Shown here: piece by piece, positions 1 through 64,000 of the stretch
Numbering within the stretch: position 1 is the first letter of the stretch
How the letters are laid out: each line of letters starts with the position of its first letter
Assembly (NCBI GenBank): GCA_001825665.1
Contig: MHXZ01000018.1
Coordinates: 972 to 64,971 of the forward strand
From: Planctomycetes bacterium GWF2_41_51
Lineage (GTDB): Bacteria; Planctomycetota; Phycisphaerae; Sedimentisphaerales; UBA12454
Direction of reading: 5' to 3'
Length of the DNA: 64,000 nt
Translations under genes and position numbers: made by a program
The notes under the pieces: generated by a model
Told to the model about the DNA's origin: nothing
The model's input: the letters and a program-made list of their open reading frames with translations, nothing else
Database searches by the model: none

Positions 1-794
1 ATAAATACCGCAAGGCAAATGTGATAGTTCTGCCTGAGCAGGGCGACCTGGTTATCACAGGCGATATTCACGGCCACAGGAGAAATTTCGAACGCATCGT
101 CACATATTCGAATCTTGAAAATAATCCGCAGCGGCATTTAATTCTGCAGGAAATCATTCACGGCGGCGCAGAAGACAACCACGGCGGCTGTCTTTCGTTT
201 GAGGTTCTGGCAGAAGCCGTAAAGCTGAAAGTCAATTTTCCAGACAGGGTGCATTTCATTCTCGCAAATCACGATACCGCTTTCATTAATAACAGCGACG
301 TTATGAAAGGCGGCAAGGAAATGAATGCTTCGATGCGGGCGGCGCTGAAACGCCGTTTCGGAAATAATATGAAAACCGTTGAAAGCGCGATTGAGCGTTT
401 TTTGTTCTCACAGCCGCTTGCGGTAAAAACCTCTAACAGGATTTGGATTTCACATTCGCTGCCGTCAGACAGAAACGTGGAAAAATTCGATTTCACAATT
501 TTCGACAGGACTCTGAAAATTGTCGATATTGTCAGGCCCAACTCTGCTTATCTTTTGACGTGGGGCAGGGGGCAAAGCGTTGATAAACTCGAATTTTTCG
601 CAGGCAGGCTCGATGTAGATTTGTTCGTACTCGGCCATCAGGTGCAGGAAACAGGCTGGACGACAAACAATAAAAATCTTGTGATTCTGGATTCTCAGCA
701 CAACCACGGCCATTTGCTTCGCGTCGAACTCGACTCTCAATATACGATAGACAAGCTGGTCAAATCGCTTATACCCATTGCGAGTATTTGCTAA
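1..794 (+). CDS. Metallophosphoesterase (calcineurin-like phosphatase family), possibly 5'-truncated by the window edge
   Basis: ORF 21..794 carries GDIHGH and LANHD metal-binding motifs. The frame stays open upstream to base 3, so the true start may lie outside the window. Confidence 0.7.
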   Translation, partial: KYRKANVIVLPEQGDLVITGDIHGHRRNFERIVTYSNLENNPQRHLILQEIIHGGAEDNHGGCLSFEVLAEAVKLKVNFPDRVHFILANHDTAFINNSDVMKGGKEMNASMRAALKRRFGNNMKTVESAIERFLFSQPLAVKTSNRIWISHSLPSDRNVEKFDFTIFDRTLKIVDIVRPNSAYLLTWGRGQSVDKLEFFAGRLDVDLFVLGHQVQETGWTTNNKNLVILDSQHNHGHLLRVELDSQYTIDKLVKSLIPIASIC

Positions 795-806
795 AGGAAT
801 AGTAAA

Positions 807-2009
807 ATGATTTTTCTGTACGCATTGGTAGCAGCATCACTTATTGCAGAAGCATTGGCTGTTTGGCTGGTTATACGCAATTATAGATATGTCTTAAGAA
901 AATTCGATAGAAGCCGCACTTCTTATTGCCCGAAAACATCCCTGATTATTCCATGCAAGGGTTTCGATACCGAATTTGAAAAAAACATCAGTTCTTTTTA
1001 CGCATTGGATTACAGCGATTACGAATTGATTTTCGTAACTGAAAGCAGGCAGGATTCCGCATATAATCATCTGCTTGAGATTAAGGAAAAACTGCAAAGC
1101 AAAACCGCCGCATTCAAAATAAGTGTTGTTGTCGCGGGCGTTTCAAAACGAGCAGGCCAGAAAATTCATAACCAGCTTTTCGGCTGCGCTGCCGCTGACA
1201 GGGATTCCGAGGTTTTCGCTTTCGCCGATTCCGATGCGTGTGTAAAGCCCAATTGGCTCAATGAGCTTGTTTATCCGCTTCGCAGAGAAAAAAATGGCAT
1301 TGCAAGCGGTTATCGCTGGTACGTTCCATTAAAAAATAATTTTGCGACAATCGCTTTATCGGTAATCAATGCAAAAGTTGCGCAGCTTCTCGGCTCGACA
1401 ATTTTCAATTACGCATGGGGCGGTTCGATGGCGGTGCGCGTCGATGTATTTAAAAAAATCGGAATGGAAAAAATCTGGCAAAACGCTGTTAGCGATGACC
1501 TGACCATCAGCAGGGCAGTGAAAAAAGCGGGCTTGAAAGTTTATTTTGTTCCTGCCTGTTTTGTCGCATCTTATGAAAAGTATGATTTCCCGCGTTTCCT
1601 CGAATTCGCCCGCCGTCAGTTTTTGATTACAAGAATCATCACCCCCGGAACGTGGATGTTCGGCTTTATAACCAGCTTATATTCGGTTTTTGCGTTGTGG
1701 GGATTTGCCGCGATAGCTCTTTATTTAAAAAGCACAGGTTTTGCCAATTGGTATATTTTTCTGCTTACAGCCTTACTGTCGGCATCAGGCCAGTTCTTCA
1801 CAGCCGCTCTTCGTCAGAAGATGATTTTAGAAGTTTTTTATTCGGACTGGCATCGCCTAAAAGTTGCCGCCTTCGCAGATGTGCTCGCAGGCCCGCTCTG
1901 GTCGTTGATAATTTTGTACTGCATTATTTCTTCATCCATCGGCAGAACAATCCAATGGCGCGGAATAAAATATAAATTAATCAGCCCAACCGAAGTAATC
2001 AGAATCTAA
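807..2009 (+). CDS. Membrane glycosyltransferase, GT2/GT21-like (ceramide-glucosyltransferase-like fold)
   Basis: N-terminal TM helix, then the GT-A start SLIIPCKG..DYELIFV and a DSD (DxD-like) motif. Several C-terminal TM helices. Confidence 0.6.
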   Translation: MIFLYALVAASLIAEALAVWLVIRNYRYVLRKFDRSRTSYCPKTSLIIPCKGFDTEFEKNISSFYALDYSDYELIFVTESRQDSAYNHLLEIKEKLQSKTAAFKISVVVAGVSKRAGQKIHNQLFGCAAADRDSEVFAFADSDACVKPNWLNELVYPLRREKNGIASGYRWYVPLKNNFATIALSVINAKVAQLLGSTIFNYAWGGSMAVRVDVFKKIGMEKIWQNAVSDDLTISRAVKKAGLKVYFVPACFVASYEKYDFPRFLEFARRQFLITRIITPGTWMFGFITSLYSVFALWGFAAIALYLKSTGFANWYIFLLTALLSASGQFFTAALRQKMILEVFYSDWHRLKVAAFADVLAGPLWSLIILYCIISSSIGRTIQWRGIKYKLISPTEVIRI

Positions 2010-2039
2010 AAAAATTCCCGAAGAACAAAGACCGGCGTT

Positions 2040-2546
2040 TTATTTACTCGGAATTTTCAACCTGGAGCCGACAACAAGATTGCTCTTTGCTGTAATTTTC
2101 GGATTCAGTTTGAGTATTTCATTAAATCGGCTGCCGTTGCCGAGTTGTTTTTGAGCAATGCTCCAGAGACTGTCGCCGCTTTGAATAGTATATGATCTTG
2201 TGTTCGTGTCCTGCATCGTGGATGTTGTTGCAGGCCCATCCGGCTTTTCATATTCGACTGCTTTGACTGCTGTTTCAGTTTGAACCGGCTCTGCCGCAAC
2301 AACCGGCGCTGGAGTTCTGAGTTTTTCGATTTCAAGGCTGGCTCTCTGCAATTCACCGTTAAGCATTTCCATCATCCTGTCATAGCCGGTGATTCTCTCT
2401 TGTGCCTCGGCCTGTTCCTGCTGCATTTTTGTCTGTAAATCAGCAACTACTGCCTTGTTCTTGAAATTGGCAAAATACATACCGCCGGCAAACCCGGCTC
2501 CAAGCCCGACAATTCCGATTACTATTATTATAATTATCTGTTTCAT
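2040..2546 (-). CDS. Membrane-anchored LysM domain protein
   Basis: N-terminal TM helix, a coiled-coil-like middle, and a C-terminal LysM signature YTIQSGDSLWSIAQKQLG..ILKLN. Confidence 0.7.
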   Translation of the reverse strand: MKQIIIIIVIGIVGLGAGFAGGMYFANFKNKAVVADLQTKMQQEQAEAQERITGYDRMMEMLNGELQRASLEIEKLRTPAPVVAAEPVQTETAVKAVEYEKPDGPATTSTMQDTNTRSYTIQSGDSLWSIAQKQLGNGSRFNEILKLNPKITAKSNLVVGSRLKIPSK

Positions 2547-2634
2547 TTCTATTTTTCTTTCATAATTATTATATTTATTTTATTAATGCGGGTGACTATA
2601 CCATAAACTCCCGGAAAATGCTATACCCCCAAAT

Positions 2635-3150
2635 TTATTTTGCGGATTTTACCGGTTTGTTGCAATATGATTCTTTCATTTTCAGTTTTTTAATATCGCA
2701 GCTCGTTAATGGCCTCGGCGGCAGCCCGCTTAATATCGGCTGAATTTGTGCGGGCACATTTACATCGAACCTGTCATAGTATTTCTGAACAAACCAGAAG
2801 CATTGAAGACGCTCTTTACTATGGGCGGTGGTGTCCCCGAATTTGTTAGCCGCCGCCACGCACCCTGGAATAGCCGAATCTATATTTTTAAGCAGTTCAT
2901 CTGTTCGGCCTGCCCGAATCATAAAGGCGGTATTAGTCACATCTTGAATTTGTGAATAATATTGCCTTGTATAAAATCTGTTGAAATTCCATAAAGCCGC
3001 TCCGCCAAGCAATATTCCACCCGCCAAAAAACCAAGCATAAATATCCCAACTGCTTTTAATTTCCTTTTTTTATTTTCCATAATTATATCCTGCAAATCC
3101 AGGGATTCCTTTTTTTCGCGCTTAACCTCCGCAACTGCATGTCCTGCCAT
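2635..3150 (-). CDS. Hypothetical membrane protein
   Basis: ORF with one TM helix (GIFMLGFLAGGILLGGAALW) and no recognisable domain. An alternative start lies at 3081. Confidence 0.4.
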   Translation of the reverse strand: MAGHAVAEVKREKKESLDLQDIIMENKKRKLKAVGIFMLGFLAGGILLGGAALWNFNRFYTRQYYSQIQDVTNTAFMIRAGRTDELLKNIDSAIPGCVAAANKFGDTTAHSKERLQCFWFVQKYYDRFDVNVPAQIQPILSGLPPRPLTSCDIKKLKMKESYCNKPVKSAK

Positions 3151-3303
3151 AACCTTGGCGACGGTGGATACCGGGGAGAAAAAGAATTTTCTTGCCGTTC
3201 CAATCTTACAATCCTATGTGATAATAATTTTCTTTTTTGATTTAGTAAATTTTATTTCTGATCTTTAATCTTTCTCATTTAATAGCTTTTAAAAGGATTA
3301 ATA

Positions 3304-3972
3304 TTAATTTTTAAATTTAGAAAAGTTAGCATCTTTTGGAACCTCATAATTGATATATTGCGCAAACCTTCTAACAAAATCAGAATCGTCTTCGGCGATA
3401 TTTTTAGTTATGCCAAAATATTCCTTCGCTATACCTTCAACATCTCTATATAAAGGACAACTACTCTTAAACTCCAATTCCATTCGGTCTCTTGCAGCAA
3501 TTATTTTGATATCTTTTTCAAAATTTTTCTTAATAGTGAAACTAATTAGATAGGTAATTATTGAAACCATAATGACAAAAACAATACTAATAATAATTCC
3601 TTTTTGTAAACTCTTTATAAAAGGAATATCATCCTTTATGAAAAGTGCACCCAATTGAAACCCTAGAACAAAAATTATAAGAAAAACACTCACAAAAGTA
3701 TCTGATTTCTGGCTCGCTTTATCAGATATAATAGCAACGGAAGGCCATCCCATTGCAGAATAATGATAAGTAGATCGTAATATCTGTTCGGCACTGGTAA
3801 TTAAAGCCTTAGAGAGAAATAAAATGGCAATAAACCCTAAAAGAGTTGCACATAAATTTAAAAATTTAGCAAAATCCATTTTTTTATCCTTAGCAATTTC
3901 ATAATTAATCTTTACATTTAATATGTCATTGTGTTTTACATTAAATATTTGATTTTTCCTCTGTTGCTGCAT
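3304..3972 (-). CDS. Hypothetical multi-TM protein (AT-rich gene)
   Basis: ORF with 3-4 hydrophobic helices. Visibly more AT-rich than its neighbours. No recognisable domain. Confidence 0.4.
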   Translation of the reverse strand: MQQQRKNQIFNVKHNDILNVKINYEIAKDKKMDFAKFLNLCATLLGFIAILFLSKALITSAEQILRSTYHYSAMGWPSVAIISDKASQKSDTFVSVFLIIFVLGFQLGALFIKDDIPFIKSLQKGIIISIVFVIMVSIITYLISFTIKKNFEKDIKIIAARDRMELEFKSSCPLYRDVEGIAKEYFGITKNIAEDDSDFVRRFAQYINYEVPKDANFSKFKN

Positions 3973-4198
3973 CCATGAAGCTATCCGATTTTACTCTTTT
4001 ATTTTCCTTCTTCAATTAAAAATCTTTCCGCGCATCTAACGTTACCGCCAAACAACAAAACCTATAACGAGATGTTACCGCCATCGATACCGATACTGAA
4101 AATATCAGGAACCACATCCTGATCCTCAGAATCTGATTTCTTCACGAAATTTTCATTATTCACTCTTCACTTTTAACTATTCACTTTATTTTATCCGT

Positions 4199-4226
4199 CC
4201 ATTTTGGCCATCCCTCCCCAAAATGG
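4199..4226. promoter_or_regulatory. Perfect 9-bp inverted repeat CCATTTTGG-N10-CCAAAATGG (candidate enhancer/UAS or small hairpin)
   Basis: Read directly from the sequence. It lies about 200 bp upstream of the sigma54 promoter. The AAATGGTC half-motif recurs at 4291-4298. Confidence 0.35.
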
Positions 4227-4397
4227 TCGTTTTATTCTAACGGTTTTAAAACAAACAACTTGCAAAATACGCATATTCAAAATTCGCCTGAAATGGTCAT
4301 TGCCGAGCTTTTCTGGTTTTATGCCTCAAAATTTTTATCATTTCATAAGTCTTGTTATTACAAGCAGTTAAAAAATATAAAAAATTGTTTTCTGCAC

Positions 4398-4413
4398 TGG
4401 CACGGCGTTTGCT
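4398..4413 (+). promoter_or_regulatory. Sigma54 (RpoN) -24/-12 promoter
   Basis: TGGCACG-GCGT-TTGCT matches the TGGCACG-N4-TTGCW consensus exactly. It sits about 50 nt upstream of the ATG at 4465. Confidence 0.7.
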
Positions 4414-4464
4414 TTTATATATAGCGAGGGCGAGAAAAAGTCGTCTTGAGAAAGAAGGTTTTAA

Positions 4465-4884
4465 ATGCTCGTCCTTGTTAAAGCAAACGTTTTAGTCTTG
4501 GGATTTGGAGGAAGAAGCGATGCCTTGAAGGCGTTACCGATTCGCAAGTTGTTTGCTGAAACTGGTTTTGAAGCCAGTCGTTCTTTAAAAAATGAAAAAG
4601 TGGATGGTGTGATTAGTCTATGGAATTTGCCGGATGCACCGGCTGGAAAGTTCCTGCTAAACTTAAGGTTGGCAAAACCTTATTTGCCTATTATTGCGGT
4701 GGTTGATGCTGACAATATTGAGCAGGAAATCGCAGCCAGAAGTATCGGCTCAACAGCCGTTTTAAGTAAAAACGTCGATAACGATGTTCTTAAACGGACG
4801 ATTATAGAAATTCTTGGACTTGGCGACACCAAAGAAATCCAGAAACTCTGTGCCATTGCAGACGATGAAAATCGTCATATCTGA
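4465..4884 (+). CDS. Small receiver-like (CheY-fold) protein, probably a pseudo-receiver
   Basis: The alternating beta/alpha pattern and LPIIAVV..AVLSKNVD resemble beta4/beta5 of REC domains. By-eye alignment places GG instead of the acidic pair and no Asp at the phospho-acceptor position. Confidence 0.4.
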   Translation: MLVLVKANVLVLGFGGRSDALKALPIRKLFAETGFEASRSLKNEKVDGVISLWNLPDAPAGKFLLNLRLAKPYLPIIAVVDADNIEQEIAARSIGSTAVLSKNVDNDVLKRTIIEILGLGDTKEIQKLCAIADDENRHI

Positions 4885-4976
4885 CACGGGCCAAAGACCG
4901 AACAGTTAAATGGACCCGATTTATCGATGGCAGGCACTAGTTTATAGGGAGGGAGCGCAGAGAAAAGAAACAATAA

Positions 4977-5414
4977 CTTCTTCTCCTCCTCCAAGGTGGG
5001 TTGTGATCGGACAGTGATAGATGATTACAGCCCCCAGAGAGCAAGCATGGCTTAATGCCATGAGATTATAGGGCTCAGGAAGTTTTCTCCTCCTCCCAAA
5101 TGAGATGGGCTTGATACGAACAGTGATAATTCGGTTGAGCCCAACTCGAGAGCAATCACGGTTGTTGGGACCGTGTTTATTATAGAGGCCGTCTGGTATT
5201 GAATCAGGCGGATCGCTCACGATGAGTTTTCTCCTCCTCCCAACGATGGGTTATGACTGGACAGTGATAGATAGTTGTAACCCTATCGAAATCAGCCATG
5301 GCATAGCCATGAAGATATAAAATAATTCATTTTCTCCTCCCAGAGAAATAGGGTTGTAACCGAAAGTGAATATCGGCTACAACCCTTTGTTAAAAGACAT
5401 AGTCCTTGACTATG
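4977..5414 (+). repeat. Four imperfect tandem modules (starts about 4977, 5083, 5227, 5330)
   Basis: CU tracts are CTTCTTCTCCTCCTCCAA, TTTTCTCCTCCTCCCAA (x2) and TTTTCTCCTCCCAGAG. Hairpin 1 lies at 4998-5033, 5107-5142, 5248-5283 and 5351-5385, with the loop core CAGTGATA in modules 1-3 and AAGTGAATA in module 4. Hairpin 2 lies at 5046-5062, 5157-5175, 5297-5311 and 5398-5414. Confidence 0.85.
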
Positions 5415-5454
5415 AGTGAATAATCTGCTAAGGAATGAAGCATCACCCAATGTA

Positions 5455-5506
5455 GGCCCCGGCCATAAGATCACTGTTCGGTCTTAGGTCGGGGCCGGTT
5501 TTTTTT
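5455..5506 (+). terminator. Rho-independent terminator
   Basis: A 10-bp GC-rich stem (GGCCCCGGCC / GGTCGGGGCC, one G-U) is followed by GG and T8. Confidence 0.8.
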
Positions 5507-5626
5507 GCGCATTGAAAAAGGTCTTATTTTCAATCAGAACTATCGATATTATAAGACCAAACTAAAACTATTGCATTTCAGTAATAACAACTCTAAAATC
5601 AGTCGTCTTTTTTTAATGGAAATGGT

Positions 5627-7324
5627 ATGAAAAATATCGATCTTGAAAAATATTCTTCAGCTTTCACTTTGGCGGATATGGAAATTTTTGTATTTCCGGA
5701 ATTGATGTATTCGCTGCTTCTTGCCAATATAATGAGTCCTTTGATTTGGAAATGGCGAGAGGATAAATCATTCAAAAAACTCGAAGGCAAAGACCCATAT
5801 AAAAAATTGATGCGGCTCCGCCAGTTTATCATGGATGAATTTGAATTTAATCTCGACCTTGAAACATGGGGATTGACGGATAAAAAATCAGAAATAAAAA
5901 GATTTGAAAATTTTCTCACAGAGAAGGAGATTTCCGAAAGTAATGCTCTGTTCGGATACGAAGGCGATAAATATTATTATGATGTAGATATCAGAAAACA
6001 TTTCGGCCTCGATAAATATACTACCGATATAATTCCCTACTGGAAAACCGAAACTGTCGAAGCTATGAACGCCTTTCGGCATAAGAAAGGCTATAAAACG
6101 GGCGCAGGCGAATGTGTTTCGCTGTCAACTTTGTATGCGGCGGCAGCGTTTATTGTCTGCGGCATACCACTTGAAGATATTTTTTTAATTCTCACTCCTT
6201 TGCATTCACAGAATTATATAGATATCAACGATGGCATTATTACAAACAACAGAAGACTCGTAACCAAGGCGATGTGGTTCAACGGCACTGAAACTTCCGA
6301 CAAGGCCCAGCGTGCTCTGCGCAACGAACAAATAACAATGGTCGCTCATACAAGCGGGCTCATCCATTGCCTGTATAAAGACGCTACAATTAACAAAACC
6401 GAATACCAAAAATTCCTCGGCAAGCTTAATAATTATCTTTATTATCCTCTCGAACCGTTAGGCGTCGCCAATTTCCTGCGCAGCAAAGGTCAGTACCAAA
6501 AACATTTCCAGTTCTGCCGTGACTGCCGCGGCAACGCGCAATTTATCAAGGCCGAAAAACTGTTTTCGTATGAGCATGGCAGCAATTTCAGGGTTTGCGA
6601 TCCTACCCATGAAAAACTTCTTGCGGAAGTGCACGAGGAAGATTTCTCAAATCACGAATATGCAAAAAGAATCCGCTGCGACCAGTTTAAGGAATATATG
6701 GGCAAAAAGAAACCGGACATAAACACTGAAGATGGGCGTAAAGAACTTGCGCACGTTTTGTCAGATTATATTCCCGATTCCGAAAAATTCGTCGCCGAGC
6801 TTTACGATTTTCTGCATATCGAACCGAGACTGCCGAGTGAAGATAAAAATTATATCAATGGCGAACCGATAAAAATCACGCCGGATATGAGCAGAGAGCA
6901 GATAATCGATTATCTCAAAAGCATAAGAGATAAAAACACAATTGCCGATTTAGCCTTTTACGCATACCGTGATATGGAAACCTGCGATTGGCAGCCCTAT
7001 ATAAAATCCGCAATTGAACGAAGTCCTGTATCGATTGGAATGACTAAAGATAAATCAATACAGGAATGCTTCGATTGGCTTGCAAATATGCCCAATGAAT
7101 CGATATATGATAACAAAAGACTTGCCCAGCCCGATGAAGTTGCAAATTATGGCCGCGGCGATGGTATCGAAAAAGCAATCACCCTCGCAAATATTATCCA
7201 TAAAAGAGAACCAACCAAAAAAATAGATATCAATATCAATAAAGAAAAAGTTGTTTTGACTGCCGACGAAAAATTTGAATTTGAAAGCCCAAAAGGATTT
7301 GAGAAAGATATAATAATATCTTAA
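5627..7324 (+). CDS. Hypothetical protein with a transglutaminase-like cysteine-protease core
   Basis: GAGECVSLSTLYAAAAFIVCGIPLEDIFLILTPLHSQNYIDIND fits the Cys...GIP...His...Asp order of the transglutaminase-like fold. The rest is unrecognised. Confidence 0.45.
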   Translation: MKNIDLEKYSSAFTLADMEIFVFPELMYSLLLANIMSPLIWKWREDKSFKKLEGKDPYKKLMRLRQFIMDEFEFNLDLETWGLTDKKSEIKRFENFLTEKEISESNALFGYEGDKYYYDVDIRKHFGLDKYTTDIIPYWKTETVEAMNAFRHKKGYKTGAGECVSLSTLYAAAAFIVCGIPLEDIFLILTPLHSQNYIDINDGIITNNRRLVTKAMWFNGTETSDKAQRALRNEQITMVAHTSGLIHCLYKDATINKTEYQKFLGKLNNYLYYPLEPLGVANFLRSKGQYQKHFQFCRDCRGNAQFIKAEKLFSYEHGSNFRVCDPTHEKLLAEVHEEDFSNHEYAKRIRCDQFKEYMGKKKPDINTEDGRKELAHVLSDYIPDSEKFVAELYDFLHIEPRLPSEDKNYINGEPIKITPDMSREQIIDYLKSIRDKNTIADLAFYAYRDMETCDWQPYIKSAIERSPVSIGMTKDKSIQECFDWLANMPNESIYDNKRLAQPDEVANYGRGDGIEKAITLANIIHKREPTKKIDININKEKVVLTADEKFEFESPKGFEKDIIIS

Positions 7325-7333
7325 TAAGTAAGT

Positions 7334-8875
7334 ATGGATAAGCAATTTAACGATAAAACTAACAATATGACCGAAGAACAGGTGCGATGTCTTACACGAT
7401 TTAAAATGCGTCGTTTTTTCGATGAAATTGAGAAAAAGGCAAAAAGACTTAAGCCCGAAAAATTTATTCCTTATGTTCTTAAGTTTTTTCATAATCCGAT
7501 GAGAAGGGAGATAATTGGTCCTCATACAATTTTGCAAGCAATAGAAGCAAATTGTGCTTATCACAAAAGTGGATACGATGAAGAAATTACGCATAAAAAA
7601 TTCGCTGATATAATTAACCTAATAATGAAATCTGAAGAGGAGAATGATTTTTATTTATGGTCAATCCATAATAGATTAGAGATTTTTTTTCAATTTATAA
7701 ACAGAATACAAATTGAAGTTCAAAAGACGGGCTTTTCTAAGTATTATTTATCGCGATATTGGAATTTATTTTATGACAATGATCATATACGAAAAATGCA
7801 TAATGATTTTGAAAATATTTATAAAATATCTGTAGAAAAATGGTTTTTGTGTTCATTTGCAATGTATGCGATGTTTGCAAAAGACTTTATCATACCCAAA
7901 GAATTTAAAATTTCTTCAAGTATGAGTATCGATGAAAATGACATTAGCACATATTTAAATTTTAGTTGTTATTCTGTCGCAGAAATACAGGAAAGATATT
8001 TTGAAACAAGAAAAAATATTAAAGAAGAATTTCATTTTCTTGTAAGAACAGTATTTGTAGAAAGGCCAATTGTTTTATTAGATGGCGATCAATTGGTTGC
8101 GCCAGTTCCAGAGTTGTTATTCCGTCATATGGGACATGGATTAAATGATTTATTTGAAAAAATAGATTCTTCTTACGGATGTTATTTAGGTAAAGCTTTT
8201 CAGGAGTATACAAAAAAAACATTAAATTGCCTAAGTAATGTAGTTCTATATTCAAATGAAGAGTTAGAAAAATTATCCGCAGGAGACAAAAGTTGTGATT
8301 TTCTTTTGGCTACACAGTCAGAAAATATCTTAATTGAGTGTAAGGCGATTGACTTAAAAGTTAGAACTCTGACAGAAAATGCTATATTTAACAGTAATGC
8401 GTTTTCTAAAATTAAAGATGGAATCTGTCAAATTGATAATACATTGAATAATATCATGAATGGGAAATTGTGTTTGCCTGGAATTGATACAAAAAAACCA
8501 TTCTTAAAGATGGTTGTTACTTTTGGTGAAATGTTTGGGTTTAACAGTGATTGGATATTTAATAAAATGTGCCCACAAATAAACTATGATGAGGAAAAAA
8601 ATCTTAAGCCAATGATTTTCTCAATAGCAGGACTTGAAAAGTTTGTGTTGTATATAGAAAATTCAAGTGAATCTCTCATTGATATTTATCATGCAAAACG
8701 GAAAGATGGATATTTTGCGACAGGTGATTGGGATAATTATTTAAGTAGTAAGATTGCTTCTATTAAACCAATAAAAAATGATATAAATTTTCTTAATGAG
8801 GGCTTTGATAGTATGCTTGATAAATTCGAAATTGATTTTGCAGGTAGAGAAAATATTTTAGATGATCATGACTGA
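7334..8875 (+). CDS. Hypothetical protein with a PD-(D/E)xK nuclease-like motif (AT-rich gene)
   Basis: FQEY...SCDFLLATQSENILIECKA fits the E...D...ExK restriction-endonuclease-like signature. The start is 10 bp after the upstream gene, and the gene is visibly AT-rich. Confidence 0.45.
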   Translation: MDKQFNDKTNNMTEEQVRCLTRFKMRRFFDEIEKKAKRLKPEKFIPYVLKFFHNPMRREIIGPHTILQAIEANCAYHKSGYDEEITHKKFADIINLIMKSEEENDFYLWSIHNRLEIFFQFINRIQIEVQKTGFSKYYLSRYWNLFYDNDHIRKMHNDFENIYKISVEKWFLCSFAMYAMFAKDFIIPKEFKISSSMSIDENDISTYLNFSCYSVAEIQERYFETRKNIKEEFHFLVRTVFVERPIVLLDGDQLVAPVPELLFRHMGHGLNDLFEKIDSSYGCYLGKAFQEYTKKTLNCLSNVVLYSNEELEKLSAGDKSCDFLLATQSENILIECKAIDLKVRTLTENAIFNSNAFSKIKDGICQIDNTLNNIMNGKLCLPGIDTKKPFLKMVVTFGEMFGFNSDWIFNKMCPQINYDEEKNLKPMIFSIAGLEKFVLYIENSSESLIDIYHAKRKDGYFATGDWDNYLSSKIASIKPIKNDINFLNEGFDSMLDKFEIDFAGRENILDDHD

Positions 8876-9785
8876 AAACGCCAACAGGAAGTTCAATATT
8901 GCCGGAACTGCGTTTGCGGTCTCATCGCTTTTTTTTGGTGTGCCGGGTCCGCTGATTATAAAATATATCGCTCCGCATATAGATGTCTGGACACAGAATT
9001 TTCTCCGTTATGTTGTTGCTGCCGCGGTATTGATTCCTTTTGCGCTGATATCACGCGAAAGGGCGATTTTTAATAAAATTATCTGGCGAAAAACTTTGAT
9101 TATCGCATTTATCAATGTCATAATGCAGTGTTGCTGGGGTGCGGCGTTCTATTACATCAATCCGGCCTTTATAACACTTTTGGCAAAATCCTCAATTTTT
9201 TGGACTTCCGCGATTTCGCTCATTTTCTTTGCCGATGAACGGCTGTTAGTTAAAAGCAGAAATTTTTGGCTGTCTTTTTTTATCGTCGTAATCGGGATTA
9301 TCGGCGTAACTGTTTTCAAAAACGATTTTTCAACCAAAGCATCAATCATCGGTATCGTTTTAACGCTTGGGTTTGCTTTCAGTTGGGCGATATACACGAT
9401 ATCCATAAAAGTTTTGCTGAAAAGCAGTAATTCCACCACGAGTTTTGCGGTGGTATCGGTATATACAGCGATTGCTCTCGGTATTTTGGCTTTCGTATTC
9501 GGCAAACCGCAGCAATCCATGGCTATGTCTAATTTCGGCTGGTTTCTTCTGGCCATAAGTGCTGTTACGAGTATTGCCGGTTCACACAGCACCTATTATG
9601 CAGCGATAAAAAGGATAGGCTCGACCATTCCGCCTCTTATTGTTCTCGCCCAGCCGTTTCTGGTTTTGCTGGTTTCCAGAGTGGTTTTCAACGAATATCT
9701 TAACGCATATCAATGGTTTTTCGGTTTATTACTCATTGCAGGCTCAGCACTTGCAATCAAATCTCAGGATTACCTGAATAGATAA
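8862..9785 (+). CDS. EamA/DMT-family transporter
   Basis: About 10 TM helices in two similar halves, as is typical of drug/metabolite transporters. Confidence 0.65.
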   Translation: MIMTENANRKFNIAGTAFAVSSLFFGVPGPLIIKYIAPHIDVWTQNFLRYVVAAAVLIPFALISRERAIFNKIIWRKTLIIAFINVIMQCCWGAAFYYINPAFITLLAKSSIFWTSAISLIFFADERLLVKSRNFWLSFFIVVIGIIGVTVFKNDFSTKASIIGIVLTLGFAFSWAIYTISIKVLLKSSNSTTSFAVVSVYTAIALGILAFVFGKPQQSMAMSNFGWFLLAISAVTSIAGSHSTYYAAIKRIGSTIPPLIVLAQPFLVLLVSRVVFNEYLNAYQWFFGLLLIAGSALAIKSQDYLNR

Positions 9786-9825
9786 AATTTTCCGAAAATT
9801 ATCTTTCATTTTCAGAACAAATAAG

Positions 9826-9855
9826 TTACTATGTGATTATATATTCACATAGTAA
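9826..9855. promoter_or_regulatory. Candidate ArsR operator: 11-bp perfect inverted repeat
   Basis: TTACTATGTGA-TTATATAT-TCACATAGTAA lies 19 bp upstream of the arsR-family start. Confidence 0.6.
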
Positions 9856-9873
9856 TATATGTAAAGGCGTATA

Positions 9874-10203
9874 ATGACTGAAAAAACAAAAAAAATAGTG
9901 TATGAAAAACAGGCGGAAATATTAAAGGCGCTGGCTCATCCGGTTCGTGTCGCTATTCTTTATTTTCTTAAGGATGGCGAACAGTGCGTCTGCGATATCG
10001 CAAAGTATGTCGGCTCTGAACGGTCAAATGTTTCAAAGCATCTTTCCGTTTTAGTGTCCTGCGGCGTTCTGGATTTTCATAAAGAAGGACTAAACGTAAT
10101 ATATCGTTTGAAAGCCAGATGCATTATGGATTTTTTTGAATGTATAACCACTTGTCTCAAGCAGCAGGCAAACGAAAATATAAAACTCCTCAAGGCTATG
10201 TAA
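9874..10203 (+). CDS. arsR: ArsR/SmtB-family metalloregulator
   Basis: Winged HTH with the metal-site motif EQCVCDIAKYVG..SNVSKHLSVL. Confidence 0.85.
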   Translation: MTEKTKKIVYEKQAEILKALAHPVRVAILYFLKDGEQCVCDIAKYVGSERSNVSKHLSVLVSCGVLDFHKEGLNVIYRLKARCIMDFFECITTCLKQQANENIKLLKAM

Positions 10204-10204
10204 T

Positions 10205-11374
10205 ATGAGCATAAAAGCTGAAAGTAAAAAATTAATTCTGATAATTGCCGTTTTTCTTTTCATTTATTTTTTACCAATCGGCAATACGCGTTTTGATAAC
10301 GCCATTATGCAATCGCTGGCTCTTATTAAATGGTATGCAAGAGAGCATGTGCTTCTTTGTCTTATTCCGGCGTTTTTCATAGCGGGGGCTATTTCAGTTT
10401 TTGTCAGTCAGGCTTCGGTTATGAAATATCTTGGCGCAAAAGCTAATAAAATCCTTGCGTATGGTGTTGCATCGGTTTCGGGAACTATCCTTGCGGTTTG
10501 TTCCTGTACTGTTCTTCCGCTGTTTGCGGGGATTTATAAGATGGGCGCCGGATTAGGGCCTGCTTGTGCGTTTTTATATTCCGGCCCGGCGATAAACGTT
10601 CTTGCGATTATTTTAACTGCGAGAATTCTCGGTTTCCAGTTAGGTCTCGCGCGAGCAATAGGCGCAATCCTTTTCAGTATTGTAATTGGTTTATTAATGC
10701 ACTTTATTTATCGAAAAGAAGAAAACCAGAAAGCCGAAAATGCAATCGCTATGCCCGAGGCGGAAAAGAGCAGGCCGCTTTGGCAGAACGGTTTATATTT
10801 CGCGTCGATGGTCGCTATTTTGGTTTTCGCGAATTGGGCAAAACCGATTCAGGAAAGCGGGGCATGGGCTGCTGTTTACTCTGTTAAATGGATTATTACC
10901 GCGGTAAGTCTTGCTGCTTTGTTTGTTTTTCTTTTTCTGTGGTTCAAAAAAGATGATATGGTTCAGTGGACAAGTTCGACGTGGACTTTTACAAAGCAAA
11001 TTTTACCTTTACTTTTCGGAGGTGTTATTGTAGCAGGCTTTTTGCTCGGCACCCCTAGCGGCGAAGGTATAATACCTTCAAAATGGGTTTCGGCGGCAGT
11101 CGGCGGCAATTCAATTCGTGCCAATTTGTTCGCATCGGTTGCGGGTGCATTTATGTATTTCGCGACTTTGACGGAAGTTCCAATCGTTCAGGGGCTTGTC
11201 TCGGCCGGTATGGGTAAAGGTCCCGCTCTTGCGTTATTACTCGCAGGTCCGGCTCTTTCGCTGCCGAGCATGCTCGTTATCCGCAGCGTTATGGGGACTA
11301 AAAAAACAATTGTATTTGTCTCGCTTGTCGTTGTAATGGCGACTATTTCGGGAATGATTTTTGGAGCGTTCTAA
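10205..11374 (+). CDS. Permease of the ArsP/COG0701-type family (vicinal-Cys permease)
   Basis: Multi-TM protein with a CSC motif in a TM helix (ILAVCSCTVLPLFAG), sitting in an ars operon. Confidence 0.65.
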   Translation: MSIKAESKKLILIIAVFLFIYFLPIGNTRFDNAIMQSLALIKWYAREHVLLCLIPAFFIAGAISVFVSQASVMKYLGAKANKILAYGVASVSGTILAVCSCTVLPLFAGIYKMGAGLGPACAFLYSGPAINVLAIILTARILGFQLGLARAIGAILFSIVIGLLMHFIYRKEENQKAENAIAMPEAEKSRPLWQNGLYFASMVAILVFANWAKPIQESGAWAAVYSVKWIITAVSLAALFVFLFLWFKKDDMVQWTSSTWTFTKQILPLLFGGVIVAGFLLGTPSGEGIIPSKWVSAAVGGNSIRANLFASVAGAFMYFATLTEVPIVQGLVSAGMGKGPALALLLAGPALSLPSMLVIRSVMGTKKTIVFVSLVVVMATISGMIFGAF

Positions 11375-12186
11375 TGGAATCTAATGAAAAAATAAGGGAA
11401 GCGGTTCGCAAGGGATATGGCGAAATTGCCAAGGGCAGTTCGTGCGGCTGCTGCGGCTCATCATCTCCATCTAAACTTGCCAAGGGAATCGGCTATACGA
11501 AACAGGAACTTGCTGCTTTACCCGATGGCGCGAATATGGGGCTTTCCTGCGGCAATCCTACTGCAATTGCTAATCTTCAGCCCAGCCAGGTTGTTTTGGA
11601 TTTAGGCAGCGGCGGAGGGTTCGATTGTTTCATCGCCGCTAAAAAAGTCGGCAAAAAAGGAAAAGCAATCGGCGTGGATATGACTCCGGATATGCTCAGC
11701 AAAGCAAGAGTGAACATTTCGAAATTTACAAAAAAAACAGGTCTTGCCAATGTCGAATTTCGACTCGGCGAAATTGAACATCTTCCTGTCGCTGATAAAA
11801 GTGTCGATGTCGTTATCTCAAATTGCGTAATCAATCTTTCACCCGCAAAGCAGCAGGTCTGGAATGAAATCGTCCGTGTTTTAAAACCGAAAGGCAAAGC
11901 CTGTATTTCCGATTTGGCTCTAAAATCACCTCTGCCCAAAAAAGTTTTAAAATCTGCGGCCGCTTTGGTTAGCTGCGTCGCAGGTGCGGTACTGATTGAT
12001 GATACAATCAAAATGGCCAGGAAAGCGGGCTTAAAGAAAATCGACATCGAAGAAAAAGTATATAATATTGATGTAATGGCCGATTGCAGCGATCCGCTTT
12101 ATAAAGAGGTTAAGCAATATCTGCCAAAAGGCAAAAAACTTTCAGATTACATCGTAAGTATAAATGTTACGGCATTCAAGCTGTAA
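11374..12186 (+). CDS. arsM: Arsenite S-adenosylmethionine methyltransferase
   Basis: SAM motif [13 protein letters not shown] plus the conserved Cys positions ([26 protein letters not shown]). Confidence 0.85.
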
Positions 12187-12196
12187 GGGTATCAAT

Positions 12197-13288
12197 ATGA
12201 CAGAAGTAAAAACAAAAAATCTTAATGTTTTTGAACGGTATCTTACGTTATGGGTGATTCTTTGCATTATTGGCGGAATTATTTTAGGCAAAGTTGCGCC
12301 AGGTTTCGCGAAATCTCTTGATGCGATGGCAATTTATGTCGATGGCGCTCCCGTCGTTTCGATTCCAATCGCGATTGCACTTTTCTTTATGATGTACCCG
12401 ATAATGGTCAAAATTGATTTTGCCGCAGTCGTAAAAGCCGGCAAAAGTCCCAAACCCGTTCTGCTGACGCTGGTAGTTAACTGGTGTATCAAACCTTTTA
12501 CTATGTTTGCAATCGCGTGGTTTTTTCTTGGCGTGGTTTTTCGAGGCTTCCTTCCCGGAACGGAAATCGTAAAAGACGGTACGGAAGTCGAACTGTTCCG
12601 CTCTTATATTTCCGGCGCGATTCTGCTTGGCATTGCACCTTGCACTGCTATGGTGCTTATGTGGGGTTATCTCGCAAGAGGCAATCAGGGACATACATTG
12701 ATAATGGTTGCGATAAATTCGCTCACAATGCTCGTACTCTATGGTCTGCTTGGCGGCTGGCTGCTTGGCATAAATCGTATGCCTGTGCCGTGGCAGGCGC
12801 TTCTTTTATCAATCAGCATTTATGTTGCTCTGCCGTTAGTTGCTGGCTATTTCTCTCGCAAATGGGTAATTGCCGCAAAAGGCAAAGAGTGGTTCGAAGC
12901 GAAATTCCTCCACGTCCTTACACCTATATCAATTATCGCTTTGCTCGGAACGCTGGTGCTGCTGTTCAGCTTCAAAGGCGAAACGATTTTGAATAATCCG
13001 CTTACGATTCTCTGGATTGCGATTCCGCTTTTTATCCAGACAATTTTAATATTTGCGATAACTTATTTTCTGGCGAAGCTGCTGAAATTCTCTTATGAAG
13101 ATGCCGCGCCGTCAGCTATGATTGGCGCATCGAATCATTTTGAAGTTGCAATTGCGACTGCGACAATGTTGTTTGGCTTATCAAGCGGCGCCGCTCTTGC
13201 GACAGTTGTCGGCGTTTTAATTGAAGTACCAGTAATGCTTATGCTCGTCAAGATTTGTTTAAGAACACAAAAATGGTTTAAACGATAA
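12197..13288 (+). CDS. acr3: Arsenite efflux permease, ACR3 family
   Basis: [13 protein letters not shown] signature and about 10 TM helices. The ATG at 12197 is preferred over the 12164 extension that overlaps arsM. Confidence 0.85.
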
Positions 13289-13299
13289 AAGGTGTGAAA

Positions 13300-13533
13300 A
13301 TGAAAAAAATACAAATACTTGGAACAGGTTGTCCGAAGTGCAAAAAACTTGCCGAATGCGCCGAGCAGGCTGCCAAAGAAATGGCAATAGAATACCAGCT
13401 CGAAAAAGTTACACAAATCAATGATATTATGAAATTCGGCGTTATGATGACTCCTGCTCTGGTTATCGATGGACAGGTTAAAGCTGTGGGTAAAGTACTG
13501 ACTGTTGAACAAATAAAGGAAACACTAAGATGA
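13300..13533 (+). CDS. Small thioredoxin-fold redox-active disulfide protein (CPKC)
   Basis: KIQILGTGCPKCKKL...PALVIDG is typical of the small thioredoxin-like proteins that accompany COG0701 permeases. Confidence 0.75.
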   Translation: MKKIQILGTGCPKCKKLAECAEQAAKEMAIEYQLEKVTQINDIMKFGVMMTPALVIDGQVKAVGKVLTVEQIKETLR

Positions 13534-13967
13534 AAAAAATGCCTAAAATAATTGCTGTATTACTTCTTGCATCGTCAGTTGTGGCGGTAATAATGCTGAA
13601 GAACAAAGAGAATAAATCGCAAGCAGTCGCAATAGAAACTCCTCCGGCTGTTATCTCTGAATCTAATCAGCCTGCTCAGCCGCAGAAATTGCCGAAACTT
13701 ATCGAACTTGGCGCAGACAAATGTATCCCCTGCAAAATGATGAAGCCTATACTCGACGAACTCACAGCGGAATACAAAGGCAAACTCGATGTGATGTTTC
13801 ACGATGTATGGAAGGAACCGGCTTACGCTGAAAAGTATAACATCGAAATTATTCCCACACAAATTTTCCTCGGACCCGATGATAAAGAACTTTTCCGTCA
13901 TCAGGGTTTCTTCGCTAAAGAAGAAATTTTAACAAAGTGGAAAGAACTTGGGTTTGAATTGAAATAA
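13530..13967 (+). CDS. Membrane-anchored or exported thioredoxin-family protein (CIPC)
   Basis: N-terminal signal anchor followed by a thioredoxin fold with the CIPC active site. Confidence 0.75.
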   Translation: MKKMPKIIAVLLLASSVVAVIMLKNKENKSQAVAIETPPAVISESNQPAQPQKLPKLIELGADKCIPCKMMKPILDELTAEYKGKLDVMFHDVWKEPAYAEKYNIEIIPTQIFLGPDDKELFRHQGFFAKEEILTKWKELGFELK

Positions 13968-13969
13968 TT

Positions 13970-14668
13970 ATGCAGGAATTATTTACACAATTGACTCGTG
14001 CGGTTGAAAATACATGGTTGATTGCTCTTACAGCATCATTCATCTGGGGCATTTTAAGCATCTTATTGAGTCCATGCCATCTTGCGAGTATCCCGCTCAT
14101 CGTCGGCTTTATTGATCAGCAGGGAAAGATATCAACAAAGCGGGCGTTCTGGATTTCCACTTTATTTGCGGCAGGCATTCTTATAACTATCGCTCTTGTA
14201 GGTGTGATTACCGCAGCGGCAGGGCGGATGATTGGCAATGTCGGCAGGTATGGAAATTATTTCGTTGCTGCCGTTTTCTTTATCGTAGGACTTCTTCTGC
14301 TTGATGTGATTCCAATGCCGTTTTCAGGCCCCGGCAAAATCGGTATGAAGCAGAAAGGTTTATTGGCTGCATTTATTTTAGGGCTTGTTTTTGGAATCGC
14401 GCTTGGCCCCTGTACTTTCGCGTTTATGGCGCCGATGCTCGCTGTTACTTTCAAAACCGCTTCCACTAATCTCTTTTACGGCATTTTACTTTTAGTCGCT
14501 TACGGCATCGGCCATTGCTCTGTAATTGTTTTCGCAGGAACCTTCACCGAGGTTGTTCAGCGTTATATGAATTGGAACGAAAAGTCCAAAGGCGCGGTAA
14601 TCCTCAAAAAAATCTGCGGCGTACTTGTCCTTGCGGCGGGCCTGTATATGATTTATACTGCTCCTTAA
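13970..14668 (+). CDS. ccdA: CcdA/DsbD-family thiol-disulfide electron transporter
   Basis: Six TM helices with the two conserved Cys motifs LSPCHL and LGPCTFA. Confidence 0.8.
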   Translation: MQELFTQLTRAVENTWLIALTASFIWGILSILLSPCHLASIPLIVGFIDQQGKISTKRAFWISTLFAAGILITIALVGVITAAAGRMIGNVGRYGNYFVAAVFFIVGLLLLDVIPMPFSGPGKIGMKQKGLLAAFILGLVFGIALGPCTFAFMAPMLAVTFKTASTNLFYGILLLVAYGIGHCSVIVFAGTFTEVVQRYMNWNEKSKGAVILKKICGVLVLAAGLYMIYTAP

Positions 14669-14748
14669 GAACTAAATCCTGGACGATAAAAAGAAAGATG
14701 CTACTTTGACTAACGGATATGAGACGTCGATTATCAGAAATAATGAAC

Positions 14749-14796
14749 TTGACAGCATTTTTTTGTATTATAATACTTCGTTATATGGCGAAGTAT
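14749..14796 (+). promoter_or_regulatory. Sigma70-type promoter (TTGACA ... TATAAT) overlapping an 8-bp inverted repeat (candidate ArsR operator)
   Basis: TTGACA at 14749-14754 with TATAAT downstream; the spacer is shorter than optimal. ATACTTCG-TTATATGG-CGAAGTAT lies at 14773-14796. Confidence 0.55.
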
Positions 14797-14806
14797 AGGA
14801 GGTAAA

Positions 14807-15166
14807 ATGCTCGACGTATTAAACATTACAAAGGCAATGTCGGACGAAAACCGGATTAGGGCATTAATGATGCTGACCGGCGGTGAACTCTGCGTTTGCC
14901 AGATAATTGAAATGCTCGGATTAGCCCCATCAACAGTGTCGAAGCATATGTCCATTCTTCGACAGGCCGGGCTGGTTAAGACACGCAAGGAAGGCCGGTG
15001 GATTTATTATCGGCTCGCTGATAGTAAAGCTCTAAAAGCGAGTGAAATACTCCGCTGGCTGGATAAACATTTGAAAAACGATAAGCGTATTTTAGACGAT
15101 GTTAAACAACTGCGGCAAATACAAAAGATTAGCAAAGATGAATTATGTCACTGCTATAAGAGTTAA
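14807..15166 (+). CDS. arsR: ArsR/SmtB-family metalloregulator (second copy)
   Basis: ELCVCQIIEMLGLAPSTVSKHMSILRQAGL motif. Confidence 0.85.
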   Translation: MLDVLNITKAMSDENRIRALMMLTGGELCVCQIIEMLGLAPSTVSKHMSILRQAGLVKTRKEGRWIYYRLADSKALKASEILRWLDKHLKNDKRILDDVKQLRQIQKISKDELCHCYKS

Positions 15167-15171
15167 AGAAT

Positions 15172-15618
15172 ATGAACATTAAACTTAAAATTTTATTTCT
15201 TTGTACCGGCAATTCGTGCCGCAGTCAAATGGCTGAAGGTTGGGCAAGGTATCTGAAAAATGATTGTATAGAACCTTACTCCGCAGGCATTAAAACACAC
15301 GGCCTTAATCCTAATGCTGTTAAAGTAATGGCTGAGGCGGGTGTGGATATTTCAGGCCAATATTCAAAGCACCTTGATGAATTAAAAGAAACAAATTTCG
15401 ATTATGTAATAACGGTGTGTGACAATGCTCACGAAAGCTGTCCAATGTTTCCCCGTAAGACAAAAGTTATTCATGCTGGTTTCGATGACCCGCCGAGACT
15501 GGCAAAAGAAACAAAAACCGAAGAAGAAGCTTTGAACATTTACCGTCGTGTTCGTGATGAGATAAAAGCGTTCATCGAGAAGTTTCCTGAATGTCTGGAA
15601 AAGAATAAAAATGAATAA
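15172..15618 (+). CDS. arsC: Arsenate reductase, LMW-PTPase/thioredoxin-coupled type
   Basis: CTGNSCRSQMAEG P-loop plus downstream Cys residues (VCDNAHESCP). Confidence 0.85.
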   Translation: MNIKLKILFLCTGNSCRSQMAEGWARYLKNDCIEPYSAGIKTHGLNPNAVKVMAEAGVDISGQYSKHLDELKETNFDYVITVCDNAHESCPMFPRKTKVIHAGFDDPPRLAKETKTEEEALNIYRRVRDEIKAFIEKFPECLEKNKNE

Positions 15619-15889
15619 TCTGAATAGAAATCAGGCTCAGGAAATCATTAAGGAGCTTGAAAACAGCATCATACGTCTGGAATGTTTGACATGTGACTGC
15701 TTTCAGGGGCTTTTGACTCAACTGGAACTGGACTGCCCGGAAGATGTCTGCGACCTGATCAGTTGTCTTAAGACTCCGACTGAAAAGATGCATGGTTGTC
15801 TCGGTTGCGACCCTTGTCTGCCGGGTGAGCTATTTGCTAAATATCTCAAGTCAAAAACAAATAACAATAACACAAATATGAAGGAATAA
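15611..15889 (+). CDS. Hypothetical Cys-rich protein
   Basis: ORF overlaps the arsC stop by 8 nt. Contains CLTCDC and CLGCDPC clusters. No family recognised. Confidence 0.45.
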   Translation: MNNLNRNQAQEIIKELENSIIRLECLTCDCFQGLLTQLELDCPEDVCDLISCLKTPTEKMHGCLGCDPCLPGELFAKYLKSKTNNNNTNMKE

Positions 15890-15895
15890 TACCAA

Positions 15896-16054
15896 ATGAA
15901 AACAGAAAAAAAGAAAAAAGGACTATTGGCAGCAATATGGGAATCTATGACCAAGACTGGCGGATGCTGCGGTGGTGGTGGAGGAGATTGCTGCGGCTCT
16001 TCAAATGAAGATGATAAAAAAACCTGTGAAAAAAAGAACTCGTCCGATGAATGA
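15896..16054 (+). CDS. Small (52 aa) Cys-rich peptide, candidate metal-binding partner of the ATPase
   Basis: Not in the ORF track because it is shorter than 60 aa. ATG follows GAAGGAA. Product is MKTEKKKKGLLAAIWESMTKTGGCCGGGGGDCCGSSNEDDKKTCEKKNSSDE. Its stop overlaps the ATPase ATG (GATGAATGA). Confidence 0.45.
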   Translation: MKTEKKKKGLLAAIWESMTKTGGCCGGGGGDCCGSSNEDDKKTCEKKNSSDE

Positions 16055-18014
16055 TAAAGAAAATGATACGGCTGCCAGGTACAGGGAGATAGTGGTACTC
16101 AGTATCGTTCCCTGTATTGTTGGTGTTTTTATTTTAGTAAGCTGGACACTGGCTCATTGGAAAATAGGCCCAAATTTCCTGAATGCTGGTTTAGCCCTTT
16201 TGGCTATTCTGTTTGGCGGTTATCTTCGATTTGTCTCAGGCTTCAAAGATATTTTTAAACGTAAAATAACTGTAAATGTATTTGTTACGGTTGCTCTTAT
16301 TGCTACTATGGCTGTTGGAGAGTTCAGGGCGGCAGCAATCATTGTGTTTATTATGGCGGTAGCGGGGGCACTTGAGTCTTATACGCTGGACAAAACTCGC
16401 AGAAGCATAAGAAACCTGCTGGACCTTACACCCAAGACAGCAATGATACGTCGCGGAAATGATGAAGTTAATATCCCTGTCAGCGAAGTGCAGATTGATG
16501 ATGTTGCGGTTGTCAGACCCGGAGGTCGAATCCCTGTCGATGGAATCGTGATAACAGGACAAAGTTGTGTCAACCAGGCTCCCATTACAGGTGAGTCAAT
16601 TCCTGTCGAAAAGTTTAAAGGCAGCGAAGTATTCGGAGGAACTCTGAATGAGACAGGCAGACTTGAAGTTAAAACCACCAAGGTCGGCAATGATACTACA
16701 CTTGCCAGAATAGTTCATCTTGTGGAACAAGCGCAAGGGACAAAAGCTCCAATTCAAAATCTTGCAGACCGCTTTACAACATGGTTTTTGCCTGCGGTGC
16801 TGGTCTTGGCAATTATAGCTTTCTTCTTATCGGGTAATGTCAAGGTTGCTATATCAGTTCTTCTTGTTGCCTGTCCATGTGCTTTTGCAATTGCTACTCC
16901 AACGGCTGTTACTGCTGGTATATCTAATATGGCCCGACATGCAGTCCTTATTAAAGGCGGGATATTTCTGGAGCTTGCTCAAAAAATAGATGTGCTCCTT
17001 GTGGACAAGACAGGAACATTTACCTTTGGAAAACCAAAGGTCGTCGATGTGATTGCTTTTAACAATATGCCGGAAGAAGAGGTCTTGCGTTTAACCGCTA
17101 TAGCGGAGAAATATTCTGAACATCCATTAGCCAGGTCGGTTATGGCTCGTGCTAAAGAGTGCGGTATCGTTGTTCCTGACCCAGACGATTTCAATATCGA
17201 AGTTGGAATGGGAGTTACTGCAAAATTAGACAATATAGAAATTTTAATAGGCAATAACAAGTTTTTGAAAGACAAAGGTGTTTATGTTGCCGAGCATATC
17301 GAATATGCAGTTTCAAAGCAAACTGAACAAGGTAGAACAACCATTCTCGTAGCTAATGATAACAAACCAATTGGCTTGATTGCCATTGCTGACGAGATTC
17401 GCCCCCAAACTTCTCGTGCTATAGCATCTCTGAAAGCTATGGGCATTAAAAAAATCATAATGCTCACAGGAGATAATCAAAGAGTTGCGAAATCTGTAGC
17501 AAGAGAAATCGGAGTTGATGATTTTCAGGCCGAGCTTCTTCCGGAACAAAAATTACAATATGTGGAAAAATTACAAAAACAGGGAAAAGTTGTCGGAATG
17601 ATTGGTGATGGTATAAATGATGCTCCTGCATTAGCATTAGCTGATGTTGGTATTGCGATGGGTGCAGCCGGAACCGATGTGGCTGTTGAAACAGCCGATG
17701 TAACTTTGATGAATGATGATTTATCGCAAGTAGTAAATTTTATGCATATGTCAAAGAAAGTTTTGTCACGCATTAAACTTAATATCTTCTTTTCCATGTT
17801 CTATAATGTAATCGGTTTTACTCTTGCTGGTTTTGGGCTGCTCACGCCCATAGTAGCGGTTCTTTTTCAGGAGGCCGGTTGTATTACGGTAGTATTCAGT
17901 TCAACATTGCTATTGTGGGCAAAAACAAAATCATCGATAAAAAACGATAATATTTCAGGCATTGGCCGAACTATTGAAAATACTGCGAATGATAATGTCT
18001 CACAATGTGCATAA
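16047..18014 (+). CDS. P1B-type heavy-metal-translocating ATPase (CPC), without an N-terminal HMA domain
   Basis: CPC in a TM helix (VACPCAFAIATP), DKTGT, TGDN and GDGINDAPAL motifs. The ATG at 16047 is preferred to the GTG at 15972, and the protein starts directly with TM helices. Confidence 0.85.
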   Translation: MNDKENDTAARYREIVVLSIVPCIVGVFILVSWTLAHWKIGPNFLNAGLALLAILFGGYLRFVSGFKDIFKRKITVNVFVTVALIATMAVGEFRAAAIIVFIMAVAGALESYTLDKTRRSIRNLLDLTPKTAMIRRGNDEVNIPVSEVQIDDVAVVRPGGRIPVDGIVITGQSCVNQAPITGESIPVEKFKGSEVFGGTLNETGRLEVKTTKVGNDTTLARIVHLVEQAQGTKAPIQNLADRFTTWFLPAVLVLAIIAFFLSGNVKVAISVLLVACPCAFAIATPTAVTAGISNMARHAVLIKGGIFLELAQKIDVLLVDKTGTFTFGKPKVVDVIAFNNMPEEEVLRLTAIAEKYSEHPLARSVMARAKECGIVVPDPDDFNIEVGMGVTAKLDNIEILIGNNKFLKDKGVYVAEHIEYAVSKQTEQGRTTILVANDNKPIGLIAIADEIRPQTSRAIASLKAMGIKKIIMLTGDNQRVAKSVAREIGVDDFQAELLPEQKLQYVEKLQKQGKVVGMIGDGINDAPALALADVGIAMGAAGTDVAVETADVTLMNDDLSQVVNFMHMSKKVLSRIKLNIFFSMFYNVIGFTLAGFGLLTPIVAVLFQEAGCITVVFSSTLLLWAKTKSSIKNDNISGIGRTIENTANDNVSQCA

Positions 18015-18047
18015 CGTTTAAACAATAAAATAGTGAAAGGAAAATAT

Positions 18048-18734
18048 ATGGCAGAAAATCAATCAGAATGTGGGCCGGGATGTAATTGCGGTAAGCCTTC
18101 GGGAAGCAAAAAACTAAAAATCACAATTTGTATTATTGTGTTGTTAGCGGTAAGCAGTATTTTTGCTTACAAGACAAAGAACGGAAAACAAACCGCACCA
18201 GTTAATACGGCAACTGCATTTGCTGTTCCTATTGTAAAAGAAGTAAATGAGCAGAATTCCGTAGCCTCTATTATCGATAAGCGCGAATCGACAATCAAAG
18301 CGGTAGAGGAAAATAAAAAAGTGGGTGAGTTTCTGGATTCACTATCTGCTCTCGACAAGGTAGCTATAAACCAGGACTCTGTATTTGTCTTTATTCCTGC
18401 TAAGGGAAATGAAACGATTAGTAAGGAAATTATGGCTGCAATTACGTCCGCAGAACAAAAAATAAAATCAAAAGGGGCAAGTCTTGGCTTATATACCATG
18501 CAATCCAGTTCACCGGAATATGCCAATATCGCCGCTCAATTGCCTCCACCATCAATACTGGTTATGAGTAAAGGTCGTGGTATGGGAGCGGTGTCAGGAG
18601 GAATAACAGAAGAGAAAATTTTGCAGGCATACGTTGCTTCGTCTCAAGCAGGTGGCTGTGGCCCATCAGGTTGCGGGCCGTCTTCTTCAGGTTGTGCTCC
18701 TACAGCACCTATTGGTCCTGTAAGGACAAGGTAA
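18048..18734 (+). CDS. Hypothetical membrane-anchored protein with Cys-rich termini
   Basis: N-terminal CGPGCNCG, one TM helix, and C-terminal GGCGPSGCGPSSSGC. Confidence 0.45.
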   Translation: MAENQSECGPGCNCGKPSGSKKLKITICIIVLLAVSSIFAYKTKNGKQTAPVNTATAFAVPIVKEVNEQNSVASIIDKRESTIKAVEENKKVGEFLDSLSALDKVAINQDSVFVFIPAKGNETISKEIMAAITSAEQKIKSKGASLGLYTMQSSSPEYANIAAQLPPPSILVMSKGRGMGAVSGGITEEKILQAYVASSQAGGCGPSGCGPSSSGCAPTAPIGPVRTR

Positions 18735-18750
18735 AGAAGGAAACTTTATA

Positions 18751-19446
18751 ATGCTCGAATCTGTTACTGATACATTGCAGCAAGTTGCATCGCAGCCTTT
18801 GGGGTTAGTATTTGCCTTAATTCTGGGAACCGTAAGTGCCGCAACCAGTGCCTGCTGCACGTTACCGGCATTGGGAATACTGGTTGGCTATTCCGGCACA
18901 CAGGCAAATGATAGCAGAAAGGCAGCAATAAAAACCGCTTTGCTCTTCACAATGGGAACGATTATCTCCCTTATGATTATTGGAGGAATCGCCGGGTTCG
19001 TTGGTCAGGTTGCTCAAAATACTTTGGGGCGATATTGGAAAGTCTTTGCCGGTATAGTTGCGGTCTTTCTCGGTCTGGCGGCCTTGAACCTTCTGCCTTT
19101 TAAGCTTTCATTCGGCAAGTTCGATGGTATTAAAAGCAAAATAGGAAAATCGGGAATTATATTAACCGGTCTTATACTCGGCGGCATTGTTGCTGTCAGT
19201 TCTCTGCCTTGTAATCCCGGTATTTTTATTGTTATTGGTGCGGCGATTTTGCAGGGTAAAGTCTTCTGGGCGACACTTATGCTGGCGATGTTTGCCATTG
19301 GTTTCAGCCTGCCGCTGGGAGCGGTGCTGCTCGGAATTTCGCTGAGCAAAGTCAGCCTTGCTGCCAGAGGCGCCGATTTTGCGTTTCGCTGGATATCAGG
19401 GGCAGTCCTTGTCGTTGCGGGATTTTATTTTCTCGTAACATTTTAA
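18751..19446 (+). CDS. CcdA/DsbD-family membrane protein (second, divergent copy)
   Basis: Six TM helices with Cys motifs SACCTLPA and SLPCNPG. Confidence 0.65.
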   Translation: MLESVTDTLQQVASQPLGLVFALILGTVSAATSACCTLPALGILVGYSGTQANDSRKAAIKTALLFTMGTIISLMIIGGIAGFVGQVAQNTLGRYWKVFAGIVAVFLGLAALNLLPFKLSFGKFDGIKSKIGKSGIILTGLILGGIVAVSSLPCNPGIFIVIGAAILQGKVFWATLMLAMFAIGFSLPLGAVLLGISLSKVSLAARGADFAFRWISGAVLVVAGFYFLVTF

Positions 19447-19455
19447 AAAGGTCTT

Positions 19456-19550
19456 TATGGATTGGAATAAAAAGAATTGATGCATTTCATGAAAACCATT
19501 GTGTACTTGTCCTTGCGGCAGGCTTGTATATGATTTATACTGCTGTTTAA
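19456..19550 (+). pseudogene. Relic of a ccdA 3' end
   Basis: 19503-19550 matches the last 48 nt of ccdA (14621-14668) at 44 of 48 positions, including the stop. The upstream part (YMDWNKKN* versus YMNWNEKSKG) is degraded by a stop and a frameshift. Confidence 0.75.
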
Positions 19551-19585
19551 AGTTGTGTAACAATTTAATTTGAAAAAGAATTACA

Positions 19586-19906
19586 ATGAAGATAGGGATA
19601 ATTATTTCAACCAACGACAATGAAACATCATGGAACGCATTTAGATATGCAAACTTTGCTCTTGGCCAAAAAGATGAGGTCAAAATATTTTTGGCGGGAA
19701 AAGGAGTCGAGTATCAGTCTTTTAGCACGGAAAAATTCAATACTGTCCAGCAGGCTGAAAAATTTCTTCAGGCAGGCGGCAAAATACTCGCCTGTGGAAC
19801 CTGTATCAAATCCCGCAATCAGCAAGATTCAGAAATGTGCCCGATTAGCACGATGAAGGATATGTACGAGATTATAAAAGAAAGCGATAAAGTCGTAACT
19901 TTCTAA
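19586..19906 (+). CDS. DsrE/DsrF-like family protein
   Basis: Small Rossmann-like protein: KIGIIISTND...FLAGKGV...ILACGTC. Confidence 0.55.
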   Translation: MKIGIIISTNDNETSWNAFRYANFALGQKDEVKIFLAGKGVEYQSFSTEKFNTVQQAEKFLQAGGKILACGTCIKSRNQQDSEMCPISTMKDMYEIIKESDKVVTF

Positions 19907-19992
19907 TATCCGCGGCCTTCTTCAAAAAATTATTTTGGCAGTTAAAGGTAATGAACAATTGCAGGAATGCTCGGTCTTATCACAAAAATTGA

Positions 19993-21117
19993 ATGAGTAA
20001 AATAACTGAAATAGCAAAATTGTTTCTTAAGCTTGGTACGATTGCTTTCGGCGGGCCTGCTGCGCATATTGCCATGATGCATAATGAAACTGTCGAAAAA
20101 CGAAAATGGCTCGATGACCAGCAGTTTCTCGATTTAATCGGCGCAACAAATCTTATCCCCGGCCCCAATTCTACTGAAATGGCTATTCACATTGGCTTTT
20201 TGCGTGCTGGTTGGCGAGGATTAATTGTAGGCGGCTTATGTTTCGCTGCCCCGGCGATAGTAATTGTTCTTTTTCTCGCATGGCTTTATTCTCTCTATGG
20301 CACTTTGCCGTCAGTCCAATGGCTTTTATATGGTGTAAAGCCGGTGGTGATAGCGATAATCTTGCAGGCGCTTTGGCAATTAGGCAGAAAGGCAATTAAA
20401 GATACACTTACCGCGACGATGGCGTTAATTGTTTTTGTCCTCTACTTTATGAATGTAAATGAAATTTTTCTTTTGTTTGCCGGCGGATTTATCGTGATGC
20501 TGGTCAAAAATATCCGTCAATTACAAAAAAGCACTAAATGTATATCTTTAGTTCCGCTTGGCGGCATCGGTATTTTATCGCAGACCATTAATTTTAATCT
20601 CCCGATGTTATTTTTTATTTTTCTAAAGATTGGAGCTGTATGGTACGGAAGCGGTTATGTGCTTCTTGCTTTTCTGCGCAGTGATTTTGTTGAACGTCTG
20701 GGCTGGCTTACAGATCAGCAATTGCTCGATGCTATCGCGATTGGTCAGGTAACGCCGGGACCTTTGTTTACAACCGCAACATTTATTGGTTTTCTTCTGG
20801 GCGGTTTTAAAGGTGCTGTGCTTGCGACTCTTGGAATTTTTCTGCCTTCATTTATTTTTGTCGCGATTTCCAATCCTTTAATTCCTCGCTTGCGCAAATC
20901 ACCATGGGCTGGGGCTTTATTGGATGGCATCAATGCCGCCGCACTAAGTCTCATGGCCGCGGTAACTTGGCAATTAGGCACTGATTCTTTAATTAATATT
21001 TATGCAATCTTGATTTTTGTAATTTCATTTATTTTGCTTATTCGTTTCAAAATTAATTCTACATGGTTAATAGCGGCCGGAGCTTTAATCGGACTTCTAA
21101 ATGCTGCCTTTCATTGA
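19993..21117 (+). CDS. chrA: Chromate transporter, CHR family (two-domain)
   Basis: FGGPAAHIAMM and GQVTPGPLFTTATFIG motifs appear in the two halves. Confidence 0.8.
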   Translation: MSKITEIAKLFLKLGTIAFGGPAAHIAMMHNETVEKRKWLDDQQFLDLIGATNLIPGPNSTEMAIHIGFLRAGWRGLIVGGLCFAAPAIVIVLFLAWLYSLYGTLPSVQWLLYGVKPVVIAIILQALWQLGRKAIKDTLTATMALIVFVLYFMNVNEIFLLFAGGFIVMLVKNIRQLQKSTKCISLVPLGGIGILSQTINFNLPMLFFIFLKIGAVWYGSGYVLLAFLRSDFVERLGWLTDQQLLDAIAIGQVTPGPLFTTATFIGFLLGGFKGAVLATLGIFLPSFIFVAISNPLIPRLRKSPWAGALLDGINAAALSLMAAVTWQLGTDSLINIYAILIFVISFILLIRFKINSTWLIAAGALIGLLNAAFH

Positions 21118-21181
21118 AATTATTGTTTAGTCCTTGCCTGTAGATTTTGTTTGATTAATATAATGCTTGATTTCCATAAGG

Positions 21182-21565
21182 ATGTTTATGTTGCAGAAAT
21201 TATTTTATCTTGCTCTGGCCGGAGCCGCGGGTACACTCGCCCGTTATTGGCTAAGCGGTCTGGTTCAGAAAAACATTACATTTAATTTTCCTCTCGGCAC
21301 TGCCGCTGTAAACATATTCGGCTGTCTGATGTTCGGCCTTGTATGGGCGATTCTTGAAAACAGATTTTCACTCGGCGGGCAGACTCGCATAATTATCTTT
21401 GTCGGTTTTTTCGGCGCATTTACCACTTTTTCGTCATTTGCATTTGAATCATCGCAGATGCTCGACGACTCACAATGGCTTTGGACCTCAGTCAATATAA
21501 TTACGCAAAATATACTCGGGCTTATTGGTATGGTAACCGGTCTGGCAATCGGCAAATATATTTAG
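21182..21565 (+). CDS. crcB: Fluoride ion channel CrcB/FluC
   Basis: GTLARYW and GFFGAFTTFSSF motifs with four TM helices. The start is ambiguous (21167 TTG, 21182 or 21188 ATG). Confidence 0.8.
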   Translation: MFMLQKLFYLALAGAAGTLARYWLSGLVQKNITFNFPLGTAAVNIFGCLMFGLVWAILENRFSLGGQTRIIIFVGFFGAFTTFSSFAFESSQMLDDSQWLWTSVNIITQNILGLIGMVTGLAIGKYI

Positions 21566-22114
21566 AATCGACCTGACCTTATGCTATAAAAAAAGACCCC
21601 TAACTGCTTATATTTTGCCCTCAAAACTGCTATCTTTTTCGTCTATTTTAGTCAAAATTCTAACAAATTTTTGCTATTTTGGTGTTATTTTGTTAAATTT
21701 TTTAGTTTTTGTCCCAAGCTCTTATTACTAAAGTATTTATAACTGCCCACTTTTCAAAAATAGTTCATAACTCCTTTGTTTACGTGGAAAATGGTGATCA
21801 GAATTTCAGCTCAAAATTCCAACGTAAATAAAAGACTTACAGTTGAACCAATCAACAACAATCAACTAATTACAAACGAACATTCTTGTTATTTAATTAG
21901 TATTTGTTATTATGTTTCTTGAGTCGGTTAGCCGTGTTTTTATAACACGTTGGAGCAGGGAGGCACGCATTCCGATTTAAAGCTATCTTCTTTTTTTGCC
22001 GATAGTTATAATATTCTTTTAATTCAAAAACATTGCTTTCGGCGAAAATTGTGTTGCCTATCGGCGCAGCCGACAGGGACGGAGTCTAATTAATAGGATT
22101 TTTTTAGGCATTAT

Positions 22115-23089
22115 TTGGATAAAACAGCAATAGTTACAGGGGGAGCGGGATTCATCGGTTCACATTTATGCGAACTCCTTCTGTCCAAAAGCCATAAAGT
22201 CATTGTAGTAGATGACTTAAGCACAGGCAGACTGTCAAATATCGAGCACCTCTTTTCAAGCACAAATTTCAAATTCATCCAGGGCAGCGTCTGTGATGAA
22301 GATATAATGAGAGATGTAATTGCTGATGGAGACTATGTTTATCATCTTGCGGCCGCTGTCGGGGTTAATTTAATTGTCGAAAAGCCCGTTCACACCATTG
22401 AAACAAATATCCACGGTACGGAGGTCGTTCTTTCCGCTGCAAATCAATTCGATAAGAGAGTCTTAATTGCTTCTACCAGCGAGGTTTACGGCAAAAACGA
22501 ACAGGTGCCTTTCCATGAAGATGACGATACCGTTTTAGGCAGTACCAAATTCAGCCGATGGTCTTATGCCTGCAGCAAAGCGATAGATGAATTTTTAGCT
22601 CTCGCGTATCATCGTCAATATAACCTAAGTGTAGTATTAGTAAGGCTTTTCAACACAATCGGCCCTCGCCAGACCGGCAGATATGGAATGGTCGTTCCGC
22701 GTTTTGTTGAATGGGCTTTAAATAATGAGCCTCTCATGATTTACGGTTCTGGAAAGCAATCCAGAAGCTTTACTTGTGTAACAGATGTAATCACCGCAAT
22801 GACAGCTTTGATGAATAACGAAAAAGCCAATGGCGAAGTTTATAACATCGGTTCCAAAGAAGAAATAACGATAGAAGCCCTTGCTGACAAAGTAATTACG
22901 AAAATTGGTAGTAAGAGCATGAAGAAATATATTCCCTATTCTGAAGCTTACGGACAGGGTTTTGATGATATGCAGCGTCGTCTTCCGTGCCTGAAAAAAA
23001 TCAATCAGGCGATTGGTTATCAGCCCAAAGTCAATTTAGACCAGATGCTTGACCAGATTATTGCTGACAAAAGAGTAAATCATGAGTAA
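22115..23089 (+). CDS. NAD-dependent sugar-nucleotide epimerase/dehydratase (UDP-glucuronate decarboxylase-like SDR)
   Basis: TGGAGFIGSHL, an extended SDR with YxxxK (YACSK). TTG start. Confidence 0.7.
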   Translation: MDKTAIVTGGAGFIGSHLCELLLSKSHKVIVVDDLSTGRLSNIEHLFSSTNFKFIQGSVCDEDIMRDVIADGDYVYHLAAAVGVNLIVEKPVHTIETNIHGTEVVLSAANQFDKRVLIASTSEVYGKNEQVPFHEDDDTVLGSTKFSRWSYACSKAIDEFLALAYHRQYNLSVVLVRLFNTIGPRQTGRYGMVVPRFVEWALNNEPLMIYGSGKQSRSFTCVTDVITAMTALMNNEKANGEVYNIGSKEEITIEALADKVITKIGSKSMKKYIPYSEAYGQGFDDMQRRLPCLKKINQAIGYQPKVNLDQMLDQIIADKRVNHE

Positions 23090-23120
23090 AATATTGGTTT
23101 TATTTAAGGATTACTAAAGG

Positions 23121-24059
23121 ATGGCCTTATCATTAGTTACAGGTGGAGCAGGTTTTATCGGCAGCAATATGGTTCGCTTTCTGCTCGATAAAGGGCAAAA
23201 TGTCAGAGTGCTTGATAATTTCGAAACCGGCAAACGTGAAAATCTTGCCGAAATCTCTGACAGCATTGAAGTTATAGAGGGCGACATCCGCGATTTATCT
23301 GTTGTTCAGCGTGCGGTTAAAGGCGCCGAAGTCATATATCATTTAGCGGCCTTAGGTTCTGTGCCGCGTTCAATGAAAGATCCCGCCACAACGCACGATG
23401 TAAACGTAAATGGCACTTTTAACGTACTTCTTGCCGCTCGGGATGCGAATGTCAAAAGAATCGTATTTGCTTCCAGTTCCTCAGTTTATGGCCAAAGTCC
23501 GGTTCTTCCTCAGCACGAAGATTTACCCCTCGCTCCTATCAGTCCCTATGGCGCGACAAAAGCGATTGGCGAAATTTATTTCAGGTCATTTTACGCAACT
23601 TATGGCCTGCAATCAGTTTGTCTCCGCTATTATAATGTTTTTGGCCCTCGGCAAGACCCCACAAGCCAATATGCCGCCGCGATACCGCTTTTTGTCTCAG
23701 CGCTTATGCGAGATAAATCGCCAAATATATTTGACGATGGCGAGCAATCCCGCGGTTTTACATATATCGAAAATGTAATGCAGGCGAACTGGCTGGCCGC
23801 AAATGCAAAAGAAACTCACGGCGAAGCGGCAAACATTTCCACAAGCAACGCCGTTACCGTAAATACTGTTGTACAAACGATTAGCAAACTTCTTGGCAAA
23901 GAGAATATCAAGCCTGTTTACTTACCCCCAAGACGGGGCGATATTAAACATTCGCTTGCGGATGTAAAAAAAGCCAAAGAATTAATCGGCTATGAACCTT
24001 TCGTCAGTTTCGAACAGGGAATAGCCAAAGCGATAGACTGGTACAAAGAGAATCTATAA
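23121..24059 (+). CDS. NAD-dependent sugar-nucleotide 4-epimerase (WbpP/TviC-like)
   Basis: TGGAGFIGSN..LDNFETGKRENL and YGATK. Confidence 0.7.
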   Translation: MALSLVTGGAGFIGSNMVRFLLDKGQNVRVLDNFETGKRENLAEISDSIEVIEGDIRDLSVVQRAVKGAEVIYHLAALGSVPRSMKDPATTHDVNVNGTFNVLLAARDANVKRIVFASSSSVYGQSPVLPQHEDLPLAPISPYGATKAIGEIYFRSFYATYGLQSVCLRYYNVFGPRQDPTSQYAAAIPLFVSALMRDKSPNIFDDGEQSRGFTYIENVMQANWLAANAKETHGEAANISTSNAVTVNTVVQTISKLLGKENIKPVYLPPRRGDIKHSLADVKKAKELIGYEPFVSFEQGIAKAIDWYKENL

Positions 24060-24077
24060 TTTTAAAGGGTTAACTAT

Positions 24078-25382
24078 ATGGCAGAGAAGAATTTAGGCAG
24101 TAAAGCACCTTATGTAGGTATCGTGGGAATGGGTTATGTTGGTTTACCTCTTGCGAGAGAATTTGTTCAGCGCGGAGCGAAAGTAATTGGCTTCGATATT
24201 AATGAAAAAAGCGTTAAAAAAATTAATTCCGGCCTAAGTCCTTTGAAACACATACCTTCAGAAGATATCAAAAACATGGTTAAAAGCGGCAGGTTTCATA
24301 CCACTTCAGATATGACATTGATGAAAAAGCCGGACGCTCTGATTATTTGCGTTCCAACTCCTTTAACTGAAAATCGTGAGCCGGACATGACTTACATTGT
24401 TGTTACCTGCGAAACGATTGCAAAATATCTTCGTAAAGAGCAGCTCGTTGTTCTTGAAAGCACGACATATCCCGGAACGACAAGGGAAGTAATGAAGCCT
24501 ATACTTGAAAAAAGCGGCTTAAAAGCGGGTAAAGATTTTTACCTCGCGTTCTCGCCCGAAAGAGAAGACCCCGGCAATAAGAGTTTCAGAACTGCCACAA
24601 TTCCAAAGGTGGTAGGAGGTTACGATAAAAAGAGCCTGCAAGTCGCGTTAGATATTTACAAGTACGCGATCGATAAAACTGTTCCGGTTTCTTCATGTGA
24701 TGTCGCAGAATCGGCGAAAATTCTTGAAAACACATACCGCTGTGTAAATATCGCAATGGTAAATGAGTTAAAACAGCTTTTCGACCGCATGGGAATCGAT
24801 GTTTGGGAAGTAATCGAAGCGGCCGGCACAAAACCCTTCGGTTTTCAGAAATTTTATCCCGGCCCCGGTCTCGGCGGCCACTGCATTCCAATTGACCCGT
24901 TCTATTTGACTTGGCGAGCAAGGCAATTTGGTATGCCGACGAAATTTATTGAACTTGCCGGCGAAATTAACACATCTATGCCGCATTATGTTGTTCATAG
25001 AACGCTCGAAGCGATGAATGATAGAAAAAAGAGCCTCAAAGGTTCAAAAGTTCTTGTTCTTGGTCTTGCATATAAGAAGGATATCGATGATGTTCGCGAA
25101 TCACCTTCACTTGAGCTTATCGAACTTTTGAGAGATAAAGGCGCTTTGGTCGATTACAATGACCCCTTTATTAAAGAAACGCATAAACAGCGCAAGTATA
25201 ATTTAAAGATGAAGAGCAAGCCGCTAAGTGCTGCGATGATAAAGAAATACGATGCTGTGGTGATATCAACTGACCATAGCTGTTACGACTATAACTGGAT
25301 TGTGAAGAATTCAAAACTGGTTGTCGATAGCCGCAACGCAACAGCAAAAGTGAAAAACAGGAAGAAAATAGTAAAAGCATAA
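24078..25382 (+). CDS. Nucleotide-sugar 6-dehydrogenase (UDP-GlcNAc/ManNAc dehydrogenase-like)
   Basis: GMGYVGLPLA Rossmann motif and GGHCIPIDP catalytic Cys motif. Confidence 0.8.
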   Translation: MAEKNLGSKAPYVGIVGMGYVGLPLAREFVQRGAKVIGFDINEKSVKKINSGLSPLKHIPSEDIKNMVKSGRFHTTSDMTLMKKPDALIICVPTPLTENREPDMTYIVVTCETIAKYLRKEQLVVLESTTYPGTTREVMKPILEKSGLKAGKDFYLAFSPEREDPGNKSFRTATIPKVVGGYDKKSLQVALDIYKYAIDKTVPVSSCDVAESAKILENTYRCVNIAMVNELKQLFDRMGIDVWEVIEAAGTKPFGFQKFYPGPGLGGHCIPIDPFYLTWRARQFGMPTKFIELAGEINTSMPHYVVHRTLEAMNDRKKSLKGSKVLVLGLAYKKDIDDVRESPSLELIELLRDKGALVDYNDPFIKETHKQRKYNLKMKSKPLSAAMIKKYDAVVISTDHSCYDYNWIVKNSKLVVDSRNATAKVKNRKKIVKA

Positions 25383-25392
25383 AGGATTTTTA

Positions 25393-26493
25393 ATGCAAGT
25401 GCCATTACTGGATTTGAAGGCGCAATACGCGAAAATTAAAAACGATGTTTTAAAAGCTGTCAGCGAAGTTCTTGACAGCCAGGTTTGCATTGGCGGTCCG
25501 AAAGTTGCGGAGCTTGAGAAACAAGTCGCCCAATTAAGCGGCTGTAAATATGGAATCGGAATGTCAAGCGGTACAGATGCGCTGCTTGCGAGCCTTATGA
25601 CTCTCGGAATCGGCAGCGGCGATGAGGTGATTACGACACCATTTACTTTTTTTGCCACTGCCGGAAGTATCGCAAGGGTCGGCGCAAAACCGGTGTTTGT
25701 TGATATTGACCCAAAGACCTACAACATAAATCCGGCATTGATTGAAAAAGCTGTAACCAAAAAAACTAAAGCAATTATGCCGGTTCATCTTTACGGCCAA
25801 ATGGCTGATATGGATGCAATTATGGCAATTGCGAATAAGCACAATCTTGCTGTCATTGAGGATGCCGCGCAGGCAATCGGGAGTGTTTATAAAGGCAAAC
25901 GAGCAGGCAGCATCGGCACGTTTGGCTGTTTCAGTTTTTTCCCCAGCAAAAATTTAGGCGGTATCGGCGACGGCGGAATGGTTGTCTGTAATGATGAAAA
26001 GCTGGCAGCAAAAATAAGATTAATGAGAGACCATGGGCAAAATCCAACTTATTATTATCATTTTGTCGGTGGAAATTTCAGACTTGATCCAATTCAGGCC
26101 GCGGCACTTTTGGTAAAACTTCCATATTTAAACGAATGGTCACAAGCAAGACGACAGAATGCTGAATTTTATAATGCTAAATTTGCAGGGACTTTAATTA
26201 AAACGCCTTATGTACATTCTGACTGTATTACTATTTATAATCAATATGTAATCAGAGTCTCTAACCGGGATGAAATGGCCGCTAATCTGAGGAAGAATAA
26301 TATCGGTTGTGCGATATATTATCCTGTACCGCTGCATTTGCAGGAATGTTTTGCATACCTTGGATACAAAGAAGGCGATATGCCGGAATCTGAAAAAGCG
26401 GCAAAAGAAGTATTGGCACTGCCAATTTACCCTGAATTAACGGATGAGATGAAAAACAGCGTGGTTCAAGCCGTTATTGAAAATTTAAAGTAA
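25393..26493 (+). CDS. DegT/DnrJ/EryC1-family sugar aminotransferase
   Basis: Characteristic N-terminus VPLLDLKAQY and the PLP-Lys region FSFFPSKNLG. Confidence 0.85.
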   Translation: MQVPLLDLKAQYAKIKNDVLKAVSEVLDSQVCIGGPKVAELEKQVAQLSGCKYGIGMSSGTDALLASLMTLGIGSGDEVITTPFTFFATAGSIARVGAKPVFVDIDPKTYNINPALIEKAVTKKTKAIMPVHLYGQMADMDAIMAIANKHNLAVIEDAAQAIGSVYKGKRAGSIGTFGCFSFFPSKNLGGIGDGGMVVCNDEKLAAKIRLMRDHGQNPTYYYHFVGGNFRLDPIQAAALLVKLPYLNEWSQARRQNAEFYNAKFAGTLIKTPYVHSDCITIYNQYVIRVSNRDEMAANLRKNNIGCAIYYPVPLHLQECFAYLGYKEGDMPESEKAAKEVLALPIYPELTDEMKNSVVQAVIENLK

Positions 26494-26501
26494 ACGGAGC
26501 A

Positions 26502-27803
26502 ATGGTGAAAATAACAGTTGTTGGTGTTGGTTATGTCGGACTTGTAGCTGCCGGTTGTCTTGCGGAAAGCGGAAATCATATCACCTGCGTTGACAACGAT
26601 GAGAAGAAAATAAATAATCTCAAAAAAGGAATCATTCCGATTTATGAGCCAGGGCTTACAGAGATTGTTAAAGCCAATGAAAAGGCCGGCAGACTTGTTT
26701 TTACAACAAATCTTAAAGAGGGTGTTGATAATTCTAAAATTATAATACTTGGCGTGGGCACTCCCAGTGCAGAAGACGGCTCAGCGGATATTTCAGCAGT
26801 GATAAACGTATGCGGGAAAATCGCTGAGTATATGAAAGAATACAAAATAATAATTACAAAAAGTACCGTTCCGATTGGTACTCATAAAAAAGTTACAGAG
26901 CTTATCAGAAGCAAAACAAATGTGCCATTCGATTATGTCAGCAACCCGGAATTCTTGAAGGAAGGTTCTGCTGTTGAGGATTTCGCCAAACCTGACAGAG
27001 TAATTATCGGCACTAACAATCCTGATGTTCAGGAATTAATGAGACAATTGTATTCTCCCTTTATGCGTAAAGGATGCAGAATTATATTCATGGATCCGGC
27101 AAGTGCCGAAACGGCTAAATATGCGGCCAATGTAATGCTTGCAACCCGAATTTCATTTATGAATGAGCTTTCAGGCTTATGCGAAGTTTGCGGTGCGGAT
27201 ATTGAAAAAGTACGTGCGGGAATAGGCTCTGACCCTCGTATCGGGAATTCATTTTTATTTGCCGGTGCAGGTTATGGCGGAAGCTGTTTTCCCAAAGATG
27301 TCAAAGCAATGATTTATATGGGCAAGCACAATAATTACCCGATGACAATCGCAGAAGCTGTCCAGCAGGCAAATTATAATCAGCACGATAGATTTGCAAA
27401 TAAGGTGTTAAATTATTTCAAAGGAAAAGAAAGCCAAACGAAACTTGCGATTTGGGGGCTTGCGTTCAAAGCTAAAACTGATGATGTAAGAGAATCGCCT
27501 GCTATTTGGTGCATTAATAAATTCATTCAGGCAGGTATGACTGTCCGAGCGTATGATCCTGAAGCCATGGAGACTGCTAAAGCGGTTTTAAAGCAAAAAG
27601 TTGAAATGGCAGAAAATGAATATCAAACAATCAACGGCGCTGATGCGCTTGTTGTATTTACAGAATGGCAACAGTTCAGAACTCCTGATTTTGATTTGAT
27701 TAAAGAAAAACTTAAAAAGCCTGTCATTTTTGACGGCAGAAATCTCTACGAACCAGCTTATATGAAAAAGCTGGGCTTTGAATATCATTGCATCGGACGG
27801 TAA
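26502..27803 (+). CDS. ugd: UDP-glucose 6-dehydrogenase
   Basis: VGVGYVGLV, GGSCFPKD and IFDGRN motifs. Confidence 0.9.
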   Translation: MVKITVVGVGYVGLVAAGCLAESGNHITCVDNDEKKINNLKKGIIPIYEPGLTEIVKANEKAGRLVFTTNLKEGVDNSKIIILGVGTPSAEDGSADISAVINVCGKIAEYMKEYKIIITKSTVPIGTHKKVTELIRSKTNVPFDYVSNPEFLKEGSAVEDFAKPDRVIIGTNNPDVQELMRQLYSPFMRKGCRIIFMDPASAETAKYAANVMLATRISFMNELSGLCEVCGADIEKVRAGIGSDPRIGNSFLFAGAGYGGSCFPKDVKAMIYMGKHNNYPMTIAEAVQQANYNQHDRFANKVLNYFKGKESQTKLAIWGLAFKAKTDDVRESPAIWCINKFIQAGMTVRAYDPEAMETAKAVLKQKVEMAENEYQTINGADALVVFTEWQQFRTPDFDLIKEKLKKPVIFDGRNLYEPAYMKKLGFEYHCIGR

Positions 27804-28765
27804 TGAACAGGAAAGTACTCGTAACAGGAGCAGCAGGATTTATCGGTTCACATCTTTGTGAAAGATTAGTCGCAGAAGGTGATATTTTAACTGGTCTCGA
27901 TAATTTTGATATTTTCTATGACAGGAAAACTAAAGAATCGAATATTAAATCCCTTCTCAAATCAGATAAATTTGAACTTGTCGAAGGCGATATTCGAAAT
28001 GCTGATTGTGTCCGATCAGTATGCAAAAGTGGTATCGATGTCATAGTTCATTTGGCCGCTAAAGCCGGCGTAAGACCGTCAATTGAAGACCCTTGCGGCT
28101 ATGCCGATGTGAATATAAACGGAACATTGGTAATGCTTGAGGCGGCGAAAAAATTTAATATAAAGAAATTTATATTCGCTTCAAGTTCAAGCGTTTATGG
28201 TAATAATAAAAAAGTCCCCTTTTCAGAAACGGACAATGTCGATAATCCTATTTCGCCTTATGCTGCTACTAAAAAAGCAGGTGAGCTTATTTGTTATACC
28301 TATCATAAACTTTATAACTTTGATATTAACTGTTTGCGGTTTTTTACAGTTTACGGCCCCCGGCAACGGCCGGATTTGGCGATTCATAAATTTGCAAAAC
28401 TGATTGATTCGGGTAAACCTATTCCAATGTATGGTGATGGTTCGATGATGCGGGATTTTACATTCATCGATGATATTGTCGATGGCATTATCGCGGCTAT
28501 TGATAGATGCAAAGGCTATGAAATTTTTAATCTTGGTGAATCGCAACCTGTTCGGCTCGTTGATTTAATTAAAGAAATTGAAAAAGCGTTTGGCAAAAAA
28601 GCAGTTGTGGAACGTTTGCCTTTGCAGCCGGGCGATGTAGAAAAGACTTTTGCTGATGTAAGTAAAGCTGGGAGAATGCTCGAATATAATCCTCGCACTG
28701 AAATTACCACAGGATTAAAAATATTTGCTGACTGGTTTAAACAACAGCATCTTCATACTTATTAG
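27803..28765 (+). CDS. NAD-dependent epimerase (UDP-glucuronate 4-epimerase-like)
   Basis: TGAAGFIGSHL..LDNFDIFYD and YAATK. The ATG overlaps the ugd stop (TAATG). Confidence 0.7.
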   Translation: MNRKVLVTGAAGFIGSHLCERLVAEGDILTGLDNFDIFYDRKTKESNIKSLLKSDKFELVEGDIRNADCVRSVCKSGIDVIVHLAAKAGVRPSIEDPCGYADVNINGTLVMLEAAKKFNIKKFIFASSSSVYGNNKKVPFSETDNVDNPISPYAATKKAGELICYTYHKLYNFDINCLRFFTVYGPRQRPDLAIHKFAKLIDSGKPIPMYGDGSMMRDFTFIDDIVDGIIAAIDRCKGYEIFNLGESQPVRLVDLIKEIEKAFGKKAVVERLPLQPGDVEKTFADVSKAGRMLEYNPRTEITTGLKIFADWFKQQHLHTY

Positions 28766-28773
28766 GAAATTAG

Positions 28774-30719
<1,946 letters not shown>

Positions 30720-30727
30720 TATTTTGT

Positions 30728-30784
30728 TTCTCATGTTTAATATGTGACATTTGAAGTTTAATATTCAGCTTCTCATGTTTAATA
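30728..30784. promoter_or_regulatory. 15-bp direct repeat TTCTCATGTTTAATA (x2, 42 bp apart) with a third partial copy
   Basis: Exact copies at 30728-30742 and 30770-30784, with GTTTAATAT at 30756-30764. They lie in the 200-bp gap between fcl and the AT-rich assembly genes. Confidence 0.4.
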
Positions 30785-30929
30785 AATGGTTTCTTAAATA
30801 TCATATAAGGCATTTGATGTTGGTTATGCGGACGTTGAAATTCGAAAATAGCTTTTTTAGTATTGAAACAGCAGTTTTTAGTTATCGGAATAAAAAAACT
30901 ATACTGAGGATGAAAAGTTGTCGGGAGTT

Positions 30930-32399
30930 ATGAAAAAAAATCTCATTATTCTTTTTTTATTTTTTGGTTATTCCTGTTGTAATGCACAATATGATGTTGA
31001 TGATGTGCGTATTCAGGGAGATTCTACCCTGATGGGAATGAAAATTGAAAGCTCTTTTTTTTCTGACGGAGCTTTTTTGATCGAGACGACAGGTGCAAGA
31101 TTTGAATATGTCAAGGGCGAGTTAAAACTTTATCAGGGACTTGATAACAATAACAGAAGATTTCTTTCCACAATAATTTTTGAAAATGAACCTAATTTTA
31201 TTAAAGTTGAATCGCTTGATGATCATATTATTTTCTGGTCAAAGGACCTAAATATAGGTATCTACGGTGATTCAACAGTTATCATTTCACCTAAAAAATC
31301 CCAAGATCTCAAATGCAAAGGCAATTTTAAGCCTGATTACGAAGGCAGATACAAAGGAGAGCTTCTACTTATTGACGATAAAGGTGGTATGGAGATATAT
31401 CCCCAGAGATATGAAGCTGGGTATAAAATTAAAACTATCGAACTTGGTAAAGTAGAATGGGTTGCAGATTACGAATTAAACGCAAAAGAACGTGTTATGA
31501 TAGCTGCATTTCCCGGTAAAAAATTCAATTGGGAAGATAGTTTTAATACCAGAATAGTTGTTACGCATGGAGCGATGGGGTTGGGAGAGGGAAACATATA
31601 TGGTGAAATGCCCCCGAATTCCACAATTGAAAATTGGGCGCAAAACTTTGACGTTTTAGTGCTTTTTTATAAAGGTCTTTATGAGCGACCGGAAAAAGAT
31701 ATTAAAAACTTACGATCACATGGTCCTTATATAATAGAAAACATTCCTGAATTTCGAAGACTGATAACTACGGCTCATAATGTTGATTTAAAAGTAGTTA
31801 CGTATGTGGGTTTTTTTGAATATTATCGTAAGTTTCATAATGCTGAACCATTTCTTGAGCAGATAAAAAAACTAAAACAACAATATGGAATAGATGGAGT
31901 TTATATAGATGGGCTTTCATTCGATCATAATCAAAACCTAGATAGTAATAAAATTTTAAATTGGGAGATTGTGAGACGAATCAGGTCTTTGTTTGGTAGT
32001 GAAGGCGTAATTATTCTGCATGGTACTCACGGAGGCTTGGCAGTTGAAACGGCTCCCAATATTGATGCATATTGCAGTGCGACCTTAAATGGTGAGGGCG
32101 TTCCATTTCAAACTGTCGAGGATGATTATATTAAATACAATGTAAGAAAATACGGTATTTCAAATACAATTGGTTTATGGCGGCCCGATGGAAAACATCC
32201 CCAAACAATAACATACAAAGAGATTATAGATACTATATTAAAAATGAATTGTAGGGAAGCCACGTATGCTCATGTTCCTTTAGATAAAGCGCCAGTAGGT
32301 AAATATAAGTGGGGAAATGGAATAAGTAGTGCATATTCATATTATTTGCGACGGCTTAAACATTTAGAAGATTTATATCATTCTGGAAAAGTTAGATGA
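30930..32399 (+). CDS. Hypothetical exported protein (possibly glycoside-hydrolase-like TIM barrel)
   Basis: Signal peptide MKKNLIILFLFFGYSCCNAQ. The GIDGVYIDGLSFD segment is reminiscent of glycosidase-like barrels, but the family is not recognised. Confidence 0.35.
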   Translation: MKKNLIILFLFFGYSCCNAQYDVDDVRIQGDSTLMGMKIESSFFSDGAFLIETTGARFEYVKGELKLYQGLDNNNRRFLSTIIFENEPNFIKVESLDDHIIFWSKDLNIGIYGDSTVIISPKKSQDLKCKGNFKPDYEGRYKGELLLIDDKGGMEIYPQRYEAGYKIKTIELGKVEWVADYELNAKERVMIAAFPGKKFNWEDSFNTRIVVTHGAMGLGEGNIYGEMPPNSTIENWAQNFDVLVLFYKGLYERPEKDIKNLRSHGPYIIENIPEFRRLITTAHNVDLKVVTYVGFFEYYRKFHNAEPFLEQIKKLKQQYGIDGVYIDGLSFDHNQNLDSNKILNWEIVRRIRSLFGSEGVIILHGTHGGLAVETAPNIDAYCSATLNGEGVPFQTVEDDYIKYNVRKYGISNTIGLWRPDGKHPQTITYKEIIDTILKMNCREATYAHVPLDKAPVGKYKWGNGISSAYSYYLRRLKHLEDLYHSGKVR

Positions 32400-33364
32400 A
32401 CGAAAAGGTATCTTTGATTTGTACAACATATAACTGTAAAGATGAATTAAATGCAGCGTTAAAAGTTTTTACTACTGAGAAAAACCTTGTCTTAGTTGAG
32501 GAAATTTCAATTGTTGATGGAGGATCAAAGGATGGGACATGGGAACTTTTGCAAAAATGGTCAAAAGAAATAGATAAAATTAAAGTTTGTCAAATTGTTG
32601 GTGCTAATATTTCGAAAGGTAGAAATGAAGCTATAAAACGAACTAAATCAAATATAATTGTGACATTTGATAGTGGAACAGAATACGGTGATAATTGGCT
32701 TAAATTTATATTAGAACCCCTTTTATCAAAAAAAACGGAAATAGCTAGCGGTCTTACGGTCTGTTGCGGAGATAGCATCTTTCAAAAATGTCTTGCTGCT
32801 TTAGGTGATAGACATCGTGCCAGTATAAAACCTTCTCACAGAGGAGTTGCTTATTACAGGTATGTATGGGAGGAGATAGGAGGTTATCCTGAGTATGTAC
32901 AAGCCGGCGAGGATACTTGGTTTAACACGCAATGCGAGAAAAAGGGTTATAAGCATGTTAATGTTTCCGAGGCAAAGAATTATTGGAAAGTTCGCAACTC
33001 ATGGAAAAAAGTTTTCAAAATGCAATATCGTAATATTAAGGGGCAGGTAATATTGGCTGAACCTTCAGGAATTGTCATTAATTTTGGAATAACTAGTGTA
33101 TATTTAGTAATAATAATATTATTATTACTTGGGTTTATATTTCCAGTTTTATTTTTGATGGCTGCAATTTTTAGCTTTATGTATTTCTTTAAAAGACTAT
33201 TTGGAAAAAGAAGATGGCGGTTTTTTGTTAATCCTTTGCATTTTATAGTTGGTCTTTATGTCTTAAATGGATGGGATATGGGAAACTGCATAGGAACAAT
33301 AGAAGGTTTGTTTATACTTATTCATACAAAATTTAAGAAAAAAATTTATGGAAACTCTTTCTAA
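32396..33364 (+). CDS. Glycosyltransferase family 2 with C-terminal TM segment
   Basis: SLICTTYNCKDEL...VDGGSKDGT and GED motifs. Confidence 0.7.
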   Translation: MNEKVSLICTTYNCKDELNAALKVFTTEKNLVLVEEISIVDGGSKDGTWELLQKWSKEIDKIKVCQIVGANISKGRNEAIKRTKSNIIVTFDSGTEYGDNWLKFILEPLLSKKTEIASGLTVCCGDSIFQKCLAALGDRHRASIKPSHRGVAYYRYVWEEIGGYPEYVQAGEDTWFNTQCEKKGYKHVNVSEAKNYWKVRNSWKKVFKMQYRNIKGQVILAEPSGIVINFGITSVYLVIIILLLLGFIFPVLFLMAAIFSFMYFFKRLFGKRRWRFFVNPLHFIVGLYVLNGWDMGNCIGTIEGLFILIHTKFKKKIYGNSF

Positions 33365-34886
33365 TCAAAATATCATTCAAAGCGATCAGCAGCAATTTAA
33401 GCCGAATTTGCGAATAAATTGGGTATTTTTATTTTTTTGTATCGCTGTATGTATTGTCTTAACTATAATAATTGATACAAGAAGCACTGCTGGTTCTCTC
33501 TTTATTGCCGCCAGATATTTTGTTTGTATTGTCAGTGTTTTATCCTTATTTATGCCGGTTCGATTTGGCGTACCGATAATTTTCTTAATTCTTGCAATAG
33601 GAGTGGATGCAACCCAATCAGTATATGAAAAATATGCAATGGGGGAAATTATTTCAGCAAGTTTGTGGCAGTTTCGATATGGTCCTTTTAATCCAAGTAT
33701 GTTTGTTGCATTTATTTTAGGTATTCATATCTTAAAAGTTCATTGTTTACAGCTTGATAAAATAGTGAAACGCGCATTGATTTGGTTTGTGACTGTTCCC
33801 ATAATAACAGGTTTTGTTTATGGTGGTATGACGTCTATAGCAAGCAGAGTAGAAATTTTACAAGATGTAAGATTTGCCATCTTATTAATGATGAGTATCA
33901 TATTATTCAGGGGATATCTAAAGAAATTTCCACAAATGATTGGTTTTATGCTGACTCTTTTTGTGGCATACTTTGTTGCAAGACATGCAGTTGATTTATT
34001 TTATTGGTTTACAGGTTTCGGTTCTGTTATGGGTGGAGCTACAAGAGTAAGTGTCGGTTCTACAAAAGGGACAATTAATATACTTTTGTTATTTACAATA
34101 GTATTATTTTTCCGTGAAAAAAGATTTATTCTTGGCTTTGCATTGGGCCTATGTTCAATTATTTTGCTTGTTGTTTATGCCGGCAGACTGCTATGGTTAA
34201 CCAGTGTATTAGGATGTATTCTACTTTTCATAGTTATAGGTGCCAAAAGATTTATAATAGGACTTCCTATAGTTATGATTTGCGGAATAATCGCTTTTAA
34301 AATACTTGGAACTTACGGGTATGAATCACTTGAATACGCATCGCAAAGAGCCGAATCTTTTAAAGGGGGTTCAGTTGGAAATTATCTTCAAAGGCTTGAT
34401 GGATTAAGATATGGCGAGCTTGTAAACGTATTTAATACCAATCTAAAGAGAGGTGCCGTTTTATGGGGGAGCGGTTACAGCAGTTATTATACAGATGATG
34501 CAGCCCCATTTCCTGCAACATTAATCGCAGCATTTGCGGATTACAGTGCTATGAGTGGTCTTTTTTATCAAACTCATGAATATTTTAGCCATATATATTT
34601 AAAACATGGACTTATCGGGCTATTTATAATATCCTCTCTATGGCTTACACCTGCATGGCGATGTTATAAAATGTTTGATAAAAATGCAAAAGGTTTGTTC
34701 TATTCTGTGCTTGCCTGCTTTATTGCGTTTTCTTTCCTTGCGATGATCCAATTTTATTGGACAGGGCAGGGGTTATTTATATGTGGTTTTATGATTGCAT
34801 CCCTGATAACCATATCTGAAATACTGGAAGAAAATCACACCAGCTTTGAGCCAGTCATCAGTCAGAAAGAGTTAATAGAAAGTTAA
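33348..34886 (+). CDS. O-antigen polymerase/ligase-like (Wzy-type) integral membrane protein
   Basis: More than 10 TM helices with a large loop, sitting next to wzx in a glycan locus. Confidence 0.55.
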   Translation: METLSNQNIIQSDQQQFKPNLRINWVFLFFCIAVCIVLTIIIDTRSTAGSLFIAARYFVCIVSVLSLFMPVRFGVPIIFLILAIGVDATQSVYEKYAMGEIISASLWQFRYGPFNPSMFVAFILGIHILKVHCLQLDKIVKRALIWFVTVPIITGFVYGGMTSIASRVEILQDVRFAILLMMSIILFRGYLKKFPQMIGFMLTLFVAYFVARHAVDLFYWFTGFGSVMGGATRVSVGSTKGTINILLLFTIVLFFREKRFILGFALGLCSIILLVVYAGRLLWLTSVLGCILLFIVIGAKRFIIGLPIVMICGIIAFKILGTYGYESLEYASQRAESFKGGSVGNYLQRLDGLRYGELVNVFNTNLKRGAVLWGSGYSSYYTDDAAPFPATLIAAFADYSAMSGLFYQTHEYFSHIYLKHGLIGLFIISSLWLTPAWRCYKMFDKNAKGLFYSVLACFIAFSFLAMIQFYWTGQGLFICGFMIASLITISEILEENHTSFEPVISQKELIES

Positions 34887-34887
34887 T

Positions 34888-36189
34888 ATGGCTCAAACAT
34901 TAATGGGCGTATCTATGTCAAGCAACCGGAAAAGACTCTTAAGCAATTTTATTTCATTAAGTGGGGTAAGAATTGCAGGTTTTATTTTTCCATTGATTAC
35001 TTTGCCCTATCTTGTGCGAGTATTAGGGCCTGAAAAGTTTGGGCTAATTGCGTTCGCACAGGGGCTTATTCAATATTTTGTGATAATTACAGATTATGGT
35101 TTTAATTTATCCGCAACAAGAGAAATCTCGATTAATAGAAATGATATCAAGAAAATATCTGAAATATTCTATTCCGTAATTCTGGTTAAACTTGTTTTGA
35201 CAATCATAAGCTTTGTTATTTTATCATTAATAGTATTTAGTTGGAGTAAATTCAGAATTGATTGGCAAATATATTTCCTAACATTTGGAGTCGTCGTTGG
35301 CCAAGTTATATTCCCTATATGGTTCTTTCAGGGGATGGAAAAGATGAAGTATATTGCTGGTCTTAATATTCTAACAAAATTTGTTTTTACAATAGCTGTT
35401 TTTGTTTTTATTCATAAGGAATCTGATTATCTCTGGATGCCGATTTTATATTCATTTGGATTTATTCTTTCAGGAGTATTGGGATTATGGTTTGCATTAT
35501 ATTCTTTTAAGATTATATTTGTGTTTCCATCCTATAATGAGATTGTACATCAACTTAAGGAAGGATGGCATATTTTTATTTCCACAGTAGCAATGAGTTT
35601 TTATACTACTAGCAACATTGTAATTCTCGGATTTTTCACAAACAATACTATAGTTGGTTATTATAGTGGAGGTGAAAAAATCGTCAGAGCAATACAATAT
35701 GGATTATTGTATCCATTATCTCAGACAATTTATCCGCATATTGGAAAACTTGCCCATGAATCCAAAGAAGCAGCCCTTGTTTTTGTTAGAAAAGTAATCG
35801 GACTCGTGGGAATACCAGTTTTATGTGTGTCTGTGGCGTTATTAGTATTTGCTCCTAGCATAAGTAATATAGTTTTAACAAGAAAGTTTGAAGAAAGTAT
35901 ACCTGTTATGTGTATTCTTGCACCCTCGATATTTGTAATTTTCTTAAATAATCTTTTTGGAATACAGATCATGTTAAATTTTGGATATCAGGCTTCTTTC
36001 CAAAAAATAGTTTTAATAGGAGGGGCAATTAATATTGTGTTAGTTATAATACTTTCGATCATGTTCCAGCATATAGGTGTTGCTATCGCAGGACTCATTA
36101 TGGAAACATATATTACCTGCCACGAGTTAGTTTTCCTTTATCACAAAGGAATAAAATTTAGTTTCAATTTTTCCAAACAGAGCATTTAA
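34888..36189 (+). CDS. wzx: Polysaccharide flippase (Wzx, MOP superfamily)
   Basis: 12 or more TM helices and the typical N-terminus LLSNFISLSGVRIAGFIFPLITLPYLVRVLGPEKFG. Confidence 0.8.
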   Translation: MAQTLMGVSMSSNRKRLLSNFISLSGVRIAGFIFPLITLPYLVRVLGPEKFGLIAFAQGLIQYFVIITDYGFNLSATREISINRNDIKKISEIFYSVILVKLVLTIISFVILSLIVFSWSKFRIDWQIYFLTFGVVVGQVIFPIWFFQGMEKMKYIAGLNILTKFVFTIAVFVFIHKESDYLWMPILYSFGFILSGVLGLWFALYSFKIIFVFPSYNEIVHQLKEGWHIFISTVAMSFYTTSNIVILGFFTNNTIVGYYSGGEKIVRAIQYGLLYPLSQTIYPHIGKLAHESKEAALVFVRKVIGLVGIPVLCVSVALLVFAPSISNIVLTRKFEESIPVMCILAPSIFVIFLNNLFGIQIMLNFGYQASFQKIVLIGGAINIVLVIILSIMFQHIGVAIAGLIMETYITCHELVFLYHKGIKFSFNFSKQSI

Positions 36190-36201
36190 GCCAAGACTAA
36201 G

Positions 36202-38352
36202 ATGCAGTATATAAAAAATATATTAAAAAGGACAAAGTTATTTCCTTTTATAAAGTATTTCCATTGTCTAATGTCTGAAATTAAAAAAAACGATGATATA
36301 GCAATAGTACTCAAACAACATCCTTTCATGTATTCAAACACAAGTTCCAAAAAATCTATCTATTTAAGGAAGGCTATAGCATTTGAAAAGATGTTATCCA
36401 CAATGTATCCGAGTGTTAAGAAGGATGATTTACTAGCAGGAAGGCGAACAATATATAATTTCCCAATTTATTTAACAATAAATGAATATGATTTAGCGAA
36501 CATAGGCAATCTTACTCCGAACTATAATACAGTTCTAACCAAAGGATTTAAAGGAATAAAGCAAGATGCTATCTCGGCAATGAATGACAAAAACCTGAGT
36601 TCTGATAGTAAAGATTTTTTATCTTCTGTGGTAATGGTATGTGAAAGCGTAATAAAGTTTTCGAACAGATATAGTGAAAAGCTCTTGGAGATGTCTGAAA
36701 AATATGGCGATTCTCAGCCTTCTTTAAGGCAACTGGCACAAATATGTAAAAAAATTCCTGCAGAACCAGCTACTAATTTTTATCAAGCACTACAAAGCGT
36801 ATTTTTTACAAATATGTTAATATGGTCCGAGGAACATCATCTTATTGGTTTAGGACGTTTGGATCAATATTTATGGCCTTATTACCAAAATGATATTGCG
36901 AAAGGAATTTGCACAGCAGATGAAATGTATGAGCTATCTAAACATTTTTGGAAAAGACTCAACGAAGATTTTAGAGAGAAGAGCAATGTGCTTGCTGGAG
37001 ATACGGGTCAGGCAGTTATCCTTGGCGGATTAGAGAAATCCAGAGGGGAGGATGCCAGCAATGAATTGACTTATATGTTTTTGAAAATTGCGAAGGAACT
37101 AAAACAAGTAGATCCAAAAATAGTACTAAGAGTACATTCTAAAACGCCTGAAAAATTGTGGAAAGAATCTCTCGCACTCCTCAAGTTAGGTCTAGGCTAT
37201 CCTTTATATGCAAGTGACGATGTTATTATTCCATCATTGAAATCTTTTGGATATGACTCTGAAGATGCAATAGATTATGTGGTTTCAGCGTGTTGGGAAC
37301 CTTTGATTCCAGGCAAGTCTTTTGAATTAAATAATGTTTGTAGAATAAATTTTCTGCATTGTTTAGAATCTTCAGTTAATGATGGCAAGTCTTTATTAGA
37401 TAACAGCCAAATAGGTGTTTCTGGCGGATTTCTTAAAGAATGCAATAGTTTTGAAGATTTAATTAAAAATTTAAAATCGCAAATACACTTTTTTATAAGT
37501 CAATCAGTAGAAAGGGTAAATAATCTAAGATTTGTCCCGTCTCCTTTATTTTCTGCACTAACAGCAAATTGTATTGAAAAAGGCTTAGATATTTCTAAAG
37601 GCGGTGCAAAGTACAATAATTTTGGAATACTAAATTCAGGTTTTGTCAATATGGTTAATTCTTTGATCGCTATAAAGAAACTTGTATATGAAAATAACCA
37701 AATTAGTAAAATTGATTTGCTCAAATGTTTAAAAGATGATTTTGAAAACAATATGCAATTATGTTCATATATGAAAAATCGTATTCCCAAATTTGGTAAT
37801 GATATTGACGAAGTAGATAGCATCGCATCTGAGTTAGCAGATTTCTACGGTCAGGAATGTGCTAAAGAATCAAATTCATTAGGAGGAAGATACAAAGGCG
37901 GTCTTGGAAGTGCCGATGGGTATGTTACAGATGCAAAGAAAACAGCCGCTTCATGTGATGGACGTAAATTGGGGGAAATACTGACTGTTAATTTTTCGCC
38001 GGCAGCGGGAACGGTTCAGAATGGCTTAACTGCTGTAGTAAATTCTATTTCTAAAATCAATTTTAGAAAAGTATTCAATGGTTCTATTTTGGATTTAAAG
38101 CTGTCTCCTTCATTCTTTACCGAAGAGAAATATCTCGACAAACTTGTACTATTTCTCAAAGTAGCTATGCGCAAATGCGAGGAGATTCAGTTCAATGTAG
38201 TTAATTCACAAACGCTGAAAGATGCAAAAAACAATCCTGATCAATATCGAGATCTAATTGTAAGGGTTTGGGGTTTTAGTGCTTATTTTGTTGATTTACC
38301 TGAAGAATATCAGAATCATATAATTGAGAGATCTGAACATGATATCCAGTAA
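36202..38352 (+). CDS. Glycyl radical enzyme (PFL2/eliminase-like family)
   Basis: C-terminal glycyl-radical motif LIVRVWGFSAYFVDL, Cys-loop SACWEPLIPGKS (CxE type), and the conserved AVILGG and NFSPAAGT blocks. Confidence 0.85.
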   Translation: MQYIKNILKRTKLFPFIKYFHCLMSEIKKNDDIAIVLKQHPFMYSNTSSKKSIYLRKAIAFEKMLSTMYPSVKKDDLLAGRRTIYNFPIYLTINEYDLANIGNLTPNYNTVLTKGFKGIKQDAISAMNDKNLSSDSKDFLSSVVMVCESVIKFSNRYSEKLLEMSEKYGDSQPSLRQLAQICKKIPAEPATNFYQALQSVFFTNMLIWSEEHHLIGLGRLDQYLWPYYQNDIAKGICTADEMYELSKHFWKRLNEDFREKSNVLAGDTGQAVILGGLEKSRGEDASNELTYMFLKIAKELKQVDPKIVLRVHSKTPEKLWKESLALLKLGLGYPLYASDDVIIPSLKSFGYDSEDAIDYVVSACWEPLIPGKSFELNNVCRINFLHCLESSVNDGKSLLDNSQIGVSGGFLKECNSFEDLIKNLKSQIHFFISQSVERVNNLRFVPSPLFSALTANCIEKGLDISKGGAKYNNFGILNSGFVNMVNSLIAIKKLVYENNQISKIDLLKCLKDDFENNMQLCSYMKNRIPKFGNDIDEVDSIASELADFYGQECAKESNSLGGRYKGGLGSADGYVTDAKKTAASCDGRKLGEILTVNFSPAAGTVQNGLTAVVNSISKINFRKVFNGSILDLKLSPSFFTEEKYLDKLVLFLKVAMRKCEEIQFNVVNSQTLKDAKNNPDQYRDLIVRVWGFSAYFVDLPEEYQNHIIERSEHDIQ

Positions 38353-39253
38353 CTGTCTGATATTCGATATAAAAAGATTCGCGATATCTGATGGTCCGGA
38401 GATAAGAACAACCATTTTTTTTAAAGGATGCCCATTGAAATGTCCGTGGTGTCACAACCCCGAAGGTATTTCATTCAGACAGGAGTTTTTTTGGAGAAGA
38501 ACAAAATGTTCAGAATGCAATGAATGCATTCGTATCTGCCCGCATGGATATGATCCTAAAGATGTGAAACGATTAAATGAAAAATTTGAAGAATGCTTAA
38601 ATTGTAGAAAATGTGTTGATATCTGTCCTACCGGAGCAATTACTATAATCGGAAAAGAAATCGAATTGGCAGATCTAATTGAGTTGATAAGCAGAGATAT
38701 CGATTATTATGCGGATAGCGGAGGCGTGACGTTTTCAGGAGGAGAACCGCTTGCACATATGTCATATTTGCAGCGTGCATTAGAAGAATGTAAACGCATC
38801 GGAGTCAACACTTGTATTGAAACTTCCGGATTTTGTTCTAAAGAGGATTTATTGTTAATTATAGACTATGTAGATTTTTTTATGTTCGATCTAAAATTAG
38901 CAAATAAAGAAGAAAGTCAAAGAGTCATAGGGGCAAATATTGATAAAATTGTTGAAAATTTAAATATAATCACGAGCGAGAAAAAATGTGTTTTGAGACT
39001 GCCAATGATTAGAGATCTTACGGATACTAAAGAGAATATAGAACTCTTACTTGCTATATTGCGGCAAATTCCGAATAAAAAGAATTTGTCAAGAGTGGAA
39101 TTGCTGCCATATCATAAATTAGGTGAAAGCAAGTATATATGCTTAGGTAAAGAAACATTGAAAGTTTTTGAACCTTCCACAGAATCGAATCTAAATTGTA
39201 TTAAAGAAAAGATATCATCACTTAATTATAATGTCAGTATTGAGAGATTTTAA
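38339..39253 (+). CDS. Glycyl-radical enzyme activating protein (radical SAM)
   Basis: CPLKCPWCHNPE (CxxxCxxC) plus two ferredoxin-type clusters, CSECNECIRICP and CLNCRKCVDICP. Overlaps the GRE stop. Confidence 0.85.
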   Translation: MISSNCLIFDIKRFAISDGPEIRTTIFFKGCPLKCPWCHNPEGISFRQEFFWRRTKCSECNECIRICPHGYDPKDVKRLNEKFEECLNCRKCVDICPTGAITIIGKEIELADLIELISRDIDYYADSGGVTFSGGEPLAHMSYLQRALEECKRIGVNTCIETSGFCSKEDLLLIIDYVDFFMFDLKLANKEESQRVIGANIDKIVENLNIITSEKKCVLRLPMIRDLTDTKENIELLLAILRQIPNKKNLSRVELLPYHKLGESKYICLGKETLKVFEPSTESNLNCIKEKISSLNYNVSIERF

Positions 39254-39255
39254 TA

Positions 39256-40410
39256 GTGAAATATGATTTTATAATAGTTGGAGCTGGATTTGCAGGATGT
39301 GTTCTTGCCGAACGGATAGCCAATGATATGGGCAAGAAAGTGCTTGTCATTGAAAAGCGTAAGCATTGGGGCGGTAACTGCTATGATATGATAGATAGCC
39401 ATGGAATTTTGATTCACAATTATGGCCCCCATATTTTTCATACTATAAAAAAGAATGTATGGAATTATCTAACAGGGTTTACGGAGTGGTATTATTATCA
39501 ACACAAAGTTTTAGGTTATATAGACGGCCAGTATGTGCCAATCCCTTTCAACCTGAATTCGCTGCATCAATCATTTCCTAAGAATACAGCACAAGAATTG
39601 GAAGAAAAACTTGTTAAAAAATTTGGCATGGGTAACAAGATACCAATATTGCAGTTGAAGGATGCAGGTGGGGAACTCAAGTTTTTGGCAGATTATATTT
39701 ACGAGAAAGTTTTTTTAAATTATACGATGAAGCAGTGGGATTGTAAACCAAACGAAATTGATGAATCGGTGACCGGCAGGGTTCCGGTGCATATTTCTAG
39801 AGACGATCGATATTTTCAAGATATATATCAGGGCATGCCGTCAAATGGGTACAGTAATATCTTTGAAAAAATGCTTTCTCACGACAATATACATTTGCTT
39901 CTAAACACTAATGCTTCCGACATCATAGAGATAAGGGATAGAGATGTTTATATGATGGGTGAAAAATTTGGCGGAGTATTTATTTACACCGGTCCAATCG
40001 ACCATTTATTCAAGTATAAATATGGTAAATTACCATATCGTTCCCTAAAGTTAGATTTCGAGTATTTACCACAACAGCAATATCAGCCTGTTGGGACGGT
40101 CAATTATCCTAATGATTATGATTTTACGCGAATTACTGAATTTAAACATTTGACCGGGCAGAAAGTTGAAGGAACAACTATTTTAAAAGAATATTCACAG
40201 CCTTATGATCCCGAAATAAAAGGGAGAGATATTCCTTACTATATAATTAGTAAGCCTGAGAATTTAGAGTTATATAAAAAATATAAAAATGAAGTGGATA
40301 GATTAAATAAGACAATCCTTGTTGGGCGGCTTGCAGAATATAAATATTATAATATGGATGACATTATTGCTCGTTCGCTGGAGATATTTGAGAATGATAT
40401 CGAAAAATGA
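39256..40410 (+). CDS. glf: UDP-galactopyranose mutase
   Basis: YDFIIVGAGFAGCVLAERIA FAD motif and the NYPNDYDFTRITEFKHLTGQ block. GTG start. Confidence 0.85.
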   Translation: MKYDFIIVGAGFAGCVLAERIANDMGKKVLVIEKRKHWGGNCYDMIDSHGILIHNYGPHIFHTIKKNVWNYLTGFTEWYYYQHKVLGYIDGQYVPIPFNLNSLHQSFPKNTAQELEEKLVKKFGMGNKIPILQLKDAGGELKFLADYIYEKVFLNYTMKQWDCKPNEIDESVTGRVPVHISRDDRYFQDIYQGMPSNGYSNIFEKMLSHDNIHLLLNTNASDIIEIRDRDVYMMGEKFGGVFIYTGPIDHLFKYKYGKLPYRSLKLDFEYLPQQQYQPVGTVNYPNDYDFTRITEFKHLTGQKVEGTTILKEYSQPYDPEIKGRDIPYYIISKPENLELYKKYKNEVDRLNKTILVGRLAEYKYYNMDDIIARSLEIFENDIEK

Positions 40411-41365
40411 TACCATAGCAGACAATGTGTGGGCAATAGTTGTGACTTTTAACAGAAAAGAATTGCTCTTGAAATGTCTTCAAGCTATCAGGGAGCAAAC
40501 ATTGGCTGTTGATAAGATATTAATTATGGATAACGCATCTACAGACAGAACTCCTGAAGCATTACTGGAAAACGGAATCATAAATGAATTGCCCCCTTTA
40601 GTTCTAAATGAACCATGGGAAAAAGAATTTATAACAAAACCGAACGGTAACGGTAATGTTGTGAAACTATTTTATATAAGAATGCATAAGAATACTGGTG
40701 GTTCTGGTGGCTTTCATCAAGGGATTAAAATTGCTTATGAAAACGGGGCAAAGCGGATGTGGCTGATGGATGATGATGGTCTGCCTGAAAAAAATTGTCT
40801 TGCAGAATTGATAAAAATATCTTGTAAATGGATCGATTATATTGCACCAAATCTATTTAATGAGAAAGGAGAAAGTCACTTTAAGGGATTATTAGCGACT
40901 ACTAAAAATGATGTAATTAGTTTTAAAGGCGGTCCTTTTAATGGAATCATTATAAGCCGAGATATTGTGAAACAAATTGGTTACCCTATGAAAAATTTCT
41001 TTTTGTGGGGTGATGAATATGAATATACAAATCGAATTTATGAAGCTGGTTTTGTGATGATCACAGTCAAAGATGCAAAGTTTTTTCATAAATCAACTAA
41101 AGTAGATTATAAAACATGTAAACGCGGTTTTTTTATCGGAAGGAACAGTATTTATCGCAGCAGGCTCTTTAAGGGAGTATTTATGCGTAAATCGCTTTTT
41201 AAAATAGATATGTATTACGCCGTCTTTATGGCTTTTTGGCGTTTCTTTTTCTGCGGCAATATTTCACAAAGTATTCAAGTATTCAAAGGATGTCTCCATG
41301 GATTTTTTGATGATTTAACAGAACATCAAAAAGAATGTTGTTGGTGGGGAGTTGAACAATCATAA
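40394..41365 (+). CDS. Glycosyltransferase family 2 (galactofuranosyl/rhamnosyl-transferase-like)
   Basis: WAIVVTFNRKELLLKCLQAI..MDNASTD and WLMDDD motifs. The ATG at 40394 is preferred. Confidence 0.7.
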   Translation: MISKNDTIADNVWAIVVTFNRKELLLKCLQAIREQTLAVDKILIMDNASTDRTPEALLENGIINELPPLVLNEPWEKEFITKPNGNGNVVKLFYIRMHKNTGGSGGFHQGIKIAYENGAKRMWLMDDDGLPEKNCLAELIKISCKWIDYIAPNLFNEKGESHFKGLLATTKNDVISFKGGPFNGIIISRDIVKQIGYPMKNFFLWGDEYEYTNRIYEAGFVMITVKDAKFFHKSTKVDYKTCKRGFFIGRNSIYRSRLFKGVFMRKSLFKIDMYYAVFMAFWRFFFCGNISQSIQVFKGCLHGFFDDLTEHQKECCWWGVEQS

Positions 41366-41381
41366 AAAAGGTTTTTGAATT

Positions 41382-42653
41382 ATGGAAAAAAATGAATTCC
41401 TTTATCTTTCGTATCTCTCTCCTCCTCTTTTGGCCGGCGGAGTAGCCAGAGTAGAGAATAATTGCAAATTACTGCCTGTCTATGGTTGGGAACCGACTTT
41501 GTTGACAGCTTGTGTTGAAAACAGTTCTGAAACCGATACAAATTTTGCACAAAATGGAGTAAATGTTTTAAGACCAAACTGTTTTTTAAAAGAAAATAAA
41601 GTTAGAGCGCTTCCGAAGAAAAAAGGCAATAAAATTTCATTAAAATCTGCTTTTTTAAAAGGACTTGCAAGATGGTTTTTAATGCCTGATCGTCAAGTTC
41701 TATGGAACAGATCAGCTAAAAAATTAGCATTGTCAAAAGCCGAAGAGCATGACTGGAAATGCGTTTTCGCATGTCTTAATCCGATAAGCACAGTTGGTTT
41801 GGGGTATGATCTTGCTAAAAAATTGAACCTGCCATTCGTTATGGAATTTCAGGACATAATATGTAATCACTACGAAGGTGGGCCACCAACATTTTTGCAT
41901 CGTTATTTGCGGACAAGCATAGTTCGCAAAGCTGCAAGTTATGCAAAAGCAGTGATTGTTATGAGCAATTCCATGAAAGACTGGGTTGTAAAGAATATGC
42001 CTGTAAAAGCTGAAAATGTCTATGTAATACCAATAGGCTTTGTCTCAGCCGATCAGGATTATATATTTTCGCAAGCAATTAAACAAAATGATAAATTTAC
42101 GATGGTATATGCGGGAACATTTCAAAGAGACAGAAGACCGGATGTAACTTTTAGAGCGTTGAAGATGCTCTTGAATGATAATAGAATAAGTGCTGATAAA
42201 ATTAAACTGGTCCTTATCAGCAATCTTGATAAAAGTATTGTGTCAGAATTTGGAGTGGAACAAGTAACAGAAGTTTTATCAATGATGCCAAGAAAGGACG
42301 TTTTCAGATGGTATGCAAAAGCTGATCTATTGCTTTTGATCTGTGATAAAATGTCTTATCAGAATTACACTGTTCCAGGCAAGATATTTGAATATCTTAT
42401 GACTGAAAAGCCAATCCTCGGGCTGGCAGATAAGACAAGTGAAATATCACAAATACTCAACAAAGCGGGGACAGGTTACACAGCAGATGCGGATGATATT
42501 GAAGAAGTTGCAGGAAGAATTTATTACTATTACAAGTTATGGGAAAATAATGAACTTAAATCGGAAGCAAATAAAGATTATATCAACACGTTTAGTTGCG
42601 GAAGACTAGTAAAACAATTAGGCGATATACTTGCCGAAGTTACCAAAAAATAA
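41382..42653 (+). CDS. GT-B fold glycosyltransferase (GT4-like)
   Basis: C-terminal half shows the typical GT-B pattern (VPGKIFEYLMTEKPILG). Confidence 0.5.
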   Translation: MEKNEFLYLSYLSPPLLAGGVARVENNCKLLPVYGWEPTLLTACVENSSETDTNFAQNGVNVLRPNCFLKENKVRALPKKKGNKISLKSAFLKGLARWFLMPDRQVLWNRSAKKLALSKAEEHDWKCVFACLNPISTVGLGYDLAKKLNLPFVMEFQDIICNHYEGGPPTFLHRYLRTSIVRKAASYAKAVIVMSNSMKDWVVKNMPVKAENVYVIPIGFVSADQDYIFSQAIKQNDKFTMVYAGTFQRDRRPDVTFRALKMLLNDNRISADKIKLVLISNLDKSIVSEFGVEQVTEVLSMMPRKDVFRWYAKADLLLLICDKMSYQNYTVPGKIFEYLMTEKPILGLADKTSEISQILNKAGTGYTADADDIEEVAGRIYYYYKLWENNELKSEANKDYINTFSCGRLVKQLGDILAEVTKK

Positions 42654-42661
42654 GGATTATT

Positions 42662-43804
42662 ATGATTAAAGTGATGCCAATATTTGGAACTAGACCAGAA
42701 GCTATTAAGCTTGCTCCTGTTATTAGAGAGCTTAATAAAAATAATGATTTTGAAACAGCGGTATGTGTAACTGCCCAGCACAGAGAAATGTTGGACCAGG
42801 TTTTAGATATTTTTAAAATTAAACCAGATTATGACCTAGATATTATGAAACCGGGGCAAAATCTTTCAGAAGTGACTTCAAGAGTAATATCAGGACTTCA
42901 AGAAGTATTCGAGCAATCAAAGCCAGACATAATATTAGTCCAAGGAGATACGACAACGGTATTTGCTGCTTCCTTAGCTGCGTTTTACAATAACATAAAG
43001 GTCGGGCATGTTGAAGCAGGACTTCGCACAAATGATAAGAAAAATCCTTTTCCAGAAGAAATCAATAGACGATTGACAAGTGTTTTGGCGGATATCCACT
43101 TTTGCCCGACAGAAAAAAGTAAACAATCTTTAGAAGTTGAGGGATACAAACACAATATCTATGTTACCGGAAATACGGTTATAGATGCGTTATTTTGGGC
43201 TTTAGAGATTATAGAACAAAATAAAAATGAAGAAATCTTAAAGATAAAAAGCTGGCTAGATAAAAAAATAGGAGATAATGAAATAATTTTAATCACAGCT
43301 CACAGACGCGAAAGTTTTGGAGAACCCTTTGAAAACATATGTAATGCTATGAAAGAAATTGCAATAAAATATAAAAATATACATCTTGTTTACCCAGTGC
43401 ATTTAAATCCGAATGTGAGGAAACCGGTTTATGAGATTTTACAAAGTCAAGAAAATATCCATTTAATCGAACCATTAAGTTATTTGCCTTTTGTCTGGCT
43501 GATGAATAGGTCATATTTAATTTTAACAGATTCGGGGGGGGTTCAAGAAGAAGCGCCTTCTTTGGGAAAACCCGTGTTGGTTATGCGAGAAACAACAGAA
43601 AGGCCTGAAGGAGTTGAGAAAGGTACATCTGTTTTAGTTGGTAGACACAAAGATGTTATTATTAAAACGGTGAGTGATTTTATTGAAAATAAAGAATATT
43701 ATAAAAATACATCGAAAATTTCAAATCCATATGGCGATGGTAAAGCAAGTGAAAAAATCGTTAACAATTTGCATAGCTATTTTAATAAAGTAGTAAATGA
43801 ATAA
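42662..43804 (+). CDS. wecB: UDP-N-acetylglucosamine 2-epimerase (non-hydrolysing)
   Basis: IFGTRPEAIKLAPV, HVEAGLRT and TDSGGVQEEAPSLGKPVLVMR motifs. Confidence 0.85.
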   Translation: MIKVMPIFGTRPEAIKLAPVIRELNKNNDFETAVCVTAQHREMLDQVLDIFKIKPDYDLDIMKPGQNLSEVTSRVISGLQEVFEQSKPDIILVQGDTTTVFAASLAAFYNNIKVGHVEAGLRTNDKKNPFPEEINRRLTSVLADIHFCPTEKSKQSLEVEGYKHNIYVTGNTVIDALFWALEIIEQNKNEEILKIKSWLDKKIGDNEIILITAHRRESFGEPFENICNAMKEIAIKYKNIHLVYPVHLNPNVRKPVYEILQSQENIHLIEPLSYLPFVWLMNRSYLILTDSGGVQEEAPSLGKPVLVMRETTERPEGVEKGTSVLVGRHKDVIIKTVSDFIENKEYYKNTSKISNPYGDGKASEKIVNNLHSYFNKVVNE

Positions 43805-44951
43805 AGATCTAATTGTAATTTCTGCAATCGATATAACTTTTAAAATTCTTTTACTGGCTCAAATCAAAGCGGCTCAAGAAGCCGGGTACAAAGTTCACGG
43901 TATATGCAGTGAAGGACCTAATTTTGACTTTTTAAAAAAAGAGGGAATACAAATGTTTCCTGTAAAAATAAAAAGATCAATCAGCCCCTTTTCCGACATC
44001 AAGGCTTTATGGCAAATATACAGATATTTAAAAAAAGAAAAAATTGAAATTGTTCATACTCATACGCCAAAATGCAGCCTTTTAGGACAGCTTGCTGCGA
44101 AAATGGCTGGAGTTCCTGTTATTATCAATACAGTGCATGGCTTTTATTTTCATGACAATATGAAACCGTTCGCAAAATGGTTTTATGTGATGATGGAAAG
44201 AATTGCTGCCAAGTGTTCTACAATGATTTTAAGCCAGAATCCTGAAGATATTGAAACGGCAATAAAACTAAAAATATGTAAACCTGATAAAATTAAATTT
44301 TTAGGTAATGGAGTAAACTTAGAAAAGTTTAATCCACATAGATTTGGTAATAATTTTAAAATTCAAAAACGACAGGAAATTGGTGTTCCTAAAGATTCAA
44401 TTGTTATTGGGATCATTGGCAGATTAGTAAAAGAAAAAGGATTTCTTGAGCTATTTGAAGCATTTAAAGTAATAGTGAACGAGTATAAAAATGTATGGTT
44501 AATAATAATCGGACCGCAAGAGCCTGAAAAAGTTGACAGAATTTCCATGGATACTGTTAAGCAATACGGTATTGAAAATAGAACCGTCTATTTAGGGGAA
44601 AGAGACGATATTTCTGAAATCTTAGCATGTTGTGATATATACACACTTCCATCATGGCGAGAAGGTTTTCCCCGTTCTGCTATAGAAGCCGCTGCTATGG
44701 GGTTACCAATAGTAACTACCGATATTCGTGGTGGTAGGCAAGTGGTCGAAAATAATAAAAATGGTTTACTTGTTGAATTGAAAAATGCCAATGAACTTAA
44801 AAAGACTCTTATTAAATTGATTAAGAATCAAAACTTAAGAACCCAAATGGGAAAAGCGGGTCTTGAAAAAGCTCAAAAGGAATTTGACGAAAATAAAGTT
44901 TGTGAAATAGTTGTGAACACTTATAAGAATTGTTTAGCTGCAATAAAATGA
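43797..44951 (+). CDS. Glycosyltransferase family 4 (GT-B)
   Basis: GRLVKEKGF and PSWREGFPRSAIEAAAMGLPIVTTD (EX7E) motifs. Confidence 0.8.
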   Translation: MNKDLIVISAIDITFKILLLAQIKAAQEAGYKVHGICSEGPNFDFLKKEGIQMFPVKIKRSISPFSDIKALWQIYRYLKKEKIEIVHTHTPKCSLLGQLAAKMAGVPVIINTVHGFYFHDNMKPFAKWFYVMMERIAAKCSTMILSQNPEDIETAIKLKICKPDKIKFLGNGVNLEKFNPHRFGNNFKIQKRQEIGVPKDSIVIGIIGRLVKEKGFLELFEAFKVIVNEYKNVWLIIIGPQEPEKVDRISMDTVKQYGIENRTVYLGERDDISEILACCDIYTLPSWREGFPRSAIEAAAMGLPIVTTDIRGGRQVVENNKNGLLVELKNANELKKTLIKLIKNQNLRTQMGKAGLEKAQKEFDENKVCEIVVNTYKNCLAAIK

Positions 44952-45559
44952 TAAGTAATTTAACAAAAAGTTATGCTCCACAAGCGGCTGTTTTACATAT
45001 CCAAGGAATTTCCACAGGATTTATAAGTTCTTTAGGGAAGAGATTTGTAACGACATTGTACGAAGCTATTGCGGAGGATAAAAATAGTTTTGGATTTGTT
45101 GCTGTTGAAGATGATAAAGTATTAGGCTTTGTTGCTTTTTCGACCAATTTGTCAAAATTATACAAATATGTAATATTAAAAAAAGGTTTTAAGTTTGTTT
45201 TTGTACTTGCTAAAAAAATGCTATCTTTACAGGTAATCAATAAAATATTGCATAATATTTTTTATCCTTCAAAAATGGCGAAGATGGATTTGCCGGATGC
45301 CGAACTCCTTTCAATAGTAGTTGCAACTGAAGGACGTGGAAAAGGAATAGCGAAACAGCTTGTTGATGCAGGTTTTGAAGAATGTAGAAAACGCGGCATT
45401 GATAAAGTTAAAGTATTGGTAGCAGCTGATAATGAAATTGCAAACAAGTTATACCAGAAATGTGGATTTGAAAAATTTAAACAAATTGATAGTCACGGTA
45501 TTTTAAGCAATATTTATGTCATGGATTTGATAAAAGGCGATCACAATGGGAAAAAATAA
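44948..45559 (+). CDS. GNAT-family N-acetyltransferase
   Basis: VATEGRGKGIAKQL acetyl-CoA motif. ATGA overlap with the upstream GT. Confidence 0.7.
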   Translation: MISNLTKSYAPQAAVLHIQGISTGFISSLGKRFVTTLYEAIAEDKNSFGFVAVEDDKVLGFVAFSTNLSKLYKYVILKKGFKFVFVLAKKMLSLQVINKILHNIFYPSKMAKMDLPDAELLSIVVATEGRGKGIAKQLVDAGFEECRKRGIDKVKVLVAADNEIANKLYQKCGFEKFKQIDSHGILSNIYVMDLIKGDHNGKK

Positions 45560-46568
45560 GAAGGTTGGTATTGCTGTAATAATTGTGATTATTTTCATAA
45601 TCTTAATATTTAATGCCAACTCCAAAAGTAATCTTATCCGTCAGATGCAAGGTCCTATCGAAGGAACTGAAAGTGTTTTGACCAGCGGCAATAACCTTAT
45701 TGTTATTTCAAAAAATAATCATACTTTTACCTGGCAATGGGATAATCTCAGAAAATGGCCGATGGTCGCAAAGCCTAATGCTGCTTTTATAACGCCTGTA
45801 TTTGATAATAAAATTGTTTATAATCTTTCTAATTCAGGAAAGCTAATATTAACCGACCTCAAAGCAGAAAAAGAAATTTCAAGTTTATCGCTGCCTTATG
45901 GCTCAGAACCTAAACGGGTTAAAACTTCTTCAAACCATAATTTTGGCATAGTTTCTTTTATTGAAAATGATGTTTTAAAATTAGCTCTGTTTGATTCAGC
46001 TTTAAAAGATTTATCTATTGTCTTCCAAAAAGATACAAATGAAGAAAAATTCACATTGAATGATTTTGATATTACCGACGGCGCTGATTTGATTGCCGGC
46101 ACAGGCAAAAAAGATAAGGCATGGATTTTTGTAAAAGATATTAAAAATGACAAAATAGTATTTGAAAAAACTTTTGATGAGTATAATCAATTTACAATTG
46201 TAGAGTTTTCGCCGGATGGTAAAACCATTTATGTGGCTGAAAAAGTAAGATTCATTCTTGCTTTGGACTCACAAACCGGAGCAGTTGTGCGTATTTATGA
46301 AATGCCTGAATATCAAACTCCTGCTCATCAAAAGCAAAATATCTCATGTCTCGCAATAAGCCCGGATAACAAAGTTTTAGCCGTAGATACAGAGCCAGCC
46401 TGTACAATTTGGTTTTGGGACATCGCCTCTGGTAAAAAAATTGATGAAATACATGCCAGCGACCTAACCGTTTCAGATATCGCTTTCTCACCAGATTCAA
46501 AATATCTTGCAACAGGCTGTTTGGTCAGTCCCGAAATCAAAATCTGGAAAGTTCCTCAGTTGAAATAA
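45546..46568 (+). CDS. Membrane-anchored WD40/beta-propeller repeat protein
   Basis: N-terminal TM helix and repeated xxSPDGKxLAxx blades ([33 protein letters not shown]). Confidence 0.6.
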
Positions 46569-46576
46569 CAAATCAA

Positions 46577-48205
46577 ATGCCTCAAAAAACAGCAATAATC
46601 ATTGGTGCAGGACCAGCAGGTCTAACTGCCGCTTTCGAGCTGCTCGATAAGACAGATATTAAGCCGATAATATTTGAACAAACCGGCGATATTGGCGGAA
46701 TCTCAAAAACCGTCAACTATAAAGGCAATCGCATCGATATTGGCGGTCATCGGTTCTTCTCTAAATCAGACAAGGTGATGAATTTCTGGCTCAATTTAAT
46801 GCCGATTCAAACATCACCAGCTAAAGACGATATTCTTCTTGACAGAAATTTGCCTCAAGTTGAATATAATAAAACGCTCGAAGCCGACCCCCAAAAAGAT
46901 GATAAAGTTATGCTTATTCGTGAAAGGCTTTCGCGAATTTTATTCTTGAGGAAGTTTTTTGATTATCCGATATCTCTTACTCTCGATACCGTTTTTAATT
47001 TAGGTGTTTTCAGAACAATAAAAATCACTCTGAGTTATTTAAAGGCCCGAGCGTTTCGAATTAAGCATGAAAAATCGCTGGAGGATTTTCTAATTAATCG
47101 TTTCGGCAGGGAATTGTACAAAACATTTTTCAAGGATTACACCGAAAAAGTCTGGGGAATAACCTGCGACAAGATTAATCCGCAATGGGGTGCGCAAAGG
47201 ATCAAAGGCCTTTCAATCACACGAGCTATAATACATGCAATAAAAGCGATTATTTATAGGGATAAATCTATAGGTCAAAAAGAAGTTGAAACAAGCCTTA
47301 TAAGTCAATTCTTATACCCTAAATTCGGCCCCGGTCAGTTGTGGGAAATTCTCGCTGATATTATTAAGTCAAAAGGCGGACAGATATTTCTGAATAACAA
47401 AGTCGTTGGACTGGAACAACAAAGTAATAAAATTGCATCAGTAACAGTCTGTGATGAAAAAACAAAAGAATTGAAAAAATATCCGGCCGACTTCGTTTTT
47501 TCAACAATGCCTGTAAAAGAATTAATTGAATCTATCGGACAGAATGTTCCTCAGGATGTAAAAGAAATTGCGGCAGGTTTATGTTACCGTGATTTTGTAA
47601 CAGTAGGGCTTTTAGTTAAAAAACTCAAAATTAAAAATAATACCAATATAAAAACATTGAATAATATTGTGCCTGATAATTGGATTTACATTCAGGAAAA
47701 AGATGTAAAAATCGGTAGACTTCAGATTTTCAATAACTGGAGTCCGTATATGGTCGCTGATGAAAATAATGTCTGGCTCGGTCTCGAATATTTTTGTAAT
47801 GAAGGTGATGAACTCTGGAATATGTCCGATGAGCAATTTGGAAGATTTGCAATTTCTGAGCTTGAAAAAATCGGAATTATTGATTCTGCTGATGTTCTCG
47901 ATAATGTGGTTATAAGAGTTCCAAAGACCTATCCCGCGTATTTTGGCAGTTATGACAGATTTGATGTTGTAAGGAATTATACAGATAAAATAAGCAATCT
48001 TTTCTTAGTCGGCAGAAACGGAATGCACCGCTATAATAATCAGGACCATTCGATGCTTACCGCAATGACCGCCGTCGAAAATATTGTCAAAGGCGTGGAA
48101 AGCAAAGATAATATCTGGCAGGTCAATGCTGAAGAAGATTACCATGAAACAAAGATGACCTCGGTTGAAAATCTTACGGATGCTTATACAGCCGAAAGAA
48201 AATAA
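46577..48205 (+). CDS. FAD/NAD(P)-dependent oxidoreductase (amine-oxidase/desaturase-like)
   Basis: [16 protein letters not shown] dinucleotide motif. Confidence 0.65.
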
Positions 48206-48210
48206 TTTTC

Positions 48211-49533
48211 ATGACTGACAGTTTTAAAAAAATTATTCCGCAAAATGATAAACAGGCTTTCTGGTTATCGTTTTTTTTATGCCTCTTTTTTAGTTCAATC
48301 ATTATTTTTGTTGTTGCACCTGTTACTGGTTTGAGTAAAAATTTCGGATCGGGAAACGATGGTTATATTCAAATTGCCAGAAATTTCGTTGCCGGGAATG
48401 GTTATGTTTTCGAGAAAGGCGGGCCGCCTGTGTTTCACCGTCCTCCAATGTACCCCTTATTCCTTGTACCAGTTGCATTGTTTCCGGAATATTTACAACG
48501 GTATATTATTATTATTCCGCAAAGCATTCTCGTAGGCTTTATAGGAATGATGATTTTTAAAATTGCAAGGCAGTTGTATAACCAGAATATTGCATCGATT
48601 GCATTGCTGCTTTTCCTGATTAATCCCTGGGTTTATTGGAACGCTAAAAATCCAATGACCGCAATTTTACAGACCTTTCTTTATTTGATATTTACATATT
48701 GCGTTGGTAAAAATTTATTTGCCGTCAATGGTTTTAAGCCATATCGTTATGGTTTATTTCTTGGATTGTCAGGCGCAGCTTTGATTTTGTCTCACGCCGC
48801 AATGCTGCCGGTGGCTATATTGTTGATTGGAGTAATATTTTTTGTGTCTGTATTTAAATGCCCCAAAAAGATATATACGGCAGTAATTTCGATTGTGCTT
48901 ATTGTCATTCTTGTCGCTCCCTGGACATACAGAAACTGGATTGTATTCCAAAAGTTCATTCCCGTTGCGGGCGGCGGTGGATTAGCTTTCTTCAACGGAA
49001 ATGTTCATTGGCAGGGCGTTGAAGAAGGACCGCAAAAAAAAGGAGAATCTTATATTGATGCCAGCGCAAGGGTAATCGGAATCGATGGTAACGAAGCGAC
49101 ATTGACTCACTGGAAGGGATTTAAGAATATCGAGCACGAGCAAATCGCAAATCAACAGATGACCGAATTTATAAAAAATAATCCAGGATTATTTGCCAAA
49201 AAAATTACATTAAATGCAATTGAATATTATTTCCCAGCATTTACAAAGAATTTCCTTGCGATAAAATCGGTTACAATTGAAAGCTGGGCTTTATCTCTGT
49301 TTCATTTGTTTTTATGGATTACTGCCTTAGCTGGTGTTTTCTTTTACAGAAAAAAAGGATTGCTTCTTATTCTGTGTATTATACTTTACGATATCTGGTA
49401 TTTCCCATTTGCAACTTTCATTGGCCATTCCCTCTACACGCTTGGCACGATTCCTTTTCTTTCTATTCTTGCCGCAGCCGGAATTATCAGTTTATTCCGC
49501 CTTTTCTCGTCTATTTCCGCTCGTTCCCGCTAA
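48211..49533 (+). CDS. GT-C fold glycosyltransferase (ArnT/PMT, GT39/83-like)
   Basis: Multi-TM protein with a first-loop motif (FHRPPMYPLFL). Confidence 0.6.
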   Translation: MTDSFKKIIPQNDKQAFWLSFFLCLFFSSIIIFVVAPVTGLSKNFGSGNDGYIQIARNFVAGNGYVFEKGGPPVFHRPPMYPLFLVPVALFPEYLQRYIIIIPQSILVGFIGMMIFKIARQLYNQNIASIALLLFLINPWVYWNAKNPMTAILQTFLYLIFTYCVGKNLFAVNGFKPYRYGLFLGLSGAALILSHAAMLPVAILLIGVIFFVSVFKCPKKIYTAVISIVLIVILVAPWTYRNWIVFQKFIPVAGGGGLAFFNGNVHWQGVEEGPQKKGESYIDASARVIGIDGNEATLTHWKGFKNIEHEQIANQQMTEFIKNNPGLFAKKITLNAIEYYFPAFTKNFLAIKSVTIESWALSLFHLFLWITALAGVFFYRKKGLLLILCIILYDIWYFPFATFIGHSLYTLGTIPFLSILAAAGIISLFRLFSSISARSR

Positions 49534-50677
49534 TTCCCGCATTTTCTTTCTTAATCGCTCCTCTTAATCCTTCCATTTTTAAATACCCCTTCCGCCAAAT
49601 TATTAGTGCCGATAACGTGAAAACAACAACATATACTATAACCGCGTATCTGGTTCTTATCTGGCTCATTGCCACACCTATAAACGCATACACTCCCGCA
49701 AGCACATAGCAGATGAAAACTGTTTTCTTCAGAGAAAAGCCTCGGTCAATCATCTGGTCGTAAATATGCCCGCGATCTGATACAAAAAGCGGTCTCTTAT
49801 TCAGCCATCTTCTTGCCAGTGCCACCGCGGTATCAAGTATCGGCAGCCCGAATACGACCAGCGATGCAAGCCACCATCTTGGATATGCCCGTGCGAATAA
49901 CATCATTATTGCCGCAACAATAAAGCCCAGCAGCATACTCCCCGCATCTCCCATAAATATTTTTGCGGGTGCTTTGTTAAAAGGCAGAAAACCGCAAACC
50001 CCTCCCACAAGCGAAAGGCATACTATCATTCTCACCGGGTCACGTACCTCGCTCCAGCCCCACGTTGCAAGATGTACAGAAAGGAAAAGCAGAGCGATTG
50101 TTATAATTGCTGTTACTCCTGCGCATAATCCATCAAGTCCATCGAGAAGATTCAAAGAGTTGGTTGCTCCGAGAACTGTAAAAACTACAATAGGCACACC
50201 TATACCCCATTCAAGCCAATGCGGTAATGATAATCCAAAAGGTGCTAAAAATGGATTCAAAGCCGGCATTATACCTGCCGCTATCAATGGTATTGATGCG
50301 ATTATCTGCCCGGCCATTTTATGCGATGGCCTCAGATTATAAACATCATCGATTAATCCTACAAAACACGCGATCGCAGCGCCTGTCAATACGGACATCA
50401 GCCAGCGGTTCAATGCCGCATCTTTAATATACAATACAGAGGATAATATTCCGATTGCAAATCCTGCCAGTATTCCGATGCCGCCAAGATAAGCTATTGG
50501 TTCTTTATGTGTCTTTACCGTATCATCAGGCTTATCAACAATGCCGTATCGTAACGCAGTTTTTTTGCTCAGCCATGTCCCTGCTGCTCCGCAGATAAAC
50601 GAAATAGCCAATACGGGCCAAAATTGAAATGTCCAGCTCAACGGCCTTTCCGGCCCTACGAAAGAATCGAATATCAT
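49511..50677 (-). CDS. Polyprenyl-phosphate HexNAc-1-phosphate transferase (WecA/MraY family)
   Basis: NLLDGLDGL motif, FMGDAGS, and about 10 TM helices. Confidence 0.8.
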   Translation of the reverse strand: MIFDSFVGPERPLSWTFQFWPVLAISFICGAAGTWLSKKTALRYGIVDKPDDTVKTHKEPIAYLGGIGILAGFAIGILSSVLYIKDAALNRWLMSVLTGAAIACFVGLIDDVYNLRPSHKMAGQIIASIPLIAAGIMPALNPFLAPFGLSLPHWLEWGIGVPIVVFTVLGATNSLNLLDGLDGLCAGVTAIITIALLFLSVHLATWGWSEVRDPVRMIVCLSLVGGVCGFLPFNKAPAKIFMGDAGSMLLGFIVAAIMMLFARAYPRWWLASLVVFGLPILDTAVALARRWLNKRPLFVSDRGHIYDQMIDRGFSLKKTVFICYVLAGVYAFIGVAMSQIRTRYAVIVYVVVFTLSALIIWRKGYLKMEGLRGAIKKENAGISGNERK

Positions 50678-50680
50678 ATT

Positions 50681-51694
50681 TTATTTCCCTGATAAATCTT
50701 TCTCTCTTACCCAGACTTCTGCATCATATCTAAGCATTGCGAGATTGTTTTCAAAGCCGTCGAATTCGATTGATGGTTTTTTACCGATTAGTTGTGCAAG
50801 TATCCACTTCGGAAAATCCGCTCCAGCCTTTATGCTCAATGGTGCTCCTCCGCCGAACCGTGGATTGATTTCTATGAATTTTATTTTGTTGTCTTTTGTA
50901 AGTATTAGCTGTACGGTTATTACGCCCGGACCTGCTCCAAGTTTTTCGACGAGCAATGCGGTCTGTTGCATTATCTGGGAATTTTTTATAATTTTGCTTT
51001 TGCTTACTTCTCCCGCTCTTGTCTCAATTCTAATTCGCGGAACTACACATCGAACTTTCAAGTTGAAATCCACGAAAACATCACAGGTAAACTCTTGACC
51101 TGCGATAAATTCCTGAACGATGCAGTTCGGGATTTTCTTGCTATAAAAAGAAAGTTCCTGACGATTTTTTACGATTGCGTTTCCTCTGCTTGCATATCCG
51201 TCCCATGGTTTTAAAAAGAGAGGATATTTTAATTTTGGATTGCGTAAAGCCTGTTGTGCATTCTGTGTTAAGGGAGTCTCAAAACCATTTTGAATCAGGA
51301 ACTGGTATGTTTCGCGTTTATCCTGACAAATGTTTACAACATCGGGTTTGGAAACCAGCACTGTGCATCCTGCCGCTGAGAATTTATCTTTATTTTCAGC
51401 AAGAATATGCAAATCCAAATCCACCGTTGGCACGATAAGATTTACTTTGTTTTGTTTTACTATTTCCAGCAATTCTTTTATATAATGTTGGTGGTTGACA
51501 GATTTGACGATAAATTTTCCATCGCACAAATGAAGGGCCGAGCTTAATACAGACCTGTCTGTACCGAAAATCTTACAATCGAGTTTAAGCTGTTTTGCTG
51601 CTCTTCTAAAACTATTTAAAAGAGATACTCTTCTGCCTATACATGTGAAAAGTATATTAAAATTCTTGCTTTTTATTTTTTTCTGACTTACCAT
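50681..51694 (-). CDS. ATP-grasp domain protein
   Basis: Pre-ATP-grasp and ATP-grasp pattern: LFLKPWDGYASRG, VQEFIAGQEFTCDV, EINPRFGGG. Confidence 0.7.
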   Translation of the reverse strand: MVSQKKIKSKNFNILFTCIGRRVSLLNSFRRAAKQLKLDCKIFGTDRSVLSSALHLCDGKFIVKSVNHQHYIKELLEIVKQNKVNLIVPTVDLDLHILAENKDKFSAAGCTVLVSKPDVVNICQDKRETYQFLIQNGFETPLTQNAQQALRNPKLKYPLFLKPWDGYASRGNAIVKNRQELSFYSKKIPNCIVQEFIAGQEFTCDVFVDFNLKVRCVVPRIRIETRAGEVSKSKIIKNSQIMQQTALLVEKLGAGPGVITVQLILTKDNKIKFIEINPRFGGGAPLSIKAGADFPKWILAQLIGKKPSIEFDGFENNLAMLRYDAEVWVREKDLSGK

Positions 51695-51800
51695 AACTTA
51701 TAGTACCCAAAAAACTTAGTTAAGTTTAACCCATTATAGGACTATTGTCCATATATTTGATTTCAGTTGTATATATCGACCATTTTTGAGAGATTTTTAA

Positions 51801-52490
51801 GTGATAAAATGTATCGCATTTGATATGGATGACACCCTCTACGATGAGATAGACTATTATAAAAGTGGTTTCCAAGAGGTATCCCGCACGATTGCGTCCG
51901 ATTTTGGCCTAAATGCCTTGGATGTGTTTGACACCCTTTGGACTATTTTTAATGGCGGTAACCATAATGCGGCCTTTGACGCAGCGGCAAAAAAATTCGG
52001 AATAGTTTTCGATGATAATTATACCGCCAAACTCGTTGATATCTTTCGTAATCATAAACCTGATATTGCTCTTCCTTCCGACAGCAGACAGGTTTTAACG
52101 GATTTGAAAAAGCACTATAAGCTCGGATTGGTAACTGATGGCTGGCTTCCCGCTCAGGAATATAAGGTAAAAGCATTGGGGCTTGATGAATTTCTGGATT
52201 GCATTATATACACCGAAAAACTTGGTGCAGAACACTGGAAACCTTCGCCCAAAGGTTTTGAAATTTTATTATCTGATGTTGGAGTATCTGCTTCTGAAAG
52301 CATTTATGTTGGTGATAATCTTAAAAAAGATTTCATAGCGCCAAATGAAATGGGCTTTAAAACAATTTGGATTTCACGTAAAAATAAAATCCATTTGGAA
52401 CCCGCTCCTTCACCCCAGGCAGTTCCGCAATTTGAAATTCAGTCTATAACGGAATTGATTGATTTATTGAGAAAAATTAATGCTGTATAA
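51801..52490 (+). CDS. HAD-superfamily hydrolase
   Basis: FDMDDTLY motif I, LVTDG motif II and VGDNLKKD motif III/IV. GTG start. Confidence 0.7.
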   Translation: MIKCIAFDMDDTLYDEIDYYKSGFQEVSRTIASDFGLNALDVFDTLWTIFNGGNHNAAFDAAAKKFGIVFDDNYTAKLVDIFRNHKPDIALPSDSRQVLTDLKKHYKLGLVTDGWLPAQEYKVKALGLDEFLDCIIYTEKLGAEHWKPSPKGFEILLSDVGVSASESIYVGDNLKKDFIAPNEMGFKTIWISRKNKIHLEPAPSPQAVPQFEIQSITELIDLLRKINAV

Positions 52491-53085
52491 ATATTTAAAA
52501 AGTTTGTTTGATTTTATGTTCTCTTTAATTGCAATTCTAATATTGTTGCCGGTATTCGTCTGTTTAATTATTTTGATTAAAGTAACCGGCAGGGGACCGG
52601 CTATTTTTAAACAAATTCGTGCCGGAAAAAATGGAGAGCCTTTTACCTTTTATAAATTCCGCACCATGAAAACCGATGTCGAGCCGTTTGGCCCAAGCCC
52701 CAAAACCCGCCAAGACCCAAGATTGACAAAAGTTGGTATTTTCCTCAGAAAATACTCTTTTGACGAACTTCCTCAGCTTTTTAACGTATTAAAGGGCAAT
52801 ATGAGTCTTGTTGGACCAAGGCCTTTGTACATTTCGCAAATAGCTGAGTGGAACCAACAGCAGAAAAAAAGACTTCTTGTAAAGCCCGGTATTACAGGCC
52901 TCGCCCAAATTAATGGCCGAGGCGAACTTACCATCGAAGAGAAGCTTGCGTTTGACGTTGAATATGTAGAAAAAATTTCGTTTATGCTCGATGCTAAAAT
53001 CGTTTTCTTTACGATTTTGCATGTTCTGACAGGTAAAAGCATTTACGAAAAAAGGTATTCTAAGACGCAGGAAACCAGAGGATAA
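52480..53085 (+). CDS. Monotopic phosphoglycosyl transferase (PglC/WbaP C-terminal type bacterial sugar transferase)
   Basis: KFRTM, DELPQLFNVLKGNMSLVGPRP motifs. Confidence 0.85.
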   Translation: MLYKYLKSLFDFMFSLIAILILLPVFVCLIILIKVTGRGPAIFKQIRAGKNGEPFTFYKFRTMKTDVEPFGPSPKTRQDPRLTKVGIFLRKYSFDELPQLFNVLKGNMSLVGPRPLYISQIAEWNQQQKKRLLVKPGITGLAQINGRGELTIEEKLAFDVEYVEKISFMLDAKIVFFTILHVLTGKSIYEKRYSKTQETRG

Positions 53086-53117
53086 TTATTTTTTGTCATT
53101 TGATTGAAGGAAGTACA

Positions 53118-54263
53118 ATGAAGCCAAAGATACTATCTAAACTGCGGTATGTTACAAAACTTGACGACATTGCGGGCCTTTCCGACTCTGACCGCATCCA
53201 GACAAAAAAAGTTGCGGAAAAATATCCTTTCATGGCCAATGATTATTATCTTTCACTTATCGATTGGAATGACCCAAAAGACCCCATTCGAAGAGTAATA
53301 ATTCCCTGTCCAGACGAACTTCAGGAGTGGGGCAGATTAGACCCTTCCGATGAGCATAAATATACGATTTTGCCGGGTCTGGAACATAAATATAATACTA
53401 CGGCTCTTTTGCTTGTAAGCAGCAATTGCGGCGGTATCTGCCGTTATTGTTTCAGGAAAAGGGTCTTCCTTGATTCCCAACCGGATTATTTGCAAGATGT
53501 TGATGCTGCAATGGGGTATATTTCCGCACATAAGGAAATCACAAACGTTCTGCTAACCGGCGGCGACCCATTGACTTTGCCCACAGAGCGTCTCGAAGAG
53601 ATTATCAGCAAACTCAGACAAATTGAGCATGTGCATATTATAAGGCTCGGAACGCGTATGCCGGTTTATTATCCATACAGGATAACTAAAGATAAAAAAT
53701 TCCTGCAGATGCTTGAAAAATATACTACCGCCCGCAATAAAATATATGTGATGACGCATTTTGTTCACTCTAACGAACTGACAGATGTTGCCGTTGATGC
53801 CTGTAATATGATTCAAAAGACCGGCGTCAGAATGACAAATCAGGTTCCGCTTTTACGCGGAATTAATGATGACCCCGAGGTGCTTGCTAAATTATTCTCG
53901 GATCTTTCTTTCTGTGGTATAGTCCCGTATTATATTTTCCAGTGCAGGCCGTCCAGCGGCAACAAGGCATATACAGTACCCATTGAGGAAGGTTATAATA
54001 TTGTCGAACGTGCAAAAGCGAAAGTTTCAGGTCTTGCAAAACGCGCAAGATTTGTTATGAGTCATTCAACCGGGAAAATTGAAATTATAGGTAAAACCGA
54101 TTCTAATGTTTATATGAAATATCACAGGGCGGCAAATGATGACGACAGCGGTAAATTTATGATTCTTAAAAGCAATCCGAAAGCTTGCTGGTTCGACGAT
54201 TACGAAGAAATTGCCGCCGATTATCCTCTCAGTAAACCTTACAGGCTTTACGGCCCCGAATAA
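53118..54263 (+). CDS. KamA-family radical SAM aminomutase (lysine 2,3-aminomutase-like)
   Basis: CGGICRYCFRKR cluster motif, TGGDPL, and overall KamA-like layout. Confidence 0.75.
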   Translation: MKPKILSKLRYVTKLDDIAGLSDSDRIQTKKVAEKYPFMANDYYLSLIDWNDPKDPIRRVIIPCPDELQEWGRLDPSDEHKYTILPGLEHKYNTTALLLVSSNCGGICRYCFRKRVFLDSQPDYLQDVDAAMGYISAHKEITNVLLTGGDPLTLPTERLEEIISKLRQIEHVHIIRLGTRMPVYYPYRITKDKKFLQMLEKYTTARNKIYVMTHFVHSNELTDVAVDACNMIQKTGVRMTNQVPLLRGINDDPEVLAKLFSDLSFCGIVPYYIFQCRPSSGNKAYTVPIEEGYNIVERAKAKVSGLAKRARFVMSHSTGKIEIIGKTDSNVYMKYHRAANDDDSGKFMILKSNPKACWFDDYEEIAADYPLSKPYRLYGPE

Positions 54264-55639
54264 TGAAAAAATATTTTTCAATAATTATTGCTGTATTCGC
54301 GTCTCAGCTTTTTGCTCTTGAACCGTCGCAGATTCTCATTATTGCAAATGCAGATGTTAATGAATCTGTTCAGGTTGCCGAATATTATTGTCAGAAAAGA
54401 GCGGTGCCTCTGACAAACATTCTCAAAATACCTCTTGGCAAAACATTATCAGAGCAAATGAGTAGAAAAGCTTATGATCATGTTCTTGCTTCTGCCGTAA
54501 GAAAAGAAATTCAGGAAAGCAGAAAACCCTATGAAATCAAATGTCTGCTTACCGTTTATGGCGTTCCGATAAAAGTCGGCTCTGCGGATGCTTTGAAAGA
54601 TTCAGAAAAGATTATCCCGCAGTTGACCGAGGTGCTCACAGAAAAAAATAAAAATTTCGATGCCGCTCTTGACCGTTTGGCAACATTCGGCAGGGCGGAA
54701 ATGGTCGTTTCGAATCAGCCCCGTGAAAAATTTGAAGATGTGATAAAAAGCCTTAATGAAAAAATCAAACAGGCTGAAAAAAGAATTCAGTATTTGGATA
54801 ACGCCAATGAAAGAACAAAACAGCTTGCCCAACTATCAGAACTTTCAAAAAATATTATAGAACTCGCCAACTCAATTTCCCGCATAAAAACGGAAATCGA
54901 CAAATACAAAGGCGTCGAAACTTTCGCTTCGATTGACAGCGAGCTTTCAATGGTGTTATTTGACAATTACGATTTATACCGCTGGCAGGAAAATGAGTTG
55001 AAAGATTCGATTTTATTGCTTCCTTCAAAAACTCTGATGGTCGCACGGCTCGATGGCCCATCTGAAAAAATTGCCTCCCGTCTCATTGATAAAGCAATAG
55101 CATCAGAAAAAAACGGCCTTTCCGGTAATGCCTACATTGACGCAAGAGGTATGAACATCAGCGGTCAGTTGTCAAAGTATTCGTATGAATTTTATGATAA
55201 AAACCTGAATACTTTTCATGATATGCTTAAAAATCGTACCGCGATGAATGTTATTTTCGAAAATACATCCTCACTTTTCGCTCCAAATTCCTGTCCGAAC
55301 ACCGCTATTTACTGCGGCTGGTACAGTGTAAAAAAATATATCGATTCTTTCGAGTTTGCTTCCGGCGCGATTGGATATCATATTGCCAGTTTCGAAGCAA
55401 TGGATTTGCGAAATGCCTCAAGTTCGAATTGGTGTCCCTCAATGCTTACCCACGGAATTACCGCGACTTTAGGCCCTGTCAACGAGCCATATCTCCATTC
55501 ATTTCCGCTGCCTACCGATTTTTTCGGTGAACTGCTCGATGGCAAATGTCTGGTTGAAGCCTACTTCAGAACAAATCCGTATAATTCATGGCAACTCGTT
55601 CTCATCGGCGACCCGCTCTACAAAATCAAAATTAAATAA
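54263..55639 (+). CDS. Hypothetical exported protein
   Basis: Signal peptide. The C-terminal GPVNEPYL...SWQLVLIGDPLY block recalls a conserved uncharacterised family, but the assignment is not certain. Confidence 0.35.
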   Translation: MKKYFSIIIAVFASQLFALEPSQILIIANADVNESVQVAEYYCQKRAVPLTNILKIPLGKTLSEQMSRKAYDHVLASAVRKEIQESRKPYEIKCLLTVYGVPIKVGSADALKDSEKIIPQLTEVLTEKNKNFDAALDRLATFGRAEMVVSNQPREKFEDVIKSLNEKIKQAEKRIQYLDNANERTKQLAQLSELSKNIIELANSISRIKTEIDKYKGVETFASIDSELSMVLFDNYDLYRWQENELKDSILLLPSKTLMVARLDGPSEKIASRLIDKAIASEKNGLSGNAYIDARGMNISGQLSKYSYEFYDKNLNTFHDMLKNRTAMNVIFENTSSLFAPNSCPNTAIYCGWYSVKKYIDSFEFASGAIGYHIASFEAMDLRNASSSNWCPSMLTHGITATLGPVNEPYLHSFPLPTDFFGELLDGKCLVEAYFRTNPYNSWQLVLIGDPLYKIKIK

Positions 55640-56351
55640 CCTTTTTCCGAAGACTGAACTGCATGATAATAAGTGTTAATAAAATAGATGTCAAAGCCAG
55701 CCGAATTTCCTGATTTCCGAGCGGCTTATCTGTAGCCGCCGCATATATTTTTACAATAACGATCGATGCGAAGGGACACAAAAAAAATAAGAAAAAATCT
55801 TTCAGTTTTCTTATATTTAGTTTGCGAATATGCAAAAGATACATTGACCATAAAATAGTAATCACTGCAAACCCGGCCAAATAAAAAATATCCTCAACAA
55901 TCGACCCTTGTTTTATTAGCTTTGATTTTACAATCGCCGGCAAAAACACCGGGCTTATAGAAAGCAGTACCATAGCCGTGTTATATCCCGATGTAAACGT
56001 TACTATCAGCATCGCCGCGACTGCTCCCAGTGCATCCGATACAAGGTCTAAAGTATCCATCGACCGACCCGCAATAAAATTCTGTGCAAGCTCATCCATA
56101 ATTCCATAGATTGCCAAAATCGCGGATATTATCCACGGCCTTGCTTTTCGCCAGTTGGCTTTTAAGCCGAAGCTGCTTGCCTGCCAAAATAAAAGCCCCA
56201 GAGCCAGATATGCCGCGAAATGCATAGTTTTATCGCTTACGCCCATCTGCCTTACCCACATCGGCACAGGAATATGCGTAATAACAAATAGGCAAACCCA
56301 GTACAGTAAAAGGATTGCCGTAAATACCTTCTTTTCGAGCGTTAGTTTCAT
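55632..56351 (-). CDS. VanZ-like family membrane protein
   Basis: DKTMHFAAYLALG and DELAQNFIAGRSMDTLDLVSDALG motifs. Confidence 0.6.
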   Translation of the reverse strand: MKLTLEKKVFTAILLLYWVCLFVITHIPVPMWVRQMGVSDKTMHFAAYLALGLLFWQASSFGLKANWRKARPWIISAILAIYGIMDELAQNFIAGRSMDTLDLVSDALGAVAAMLIVTFTSGYNTAMVLLSISPVFLPAIVKSKLIKQGSIVEDIFYLAGFAVITILWSMYLLHIRKLNIRKLKDFFLFFLCPFASIVIVKIYAAATDKPLGNQEIRLALTSILLTLIIMQFSLRKKVI

Positions 56352-56423
56352 AATATACCGGAAATTGTTGTTTTTATATCATATTTAGGTATCATAGACC
56401 AGTCGAATTATTTAGGAGTTGAG

Positions 56424-56747
56424 ATGTTTGAGTCTGTTGTAAACGAACTTTCAAAAGAGCCTGTCTGGATGACGATTGGTCTTTTCGGCCAGCTCGTCTT
56501 CGGAGGCAGATTCGTCCTCCAGTGGATTGCCAGCGAAATTAAAAAGCGTTCACACATCCCTGTTGCGTTCTGGTATCTTTCTCTTGTCGGCAGTATTATT
56601 TTGCTCGCTTACAGTTTGCATCGCAGAGATCCTATTTTCATCCTCGGTTTTTCGCTCAACACAGTTATTTATGTTCGCAACCTGCACCTTATCTCTAAAC
56701 ACAAAAAAACCGGCGATATTACTTCAATTGAAAATGACGAAGACTGA
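56424..56747 (+). CDS. Lipid-A-biosynthesis N-terminal (LAB_N) domain membrane protein
   Basis: GQLVFGGRFVLQWIASE..IPVAFWYLSLVGS..LAYSLHRRDPIFILG. Confidence 0.55.
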   Translation: MFESVVNELSKEPVWMTIGLFGQLVFGGRFVLQWIASEIKKRSHIPVAFWYLSLVGSIILLAYSLHRRDPIFILGFSLNTVIYVRNLHLISKHKKTGDITSIENDED

Positions 56748-56759
56748 TTTTTAAGGAGA

Positions 56760-58073
56760 ATGAATATGAAAAAAATATTGTGCGTTTTTGTTTTAATGGT
56801 TTCTTTTTCGGCTTTATGTTTCTCTCAAACTCCGCGTCCTGCCGCTGCCAAACCTTCAGTAACAATGCAGTTGCCCCAGCCTCAAACCAACAGCCGCTTT
56901 TCTCTTGAACAGGCGATAGAAAACCGTCGAAGCATACGCCAGTTTACCGAAGAACCTTTGACAATCGCTCAACTCGGCCAGATATGCTGGGCTGCGCAGG
57001 GCATCACAGAACCGAACAAGGGGATGCGAACCGCTCCCTCAGCCGGTGCTATATACCCAATCGAACTATACGTTGTCCTCCCGGATGGCTTGTATCTTTA
57101 CCGGCCCGCGACTCACGATTTAAGCAAACTCATTACCGGCGATTTGCGCAAGTCTGTTTCAAATGCCTCTTTCAATCAGAGATTTGTCCAGACCGCTCCC
57201 TGCACTTTCATTATCGCAGGCTCAATTAAAAAAGTCGAAGCCAGGTACCGCAACCGTGGTGCGAAATTCACGTACATCGAAGCCGGTCATATCGCGCAGA
57301 ATATTCAGCTCCAGTCCACCGTTCTCGGCCTCGGCTCCGTTCCCATCGGCGTTATAGATGAAAAAACAATCGCACAGATTTGCAAGCTGCCCCAGGGCCT
57401 TGAAGTTTTATATATTGTCCCCGTTGGAAACCCGACCGAAAAACCAGTTCTAACTCCTGCCGCCTCTTCCGCACCAGCTCCCGTAGTGGTTTATCCCTCT
57501 GCTCAGGCTGATTTACGCGCAAAGCGTGTCGCCATCATTATCCCAAGCAGGTATTTCAAAGACAGCGACTATTATGCCGTTGAGCAGGCTCTTACAAGAG
57601 AAGGGGTTCAGAAAGTTATCGCTGGTACAGTTTTAAACGAAGTAAGAGGTATCGAAGTAAGAGGTACTCGAAAAAATATTCTAAAACCAACCGTACTTGT
57701 ACGTGATTTAAAGATAGACGAATATGATGCTTTCGTTTTCATTGGCGGTACTGCCATAGGCGGAAATTTTAATAACCAGGATTTAATCAATCTGGCACGT
57801 TCAGCTTTTCAGGCTGATAAAATCCTCGCTGCTATTTCTGATGCTCCTGTTATTTTTGCTTATGCCGATATCGTCAGAGGGAAAAATGTAACCGCTGCAT
57901 TATCTGAACGTCACAGGCTTGTAAATGCAGGCGCCAATTGGCAGAAATCCCTGCTCGTAACAGATGGCAATTTGATTACCGCTGGAGATTCTGCTTCGGT
58001 GGTCTCAGATATAGCTTCACGTTTCGCAGTCGAGCTTATCGCCCAGCTTCGAAAACAGCGAACAGCAAATTAA
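56760..58073 (+). CDS. Exported fusion: SagB-type nitroreductase-like domain plus DJ-1/PfpI-like domain
   Basis: Signal peptide. RRSIRQF...APSAGAIYPIELYV (SagB/nitroreductase-like). The C-terminal class-I glutamine-amidotransferase-like fold has LAAISDAP at the nucleophile elbow. Confidence 0.55.
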   Translation: MNMKKILCVFVLMVSFSALCFSQTPRPAAAKPSVTMQLPQPQTNSRFSLEQAIENRRSIRQFTEEPLTIAQLGQICWAAQGITEPNKGMRTAPSAGAIYPIELYVVLPDGLYLYRPATHDLSKLITGDLRKSVSNASFNQRFVQTAPCTFIIAGSIKKVEARYRNRGAKFTYIEAGHIAQNIQLQSTVLGLGSVPIGVIDEKTIAQICKLPQGLEVLYIVPVGNPTEKPVLTPAASSAPAPVVVYPSAQADLRAKRVAIIIPSRYFKDSDYYAVEQALTREGVQKVIAGTVLNEVRGIEVRGTRKNILKPTVLVRDLKIDEYDAFVFIGGTAIGGNFNNQDLINLARSAFQADKILAAISDAPVIFAYADIVRGKNVTAALSERHRLVNAGANWQKSLLVTDGNLITAGDSASVVSDIASRFAVELIAQLRKQRTAN

Positions 58074-58988
58074 TCATACAAAAACGTCATATTCTCTGCC
58101 GAACTGCCGCAGAAAGCATAATGTATAAAGCCTTGTAAAACAGGCGAATGGAAGCAATATAACTGTTCCTATATAGGGAATAAACAGCAATATTCCAACT
58201 CCGCACAAGCAGCAGCATCCAACAAATAATATTCCAAAAGTTATGGCTCCAATGGATAACAGTATTAAGAATTTGAATAGAAAATAAAGAATTATTTTCC
58301 AGAAATGTGTTTTCAAAGGTGCTAAAAATATTTTCCACGCTGCAAGAGTATTGATCCTTCTTATATACATTGTAGGCACGATGAAATCTAACGTAAGTCC
58401 CTTTATAAGCCCGAAAAACAACGCAATTATGATAATGATGAAGACAATTCCTGAAATTGCTGCGATTGAAACTGCAAAATTTATGCTATCTGACCTCATC
58501 GCCAGGGCCAGAAAAATTATCGGCAGCGAAAATACTGTGATAATGCCATAGCTGACTACTATCAAAAGCAGGCGAAATCTAAAAAGGCTGTTTGCCTGCC
58601 GCCTGAAAGTTCTCCACGGTTCAACAACCTGTGCCTTGTTTTTTGCCAGGCAATCGACGAACATAAATCGTCCTCTGCTGTTAAGCCATAGCACAACTAA
58701 AACAACAGCTAATATAGTCGTTACAGCAATTGCTGCGATGATGCCCACCATCAGCAGATTTTCTTTGACATATTCCGTTACTTTTGCCCATTCCTGCGTT
58801 TCTTGCGAATTAGGGAATTTGAAATTTATTGACCCGCGAACTCCCTCACGTATCATATTCGCCAGCCACGCGCAAAACCCGATAATGAACCACTTTTCCA
58901 AATTAAACGGCTTGAATAGCAGAATCCTCGTCTTTTCAATCGCCTCGCTTACCGGATTGATTACACTTATCTTTTGCAGTGAATCCAT
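58074..58988 (-). CDS. Hypothetical multi-TM membrane protein
   Basis: ORF with 6 or more hydrophobic helices. Family not recognised. Confidence 0.4.
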   Translation of the reverse strand: MDSLQKISVINPVSEAIEKTRILLFKPFNLEKWFIIGFCAWLANMIREGVRGSINFKFPNSQETQEWAKVTEYVKENLLMVGIIAAIAVTTILAVVLVVLWLNSRGRFMFVDCLAKNKAQVVEPWRTFRRQANSLFRFRLLLIVVSYGIITVFSLPIIFLALAMRSDSINFAVSIAAISGIVFIIIIIALFFGLIKGLTLDFIVPTMYIRRINTLAAWKIFLAPLKTHFWKIILYFLFKFLILLSIGAITFGILFVGCCCLCGVGILLFIPYIGTVILLPFACFTRLYTLCFLRQFGREYDVFV

Positions 58989-59072
58989 AATTCCCTCATA
59001 AAAAATTCTTATCGCACAATTTTAACTTACGGCATTTTCATCGTCAAGCCATATCTGCCCGGACAAGTGTGA

Positions 59073-59387
59073 TTATTCCACGACCACAGCGGTCCCAAAA
59101 ACCAGAATTTCTGAAGCCATCTGCATAATCATCGATGTGGAAAAACGTACACCGACTATTGCGTTGGATCCCAATTGTCTGGCATGTTCCGACATCCTGT
59201 CCAATGCCTGTTCCCGTGATTCTGCCATAAGTTTTGTATAATCGGATATCTCTCCTCCAACTATATTGCGAAGACCGGCTATTATATCTTTTCCGATATG
59301 TCTGGCACGAATAGTATTGCCTCTCACAAGCCCTATATGTTTTATGATTTTTTTACCTACGATAGTCTCTGTTGTTGACAAAAGCAT
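59073..59387 (-). CDS. YbjQ/UPF0145-family protein
   Basis: TTETIVGKKI...GGEISDYTKLMAESREQAL..M...A..LGANAIVGVRF pattern. Confidence 0.7.
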   Translation of the reverse strand: MLLSTTETIVGKKIIKHIGLVRGNTIRARHIGKDIIAGLRNIVGGEISDYTKLMAESREQALDRMSEHARQLGSNAIVGVRFSTSMIMQMASEILVFGTAVVVE

Positions 59388-59391
59388 TTTA

Positions 59392-59838
59392 TTATCTCCT
59401 TACATCTTTATAACGGTCATTTTTCCAGAAATAAATTCTTTCCCTTAGCACTGAAACAAACAAAACAGCAGCGCCCGCTATAAGTATCAGCAGCGCCGCC
59501 TTTAAAATGAGACCCACCGAAGGGTCACGAATAATCGCTTCGATGGCTTTAAACCCTCCGTATGCCAGCAGCAGAATTGACGCTATTGAAAACAATATCC
59601 ATCCCGTTGCTCGTTCAGTGCGGTTGTAAACATTTTGCCAGTACTGTTCCCATATTCGCTCTTCTGGTTCGGTGAATTTTATTTCATCTGTATGCTGCTT
59701 TAGTTGCTTGAATTCTTTAAATTCATCAGAGCATTCTTTGCAGGATTGCAGATGCTCTTCAAAAGTTTTTTTCGCCTCAGCTTCGAGTTCACCGTCAATA
59801 TAAGCCATCATCAGATTTTTATAATCCTGGCAAGTCAT
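59392..59838 (-). CDS. Anti-sigma factor (zf-HC2) with C-terminal TM helices
   Basis: MTCQDY...HLQSCKECSDEF motif, immediately downstream of the ECF sigma gene. Confidence 0.7.
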   Translation of the reverse strand: MTCQDYKNLMMAYIDGELEAEAKKTFEEHLQSCKECSDEFKEFKQLKQHTDEIKFTEPEERIWEQYWQNVYNRTERATGWILFSIASILLLAYGGFKAIEAIIRDPSVGLILKAALLILIAGAAVLFVSVLRERIYFWKNDRYKDVRR

Positions 59839-59839
59839 T

Positions 59840-60406
59840 TTAATGACCTCCTTTCATTGTACTTAAAATTTCTTTTAATTGCCTGCGCCCGTAATATAGT
59901 CTGCTCATTACCGTGCCTTTGCTGCAAAAAAGATTTTTTGCTATTTGTTCGTAAGATTGGTTTAAGAAATGTCGCAGTATAATTATTTCGCGATGTTTCT
60001 CATCAAGCTGGCCTATCGCTTTCCATATTATTTCTTTGGTTTCGTTCCTCTCGGCTATTGCTTCAGGATCAAAATTATTTTGCATTAACTTTTCGCTCGT
60101 GATTTCATCCAGGGGCTGCGCCGCCTGTGTTTTCTTTTTCCGCATATAGTCAAAGCAAAGATTGCGTAATATTTGATAGAACCATGGAAAAAATTTATCA
60201 TTATTCTGAAGATGACGAATGCTGCGATAAGCTTTCAGAAAAGCTTCTTGTGAAAGCTCCAGCGCATCCTGATGATTTCCGCAGAATCCCAACGCGATGC
60301 GGTAAGAATCTTTCATATATTTCATAACGCAGGTTTCGAACATCGCTGCCGAAGACCGTGCCTGCAAAATCTGATTATCCGTGCCGTTCAAATTTGAACT
60401 CCGCAA
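59840..60406 (-). CDS. ECF-type sigma-70 family RNA polymerase sigma factor
   Basis: Region 2 (DALELSQEAFLKAYRSI..F.PWFYQILRN) and region 4 (REIIILRHFLNQSYEQIAKNL..SKGTVMSRL). The start codon is uncertain (TTG at 60406). Confidence 0.8.
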   Translation of the reverse strand: MRSSNLNGTDNQILQARSSAAMFETCVMKYMKDSYRIALGFCGNHQDALELSQEAFLKAYRSIRHLQNNDKFFPWFYQILRNLCFDYMRKKKTQAAQPLDEITSEKLMQNNFDPEAIAERNETKEIIWKAIGQLDEKHREIIILRHFLNQSYEQIAKNLFCSKGTVMSRLYYGRRQLKEILSTMKGGH

Positions 60407-60535
60407 TTCAATTCTGTTTTATATTTATAGTTATAGACAGTTTAAAGAATTGATTTATTCAAAAAAAATTCCGGTTTTTAGTGGATAATAATGAAAAGCG
60501 ATATAAGTGTTTGTTTTGGCTGCAGTTATACATTT

Positions 60536-61315
60536 TCACCATTTTTTTCGAATTGGTATTCCCGCTGCGATAAGTTCGTCTTTTATTTGTTTGATAGTGA
60601 ATTTTCCTGTATGAATCATGCTCGCGATAATTGCCGCGTCTGCTTTCCCCTCTTTGAAAACATCGATTAGGTGCTGATACGTTCCGCCTCCGCCGCTTGC
60701 CACGACCGGTATGCCGACATTTTCCGAGATCATCTTTGTCAGGTTGATCTCGAATCCCGCCTGCGTTCCATCCGCGTCAACGCTGTTTACCACAATTTCG
60801 CCCGCGCCCAGTTCTTCCGCTTCTTTTGCCCACTGCAGCGCATCGATACCTGTACGTGTCCGAAAGCCCTGTGTGGTAATCTCGTATCCGCTCGGAAATT
60901 TTTCACTTTTTTCTACTTTTACAGGATCCATTCCGAGCACGATGCATTGAGCGCCGAATTGTTTTGCGCCTTCGGAAATGATTTTCGGATTCCGCACCGC
61001 CAGTGTATTTACGCTCACCTTTTCAGCACCTGCCAGAAGTACCCGCCTCATATCTTCGAGATTTTTTATTCCGCCTCCGACTGCGAACGGTATATGCACT
61101 GCCTTTGCCACTTCGCGAACCATTTCTATATCGATTGGCCGGCCTTCCGCCGAAGCCGTTATATCATAGAATACAAGTTCATCGCATCCGCCGTCGCTGT
61201 ACGCTACCGCCATTTCAATCGGGTCGCCAAGGTCGATGTTGTTTTGGAACTTCACGCCTTTGGTTACTTTGCGGTTTCTTACATCAAGGCACGGTATTAT
61301 TCTTTTCGTCAGCAT
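60536..61315 (-). CDS. hisF: Imidazole glycerol phosphate synthase, cyclase subunit
   Basis: MLTKRIIPCLDV..., GADKVS-like AGAEKVSVNT, and a VVASGG block. Confidence 0.95.
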   Translation of the reverse strand: MLTKRIIPCLDVRNRKVTKGVKFQNNIDLGDPIEMAVAYSDGGCDELVFYDITASAEGRPIDIEMVREVAKAVHIPFAVGGGIKNLEDMRRVLLAGAEKVSVNTLAVRNPKIISEGAKQFGAQCIVLGMDPVKVEKSEKFPSGYEITTQGFRTRTGIDALQWAKEAEELGAGEIVVNSVDADGTQAGFEINLTKMISENVGIPVVASGGGGTYQHLIDVFKEGKADAAIIASMIHTGKFTIKQIKDELIAAGIPIRKKW

Positions 61316-61552
61316 ATTTTAATTTCGTAAAAATTAGTATTACTATTCATAAATTTCTTGTTTTCTCTCGCAGAGTCTTTGGACTGCTTTATTTTTCTTA
61401 ATTTTTGGTTTCAGTTACGATGCTCGTCAAACATCCTTTAGTTACGTATTGAACCACGATTAACGTTTTGTCGCAACCGTAACGAGCTTCTCTACCGCAG
61501 CCGTTTAGACGTAATCTTTAAAAATATATGTTTATTCGTGTTCATTCGTGGT

Positions 61553-62173
61553 TTAATTTCCGTTCCAATTACAGAAATTCTCAAGCAGTCTCAATCCGAT
61601 TCGTCCTGACCTTTCCGGGTGGAACTGTACCGAAGCAAGATTATTTTTCCCTGCCGCACTGGCAAACACCGCGTCTGCGTAGTCAGTTTGTCCGAGTATA
61701 TTGTTTGCATCGCTGCACGATGGATAGAAGCTGTGTACGAAATAAAATTCACTTTCGTCTTCTATCCCTTCGAAAATCGGGTGCGGCTTTTTTACCTTGA
61801 CGGTATTCCATCCGATTTGCGGAATTTTGCACATCTTATCGCTGGGCCTGAATTTTTTCACTTTCCCCGGCAGTATCCCAAGGCATTCTGTCCCGCCGTC
61901 TTCTTCGCTTGATTCGAACAAAACCTGCATCCCGATACATATCCCCAAAAACGGAACACCATCAGCGATTACTTTTCGGATAGGCTCTATTAATTGTAAT
62001 TCTTTAAGGTTGTCCATCGCCGCCATTGCCGCACCAACGCCCGGAAATACGATTTTCTCTGCGCGAAGTATTTCCTCAGGCTTATCGGTAATTTTTACTT
62101 CTTGACCGATACTCTCGAAGGCAAGTCCGACGCTTGTCAAATTCCCGGCTTTGTAGTCAATTATTGTTATCAT
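61553..62173 (-). CDS. hisH: Imidazole glycerol phosphate synthase, glutamine amidotransferase subunit
   Basis: MITIIDYKAGNLTSV, GICIGMQ catalytic Cys and the HPE triad. The ATG at 62173 is preferred over the long extension. Confidence 0.9.
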   Translation of the reverse strand: MITIIDYKAGNLTSVGLAFESIGQEVKITDKPEEILRAEKIVFPGVGAAMAAMDNLKELQLIEPIRKVIADGVPFLGICIGMQVLFESSEEDGGTECLGILPGKVKKFRPSDKMCKIPQIGWNTVKVKKPHPIFEGIEDESEFYFVHSFYPSCSDANNILGQTDYADAVFASAAGKNNLASVQFHPERSGRIGLRLLENFCNWNGN

Positions 62174-62265
62174 TTTTTCTGTTTTTCGTGTAAAATCATA
62201 TTGTAGGTGCAGCCGATGTGTCTGCCCGATTATTATATAACAAAAATTTATTAGGAGCAAGTTTT

Positions 62266-62697
62266 ATGCTTAAGGGAATACCATCGATTATTTCCCCGGA
62301 ATTATTGAAAATTTTAGCTGAAATGGGACATGGCGACGAAATTGTTATTGGAGATGGAAATTTTCCCGCTGCTTCCAACGCCGAAAGGCTCGTTCGCTGC
62401 GATGGTCATTCAGTGCCGGCTTTATTAAAAGCAATATTGACCATCTTTCCGCTCGATACTTTCGTGGAATATCCTGTTGCGCTTATGGAAGTTGTCCATG
62501 GCGACAAAACTAAACCCGTTATCTGGAATGAGTACAAGAGAATAATCAAATCCAGCGGCGAAAAATTCACCGATTTCGAATTTATCGAACGTTTCGATTT
62601 TTATGAAAGAGCGAAAGATGCTTATGCAATTATTGCTACAAGTGAAAAAGCACTTTACGCAAATATCATCCTCAAAAAAGGCGTTATTAAAAGTTAG
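62266..62697 (+). CDS. fucU: RbsD/FucU-family sugar mutarotase (L-fucose mutarotase-like)
   Basis: MLKGIPSIISPELLKILAEMGHGDEIVIGDGNFP. An AGGAG SD lies 9 nt upstream of the ATG at 62266. Confidence 0.75.
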   Translation: MLKGIPSIISPELLKILAEMGHGDEIVIGDGNFPAASNAERLVRCDGHSVPALLKAILTIFPLDTFVEYPVALMEVVHGDKTKPVIWNEYKRIIKSSGEKFTDFEFIERFDFYERAKDAYAIIATSEKALYANIILKKGVIKS

Positions 62698-62721
62698 GCT
62701 TTGAATTGCAGAATTAAAGTA

Positions 62722-62745
62722 GGGGCAGACCTATGTGTCTGCCCT
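62722..62745. terminator. Hairpin between convergent genes (probable bidirectional terminator)
   Basis: GGGCAGAC-CTATGT-GTCTGCCC 8-bp GC-rich stem with T/A-rich flanks. Confidence 0.5.
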
Positions 62746-62759
62746 ATATATCTCTTATT

Positions 62760-64000
62760 TTATTTTTCTCCCGCCAGAACTTCCGCTATGTTCAAACCGT
62801 GGTCTTTGATTCGTCTGTATGAATTGAGCATGTCTGTATAAATTAGACTTTTAATAGGCGATGCTTTGCCGCTCTCAACTCTTTCAATATGTTCCGCGCG
62901 GTATTTTTTCATCAGCCCCGTGATAAATTTCCCTCTTCCCTCAGCCTCTGTAAGCATTTCAGTATTCGCATTAGTTACTGCCTCATTTATGAAATTAATA
63001 TATTCAGCCGCTTTGTCGTGCAAATCGAGAATGGCCGTTCTGCCTTCATCGGTTATTTGCTGCTGTTCATCATTGAGTTTGAGATTGAATTTGAGAATAT
63101 TTGTTATGTAGTCGCTTATAGATTCGTATTCGTCGGCCATTCTGATCTGCCATCTTGCCCGTTCCGCAACATCTCTTGGAATAATGCCCGTCATCATATG
63201 CCCTACAAATTCGACGATTTCCTTTTGTATTACATCAAGTTCTCTTTCCTGCTTAAAAATATATTCCTGTTTTTCTTTGCCTCCGCTGCCGACAAGTATC
63301 TCTTTCAGCGCATTCATCATATCTGATACAGTTTGCCCCATTCGGATAATTTCCTGCTTCGATTGTTCGATTCCCAATACCGGCGCTTCGAATAATCTGA
63401 CATCCAGAGTGGTAAGCTTTGGCCTTGAGATCTTTGCCTTTTCAGGAATTAACCGGGTCAGCAGTTTTGCCAATGGCTGCACAAATGGCAGAAATACAAG
63501 TGTATTAAGAACGTTGAAAATTGTATGTGTAATGGCGATAGACTCCATTGTGTGCGGAAAAGTTGTTACGCCGTTATTCACAACAGCCGTAGCCGCATCT
63601 ACTCCTCCATTCCACGCCACAAAAGCCTGCACTGCTTTTATATATGGAAAGAAAAACAGCGTAATCCAGAATACTCCGATTATATTAAACAATGTATGAG
63701 CCAAAGCAGCTCTTCTTGCATTTGTGGCTGTCCCTAAAGATGCGAGAAATGCGGTTATAGTTGTTCCTATATTTTGCCCAAGAACCAGTGCCGCTGCCGT
63801 TGGAAAATCTATCACACCGTTATAAGCCAGTCCCATTGTTATACCGATTGTTGCCGAAGACGACTGAACAACTGCCGTAACAATCGTTCCAACAAGTACG
63901 CATTTAACAACGCCAAAATATGTATCAGGCGAAAACTTTGTAAACCACGCAACGAATCCCGGCAGTTCTTTCAGCGGTGCGAAACCGTTTTTCATCAGTT
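62760..64000 (-). CDS. Na/Pi cotransporter family protein with C-terminal PhoU-like domain (N-terminus outside window)
   Basis: QSSSATIGITMGL and GQNIGTT motifs. The ORF runs off the window end. Confidence 0.75.
   Translation of the reverse strand, partial: LMKNGFAPLKELPGFVAWFTKFSPDTYFGVVKCVLVGTIVTAVVQSSSATIGITMGLAYNGVIDFPTAAALVLGQNIGTTITAFLASLGTATNARRAALAHTLFNIIGVFWITLFFFPYIKAVQAFVAWNGGVDAATAVVNNGVTTFPHTMESIAITHTIFNVLNTLVFLPFVQPLAKLLTRLIPEKAKISRPKLTTLDVRLFEAPVLGIEQSKQEIIRMGQTVSDMMNALKEILVGSGGKEKQEYIFKQERELDVIQKEIVEFVGHMMTGIIPRDVAERARWQIRMADEYESISDYITNILKFNLKLNDEQQQITDEGRTAILDLHDKAAEYINFINEAVTNANTEMLTEAEGRGKFITGLMKKYRAEHIERVESGKASPIKSLIYTDMLNSYRRIKDHGLNIAEVLAGEK

Follow-up and report, generated by a model that had tools for sequence, protein, structure and literature searches.

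The analysis of the 64-kb window (the whole stretch of DNA, 64,000 nucleotides of a Phycisphaerae (Planctomycetes) genome) revealed a locus in which a sigma-54 site is followed by a 139-aa receiver-fold ORF, four RNA units and a strong terminator (Table 1). The transcript is inferred from this conserved anatomy, which is likely to represent one sigma-54 transcript of ~1.1 kb encoding both a phosphorylation-dead receiver and the four structured RNA units.

Table 1. Features of the locus. R1 is the covariance model of the RNA unit that was used for scores and copy counts.
Feature	Positions	Strand	Basis
Candidate bEBP binding site (dyad and A6 tract)	4344-4377	+	family-wide conserved element; binding inferred
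Sigma-54 (-24/-12) promoter TGGCACGGCGTTTGCT	4398-4413	+	sole match in the window, conserved in relatives
Predicted 5′ UTR, ~41 nt, purine-rich	4424-4464	+	read from the sequence
Pseudo-receiver gene, 139 aa, REC fold and C-terminal helix	4465-4884	+	profile, structure model, homologue alignment
5′ boundary hairpin of the RNA domain	4887-4918	+	fold; 2 nt between it and the stop codon end at 4884
Purine-rich UAGGGAGGGAG element, complementary to pyrimidine tracts	4945-4955	+	conserved in the window clade
RNA unit 1: pyrimidine tract 4977-4992, P1, linker, P2, AU-rich tail	4975-5071	+	R1 65 bits, E 2e-11
RNA unit 2: pyrimidine tract 5083-5097	5079-5185	+	R1 61.9 bits, E 9e-11
Additional hairpin separating units 2 and 3	5188-5211	+	MFE fold
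RNA unit 3: pyrimidine tract 5227-5241	5223-5320	+	R1 52.9 bits, E 6e-9
RNA unit 4, degenerate: pyrimidine tract 5330-5341	5324-5423	+	R1 32.7 bits, E 6e-5
Conserved 3′ element GAAGCAUCACCCAAUGU (5437-5453), then intrinsic terminator	5437-5506	+	fold, terminator scan, conservation

The promoter meets the sigma-54 spacing criterion, with GG at 4399-4400 and GC at 4411-4412 separated by exactly 10 nt. The motif TGGCAC-N5-TTGCW occurs once in the window against 0.06 matches expected, and the site also agrees with the extended consensus YTGGCACG-N4-TTGCW. When the window was shuffled, 6 of 100 shuffles yielded one match. Of 80 sources (loci), 77 keep the -24/-12 motif at the orthologous place, and the three without it are truncated by contig ends; no further match to the strict motif was found on either strand in 855 kb. 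A conserved TATATA melting region (4414-4424) holds the predicted transcription start, which was placed at ~4423-4425 from sequence alone. The leader that would follow is conserved within the window clade, and a Shine-Dalgarno-like GAAGG inside GAAAGAAGG (4450-4458) ends 6 nt 5′ of the ATG. Specific pairing of this purine-rich leader with the pyrimidine tracts was considered and rejected: the own-genome duplex energy did not exceed that obtained with a shuffled UTR (p 0.57).

Upstream of the promoter a dyad element, CRTAAST-N11-AA-NN-ASTTAAAAAATT, is conserved family-wide. At the window locus it is represented by CATAAGT (4344-4350), N15 and AGTTA (4366-4370), the last overlapping an A6 tract (4370-4375). 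Its right half-site begins 31-34 nt (mode 32) 5′ of TGGCAC in 61 of 77 loci. A generic search for the best inverted repeat 5′ of the promoter gave results indistinguishable from shuffles in AT-rich DNA, so the dyad is detectable only with position-specific counting. Sequence and conservation show a consensus -24/-12 promoter with the dyad and A-tract at a fixed 32 nt on its 5′ side. Assignment of the dyad as the bEBP site is an inference without binding data. Sigma-54 promoters in Planctomycetota have been predicted mainly in Planctomycetia, with a weaker signal in Phycisphaerae (PMC12316311). No RpoN box was found in the window, the only part of the genome examined.

The 139-aa protein scored 26.4 bits with Pfam Response_reg (PF00072), under the 30.2 gathering cut-off, and a precomputed PF00072 match is present in many of its homologues. 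The AlphaFold model (pLDDT 83) has a (beta/alpha)5 CheY-like fold with an additional C-terminal helix, and the best Foldseek matches were receiver domains without exception (TM 0.65-0.87). Substitutions concentrate at third codon positions of the ORF, as should be seen in a coding gene. The equivalent of CheY Asp57 in the profile alignment is a variable position, Leu52 in the window protein; in 26 homologues it is occupied by L, V, S, T, R, K, Q, A or N and in none by D. The acidic pair after beta1, the Thr/Ser after beta4 and the Lys after beta5 are missing throughout the family. As all five residues of the phospho-chemistry are missing, the protein is a pseudo-receiver that is not phosphorylatable. 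The invariant surface of the family is the alpha4-beta5 face (QEIAARSxG..AV), with which receivers contact proteins. No ANTAR or other RNA-binding domain was detected in the pseudo-receiver, which has the REC fold and one helix only. With a mean pI of 6.5 the family is close to neutral, which disfavours RNA binding and is uninformative on the actual partner. The literature searched contains no description of this family.

An earlier note, made from the sequence alone, had claimed an exact RpoN -24/-12 consensus at 4398-4413 and a CheY-fold-like 139-aa ORF without the acidic pocket and phospho-acceptor Asp. All of this held. No second consensus sigma-54 site occurs in the window, and the HMM and structure check confirmed the REC fold, by the AlphaFold model and Foldseek though not by a Pfam score above cut-off, as well as the missing Asp, a property of the whole family.

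The RNA unit (~100 nt) begins with a 12-20-nt pyrimidine tract with CUCC; a 10-bp hairpin (P1), a linker rich in A, a second hairpin of 6 bp (P2) and a tail, GAUAA..AUA, follow. Covariation in the unit is strong: 93% of cells were paired versus 29-41% in slid controls, and double-change cells numbered 218 versus 50 in shuffles. Relatives yielded 303 copies by nhmmer and 313 by the covariance model, 100% on the strand of the ORF; ~300 covarying copies are spread across ~80 genome loci, additional copies occur on 68 metagenome contigs, and arrays hold 3-7 tandem units. In relatives the copies are confined to the REC module or to PEP-CTERM leaders in a single strand orientation, and all four copies of the window lie within 4975-5423; the criterion for REP or MITE elements (copies scattered, both strands) is not met. 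A weak R1 match at 41411-41461, a candidate fifth unit, is spurious because it lies within an ORF and is devoid of both hairpins.

In the predicted ensemble the pyrimidine tracts are not notably single-stranded (unpaired probability 0.24-0.48 versus 0.39 overall), and the UAGGGAGGGAG region is mostly paired (0.26 over 4945-4957). Closure of the unit by pairing of the tract with a purine-rich pseudo-Shine-Dalgarno after P2 was rejected: own tails gave -7.38 and swapped tails -7.39 kcal/mol, and a Shine-Dalgarno-like motif is present in only 94 of 321 unit tails. Such closure could still apply to leader units beside real Shine-Dalgarno sequences, for example at locus L105. Rfam contained no family for the RNA at E<=1 (window region) or at the gathering score (12 relatives), and a 20-bit RybB match on the minus strand inside the ORF is noise. 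Nor does the RNA belong with CrcZ/CrcY: there is no Rfam CrcZ homology and the repeated motif is a pyrimidine tract, not A-rich. We found no description of the unit in the literature searched.

The array is closed by a terminator whose stem arms (5455-5464 and 5487-5496) enclose an inner helix and loop with AUCACUGUUCGGUCUU; a U8 run follows at 5499-5506. The boundary hairpin at the other end is followed by AUUUAU and is not called by the terminator scan. Within this hairpin AAGACCGAACAGU (4894-4906) is complementary to terminator segment 5473-5485, the complementarity of the two regions extending over 16 nt (94%), and both segments are almost invariant in most window-clade loci. The complementary elements suggest a defined RNA domain. 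They are also the sole hint toward endonucleolytic release of the array, which remains an inference.

Comparison with relatives showed that the units lie 3′ or 5′ of the ORF, within one promoter-terminator frame and always on the strand of the ORF. At 16 loci, 1-6 units lie downstream of the only sigma-54 motif and ahead of the ATG, so that ORF and RNA would belong to a single sigma-54 transcription unit. Terminator-like matches between ORF and array are only P2-type hairpins with AU tails and no real terminator is present there. In the window clade the array consistently ends at a strong terminator. Among metagenome contigs fetched by unit sequence, 21 of the 24 with enough flank have the REC gene on the same strand. 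The array fits a 3′-UTR position between stop codon and terminator and has no internal sigma-54 motif; other promoter types are not excluded. Transcription would begin near 4424 and run to the U8 terminator around position 5506. The resulting RNA would measure ~1.08 kb, with the mRNA of the pseudo-receiver in its 5′ part and a structured domain of four repeat units in its 3′ part.

Co-transcription of ORF and array is in our judgement likely, with start, read-through and processing all inferred in the absence of transcript data. The earlier note had placed the first hairpin of the array no more than 3 nt past the stop, with only a weak hairpin and no U-run separating ORF and array, and this was correct. 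Of its two further proposals, co-transcription of the RNA from the sigma-54 promoter is supported by comparative anatomy, and processing of the RNA out of that transcript is not shown. The synteny check in relatives found the REC-like gene and the RNA units conserved together under the same promoter motif.

Of 79 loci, 38 have a bEBP ortholog encoded upstream in the same orientation, and in 29 of these 38 it ends 240-410 nt 5′ of TGGCAC. The relatives' protein is of the GAFTGA type. Sigma54_activat, AAA lid and HTH_8 are the only domains of the orthologs at two loci (L037, 361 aa; L052, 381 aa), and PF00072 is absent from all of the best 120 clusters of the family, which are 318-410 aa long. 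The criterion for a sensor-less bEBP (no N-terminal regulatory domain) is met in relatives; this genome lay outside the test. As had been claimed, no bEBP gene was found in the 64-kb window, either by GAFTGA/ELFGH regex or by tblastn with the relatives' bEBP, and the ortholog of the window organism is absent from the best 120 clusters of what is a very large family. Identification of the bEBP as PrsR or another named equivalog was rejected, all scores being below curated cut-offs (288 versus 503 bits for the PrsR model).

In the mechanism that we propose, the activator would be a sensor-less bEBP, consisting of an AAA+ sigma-54 domain and a Fis-type HTH with no receiver or other sensor. It is encoded directly upstream in many relatives, and presumably elsewhere in the window genome. 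By inference, the pseudo-receiver would act in trans as a protein partner through its invariant alpha4-beta5 face. Its most economical partner would be the sensor-less bEBP itself, with feedback like that of PspA on PspF; this is an analogy unsupported by contact data.

A function for the array is suggested by orphan single units that relatives carry 12-60 nt 5′ of PEP-CTERM genes. A unit was present within 200 nt upstream of 27 of 94 PEP-CTERM ORFs versus 12 of 306 other ORFs (p 1.6e-10), with the caveat that paralogous PEP-CTERM genes are non-independent counts. A GGAGAA Shine-Dalgarno precedes 25% of PEP-CTERM genes versus 4%, and PEP-CTERM genes pair better with the pyrimidine tracts of their own genome; the Shine-Dalgarno enrichment could possibly do no more than mirror high PEP-CTERM gene expression. 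No PEP-CTERM genes were found near the locus in the window clade, and no PEP-CTERM gene in the fetched loci has a strict sigma-54 motif of its own. For the two proteins encoded downstream, PADLOC and PDB sequence searches yielded no usable result.

Because single copies occupy PEP-CTERM gene leaders, the array resembles a multicopy decoy. The repeat domain would be the multicopy version of the leader element carried singly by relatives 5′ of PEP-CTERM genes, and would titrate whatever reads single-unit leaders; this is inferred, without data on sponge activity. Candidate targets would be a factor that binds the pyrimidine tract, or GGAGAA-type Shine-Dalgarno regions themselves. A bolder reading, which we regard as no more than possible, is that the leader element, a sigma-54-driven decoy of 3-7 copies and pseudo-receiver feedback jointly make up a post-transcriptional control of PEP-CTERM genes in Phycisphaerae. 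Under it a ~100-nt two-hairpin element with an anti-Shine-Dalgarno-like pyrimidine tract would operate in PEP-CTERM leaders, and the pseudo-receiver would be the detached regulatory domain of the sensor-less bEBP, closing a feedback loop. If true, this would be a previously unrecognised Csr/Crc-like logic built from wholly different parts.

The locus can be regarded as a variation on the theme of bEBP/sigma-54-controlled modular regulatory RNAs, exemplified by CbrB-CrcZ and NtrC-NrsZ. In Pseudomonas the bEBP gene cbrB is followed by a sigma-54-dependent multi-motif sponge RNA, and CrcZ* is processed from a cbrB-crcZ read-through transcript (PMC5113210). Similarly, the bEBP gene of relatives lies directly 5′ of a sigma-54 promoter driving an RNA with a repeated motif, the RNA can be viewed as an mRNA 3′ UTR, and a multicopy RNA is set against a single-copy mRNA motif. 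However, the motif here is pyrimidine-rich with two hairpins, whereas CrcZ has an A-rich Hfq motif and no homology; a pseudo-receiver ORF lies within the sigma-54 unit; and the bEBP has no receiver domain and is not adjacent in this window. The cbrB-crcZ-like layout suggested earlier holds as an analogy, strengthened by the upstream bEBP genes of relatives. Of the suggested crcZ-like multi-motif sponge RNA, the multi-copy part held and sponge activity was not shown.

NrsZ of Pseudomonas aeruginosa is an RpoN/NtrC-dependent sRNA of three similar modules that is processed (PMC4253122). It shares with the array dependence on sigma-54 and a bEBP and the repetition of similar stem-loop modules, but its modules are ~60 nt and base-pair with rhlA via a loop motif, while the array units are ~100 nt with a pyrimidine tract described as single-stranded, and neither target nor processing has been shown for them. 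GlnZ, a 3′-UTR-derived sRNA of the sigma-54-dependent (NtrC-activated) glnA mRNA, is freed by cleavage (PMC9731577). It too is an RNA domain 3′ of a coding ORF with a common promoter and terminator, but it is a single short Hfq-type sRNA; here the repeat array is 620 nt, cleavage is only hypothetical, and in some relatives the array is in the 5′ UTR instead.

In PspF-PspA and HrpS-HrpV, a sensor-less bEBP is under the trans control of a protein that its own target operon encodes. The relatives' bEBP likewise has AAA+ and HTH only, and its target operon starts with a small non-enzymatic protein that may provide feedback; unlike PspA and HrpV, the candidate regulator is receiver-fold without homology to either, and the interaction is hypothetical. 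In Proteobacteria, PrsK/PrsR places PEP-CTERM genes under sigma-54 control (PMC1569441). In both cases a sigma-54 promoter, with its activator site upstream and a bEBP dedicated to it, is linked to PEP-CTERM genes whose non-coding leaders are long. PrsR, by contrast, is paired with a kinase and carries a receiver that can be phosphorylated, the PEP-CTERM genes of the fetched loci do without a strict sigma-54 motif of their own, and here a structured RNA leader motif takes part. Decoy RNAs of the CsrB/RsmZ type carry many copies of a target-leader element. In both systems a short element is present once by the ribosome-binding site of target leaders and many times in a dedicated RNA, but here it is a CU tract with two hairpins rather than GGA in hairpin loops, the promoter is of another type and the binding partner is unidentified.

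To our knowledge, almost nothing is known of RNA-based regulation in Planctomycetes. The locus defines a structured RNA motif that is new and widespread, a family of stand-alone pseudo-receivers that is likewise new, and a type of sigma-54 promoter whose activator site lies at a fixed distance and which is coupled to a sensor-less bEBP. It extends past Proteobacteria the recurring pattern of a bEBP gene beside a sigma-54-dependent modular RNA. The PEP-CTERM link offers a testable route to the control of surface/exopolysaccharide-associated proteins in abundant sediment and groundwater bacteria.

The alternative that survives best is that the units are purely cis-acting UTR elements affecting stability, processing or translation of the carrier mRNA, with no trans sponge and no separate RNA. 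This remains possible. It is favoured by the 16 loci at which the pseudo-receiver gene has units in its 5′ UTR, by single leader units immediately 5′ of PEP-CTERM genes, by locus L047, where units are interspersed among PEP-CTERM cistrons, and by the lack in many relatives of a strong terminator between the array and the next PEP-CTERM gene. Against it, the window-clade array is 3′ of the ORF and strongly terminated, with no downstream cistron to control; 3-7 tandem copies exceed the need of a cis element; and the complementary ends suggest a defined RNA domain.

It is unlikely that the array is transcribed from its own unrecognised promoter, the sigma-54 promoter serving the pseudo-receiver gene alone. 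The boundary hairpin with AUUUAU might be a partial terminator, and since no sigma-54 motif accompanies the orphan units before PEP-CTERM genes, other promoters are able to drive units. A sigma-70 promoter scan of the locus was negative, which is weak evidence because Planctomycete housekeeping promoters are poorly defined. Against a separate promoter, in the 16 loci with units 5′ of the ORF the sole sigma-54 motif is 5′ of the units; nothing promoter-like was recognised in the 60-220-nt spacer from stop to first unit, which is conserved within clades only; and ORF and units never separate where flanks permit testing.

Also unlikely is the view that the pseudo-receiver itself binds the units, either as a ribonucleoprotein or as a protein with its own RNA antagonist. 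The ORF is linked to units in every locus with sufficient flank, and RNA-binding antiterminators such as AmiR contain pseudo-receiver domains. This view is opposed by the absence of an RNA-binding domain, the near-neutral pI of the family and the invariance of its protein-contact face.

Finally, a chance sigma-54 match beside selfish REP- or MITE-like repeats without dedicated function, conceivable in an AT-rich intergenic region given the matches in shuffled windows, is all but excluded and already contradicted by the comparative data: the motif is at a fixed place in nearly all loci and nowhere else, and the units occur on one strand only, at the module or at PEP-CTERM leaders, with compensatory base changes.

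Across the 64 kb, only the 16-mer TGGCACGGCGTTTGCT matches TGGCAC-N5-TTGCW (0.06 matches expected from shuffles), and it also fits the extended RpoN consensus YTGGCACG-N4-TTGCW. The ATG of the 139-aa ORF lies 67 nt downstream of its start. For comparison, 79 genome loci encoding a homologue of the pseudo-receiver were used (80 sources in the promoter count). In 77 sources the motif TGGCA[CT]-N5-T[TC]GC[AT] stands ahead of the module's first element, and the three lacking it are truncated by contig ends; it was found nowhere else in 855 kb of examined loci on either strand. The sigma-54 promoter is real and conserved, as is a TATATA stretch downstream of the -12 element. Upstream of the promoter a further conserved element, CRTAAST-N11-AA-NN-ASTTAAAAAATT, was identified; in 61 of 77 loci its right half-site begins 31-34 nt upstream of TGGCAC, most often at 32. 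It forms a dyad, TAAST-N15-ASTTA, centred near -65 and followed by an A6 tract. This arrangement might suit a dimeric Fis-type HTH activator and an intrinsic bend, an inference without binding data.

The 139-aa protein is a pseudo-receiver. Its sequence is identical to that of a hypothetical protein from 'Planctomycetes bacterium GWF2_41_51' and scores 26.4 bits against Pfam Response_reg, below the 30.2 cut-off. An AlphaFold model made with 26 homologues as input (pLDDT 83, pTM 0.77) shows a (beta/alpha)5 sandwich plus one additional C-terminal helix (residues 122-137). The best 50 PDB matches listed by Foldseek were receiver domains or receiver-containing proteins, including Spo0F, CheY, PmrA, KdpE, NtrC1 and NtrX (TM 0.65-0.87), and one designed response-regulator-like protein. 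In the family profile 'VISxWdLP' is aligned with CheY 'VISDWNMP'; at the phospho-acceptor position the window protein has Leu52 and the family L, V, S, T, R, K, Q, A or N, never Asp. Gly-Leu/Phe/Cys replaces the acidic pair after beta1, and Thr/Ser after beta4 and Lys after beta5 are unconserved. Invariant residues are W53, L55, D57, G61, F63, K71, P75 and the alpha4-beta5 stretch QEIAARSxG..AV; the alpha4-beta5 face is a surface for protein contacts in receivers. Third codon positions are the most frequent substitution sites among orthologues, and the family is near-neutral (mean pI 6.5). The 113 homologues all come from Phycisphaerae/Sedimentisphaerales metagenome bins, and each is a stand-alone protein of ~107-170 aa. 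The earlier note had claimed an RpoN consensus match and a CheY-fold ORF without acidic pocket and phospho-acceptor Asp; both claims held, the first through uniqueness in the window and retention in relatives, the second through AlphaFold, Foldseek and the family profile.

Each RNA unit is ~100 nt long, with the consensus AAnUUUnUCUCCUCUUCUUnGCUGGGUUUGnA..loop..CAAACCCAGCAnGAAAnCAAnCACGGCUnnnGCCGUGAUAAnnAUAA, and has, in this order, a pyrimidine tract of 12-20 nt, the 10-bp helix P1, an A-rich linker, the 6-bp helix P2 and an AU tail. This structure is established, P1 and P2 covarying strongly: 86.6% of cells were paired in a MAFFT alignment versus 33-44% with slid partners, and 93% versus 29-41% in 146 distinct model-aligned units, with 218 double-change cells versus 50 in shuffles. 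The covariance model identified no credible units in the 64-kb window beyond the four in the table, and 313 units in the 79 loci (1-7 per locus, most commonly 3), every one on the strand of the ORF; nhmmer found 303, with 0 on the minus strand. No Rfam family matched the RNA. CUCC occurs in 234 of 250 pyrimidine tracts and CCUCC, which is the anti-Shine-Dalgarno core, in 85; no special single-strandedness is predicted for the tracts.

Features of the locus, in window positions unless a relative's locus (L number) is named
Feature	Position	Strand	Remark
Dyad left half / right half / A6 tract	4344-4350 / 4366-4370 / 4370-4375
Sigma-54 promoter TGGCACGGCGTTTGCT	4398-4413	+	consensus match
Pseudo-receiver ORF, 139 aa	4465-4884	+
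Hairpin after stop codon	4887-4918	+	2 nt beyond stop, only AUUUAU behind
RNA units 1-4	4975-5071, 5079-5185, 5223-5320, 5324-5423	+	covariance model
P1 apical loops ACAGUGAU, units 1-3	5010-5020, 5119-5129, 5260-5270		predicted 81-93% unpaired
Long GC-rich hairpin and U8 run at array's end	5455-5496 and 5499-5506	+
565-aa protein, function not known	5627-7324	+	directly after array terminator
513-aa protein	7334-8875	+	sub-threshold GapS1 antiphage family match, 99.7 bits vs 320 cut-off
ArsR-family regulator, permease, SAM-methyltransferase-like gene	9874-12186	+	apparent arsenic-resistance-type operon
GCUGCGG-N5-CCGCAGC hairpin	L047 7170-7200 and 9360-9385; L048; L077; L134
(G/A)GAGAAAACUUUAGG repeats	L040 ~7110-7310; L047 ~9170-9240, ~10030-10100; L051 ~100-200 nt upstream of ORF

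ORF and RNA share one strand and one promoter-terminator frame. Nearly all units are upstream of the ORF in a few loci, and 16 loci have 1-6 units between the sole sigma-54 motif and the ATG; the promoter therefore heads the composite and is not tied to the ORF. The terminator scan made no call at the hairpin behind the stop codon, and the region after it is repeat-containing and strongly structured (MFE z-score -7.3). Terminator-like matches between ORF and array were found in 11 of 75 loci, all of them P2-type hairpins with the AU tail of the unit. The array is closed by a strong terminator in most loci of the window clade and by long GC hairpins elsewhere. A search from the RNA side with an exact unit sequence yielded 68 metagenome contigs, 24 of which have flanks of ≥700 nt to either side; the pseudo-receiver gene is present on the strand of the unit in 21 of these 24. 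Because of the unit positions, the terminator pattern, the array terminator and this contig linkage, co-transcription of ORF and RNA is well supported and likely; there are no transcript data and it is unproven. The sole hint of processing, a tentative one inferred from sequence, is that the 5' boundary hairpin loop AAGACCGAACAGU (4894-4906) is complementary to the terminator's apical ACUGUUCGGUCUU (5473-5485); both segments hardly vary in most window-clade loci. Complementarity to 5473-5485 is also seen in the P1 loops.

The earlier note had described a weak hairpin within 3 nt of the stop with no U-run between, which held, and had proposed that the RNA is co-transcribed from the sigma-54 promoter and processed. 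Comparison supports co-transcription, gene and RNA being linked in relatives; for processing only the complementary boundary segments can be cited. Its statement that the window has no bEBP (sigma-54 activator) gene also held for all 64 kb, and the window clade (L003-L019 and L070) has no adjacent one. An orthologous bEBP gene (46-100% identity to the L037 copy) lies upstream on the same strand in 38 of 79 relatives' loci, ending 240-410 nt before TGGCAC in 29 of them; its linkage to the module in relatives is shown. Because of this position the analogy drawn with cbrB-crcZ, a sigma-54-dependent regulatory RNA next to a bEBP gene (PMC5113210), holds literally in relatives, which share the order bEBP gene, sigma-54 promoter, multi-motif RNA. 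The relatives' bEBP has Sigma54_activat, AAA lid and HTH_8 alone, behind a 50-70-aa tail; no receiver or other sensor domain was found in it, and none of the family's best 120 clusters (318-410 aa) has PF00072. PrsR and other curated NCBIfam families were considered as assignments and no cut-off was reached.

In a separate observation, each P1 loop of units 1-3 shows 8-11 nt of complementarity with the terminator apical AUCACUGUUCG (5470-5480), and in L077 matching variants occur in P1 loops and terminator loop (GGUCAGUGAUC and GAUCACUGGCC). These matches point to loop-loop contacts or competition with terminator folding.

Units are associated with the leaders of PEP-CTERM genes. Such genes follow the array on the same strand in ~28 loci of distant clades and alternate with units in L047, and the three flanked contigs without the pseudo-receiver gene, together with L138, have a single orphan unit just 5' of a PEP-CTERM gene (measured gaps 12-45 nt). 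Over all loci taken together, a unit ends ≤200 nt upstream of 27 of 94 PEP-CTERM ORFs versus 12 of 306 others (odds ratio ~10, p 1.6e-10). The extended Shine-Dalgarno GGAGAA was seen in 25% of PEP-CTERM genes versus 4% of other long ORFs (p 8e-7), with the caveat that highly expressed genes tend to strong Shine-Dalgarno sequences anyway. PEP-CTERM genes pair better with the tracts of their own genome (-11.3 vs -9.2 kcal/mol, p 0.0025). Paralogues in these statistics are not independent counts, and no PEP-CTERM gene was found near the module in the window clade. From the proximity, the orphan units and the Shine-Dalgarno and tract data we infer that the unit appears to be a leader element of PEP-CTERM mRNAs and the pseudo-receiver-linked array its multicopy version. 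In Proteobacteria, sigma-54 is known to control PEP-CTERM genes (PMC1569441).

In the mechanism we propose, which is inferred throughout, the sensor-less bEBP would bind the dyad and activate sigma-54 RNA polymerase, producing a single transcript of ~1.08 kb (~4424-5506). The pseudo-receiver, as a detached regulatory domain, would feed back on the bEBP, similarly to PspA on PspF and to the receivers of NtrC1/DctD-type activators, which are known to repress AAA+ assembly. The array would titrate the reader of the leader element, by the same logic as CsrB/CrcZ decoys. Sigma-54-dependent regulatory RNAs beside their bEBP genes are a known theme; NtrC-NrsZ has an RNA with processed modules (PMC4253122), and GlnZ is a 3'-UTR sRNA from NtrC-dependent glnA (PMC9731577). 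Novel here are the RNA motif, the placing of an ORF among its units, a family of pseudo-receivers that stand alone, an activator without a sensor domain, and the phylum; Rfam and the literature searched hold no description of any of them.

Several minor features adjoin the units in relatives. In several lineages the last unit and the Shine-Dalgarno of the next PEP-CTERM gene are separated by a small conserved hairpin, GCUGCGG-N5-CCGCAGC. A conserved segment, UGAUUUGGACAUGACUUAAAGCUGAAAACUAAC, occurs ~40 nt upstream of orphan units (L105, L112, L126, L135, L138); it contains no sigma-54 motif and could represent another kind of promoter for PEP-CTERM genes. The ACTTAAA within it is similar to the upstream dyad's right half-site. 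Tandem (G/A)GAGAAAACUUUAGG repeats with a ~16-nt period adjoin unit arrays, and many pyrimidine tracts have a core, GUUUUCUCC, to which the repeats' own core GGAGAAAAC is exactly complementary; the repeats may be natural partners of the tracts or a counter-decoy.

Downstream of the module, 14 window-clade loci keep the 565-aa protein (67-89% identity) in its place after the terminator. Its sole domain match is a weak one to Alba near the C-terminus (E 0.002); PDB, NCBIfam and PADLOC gave none. It holds the slot taken by PEP-CTERM genes in other clades, and by eye only its G-x-G-E-C...H...D pattern is reminiscent of transglutaminase-like cysteine proteases. The 513-aa protein has no PADLOC match, is found in L003 and is absent from all other fetched relatives; its gene is perhaps a small variable insertion. 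The arsenic-resistance-type operon is unrelated to the module. In L020, L023, L045, L052 and L058, of several unrelated lineages, a tRNA gene lies on the minus strand, opposite to the module, 1-2.7 kb downstream of the ORF, and forms a recurring boundary of the locus.

Follow-up and report, generated by a model that had tools for sequence, protein, structure and literature searches.

The 64-kb window analyzed here, part of contig MHXZ01000018.1 of Planctomycetes bacterium GWF2_41_51 (all coordinates are positions in the window), contains on its plus strand at 4887-5506 a genuine structured non-coding RNA of about 620 nt from the Phycisphaerae (Planctomycetota) that was previously uncatalogued. 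The RNA consists of a 5' hairpin, four tandem homologous modules, and a strong intrinsic terminator, and it follows a gene for a small protein related to response regulator receivers (Table 1). Each module has the same order, namely a CU tract, a long hairpin H1 with the loop CAGUGA, a linker GAGAGCAA, a short hairpin H2 with the consensus CAYGG...CCRUG, and an AU-rich spacer.

Table 1. Positions of the features of the pseudo-receiver/RNA locus in the 64-kb window. "Paired" gives the share of alignment cells paired; "two-sided" gives the base pairs with changes on both sides among orthologues.
Feature	Position	Strand	Remarks
Predicted sigma-54 (RpoN) -24/-12 promoter TGGCACGGCGTTTGC	4398-4412	+	53 nt before the pseudo-receiver ATG
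5'UTR/start-region hairpin of the pseudo-receiver mRNA	4427-4476	+	pairing read from the sequences
Pseudo-receiver gene, 139 aa, single domain, predicted CheY-like fold	4465-4884	+	phosphoacceptor Asp absent
Small hairpin GACGAU-GAAA-AUCGUC	4861-4876	+	just ahead of stop TGA (4882-4884)
5' hairpin with conserved loop AAAGACCGAACAGUUAAAU on the stem CGGGCC / GG(A)CCCG	4887-4918	+	
SD-like GGGAGGGAG	4947-4955	+	predicted partner of module 1 CU tract (RNAalifold consensus)
Second helix of module 1 tract pairing, GAGAA / UUCUC	4960-4964 / 4981-4985	+	RNAalifold
Module 1 CU tract CUUCUUCUCCUCCUCC	4977-4992	+	invariant in 33 non-redundant orthologues
Module 1 H1, 13 bp, loop GGACAGUGAUAGAU	4995-5035	+	99.1% paired; two-sided, 3 pairs
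Module 1 H2, CAUGGC-UUAAU-GCCAUG	5046-5062	+	two-sided, 4 of 6; followed by AU-rich spacer AGAUUAUAGGG
Module 2 CU tract GUUUUCUCCUCCUCCCAA (includes CCUCCUCCC)	5082-5099	+	invariant across orthologues
Module 2 H1, basal GAG/CUC, 10 + 4 bp, loop CAGUGAUAA	5102-5147	+	MFE fold
Module 2 H2, CACGGU-UGUUGGG-ACCGUG	5157-5175	+	100% paired; two-sided, 2 of 5
Additional variable hairpin H3, separating module 2 from module 3	5189-5211	+	two-sided, 4 of 6 where present
Module 3 CU tract GUUUUCUCCUCCUCCCAA	5226-5243	+	
Module 3 H1, basal CGAU/AUCG + 11 bp, loop GGACAGUGAUAGAU	5244-5288	+	91% paired; two-sided, 4 of 13
Module 3 H2, CAUGGC-AUA-GCCAUG	5297-5311	+	96% paired; two-sided, 4 of 6; followed by AU-rich spacer
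Module 4 CU tract AUUUUCUCCUCCCAG	5329-5343	+	shorter, least conserved of the tracts
Module 4 H1, 13 bp with one mismatch, loop AAGUGAAUA	5350-5386	+	84% paired; two-sided, 7 of 11
Module 4 H2, CAUAGUC-CUU-GACUAUG	5398-5414	+	90.5% paired; two-sided, 3 of 7
Invariant single-stranded element GAAGCAUCACCCAAUG	5437-5452	+	identical in 33 of 33 non-redundant orthologues
Intrinsic terminator, stem GGCCCCGGCC / GGUCGGGGCC, then U8	5455-5506	+	

A first-pass annotation, made from the letters of the window, had described this stretch as devoid of a credible coding sequence and as an array of four tandem modules functional on the plus strand, with an H1 loop core common to modules 1 to 3 and a different one in module 4, with compensatory changes in the H1 stems, and bracketed by two hairpins with complementary loops, the second of them in a strong terminator with a 10-bp GC stem and U8. 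Our analysis agrees with this description in nearly every detail. A repeat search found the CU tracts as a repeat family with start-to-start spacings of 104, 144, and 100 nt. The sequence TTCTCCTCCTCC, with at most one mismatch, occurs four times in the 64-kb window, always inside 4978-5240; 0.12 occurrences are expected, and none of 100 shuffles reached four. The H1 loops of modules 1 to 3 have ACAGTGATA in common, and that of module 4 reads AAGTGAATA. The plus strand folds with -223 kcal/mol (z = -7.8), compared with z = -5.3 for the minus strand, and G-U pairs in the H1 stem of module 1 favour the plus strand as well. A covariance model built from the modules, which the annotation had proposed, recovered all four of them on the plus strand with 96.9, 93.2, 72.5 (module 2), and 37.5 bits, and gave no score above 8 bits on the minus strand.

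We asked how widely the RNA occurs. A pattern scan of 185,579 species genomes matched 22 genomes of Planctomycetota, with a single locus in each. Some 20 other matches were isolated and scattered over unrelated phyla, close to the number calculated as expected by chance, and those that were read resemble ordinary coding sequence. With 27 metagenome contigs added to the 22 GTDB species genomes, about 50 loci are now known in the Phycisphaerae/Sedimentisphaerales, and the number of modules in relatives ranges from three to six.

These loci bear on the idea that the stretch is not a dedicated RNA, being instead a REP/MITE repeat, a minus-strand gene, or a riboswitch-like leader of the gene downstream. 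The ENA record calls a 92-aa ORF on the minus strand (4942-5220), that strand carries an SD-like GGAGGAGG, and a 565-aa gene follows the RNA in 16 loci. However, stops and frame changes break up the minus-strand ORF in orthologous loci, and we rejected it as a gene; no ORF is conserved across the RNA loci. A dispersed repeat, one of the possibilities that the first-pass annotation had named as fatal to its own reading, is rejected by the single locus in each of 22 genomes, and the module covariance model found no further copy in the 64-kb window. The 565-aa gene is missing downstream of the RNA in 7 loci, where the downstream gene differs, and its homologues exist without the RNA at two loci that also lack the receiver gene (L005 and L008), so we rejected a leader function too. 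A strong terminator also separates the RNA from the 565-aa gene. Taken together, an origin of any of these three kinds is scarcely credible.

The module hairpins covary strongly. In the alignment fitted to the covariance model, 96.6% of the cells are paired and 12 of the 15 pairs show two-sided changes, with 101 two-sided-change cells versus 25.9 in shuffles. A second alignment, made with MAFFT from 33 non-redundant full-length RNAs and not fitted to any model, gave 87% paired cells versus at most 48% when the partners were slid, and two-sided changes in 38 of 125 pairs versus 12-18 when slid. Thus, both alignments and about 50 loci speak for a conserved RNA with covarying hairpins. The basal stem of module 3 H1, for example, occurs as CGAU/AUCG, CGAA/UUCG, and CGAG/CUCG. 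The column counts for module 2 H1 are depressed by misalignment, since the version in the window is shorter than the consensus. Some parts of the array are more fluid: H3 is present, absent, or expanded in orthologues, and module 4 is degenerate or replaced in some of them (loci L004, L041, and L056). While the stems vary, the single-stranded tracts, loops, and linkers are invariant. The two helices predicted for the tract of module 1, GGGAGGGAG/tract and GAGAA/UUCUC, are paired in 97-99.5% of the cells and invariant in every column, and the GGGAGGGAG/tract helix is therefore without covariation support.

The gene preceding the RNA is found directly upstream of it in 23 of 23 loci. By its sequence, the encoded protein is a pseudo-receiver with a CheY-like fold that lacks the phosphoacceptor Asp of receiver domains. 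The family profile matches CheY (E = 7.6e-6), and the window protein scores 26.4 bits against Pfam Response_reg, under the gathering cut-off of 30.2. In the profile alignment, the residue opposite D57 of CheY varies and is L52 in the protein of the window; the N-terminal acidic pair D12/D13 is replaced by KAN and T87 by V, and the position of K109 is occupied by S in most members. The gene is preceded by an exact TGGCAC-N5-TTGC match that has no second copy in the 64-kb window. This predicted sigma-54 promoter has the GG-N10-GC core within TGGCAC-N5-TTGC(A/T), and 21 or more of the loci with the RNA have an exact match at the homologous position. Among relatives whose protein is 42-49% identical, modules flank the gene on both sides and are preceded by the promoter, the equivalent element TGGCAC-N5-TCGC lying upstream of the 5' modules, suggesting that the gene and the RNA are probably parts of a single transcription unit. 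The first-pass annotation had seen a dedicated RNA gene standing alone. With the receiver gene adjacent at every locus and a predicted promoter in common, this is unlikely, and the RNA is probably the 3' part of a sigma-54-driven unit with the pseudo-receiver gene; it is from this arrangement that we infer co-transcription and even the 5' end of the transcript.

Two further promoter-like elements lie within the RNA. A weak sigma-70-like TTGnnn-N16-23-TATAGG between the 5' hairpin and GGGAGGGAG, in which the spacing varies from 15 to 23 nt across loci, may be an internal promoter. A second sigma-54 promoter just upstream of GGGAGGGAG (GGCACU-N5-UAUAGG) was considered and rejected, as the GG is present but the GC of the -12 element is absent. 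The mRNA itself appears to be structured at both ends of the coding region. In the 5'UTR, GAGGGCGAG (4427-4435) is complementary to codons 2-4, CUCGUCCUU (4468-4476). The sequence of this start-region hairpin is conserved in 21 loci, including synonymous sites of MLVLV, and there is one compensatory case (L035, with CGAU/AUCG). The stem of the small hairpin ahead of the stop codon differs among loci yet stays paired (GAUGAU/AGUCAUC; AACGCU/AGCGUU), and in L006 and L007 the AACGCU/AGCGUU version is followed by U5 and resembles a terminator right at the stop codon. This terminator-like hairpin and the possible internal promoter count against a single unit of gene and RNA.

We next consider the two ends of the RNA. 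The 5' hairpin was judged by folding 37 distinct versions singly, because misaligned stems had caused RNAalifold to miss it on the MAFFT alignment. Its stem takes at least six different sequences among these versions with the loop core CCGAACAG kept; as it covaries and starts 3 nt past the stop codon, it is presumably transcribed. At the 3' end, a GC-rich stem of 10 bp (9 G-C and 1 G-U; 5455-5464 paired with 5487-5496) stands before the U8 tract (5499-5506), as in an intrinsic terminator. The terminator sequence is invariant in about 50 loci, and its lower stem covaries only in the most divergent ones, L039 and L040.

The terminator-loop element AUCACUGUUCGGUCUU is complementary to the loop of the 5' hairpin and to H1 loops. 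Positions 4891-4906 and 5473-5488 are complementary over 16 nt at 94%, with 13 nt perfect, and including the H1 loops of modules 1 to 3 the complementarity spans 10-16 nt. This raises the possibility of an architectural RNA in which the terminator loop would kiss either the 5' loop or an H1 loop, of which there are four or five, and so circularise or multimerise the molecule. Consistent with such contacts, different subclades retain two different registers of 12 nt or more (AAGACCGAACAGU and ACCGAACAGUGAU), and the terminator loop does not vary in its 3' half even at loci where the sequence that pairs with it locally does. The complementarity of the 5' and 3' loops is conserved, but covariation is impossible with a 3' element that is always the same: in a metagenome scan that left the terminator loop free to vary, it was invariant in 27 of 27 new loci. 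This loop can also form a local fold, with a 7-bp upper stem UAAGAUC / GGUCUUA and a 7-nt loop ACUGUUC. The pair of loop motifs is absent from a distant clade that does carry modules, so kissing cannot be the core function. An architectural role as the main purpose of the RNA is very improbable.

Among the single-stranded elements, conservation is highest in the CU tracts, as would suit an RNA with several binding sites for a protein or for purine-rich, SD-like RNA. An exact CCUCCUCCC is found in modules 2 and 3; the corresponding sequence is CCUCCUCC in module 1 and CUCCUCCC in module 4. The first-pass annotation had proposed a multivalent sponge for SD regions or for a pyrimidine-binding protein. 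Tract conservation fits this proposal, but its general form as an SD sponge is weakened, since SD sequences are rare in this genome, with an SD-like motif, mostly AGGA, at 13 of 58 genes, and distant relatives keep CU-rich tracts (UUUUCUCCCCCC, CUCUCUCUCCUCUUCUUC) while losing the CCUCC core. Strong GGAGGAGG-type sites near start codons are likewise rare in 445 kb of related DNA, suggesting that the target set may be small.

One candidate target lies in the operon itself. The translation-initiation region of the receiver gene ranks third of 57 in the window for its predicted duplex with the tracts (-20.9 kcal/mol versus a mean of -11.6, sd 4.4; z ~ -2 with low-complexity sequences), a ranking that only hints at the operon's own start region as a target. 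The purine-rich arm GAGGGCGAGAAAA of the 5'UTR is complementary to the tract except for one C.C mismatch, and variants of the arm match the tract type of their own locus (GGGAGGUAGGAG in L035, GGAGAGG in L087). Such matches would also be expected if the modules were a purely cis-acting UTR element governing the stability or translation of the pseudo-receiver mRNA alone, with no targets in trans, for example by pairing of the tracts with the start-masking arm or by blocking 3' exonucleases. Indeed, the modules always sit on the transcription unit of this gene, in the 3'UTR in the clade of the window and as 5' leader plus 3' trailer in the distant clade. Still, about 620 nt with four to six modules, invariant loops, and an invariant 3' element exceed the needs of a 420-nt ORF, the complementarity is of low complexity and only third of 57, and the RNAs known to be analogous, CcsR and NrsZ, have their effects in trans. 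We consider an exclusive role in cis improbable.

No Rfam family matched the RNA at the gathering threshold in the window, nor at E <= 10 over 4700-5700 or E <= 1 in five homologous loci. Sub-threshold matches to RybB, mir-67, StyR-3, a CRISPR repeat, and ncS54 were at chance level, far below their thresholds, and were rejected. The first-pass annotation had recognised no described family, which is correct as far as Rfam goes, but there is a precedent for the motif, the tandem modules, and the small ORF in the alphaproteobacterial CcsR/cuckoo group (CcsR1-4, RSs0680, SmelA075/A099, and NfeR1; ar14 in Rfam, RF02344). Cuckoo RNAs carry a conserved CCUCCUCCC motif in the loops of 2-4 adjacent hairpins (PMC4615179), and the CcsR/cuckoo/NfeR1 sRNAs occlude ribosome-binding sites by means of this anti-SD motif (PMC4615179, PMC8034643). 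Their tandem modules vary in number, with 2-4 hairpins in one RNA and clusters of up to 9 (PMC4615179, PMC8034643). In Rhodobacter, the ccaF1-CcsR1-4 precursor is about 680 nt long, and CcsR1-4 are released from it at U/AU-rich RNase E sites (PMC8034643).

The RNA described here has much in common with this group: CCUCCUCCC once per structural module, tandem homologous modules in variable number, a fixed motif among stems that change by compensatory mutation, a link of the array to one small ORF, whose 3'UTR contains it in some clades and whose 5'UTR in others, an alternative-sigma promoter, a single closing terminator, and a similar precursor size. The AU-rich spacer after every H2 resembles the RNase E sites that release CcsR1-4 (PMC8034643); these spacers, the strict synteny, and the single conserved promoter and terminator are indirect signs of a possible CcsR-style co-transcription and processing. 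There are also differences. The motif of the present RNA is located in a single-stranded spacer 5' of H1 and not in a hairpin loop, the H1 loops carry CAGUGAUA (CAGUGA) and the H2 loops are variable, each module combines two unlike hairpins with a conserved linker, and the array has conserved elements of its own at the 5' and 3' ends, the loops of which are complementary. The partner is a CheY-like pseudo-receiver instead of a DUF1127 protein (CIN1 subgroup), the promoter is of the sigma-54 type instead of RpoHI/HII, and the hosts are MAGs of Phycisphaerae/Sedimentisphaerales (Planctomycetota) and not Alphaproteobacteria. The RF02344 covariance model found no match at the gathering threshold in the window, at E <= 10 in 4700-5700, or at E <= 1 in the five homologous loci. 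Of the traits that define cuckoo RNAs, the repeated CCUCCUCCC is thus present, and the loop position, the RF02344 match, and DUF1127 with an alphaproteobacterial host are not. The relation to CcsR/cuckoo is best read as convergence or analogy, not homology.

Other RNAs resemble parts of this architecture. Unpaired C/U-rich seeds also occur in RsaE/RoxS of Firmicutes, the loops of RNAIII, and RepG of Helicobacter, which pair with G-rich SD regions or G-repeats; these are, however, single short sRNAs with one to three C-rich motifs and not 600-nt arrays, and they show no homology. NrsZ of Pseudomonas aeruginosa is an RpoN/NtrC-dependent RNA of 226 nt with three stem-loops of about 40 nt that carry ACAGGCAG as loop motif; this array of stem-loop repeats is driven by sigma-54 and processed into active units, and its modules act by loop pairing that opens a self-inhibitory hairpin in a 5'UTR (PMC4253122). 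A sigma-54 promoter, repeated similar stem-loops with a conserved loop motif and spacers between them, and a neighbouring response-regulator gene (NrsZ is encoded between ntrC and PA5126) are common to both, and the 5'UTR of the pseudo-receiver has a predicted start-masking hairpin. Unlike the RNA studied here, NrsZ has no CU tract and has its own promoter downstream of ntrC. The loops here are CAGUGAUA, not ACAGGCAG, and we found neither an Rfam match nor a sequence relationship.

Protein-binding RNAs offer a further comparison. CsrB, RsmY, RsmZ, and CrcZ are sponge RNAs of several hundred nucleotides that display repeated short motifs in loops or spacers, GGA for CsrA/RsmA and CA-rich motifs for Hfq/Crc, and end in a strong terminator. 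The RNA of the window is also long and non-coding, with many repeated displayed motifs and a strong terminator, but it has no Rfam match to the Csr/Rsm families and no set of multiple conserved GGA motifs, as GGA at the 5' edge of the H1 loop alternates freely with GAA. A protein sponge or scaffold is nonetheless the main rival to a base-pairing function, albeit a somewhat unlikely one. Each module (tract, CAGUGA loop, and linker GAGAGCAA) would then be one site of a multivalent array that titrates or assembles a protein such as S1, a cold-shock, RRM, or KH protein, Hfq, or the co-encoded pseudo-receiver. Every RNA presents three to six near-identical single-stranded motifs, and the invariance of tract, loop, and linker in each module is more than a simple seed needs. 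The distant relatives that keep pyrimidine richness without the CCUCC core would suit a pyrimidine-tract protein equally well, and the RNA never occurs apart from one particular gene for a small protein. There is also a precedent in CcaF1, which binds the sRNA array encoded together with it (PMC8034643). Against a sponge, no candidate RNA-binding domain is encoded nearby, the pseudo-receiver has no known RNA-binding motif, and the alternation of GGA with GAA leaves no conserved CsrA-type site in the loops. We know of no protein in this lineage that reads CU tracts.

One reason to favour a base-pairing mechanism is that the tract equals the anti-SD motif of cuckoo sRNAs that occlude ribosome-binding sites. 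In our estimate, there is about an even chance that the RNA is a riboregulator that base-pairs through multiple seeds and forms the non-coding 3' portion of a Phycisphaerae-specific transcription unit that would run from the sigma-54 promoter through the structured 5'UTR, the 139-aa pseudo-receiver ORF, and the modular RNA of about 620 nt to the terminator. Each module would offer an unpaired CU tract UUUUCUCCUCCUCCCAA containing CCUCCUCCC, and the exposed tracts, possibly with the H1 loops, would pair with GGAGG-type purine-rich sites in mRNA leaders and ribosome-binding sites. The tract of module 1 would be pre-paired with the internal SD-like GGGAGGGAG. The RNA could be active as one multivalent molecule or as modules cut at the AU-rich spacers by an endonuclease, and ccaF1-CcsR1-4 of Rhodobacter and the sigma-54-dependent NrsZ of Pseudomonas offer precedents for the two modes. 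The analysis establishes the anatomy, conservation, covariation, strand, synteny, and promoter motif; processing, targets, and the direction of regulation are inferred. The arm GAGGGCGAGAAAA of the unit's own 5'UTR would mask the start region, and as it is nearly complementary to the tracts, this 5'UTR is a candidate target. Kissing of the terminator loop with the 5' hairpin loop or any H1 loop would leave the RNA closed or masked.

A bolder version of the riboregulator, which we consider unlikely, is an independently evolved, sigma-54-induced RNA of about 600 nt that works as a whole, with gating by the terminator loop and the pseudo-receiver as dedicated partner. Three to five exposed CCUCCUCCC tracts would capture the few SD-bearing or purine-rich mRNAs in a lineage that makes scant use of SD sequences or, alternatively, a factor that binds the anti-SD sequence, and terminator-loop kissing would close one molecule or link several. 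If true, RNA and protein would together make up a regulatory module of a new class.

Riboregulation in Planctomycetota is almost unexplored, and Rfam holds no family for this RNA, which we rate as a new RNA family of an already known kind. Large, modular, and strongly covarying, it is among the first well-supported, lineage-wide non-coding RNAs of the Phycisphaerae. It comes with a clear genetic partner, the pseudo-receiver, and a clear predicted input, as the sigma-54 promoter implies an enhancer-binding protein. The alignments and the covariance model suffice to seed an Rfam family and to search metatranscriptomes. The same CCUCCUCCC motif and operon logic as in CcsR/cuckoo, without detectable homology, point to apparent convergent evolution, suggesting that a small ORF with a tandem array of anti-SD-like seeds joined to it may be a recurrent solution, and raising the question of what role an anti-SD mimic has in a genome that rarely uses SD sequences.

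We read window positions 4500-5900 and found the four tandem modules of the first-pass annotation present as described, each with a CU tract, a long hairpin (H1), a linker, a short hairpin (H2) and an AU-rich spacer. A repeat finder returned the CU-tract copies and three 37-nt copies of H1, and a search of the 64 kb for TTCTCCTCCTCC, allowing one mismatch, gave four matches, each within the array (0.12 expected from shuffles). The strong terminator claimed at the 3' end has a GC-rich 10-bp stem followed by U8, and its loop (5473-5488) is complementary to that of the 5' hairpin (4891-4906) over 16 nt at 94%, in keeping with the earlier claim of complementary end loops. Beyond that claim, complementarity to the terminator loop extends to the H1 loops of modules 1-3 (14-17 nt at 82-86%; in module 2, 11 nt at 100%). 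A purely architectural role through such kissing loops seems very improbable to us. In the predicted structure, the internal GGGAGGGAG masks the module 1 tract. The single-stranded tracts, the CAGUGA loop, the linker GAGAGCAA and the 3' element GAAGCAUCACCCAAUG are all invariant; for the 3' element we found no convincing pairing partner and no known motif. Most loci also keep a short GCGCA directly after the terminator U tract, including loci with another downstream gene.

Coordinates of the features in the window and in related loci of other genomes (L-numbers)
Feature	Record	Position	Strand	Remark
Sigma-54 -24/-12 promoter TGGCACGGCGTTTGC	window	4398-4412	+	textbook match, 53 nt before pseudo-receiver ATG
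5'UTR arm GAGGGCGAG	window	4427-4435	+	complementary to codons 2-4 CUCGUCCUU, 4468-4476
Pseudo-receiver gene, 139 aa	window	4465-4884	+	
Stop-codon hairpin	window	4861-4876	+	
Stop-codon hairpin	L006	about 2128-2150		
RNA array	window	4887-5506	+	
92-aa ORF (ENA gene call)	window	4942-5220	-	antisense to modules 1-2
CU-tract copies	window	4977, 5081, 5225, 5325	+	repeat finder; spacings 104, 144, 100 nt
Variable hairpin H3	window	5189-5211		
3' element GAAGCAUCACCCAAUG	window	5437-5452	+	invariant in every clade member
GCGCA	window	5507-5513	+	
565-aa gene	window	5627-7324	+	
Tandem duplication, ~300 nt	L011	2832-3879	-	also in L056, L062, L075
Tandem duplication, ~300 nt	L018	2970-4021	-	
Tandem duplication, ~300 nt	L044	4010-5034	-	
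Distant module region	L084	700-1660		
Distant module region	L085	1960-3130		
Distant module region	L087	740-1220		

Flanking proteins place the window in GWF2_41_51, a groundwater MAG of Phycisphaerae/Sedimentisphaerales type. Scanning one genome per species for a CU tract, a gap and CAGTGA gave 44 loci, half of which (22) belong to Planctomycetota, namely Phycisphaerae, Sedimentisphaerales or Anaerohalosphaeraceae MAGs with a single locus each. The others are isolated matches in unrelated phyla, of which about 20 are expected by chance by our own estimate from pattern length and collection size. With the 3' element as anchor, a scan of metagenomes yielded a further 27 true loci. The two scans, with one locus per genome in 22 genomes, refute a dispersed REP/MITE repeat, the scattering that the first-pass annotation had named as its ground for rejection. 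That the RNA lies outside described families was borne out, as the whole window gave no Rfam match at gathering score and a search of 4700-5700 at E <= 10 gave chance-level matches only. The array almost certainly represents a non-coding RNA family, structured and conserved, that Rfam 15 does not contain. How module number changes can be seen from tandem duplications in six loci, where module 1 has been copied together with GGGAGGGAG, the 5' hairpin and a remnant of the 3' end of the receiver gene. L011 and L018 have a degenerating hairpin loop in the upstream copy, and both copies of L044 retain the loop.

The proposed assignment to the + strand held. Folding of the array gave z = -7.8 on the + strand and z = -5.3 on the - strand, and a module covariance model made from 73 module sequences, run without filters, scored the four window modules at 96.9, 93.2, 72.5 and 37.5 bits on + and gave at most 8 bits on -. 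Its matches were confined to Planctomycetota loci, plus one weak chance match. In the model-fitted alignment, 96.6% of cells were paired, two-sided changes occurred at 12 of 15 pairs, 101 cells carried two-sided changes against 25.9 in shuffles, and the pairing signal collapsed once partners were slid. Since the model shaped this alignment around the structure and paralogous modules are pooled in it, we also mapped our curated 125-pair structure of the window RNA on 33 non-redundant full-length orthologues aligned by MAFFT without structural fitting. Here 87% of cells were paired (37-48% with partners slid), with two-sided changes in 38 pairs (12-18 slid, 22.8 shuffled). Modules 1, 3 and 4 show clear covariation support in both H1 and H2, as does module 2 in H2; support is weaker for H3 (65.5% of cells paired, most rows being gaps). 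MAFFT misaligns H1 of module 2 and the 5' hairpin; when 37 distinct versions of the latter were folded singly, its stem persisted in six or more sequence variants and the loop core CCGAACAG was conserved while the stem varied. The terminator and the GGGAGGGAG/tract-1 helix have zero covariation support because they are essentially invariant. Compensated stem variation together with invariant single-stranded parts is the pattern typical of functional RNA. The 92-aa ENA call acquires stops and frame changes in orthologues and, not being conserved, is spurious.

The gene directly upstream encodes a pseudo-receiver-family protein in 23 of 23 loci with sequence available. Linkage to the 565-aa gene is inconsistent: it is missing from 7 of these 23 loci, the RNA accompanies its homologues at 85, 77, 73, 70 and 68% identity, and two loci with homologues at 65% and 63% have neither RNA nor upstream gene. 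The 565-aa protein is a highly conserved hypothetical of Phycisphaerae (>6,000 homologues), in which we found no Pfam domain except a sub-threshold Alba-like match at residues 500-539. Judged from its sequence, the upstream protein is a pseudo-receiver, with a CheY-like profile, a variable residue at the phosphoacceptor Asp position (Leu in the window) and no equivalents of the acidic pocket (acidic pair), T87 and K109. The family is lineage-specific (113 proteins, all ~135-150 aa) and has the invariant motifs SLKNE, W-x-LPD and QEIAARSxG. At least 21 loci keep the sigma-54 promoter in the same place; it has no second exact TGGCAC-N5-TTGC in 64 kb, and implies control by an enhancer-binding protein. 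The 5'UTR arm and codons 2-4 probably form a hairpin masking the start region; synonymous sites of the encoded MLVLV are conserved from locus to locus. A small covarying hairpin sits immediately before the stop codon or spans it, and in L006 and L007 is followed by U5; this terminator-like arrangement means that some termination or processing may occur between ORF and RNA.

The most distant family members (L084, L085 and L087, 42-49% identity) still have modules, which the module model detects at 24-37 bits and which share the window's layout of CU tract, H1, linker, H2 and AUAAnUAUA. Modules flank the receiver gene on both sides in L084 and L085, where a sigma-54-like TGGCAC-N5-TCGC precedes the 5' modules, and lie only downstream in L087; in the window's clade, every module is in the 3' part of the presumed unit. 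We infer that pseudo-receiver gene and modules are co-transcribed, very probably as a single sigma-54-driven transcription unit. The distant tracts, UUUUCUCCCCCC or CUCUCUCUCCUCUUCUUC, are CU-rich and lack the CCUCC core. Since this clade also has a different terminator and neither the CAGUGA loop nor the AUCACUGUUCGGUCUU terminator loop, the kissing-loop pair is a clade-specific addition. The ancient core is the 'pyrimidine tract plus two hairpins'.

The best-supported reading of the window RNA is a multi-seed base-pairing riboregulator within the sigma-54 unit, for which we infer processing, targets and sign of regulation. Pairing with purine-rich mRNA sites would fall to the unpaired CU tracts, with the H1 loops perhaps also involved. 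Cleavage by an endonuclease is plausible at the AU-rich spacer that follows each H2, and would free modules of 100-140 nt. A candidate target is the operon itself, through its 5'UTR purine arm: in its extended form, GAGGGCGAGAAAA, the arm is the complement of the tract except for one C.C mismatch, and the pseudo-receiver translation-initiation region ranks third of 57 in the window by predicted duplex energy. We consider it improbable that the RNA is purely cis-acting. Shine-Dalgarno usage appears low in the window (4-mer SD-like motifs, mostly AGGA, upstream of 13 of 58 predicted genes), few strong targets occur in 445 kb of related DNA, and the distant clade has lost or never had the CCUCC core; a protein sponge is therefore still a serious rival to base pairing, if an unlikely one.

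The tract UUUUCUCCUCCUCCCAA contains the exact CCUCCUCCC, the defining motif of the alphaproteobacterial cuckoo/CcsR/RSs0680/ar14/NfeR1 sRNAs. These RNAs have two to four adjacent hairpins with the motif in each loop, stems that change in a compensatory manner, and clusters of up to nine RNAs; they lie in a 5'UTR in Sinorhizobium, and in Rhodobacter the small ORF ccaF1 has CcsR in its 3'UTR, where RNase E excises them from a precursor of ~680 nt initiated at an RpoHI/HII promoter (PMC4615179, PMC8034643). The two systems are strikingly parallel in logic. However, the window RNA carries the motif outside loops, has another partner ORF, sigma factor and phylum, and does not match RF02344, so we regard it as an analogue and not a member, and the likeness as probably convergent. 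A second analogue is NrsZ, which is RpoN/NtrC-dependent, adjoins a response-regulator gene and is built of three similar stem-loop modules, which undergo processing and whose loop pairing opens a self-inhibitory 5'UTR hairpin (PMC4253122).

Overall, the array finding is real and robust. Small-ORF-attached tandem arrays of anti-SD-like seeds (CcsR) and sigma-54-driven modular sRNAs (NrsZ) are known kinds already, and to our knowledge essentially no riboregulators have been characterised in Planctomycetota. The window RNA is a new family, not a categorically new kind, with a distinct architecture: a seed outside the hairpin, two unlike hairpins per module, invariant terminal elements with complementary loops, and a pseudo-receiver partner.

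Follow-up and report, generated by a model that had tools for sequence, protein, structure and literature searches.

The described system closest to this locus is GAPS1 (GapS1) of Vibrio parahaemolyticus VPaI-6 (WP_005477165.1, NCBIfam NF047931), a single protein that senses the major capsid protein and in which alanine substitutions of D313 and K328 abolish defence (Mahata et al., bioRxiv 10.1101/2023.03.28.534373). Phage protection, the capsid trigger and dormancy have so far been established solely for the proteins of Vibrio and E. coli (Mahata et al., bioRxiv 10.1101/2023.03.28.534373).

The locus compared here with GAPS1 lies in a window (the whole stretch of DNA that was analysed, 64,000 nucleotides) and comprises a structured RNA, two open reading frames termed ORF-A and ORF-B, and an EamA transporter gene. 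The likeness lies in ORF-B, as both it and GAPS1 are single proteins of ~450–510 aa, collinear over ~380 residues (E=1.7e-28), with a predicted PD-(D/E)xK site in the C-terminal third of ORF-B as in GAPS1, and both are encoded by solitary, horizontally distributed genes without a conserved partner. The D and K of this site are 15 residues apart in ORF-B, as are D313 and K328 of GAPS1, a comparison made on spacing. In contrast to GAPS1, ORF-B is not on a GMT island and is wedged inside a probable host operon. Our preferred reading, to which we assign a probability of about 0.7, is that two unrelated genes stand side by side, a conserved ORF-A and ORF-B, a mobile GAPS1-related nuclease gene that inserted directly downstream of ORF-A and shows no apparent link to the RNA. 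The features of the locus are as follows.

4886..5506, forward strand: self-terminated structured RNA upstream of ORF-A; context only, outside the ORF-B system
5627..7324, forward strand: ORF-A, 565 aa; protein conserved across the Phycisphaerae, separate from the defence gene
6107..6250, forward strand: putative thiol-enzyme core of ORF-A (G161-E-C163-V-S-L, GIP179-181, H193, D199, N207-N208)
7334..8875, forward strand: ORF-B, 513 aa; GapS1-like single-protein PD-(D/E)xK nuclease by sequence, an accessory gene and candidate for anti-phage defence
8294..8344, forward strand: predicted catalytic core of ORF-B (C321-D322...E335-x-K337), with Q366 further downstream at 8429–8431
8862..9785, forward strand: EamA transporter gene (Pfam EamA, E=1.3e-23); downstream flank of the ORF-B insertion

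Organization of the locus

The terminator of the upstream RNA consists of a hairpin (5455–5496) and a U-run (5499–5506), and the ORF-A ATG lies 120 nt beyond the U-run, in agreement with the distance given by an earlier sequence-only reading of this DNA. That reading also placed two large ORFs 10 bp apart; the ORFs and their proximity on the same strand hold, and the gap between them is 9 nt (7325–7333). All motifs quoted at that stage were located in the translations, namely GECVSL (161–166), GIP (179–181), PLH (191–193) and IDIND (198–202) in ORF-A and CDFLL (321–325) and LIECK (333–337) in ORF-B. The AT-richness reported for ORF-B was equally evident, with a GC content of 0.289 (GC3 0.22) in comparison to flanks of ~0.40–0.42 (ORF-A 0.395; EamA 0.419) and 0.388 for the window overall.

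Judged by their homologues, both ORFs are real genes and not chance ORFs, since homologues are many: more than 6,104 for ORF-A and, for ORF-B, 21 in a word-indexed search and 2,053 cluster representatives in an exhaustive profile search. The NCBI gene model of ORF-B has 502 aa in comparison to the 513 aa used here, and the longer start is supported because homologues conserve the first 11 residues. A terminator scan of the locus found none between ORF-A, ORF-B and EamA, and the EamA start (ATG at 8862 or 8868) overlaps the 3′ end of ORF-B. This overlap of the ORF-B stop with the EamA start, together with the lack of intergenic terminators, makes it probable that ORF-B would be co-transcribed with ORF-A and EamA.

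Family and catalytic site of ORF-B

NCBIfam NF047931 (antiphage_GapS1) was the only family to match ORF-B (99.7 bits), with residues 33–410 aligned to profile positions 2–385 of 455, and it was likewise the sole match for 10 of 10 sampled ORF-B relatives (29–164 bits, nearly full length). As 99.7 bits falls short of the curated cut-off of 320 bits, ORF-B represents a related clade and is not a member by NCBI's rule. ORF-B is best read as a member of a large, divergent sister clade to the GAPS1 single-protein anti-phage family, and it is because GapS1 is the only family match that an anti-phage gene is the best reading of it. Representatives of this sister clade come from Planctomycetota, Clostridia, Paenibacillus and other taxa. 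Read in this way, ORF-B would extend GapS1-type single-protein nuclease defence to Planctomycetota, and the ~2,000 representatives of its clade are left as "hypothetical" by current rules (the NCBIfam cut-off and PADLOC 2023); the result is of value for defence-system catalogues and carries no conceptual surprise.

Alignment supports a PD-(D/E)xK core of the D...ExK type in ORF-B, which bears out the E...D...ExK nuclease signature first noticed in its translation. Conservation over 146 diverse ORF-B relatives was 99% for D322, 99% for E335, 100% for K337 and 100% for Q366. Sub-threshold Pfam matches among 21 ORF-B members were to NERD (8/21), SduA_C (3/21) and HSDR_N_2 (2/21), all of them PD-(D/E)xK families, and no member reached the Pfam threshold. 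The same D...ExK core is shared with NERD (PF08378), Shedu SduA (PF14082) and HsdR-N (PF13588), but these families have no counterpart to the large N-terminal region of ORF-B, in which E71, Q126, Q130, R141 and W170 are conserved. In PHROGs only a marginal match was obtained, to a family of unknown function, and neither sequence and profile searches of the PDB nor a comparison with phages returned a match to ORF-B. A tblastn search of plasmids with P0200 gave only weak matches, to hypothetical proteins, and among the proteins recovered with P0200 by phmmer none bore the name GapS1.

By analogy with GAPS1, we infer an anti-phage activity for ORF-B. The non-nuclease parts of the protein would sense a phage component (in GAPS1 the major capsid protein), sensing would activate the nuclease domain, and the activated nuclease would cut nucleic acid and so arrest the growth of the infected cell.

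Insertion and mobility of ORF-B

Locus comparison supports the view that ORF-B, already suspected of horizontal acquisition from its base composition, is a horizontally acquired and mobile single gene. In L003 and L007, where ORF-A is 85% and 81% identical, ORF-A is followed after 3–4 nt by EamA-ArsR-ArsP and ORF-B is absent; in the window, L001 and L013, ORF-B is found at exactly this ORF-A/EamA junction. The inserted stretch comprises hardly anything besides the ORF-B coding sequence, and its distribution within a single Phycisphaerae clade is patchy. ORF-A and ORF-B are separated by 46 nt in L001 and by ~9–11 nt in the other three lineages (the window, L013 and L096); in L096 ORF-B follows ORF-A but other genes lie downstream.

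In each of 7 loci, the GC content of the ORF-B homologue was ~10–12 points lower than that of the flanking DNA, and one homologue copy was frameshifted. ORF-B-positive lineages were not monophyletic on the ORF-A tree. Pairwise identity, which also argues for horizontal acquisition in being decoupled between the two genes, was flat for ORF-B (66–75%) and ran from 67% to 89% for ORF-A, such that L001 and L096 were 73% identical in ORF-B and only 69% in ORF-A. Homologues of ORF-B were solitary in at least nine unrelated gene contexts without ORF-A (loci with a homologue and no ORF-A were L009, L010, L012, L093, L095, L100, L102, L103, L104 and L107). All homologues at ≤53% identity (10 loci) had no ORF-A nearby, and adjacency to ORF-A was confined to one sub-clade.

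It may be added that the tight ORF-A/ORF-B junction recurs in four lineages, and this might reflect something other than coincidental insertion at a hotspot.

Alternatively, ORF-B could be a NERD-type nuclease with a role outside defence, for example in DNA repair or mobile-element maintenance, that shares only ancestry with GapS1. This interpretation is consistent with a score under the GapS1 cut-off, with two relatives labelled "NERD domain-containing protein" in UniRef, with the lack of an ORF-B match in PADLOC (although the 2023 release used predates GAPS1), and with the surroundings of ORF-B in the window, which hold no recognisable defence or mobile island, no integrase and no flanking repeat. 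However, the homology to GapS1 is nearly full length and reaches beyond the nuclease core, and ORF-B combines patchiness at a single site with consistently low GC, one frameshifted copy and faster divergence than its neighbours. Patchiness, low GC, frameshifted copies and fast divergence are typical of defence genes, and we regard a non-defence role of ORF-B as unlikely.

Conservation of ORF-A and its relation to ORF-B

By its sequence distribution, ORF-A belongs to the core genes of the class; it evolves slowly and has no recognisable domain. A relative at 58–89% identity was present in at least 596 species genomes, most of them from the Phycisphaerae, and the GC content of the gene is host-like. 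No above-threshold match to ORF-A was obtained in Pfam, NCBIfam, PADLOC, PHROGs or the PDB, a profile search of the PDB included. In distant loci its neighbours were non-defence genes, including DUF2400, a LMW phosphatase, Rrf2, a cupin and a hybrid-cluster protein, and the homologues of ORF-A have the appearance of housekeeping proteins in non-defence contexts, an outcome that the sequence-only reading had named as speaking against a defence role.

A transglutaminase or cysteine-protease core had been proposed for ORF-A, and this proposal is weakly supported. The residues C163, H193, D199, N207, N208 and those of the GECVSL/GIP core each showed a conservation of 98% or more over 192 homologues, with C163, H193 and D199 invariant, a level reached equally by 146 positions. 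In the AF2 model C163 begins a helix (163–177) and a strand (185–191) precedes H193, with residues 188–252 at pLDDT <50. The predicted arrangement resembles LapG/BTLCP (PDB 4fgp) and Transglut_core (PF01841, clan CL0125) in having GxCxxhS at a helix N-terminus, GIP, a β-strand and an invariant His, and either D199 or N207/N208 would be the candidate for the third catalytic residue. It differs in a Cys-to-His spacing of 30 residues and in the length of the protein (565 aa), of which the large C-terminal half is confidently modelled and had no PDB or BFVD match.

Significant matches to this fold were lacking in both sequence and structure. The top Foldseek matches of the ORF-A model were all transglutaminase- or papain-like (LapG, CPR-C4 protease, BDI_1141, menin, vasohibin, Rad4), but the best had E=0.12 and a TM of 0.3 on the target, and nothing in the PDB or BFVD reached E≤0.001. 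Pfam Transglut_core was seen in only 2 of 32 members (E ~0.07), and a regular expression for canonical GxCxxFA...GIPAR transglutaminase proteins found none in the loci retrieved. Weak as the support is, ORF-A may be a thiol enzyme of the transglutaminase/papain type, in which Cys163 and His193 would be the candidates for catalysis. The C-terminus of ORF-A was also considered as an RNA-binding domain of the Alba type, and this match was rejected as too weak (18 bits in comparison to a cut-off of 25, in 13 of 32 members).

The distributions of the two genes bear directly on the proposal that ORF-A and ORF-B constitute a two-gene defence module, in which a transglutaminase-like protease or sensor would act with a nuclease, or in which ORF-A would be a host protein guarded by ORF-B. 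In four lineages, those of L001, L013, L096 and the window, the two genes share a strand and lie 9–46 nt apart, L096 keeps this junction despite its different downstream genes, and a terminator is lacking between them. Against this, only one of the 80 fetched ORF-A loci (L013) carried ORF-B, 10 of 10 loci with an ORF-B homologue ≤53% identical lacked a nearby ORF-A, the slow evolution and host-like GC of ORF-A set it apart from ORF-B with a decoupled history, and GAPS1 acts as a single protein. We consider such a module very improbable. An anti-phage module had been suggested for the pair; ORF-B alone may fill this role, given its match to GapS1, but support for the pair is lacking, since ORF-A was without ORF-B in almost all loci covered and ORF-B homologues were without ORF-A in at least nine contexts. 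A guard function tied to ORF-A, whereby the GapS1-like ORF-B would monitor an essential class-wide thiol-enzyme-like protein or be licensed by ORF-A transcription or translation, appears very improbable; if true, ORF-A would be the first host protein recognised as guarded by a system of the GapS1 type.

The upstream structured RNA

The upstream RNA is ~620 nt long and conserved in at least 11 loci. RNAalifold predicted 126 pairs, 17 of them with compensatory changes, and long-range pairing, and the RNA had no Rfam match. Its repeats form four imperfect structured modules spaced 100–144 nt. In the clade with ≥70% ORF-A identity, the RNA, a REC-like ORF and ORF-A were syntenic in 13 of 13 distinct loci; in ~65 of 80 species loci (ORF-A identity ≤64%) no copy of the RNA was detected at a distance of up to 6 kb from ORF-A. 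As judged from conservation and predicted folding, it is an independent, self-terminated structured ncRNA whose synteny with ORF-A is confined to a single family-level clade. An obligate link between the RNA and ORF-A was rejected, the synteny being limited to one clade.

The order of a repeat-containing RNA, an intrinsic terminator and ORFs 120 nt further on had earlier been likened to a type III toxin-antitoxin or RNA-guarded locus. In such a system the repeat RNA would either neutralise ORF-A, ORF-B or both, or act as their licence. Together with the synteny in all 13 clade loci, this order is what speaks for such a system, and the likeness to ToxIN is superficial and restricted to it. TRF found no tandem array in the RNA, where ToxIN has 36-nt tandem repeats, and there is no ToxN-fold endoribonuclease, as neither protein matched a ToxN/AbiQ/CptN family or a PADLOC model. 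Furthermore, the RNA does not co-vary with ORF-A or ORF-B across genomes; it was present where ORF-B is missing (L003, L005 and L007), mostly undetected near ORF-A, and not detected in any locus with ORF-B apart from ORF-A. The toxin-antitoxin interpretation is largely refuted by these results and we give it almost no credence. Separately from ORF-B, ORF-A deserves attention in its own right as a protein with no recognisable domain shared by so many Phycisphaerae-type genomes, which in one clade adjoins this unannotated structured RNA.

Organization and composition of the locus

Two ORFs follow the terminator of a structured RNA on the plus strand of the window, with the positions and motifs that the sequence-only reading had reported: ORF-A, a conserved gene, and ORF-B, an AT-rich nuclease-like gene, are separated by 9 nt, and ORF-A starts 120 nt past the terminator because the hairpin and U-run of the RNA end at 5506.

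Features of the locus (window coordinates)
3304-3972, minus strand, ORF of 222 aa in a second low-GC patch
4465-4884, REC ORF, small receiver-like; the RNA starts directly past its stop codon
4886-5506, plus strand, structured RNA of ~620 nt
5455-5496 and 5499-5506, hairpin and U-run of the RNA terminator
5627-7324, plus strand, ORF-A, 565 aa
7334-8875, plus strand, ORF-B, 513 aa

The GC content of ORF-B was 0.289 (GC3 0.22) in comparison to 0.395 for ORF-A and 0.419 for the downstream EamA transporter gene, confirming that it is more AT-rich than its surroundings. The ORF-B stop overlaps the EamA start in the window and no terminator was found between ORF-A, ORF-B and EamA. The NCBI model of ORF-B (A2Y10_06880) has 502 aa and begins at Met12, but a start at 7334, giving 513 aa, is preferred because ORF-B homologues conserve the 11 residues upstream of Met12 (MD(E/K)xFxD...; window 7334-7366).

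ORF-B and the GapS1 family

Searches of Pfam, PADLOC and PDB sequences returned no match to ORF-B, and NCBIfam returned one significant match, NF047931 antiphage_GapS1 (E=1.7e-28, 99.7 bits), in which ORF-B residues 33-410 aligned to profile positions 2-385 of 455. GapS1 was also the sole match for ten of ten sampled ORF-B relatives (29-164 bits), usually reaching profile position ~440. On these matches ORF-B falls in a large clade that is sister to GapS1, with homology over almost the entire protein. An exhaustive profile search recovered 2,053 cluster representatives of the ORF-B family at E<=1e-3 and 958 at E<=1e-10. ORF-B at 99.7 bits falls under the curated family cut-off of 320 bits, which ruled out membership by the NCBI rule; it represents a divergent sister clade in Planctomycetota.

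GAPS1 is a single-protein PD-(D/E)xK defence for which the T7 capsid protein Gp10 is the trigger and dormancy the outcome; protection is lost in its D313A and K328A mutants (bioRxiv 10.1101/2023.03.28.534373). The D-to-K spacing is 15 residues in both ORF-B and GAPS1. Alignment of 146 diverse ORF-B family members showed near-invariant core residues (D322 99%, E335 99%, K337 100%, Q366 100%), which upheld the D and ExK of the proposed E...D...ExK nuclease signature but not its first residue, as E243 was just 53% conserved. Sub-threshold Pfam matches among the 21 closest homologues were to NERD (8), Shedu SduA_C (3) and HSDR_N_2 (2), all three PD-(D/E)xK families. We consider it unlikely that ORF-B is a NERD-type nuclease acting outside defence.

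Presence, absence and mobility of ORF-B

In two related loci, L003 and L007 (ORF-A 85% and 81% identical to the window copy), ORF-B is absent between ORF-A and EamA, and an EamA-ArsR-ArsP operon, the same that comes after ORF-B in the window, begins 3-4 nt past the ORF-A stop. The window, L001 and L013 carry ORF-B at exactly this ORF-A/EamA junction. ORF-B likewise lies 9 nt past ORF-A in L096, which represents a fourth lineage (ORF-A ~66-67% identical), but there DUF6788 and NTP_transf_8 genes come next in place of EamA, which suggests that the 3' end of ORF-A is a variable hotspot. The pair (L096 4007-4994, also in L097 and L098) looks like further accessory cargo at the same site and is possibly TA-like.

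The ORF-B-positive lineages were not monophyletic in the ORF-A tree, and pairwise identity was flat for ORF-B (66-75%) while that of ORF-A ran from 67% to 89%, with ORF-B more alike than ORF-A in one locus pair. Homologues of ORF-B were ~10-12 GC points under their flanks in all seven loci measured. Low GC, patchy presence at one junction and decoupled identities support the horizontal acquisition first proposed from base composition. No ORF-A was nearby in any more distant ORF-B locus read (L009, L010 (=L105), L012, L093, L095 (=L101), L100, L102, L103, L104 and L107), where the neighbours were unrelated housekeeping genes; the L010 copy (7567-9143, equal to L105 5001-6526), frameshifted into 122-aa and 380-aa pieces, is decaying among such genes. 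Such a distribution is characteristic of a mobile single-gene system with fast turnover; in one clade, the place where it repeatedly lands or is exchanged is the 3' end of ORF-A. That ORF-A and ORF-B form a two-gene module or stand in a guard relationship is very improbable given the loci with either gene alone and the non-monophyletic pattern.

Our preferred reading, held at a probability of roughly 0.7, is that ORF-B is a horizontally acquired, solo GapS1-like sensor-nuclease run from the ORF-A-EamA operon, with ORF-A and the RNA as unrelated neighbours. ORF-B would be expressed from this host operon. If it works as GAPS1 does, its PD-(D/E)xK domain may be switched on when a phage structural protein is recognized, and cleavage by the activated nuclease would then halt growth. 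Of the pair that the sequence-only reading had raised as a possible standalone anti-phage module, ORF-B, GapS1-like and solitary in distant loci, is the candidate for such a role.

ORF-A

ORF-A has more than 6,104 homologues, the best 120 all at least 63% identical, and when one genome per species was scanned, at least 596 genomes contained a relative, the best 80 of which (58-89% identical) were nearly all Phycisphaerae / Sedimentisphaerales-type MAGs. Across 192 distinct sequences 146 positions were at least 98% conserved, with conservation highest in the N-terminal 250 residues. In distant lineages DUF2400 and LMW phosphatase recur upstream of ORF-A, and Rrf2, cupin, hybrid-cluster protein and ferredoxin recur on its downstream side, with no defence-like genes among them. 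The sequence-only reading had named housekeeping homologues in non-defence contexts as grounds against a defence effector; because its distant neighbours are not defence-like, ORF-A is a housekeeping-type gene by that standard.

The AF2 model of ORF-A was moderate (pLDDT 68.7, pTM 0.63), with a confident C-terminal half and a poorly predicted stretch at residues 188-252 that includes H193, D199, N207 and N208. The modelled order of elements (C163 at the N-terminal end of helix 163-177, then GIP, strand 185-191 and H193) is that expected of a transglutaminase/papain-like core. Foldseek returned nothing at E<=0.001, yet its top matches were consistently of this transglutaminase/papain-like fold class (LapG at E=0.12, CPR-C4 protease, BDI_1141, menin, vasohibin, Rad4 and NAT). 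Pfam Transglut_core matched weakly in 2 of 32 members (E ~0.07), and 13 of 32 had a weak Alba-like match at the C-terminus. The suggested transglutaminase/cysteine-protease-like core would fit the motif order and the fold class of these matches, none of which was significant; a thiol enzyme is plausible, at about even odds.

A gene for an LMW phosphatase or ArsC-type protein lies directly upstream of ORF-A in 19 distant loci, and an arsenic or redox-type operon (ArsR, ArsP permease, SAM methyltransferase, SBF/Acr3-like carrier, thioredoxins and DsbD) lies downstream of the insertion (window 9874-15000; downstream regions of L001, L003 and L007). These neighbours may be coincidence or a hint at the ORF-A pathway.

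The structured RNA

The RNA, described earlier as tandem-repeat, contains no tandem array and consists instead of four CU-rich-plus-hairpin modules at a spacing of 100-144 nt, in each of which a GGGUUGUGAUCGGACAGUGAUA...CAGCCC hairpin comes after a UUUUCUCCUCCUCCC motif. A predicted pairing joins an invariant 5' AUAGGGAGGGAG to a distant CU-rich motif, and the loop of the terminator hairpin has its complement in a 5' AAGACCGAACAG segment. Of the 126 pairs that RNAalifold predicted, 17 showed compensatory changes; at least 11 loci conserve the RNA, which had no match in Rfam.

REC ORF, RNA and ORF-A were syntenic in every locus with ORF-A at least 70% identical, with or without ORF-B, and in ~65 loci at <=64% identity neither REC ORF nor RNA was detected within 6 kb of ORF-A. 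No locus where ORF-B is away from ORF-A contained the RNA. The RNA carries its own terminator. A type III TA or RNA-guarded defence locus, read from the order of RNA, terminator and ORFs, found nothing in its support and was rejected as extremely improbable, since the RNA lacks an array and is syntenic independently of ORF-B. The domain-less, class-wide ORF-A and this unannotated RNA are more unusual than ORF-B and are both separate findings.

Other features of the window and related loci

L001 has, ~7 kb upstream of its own ORF-A homologue (at 685-3817), an N6_Mtase/Eco57I-type gene (866 aa), a PIN-domain gene and an HNH/AP2 fragment, with no counterpart in the window. The second low-GC patch (window 3250-4250, GC 0.28-0.32) holds the ORF at 3304-3972, which had no Pfam or PHROG match and may be another accessory gene. 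A 17-kb low-GC block (window 30000-47000, GC 0.32-0.36) is a surface-polysaccharide cluster with a flippase, several glycosyltransferases and UDP-galactopyranose mutase, and also contains a glycyl-radical enzyme with its radical-SAM activase.
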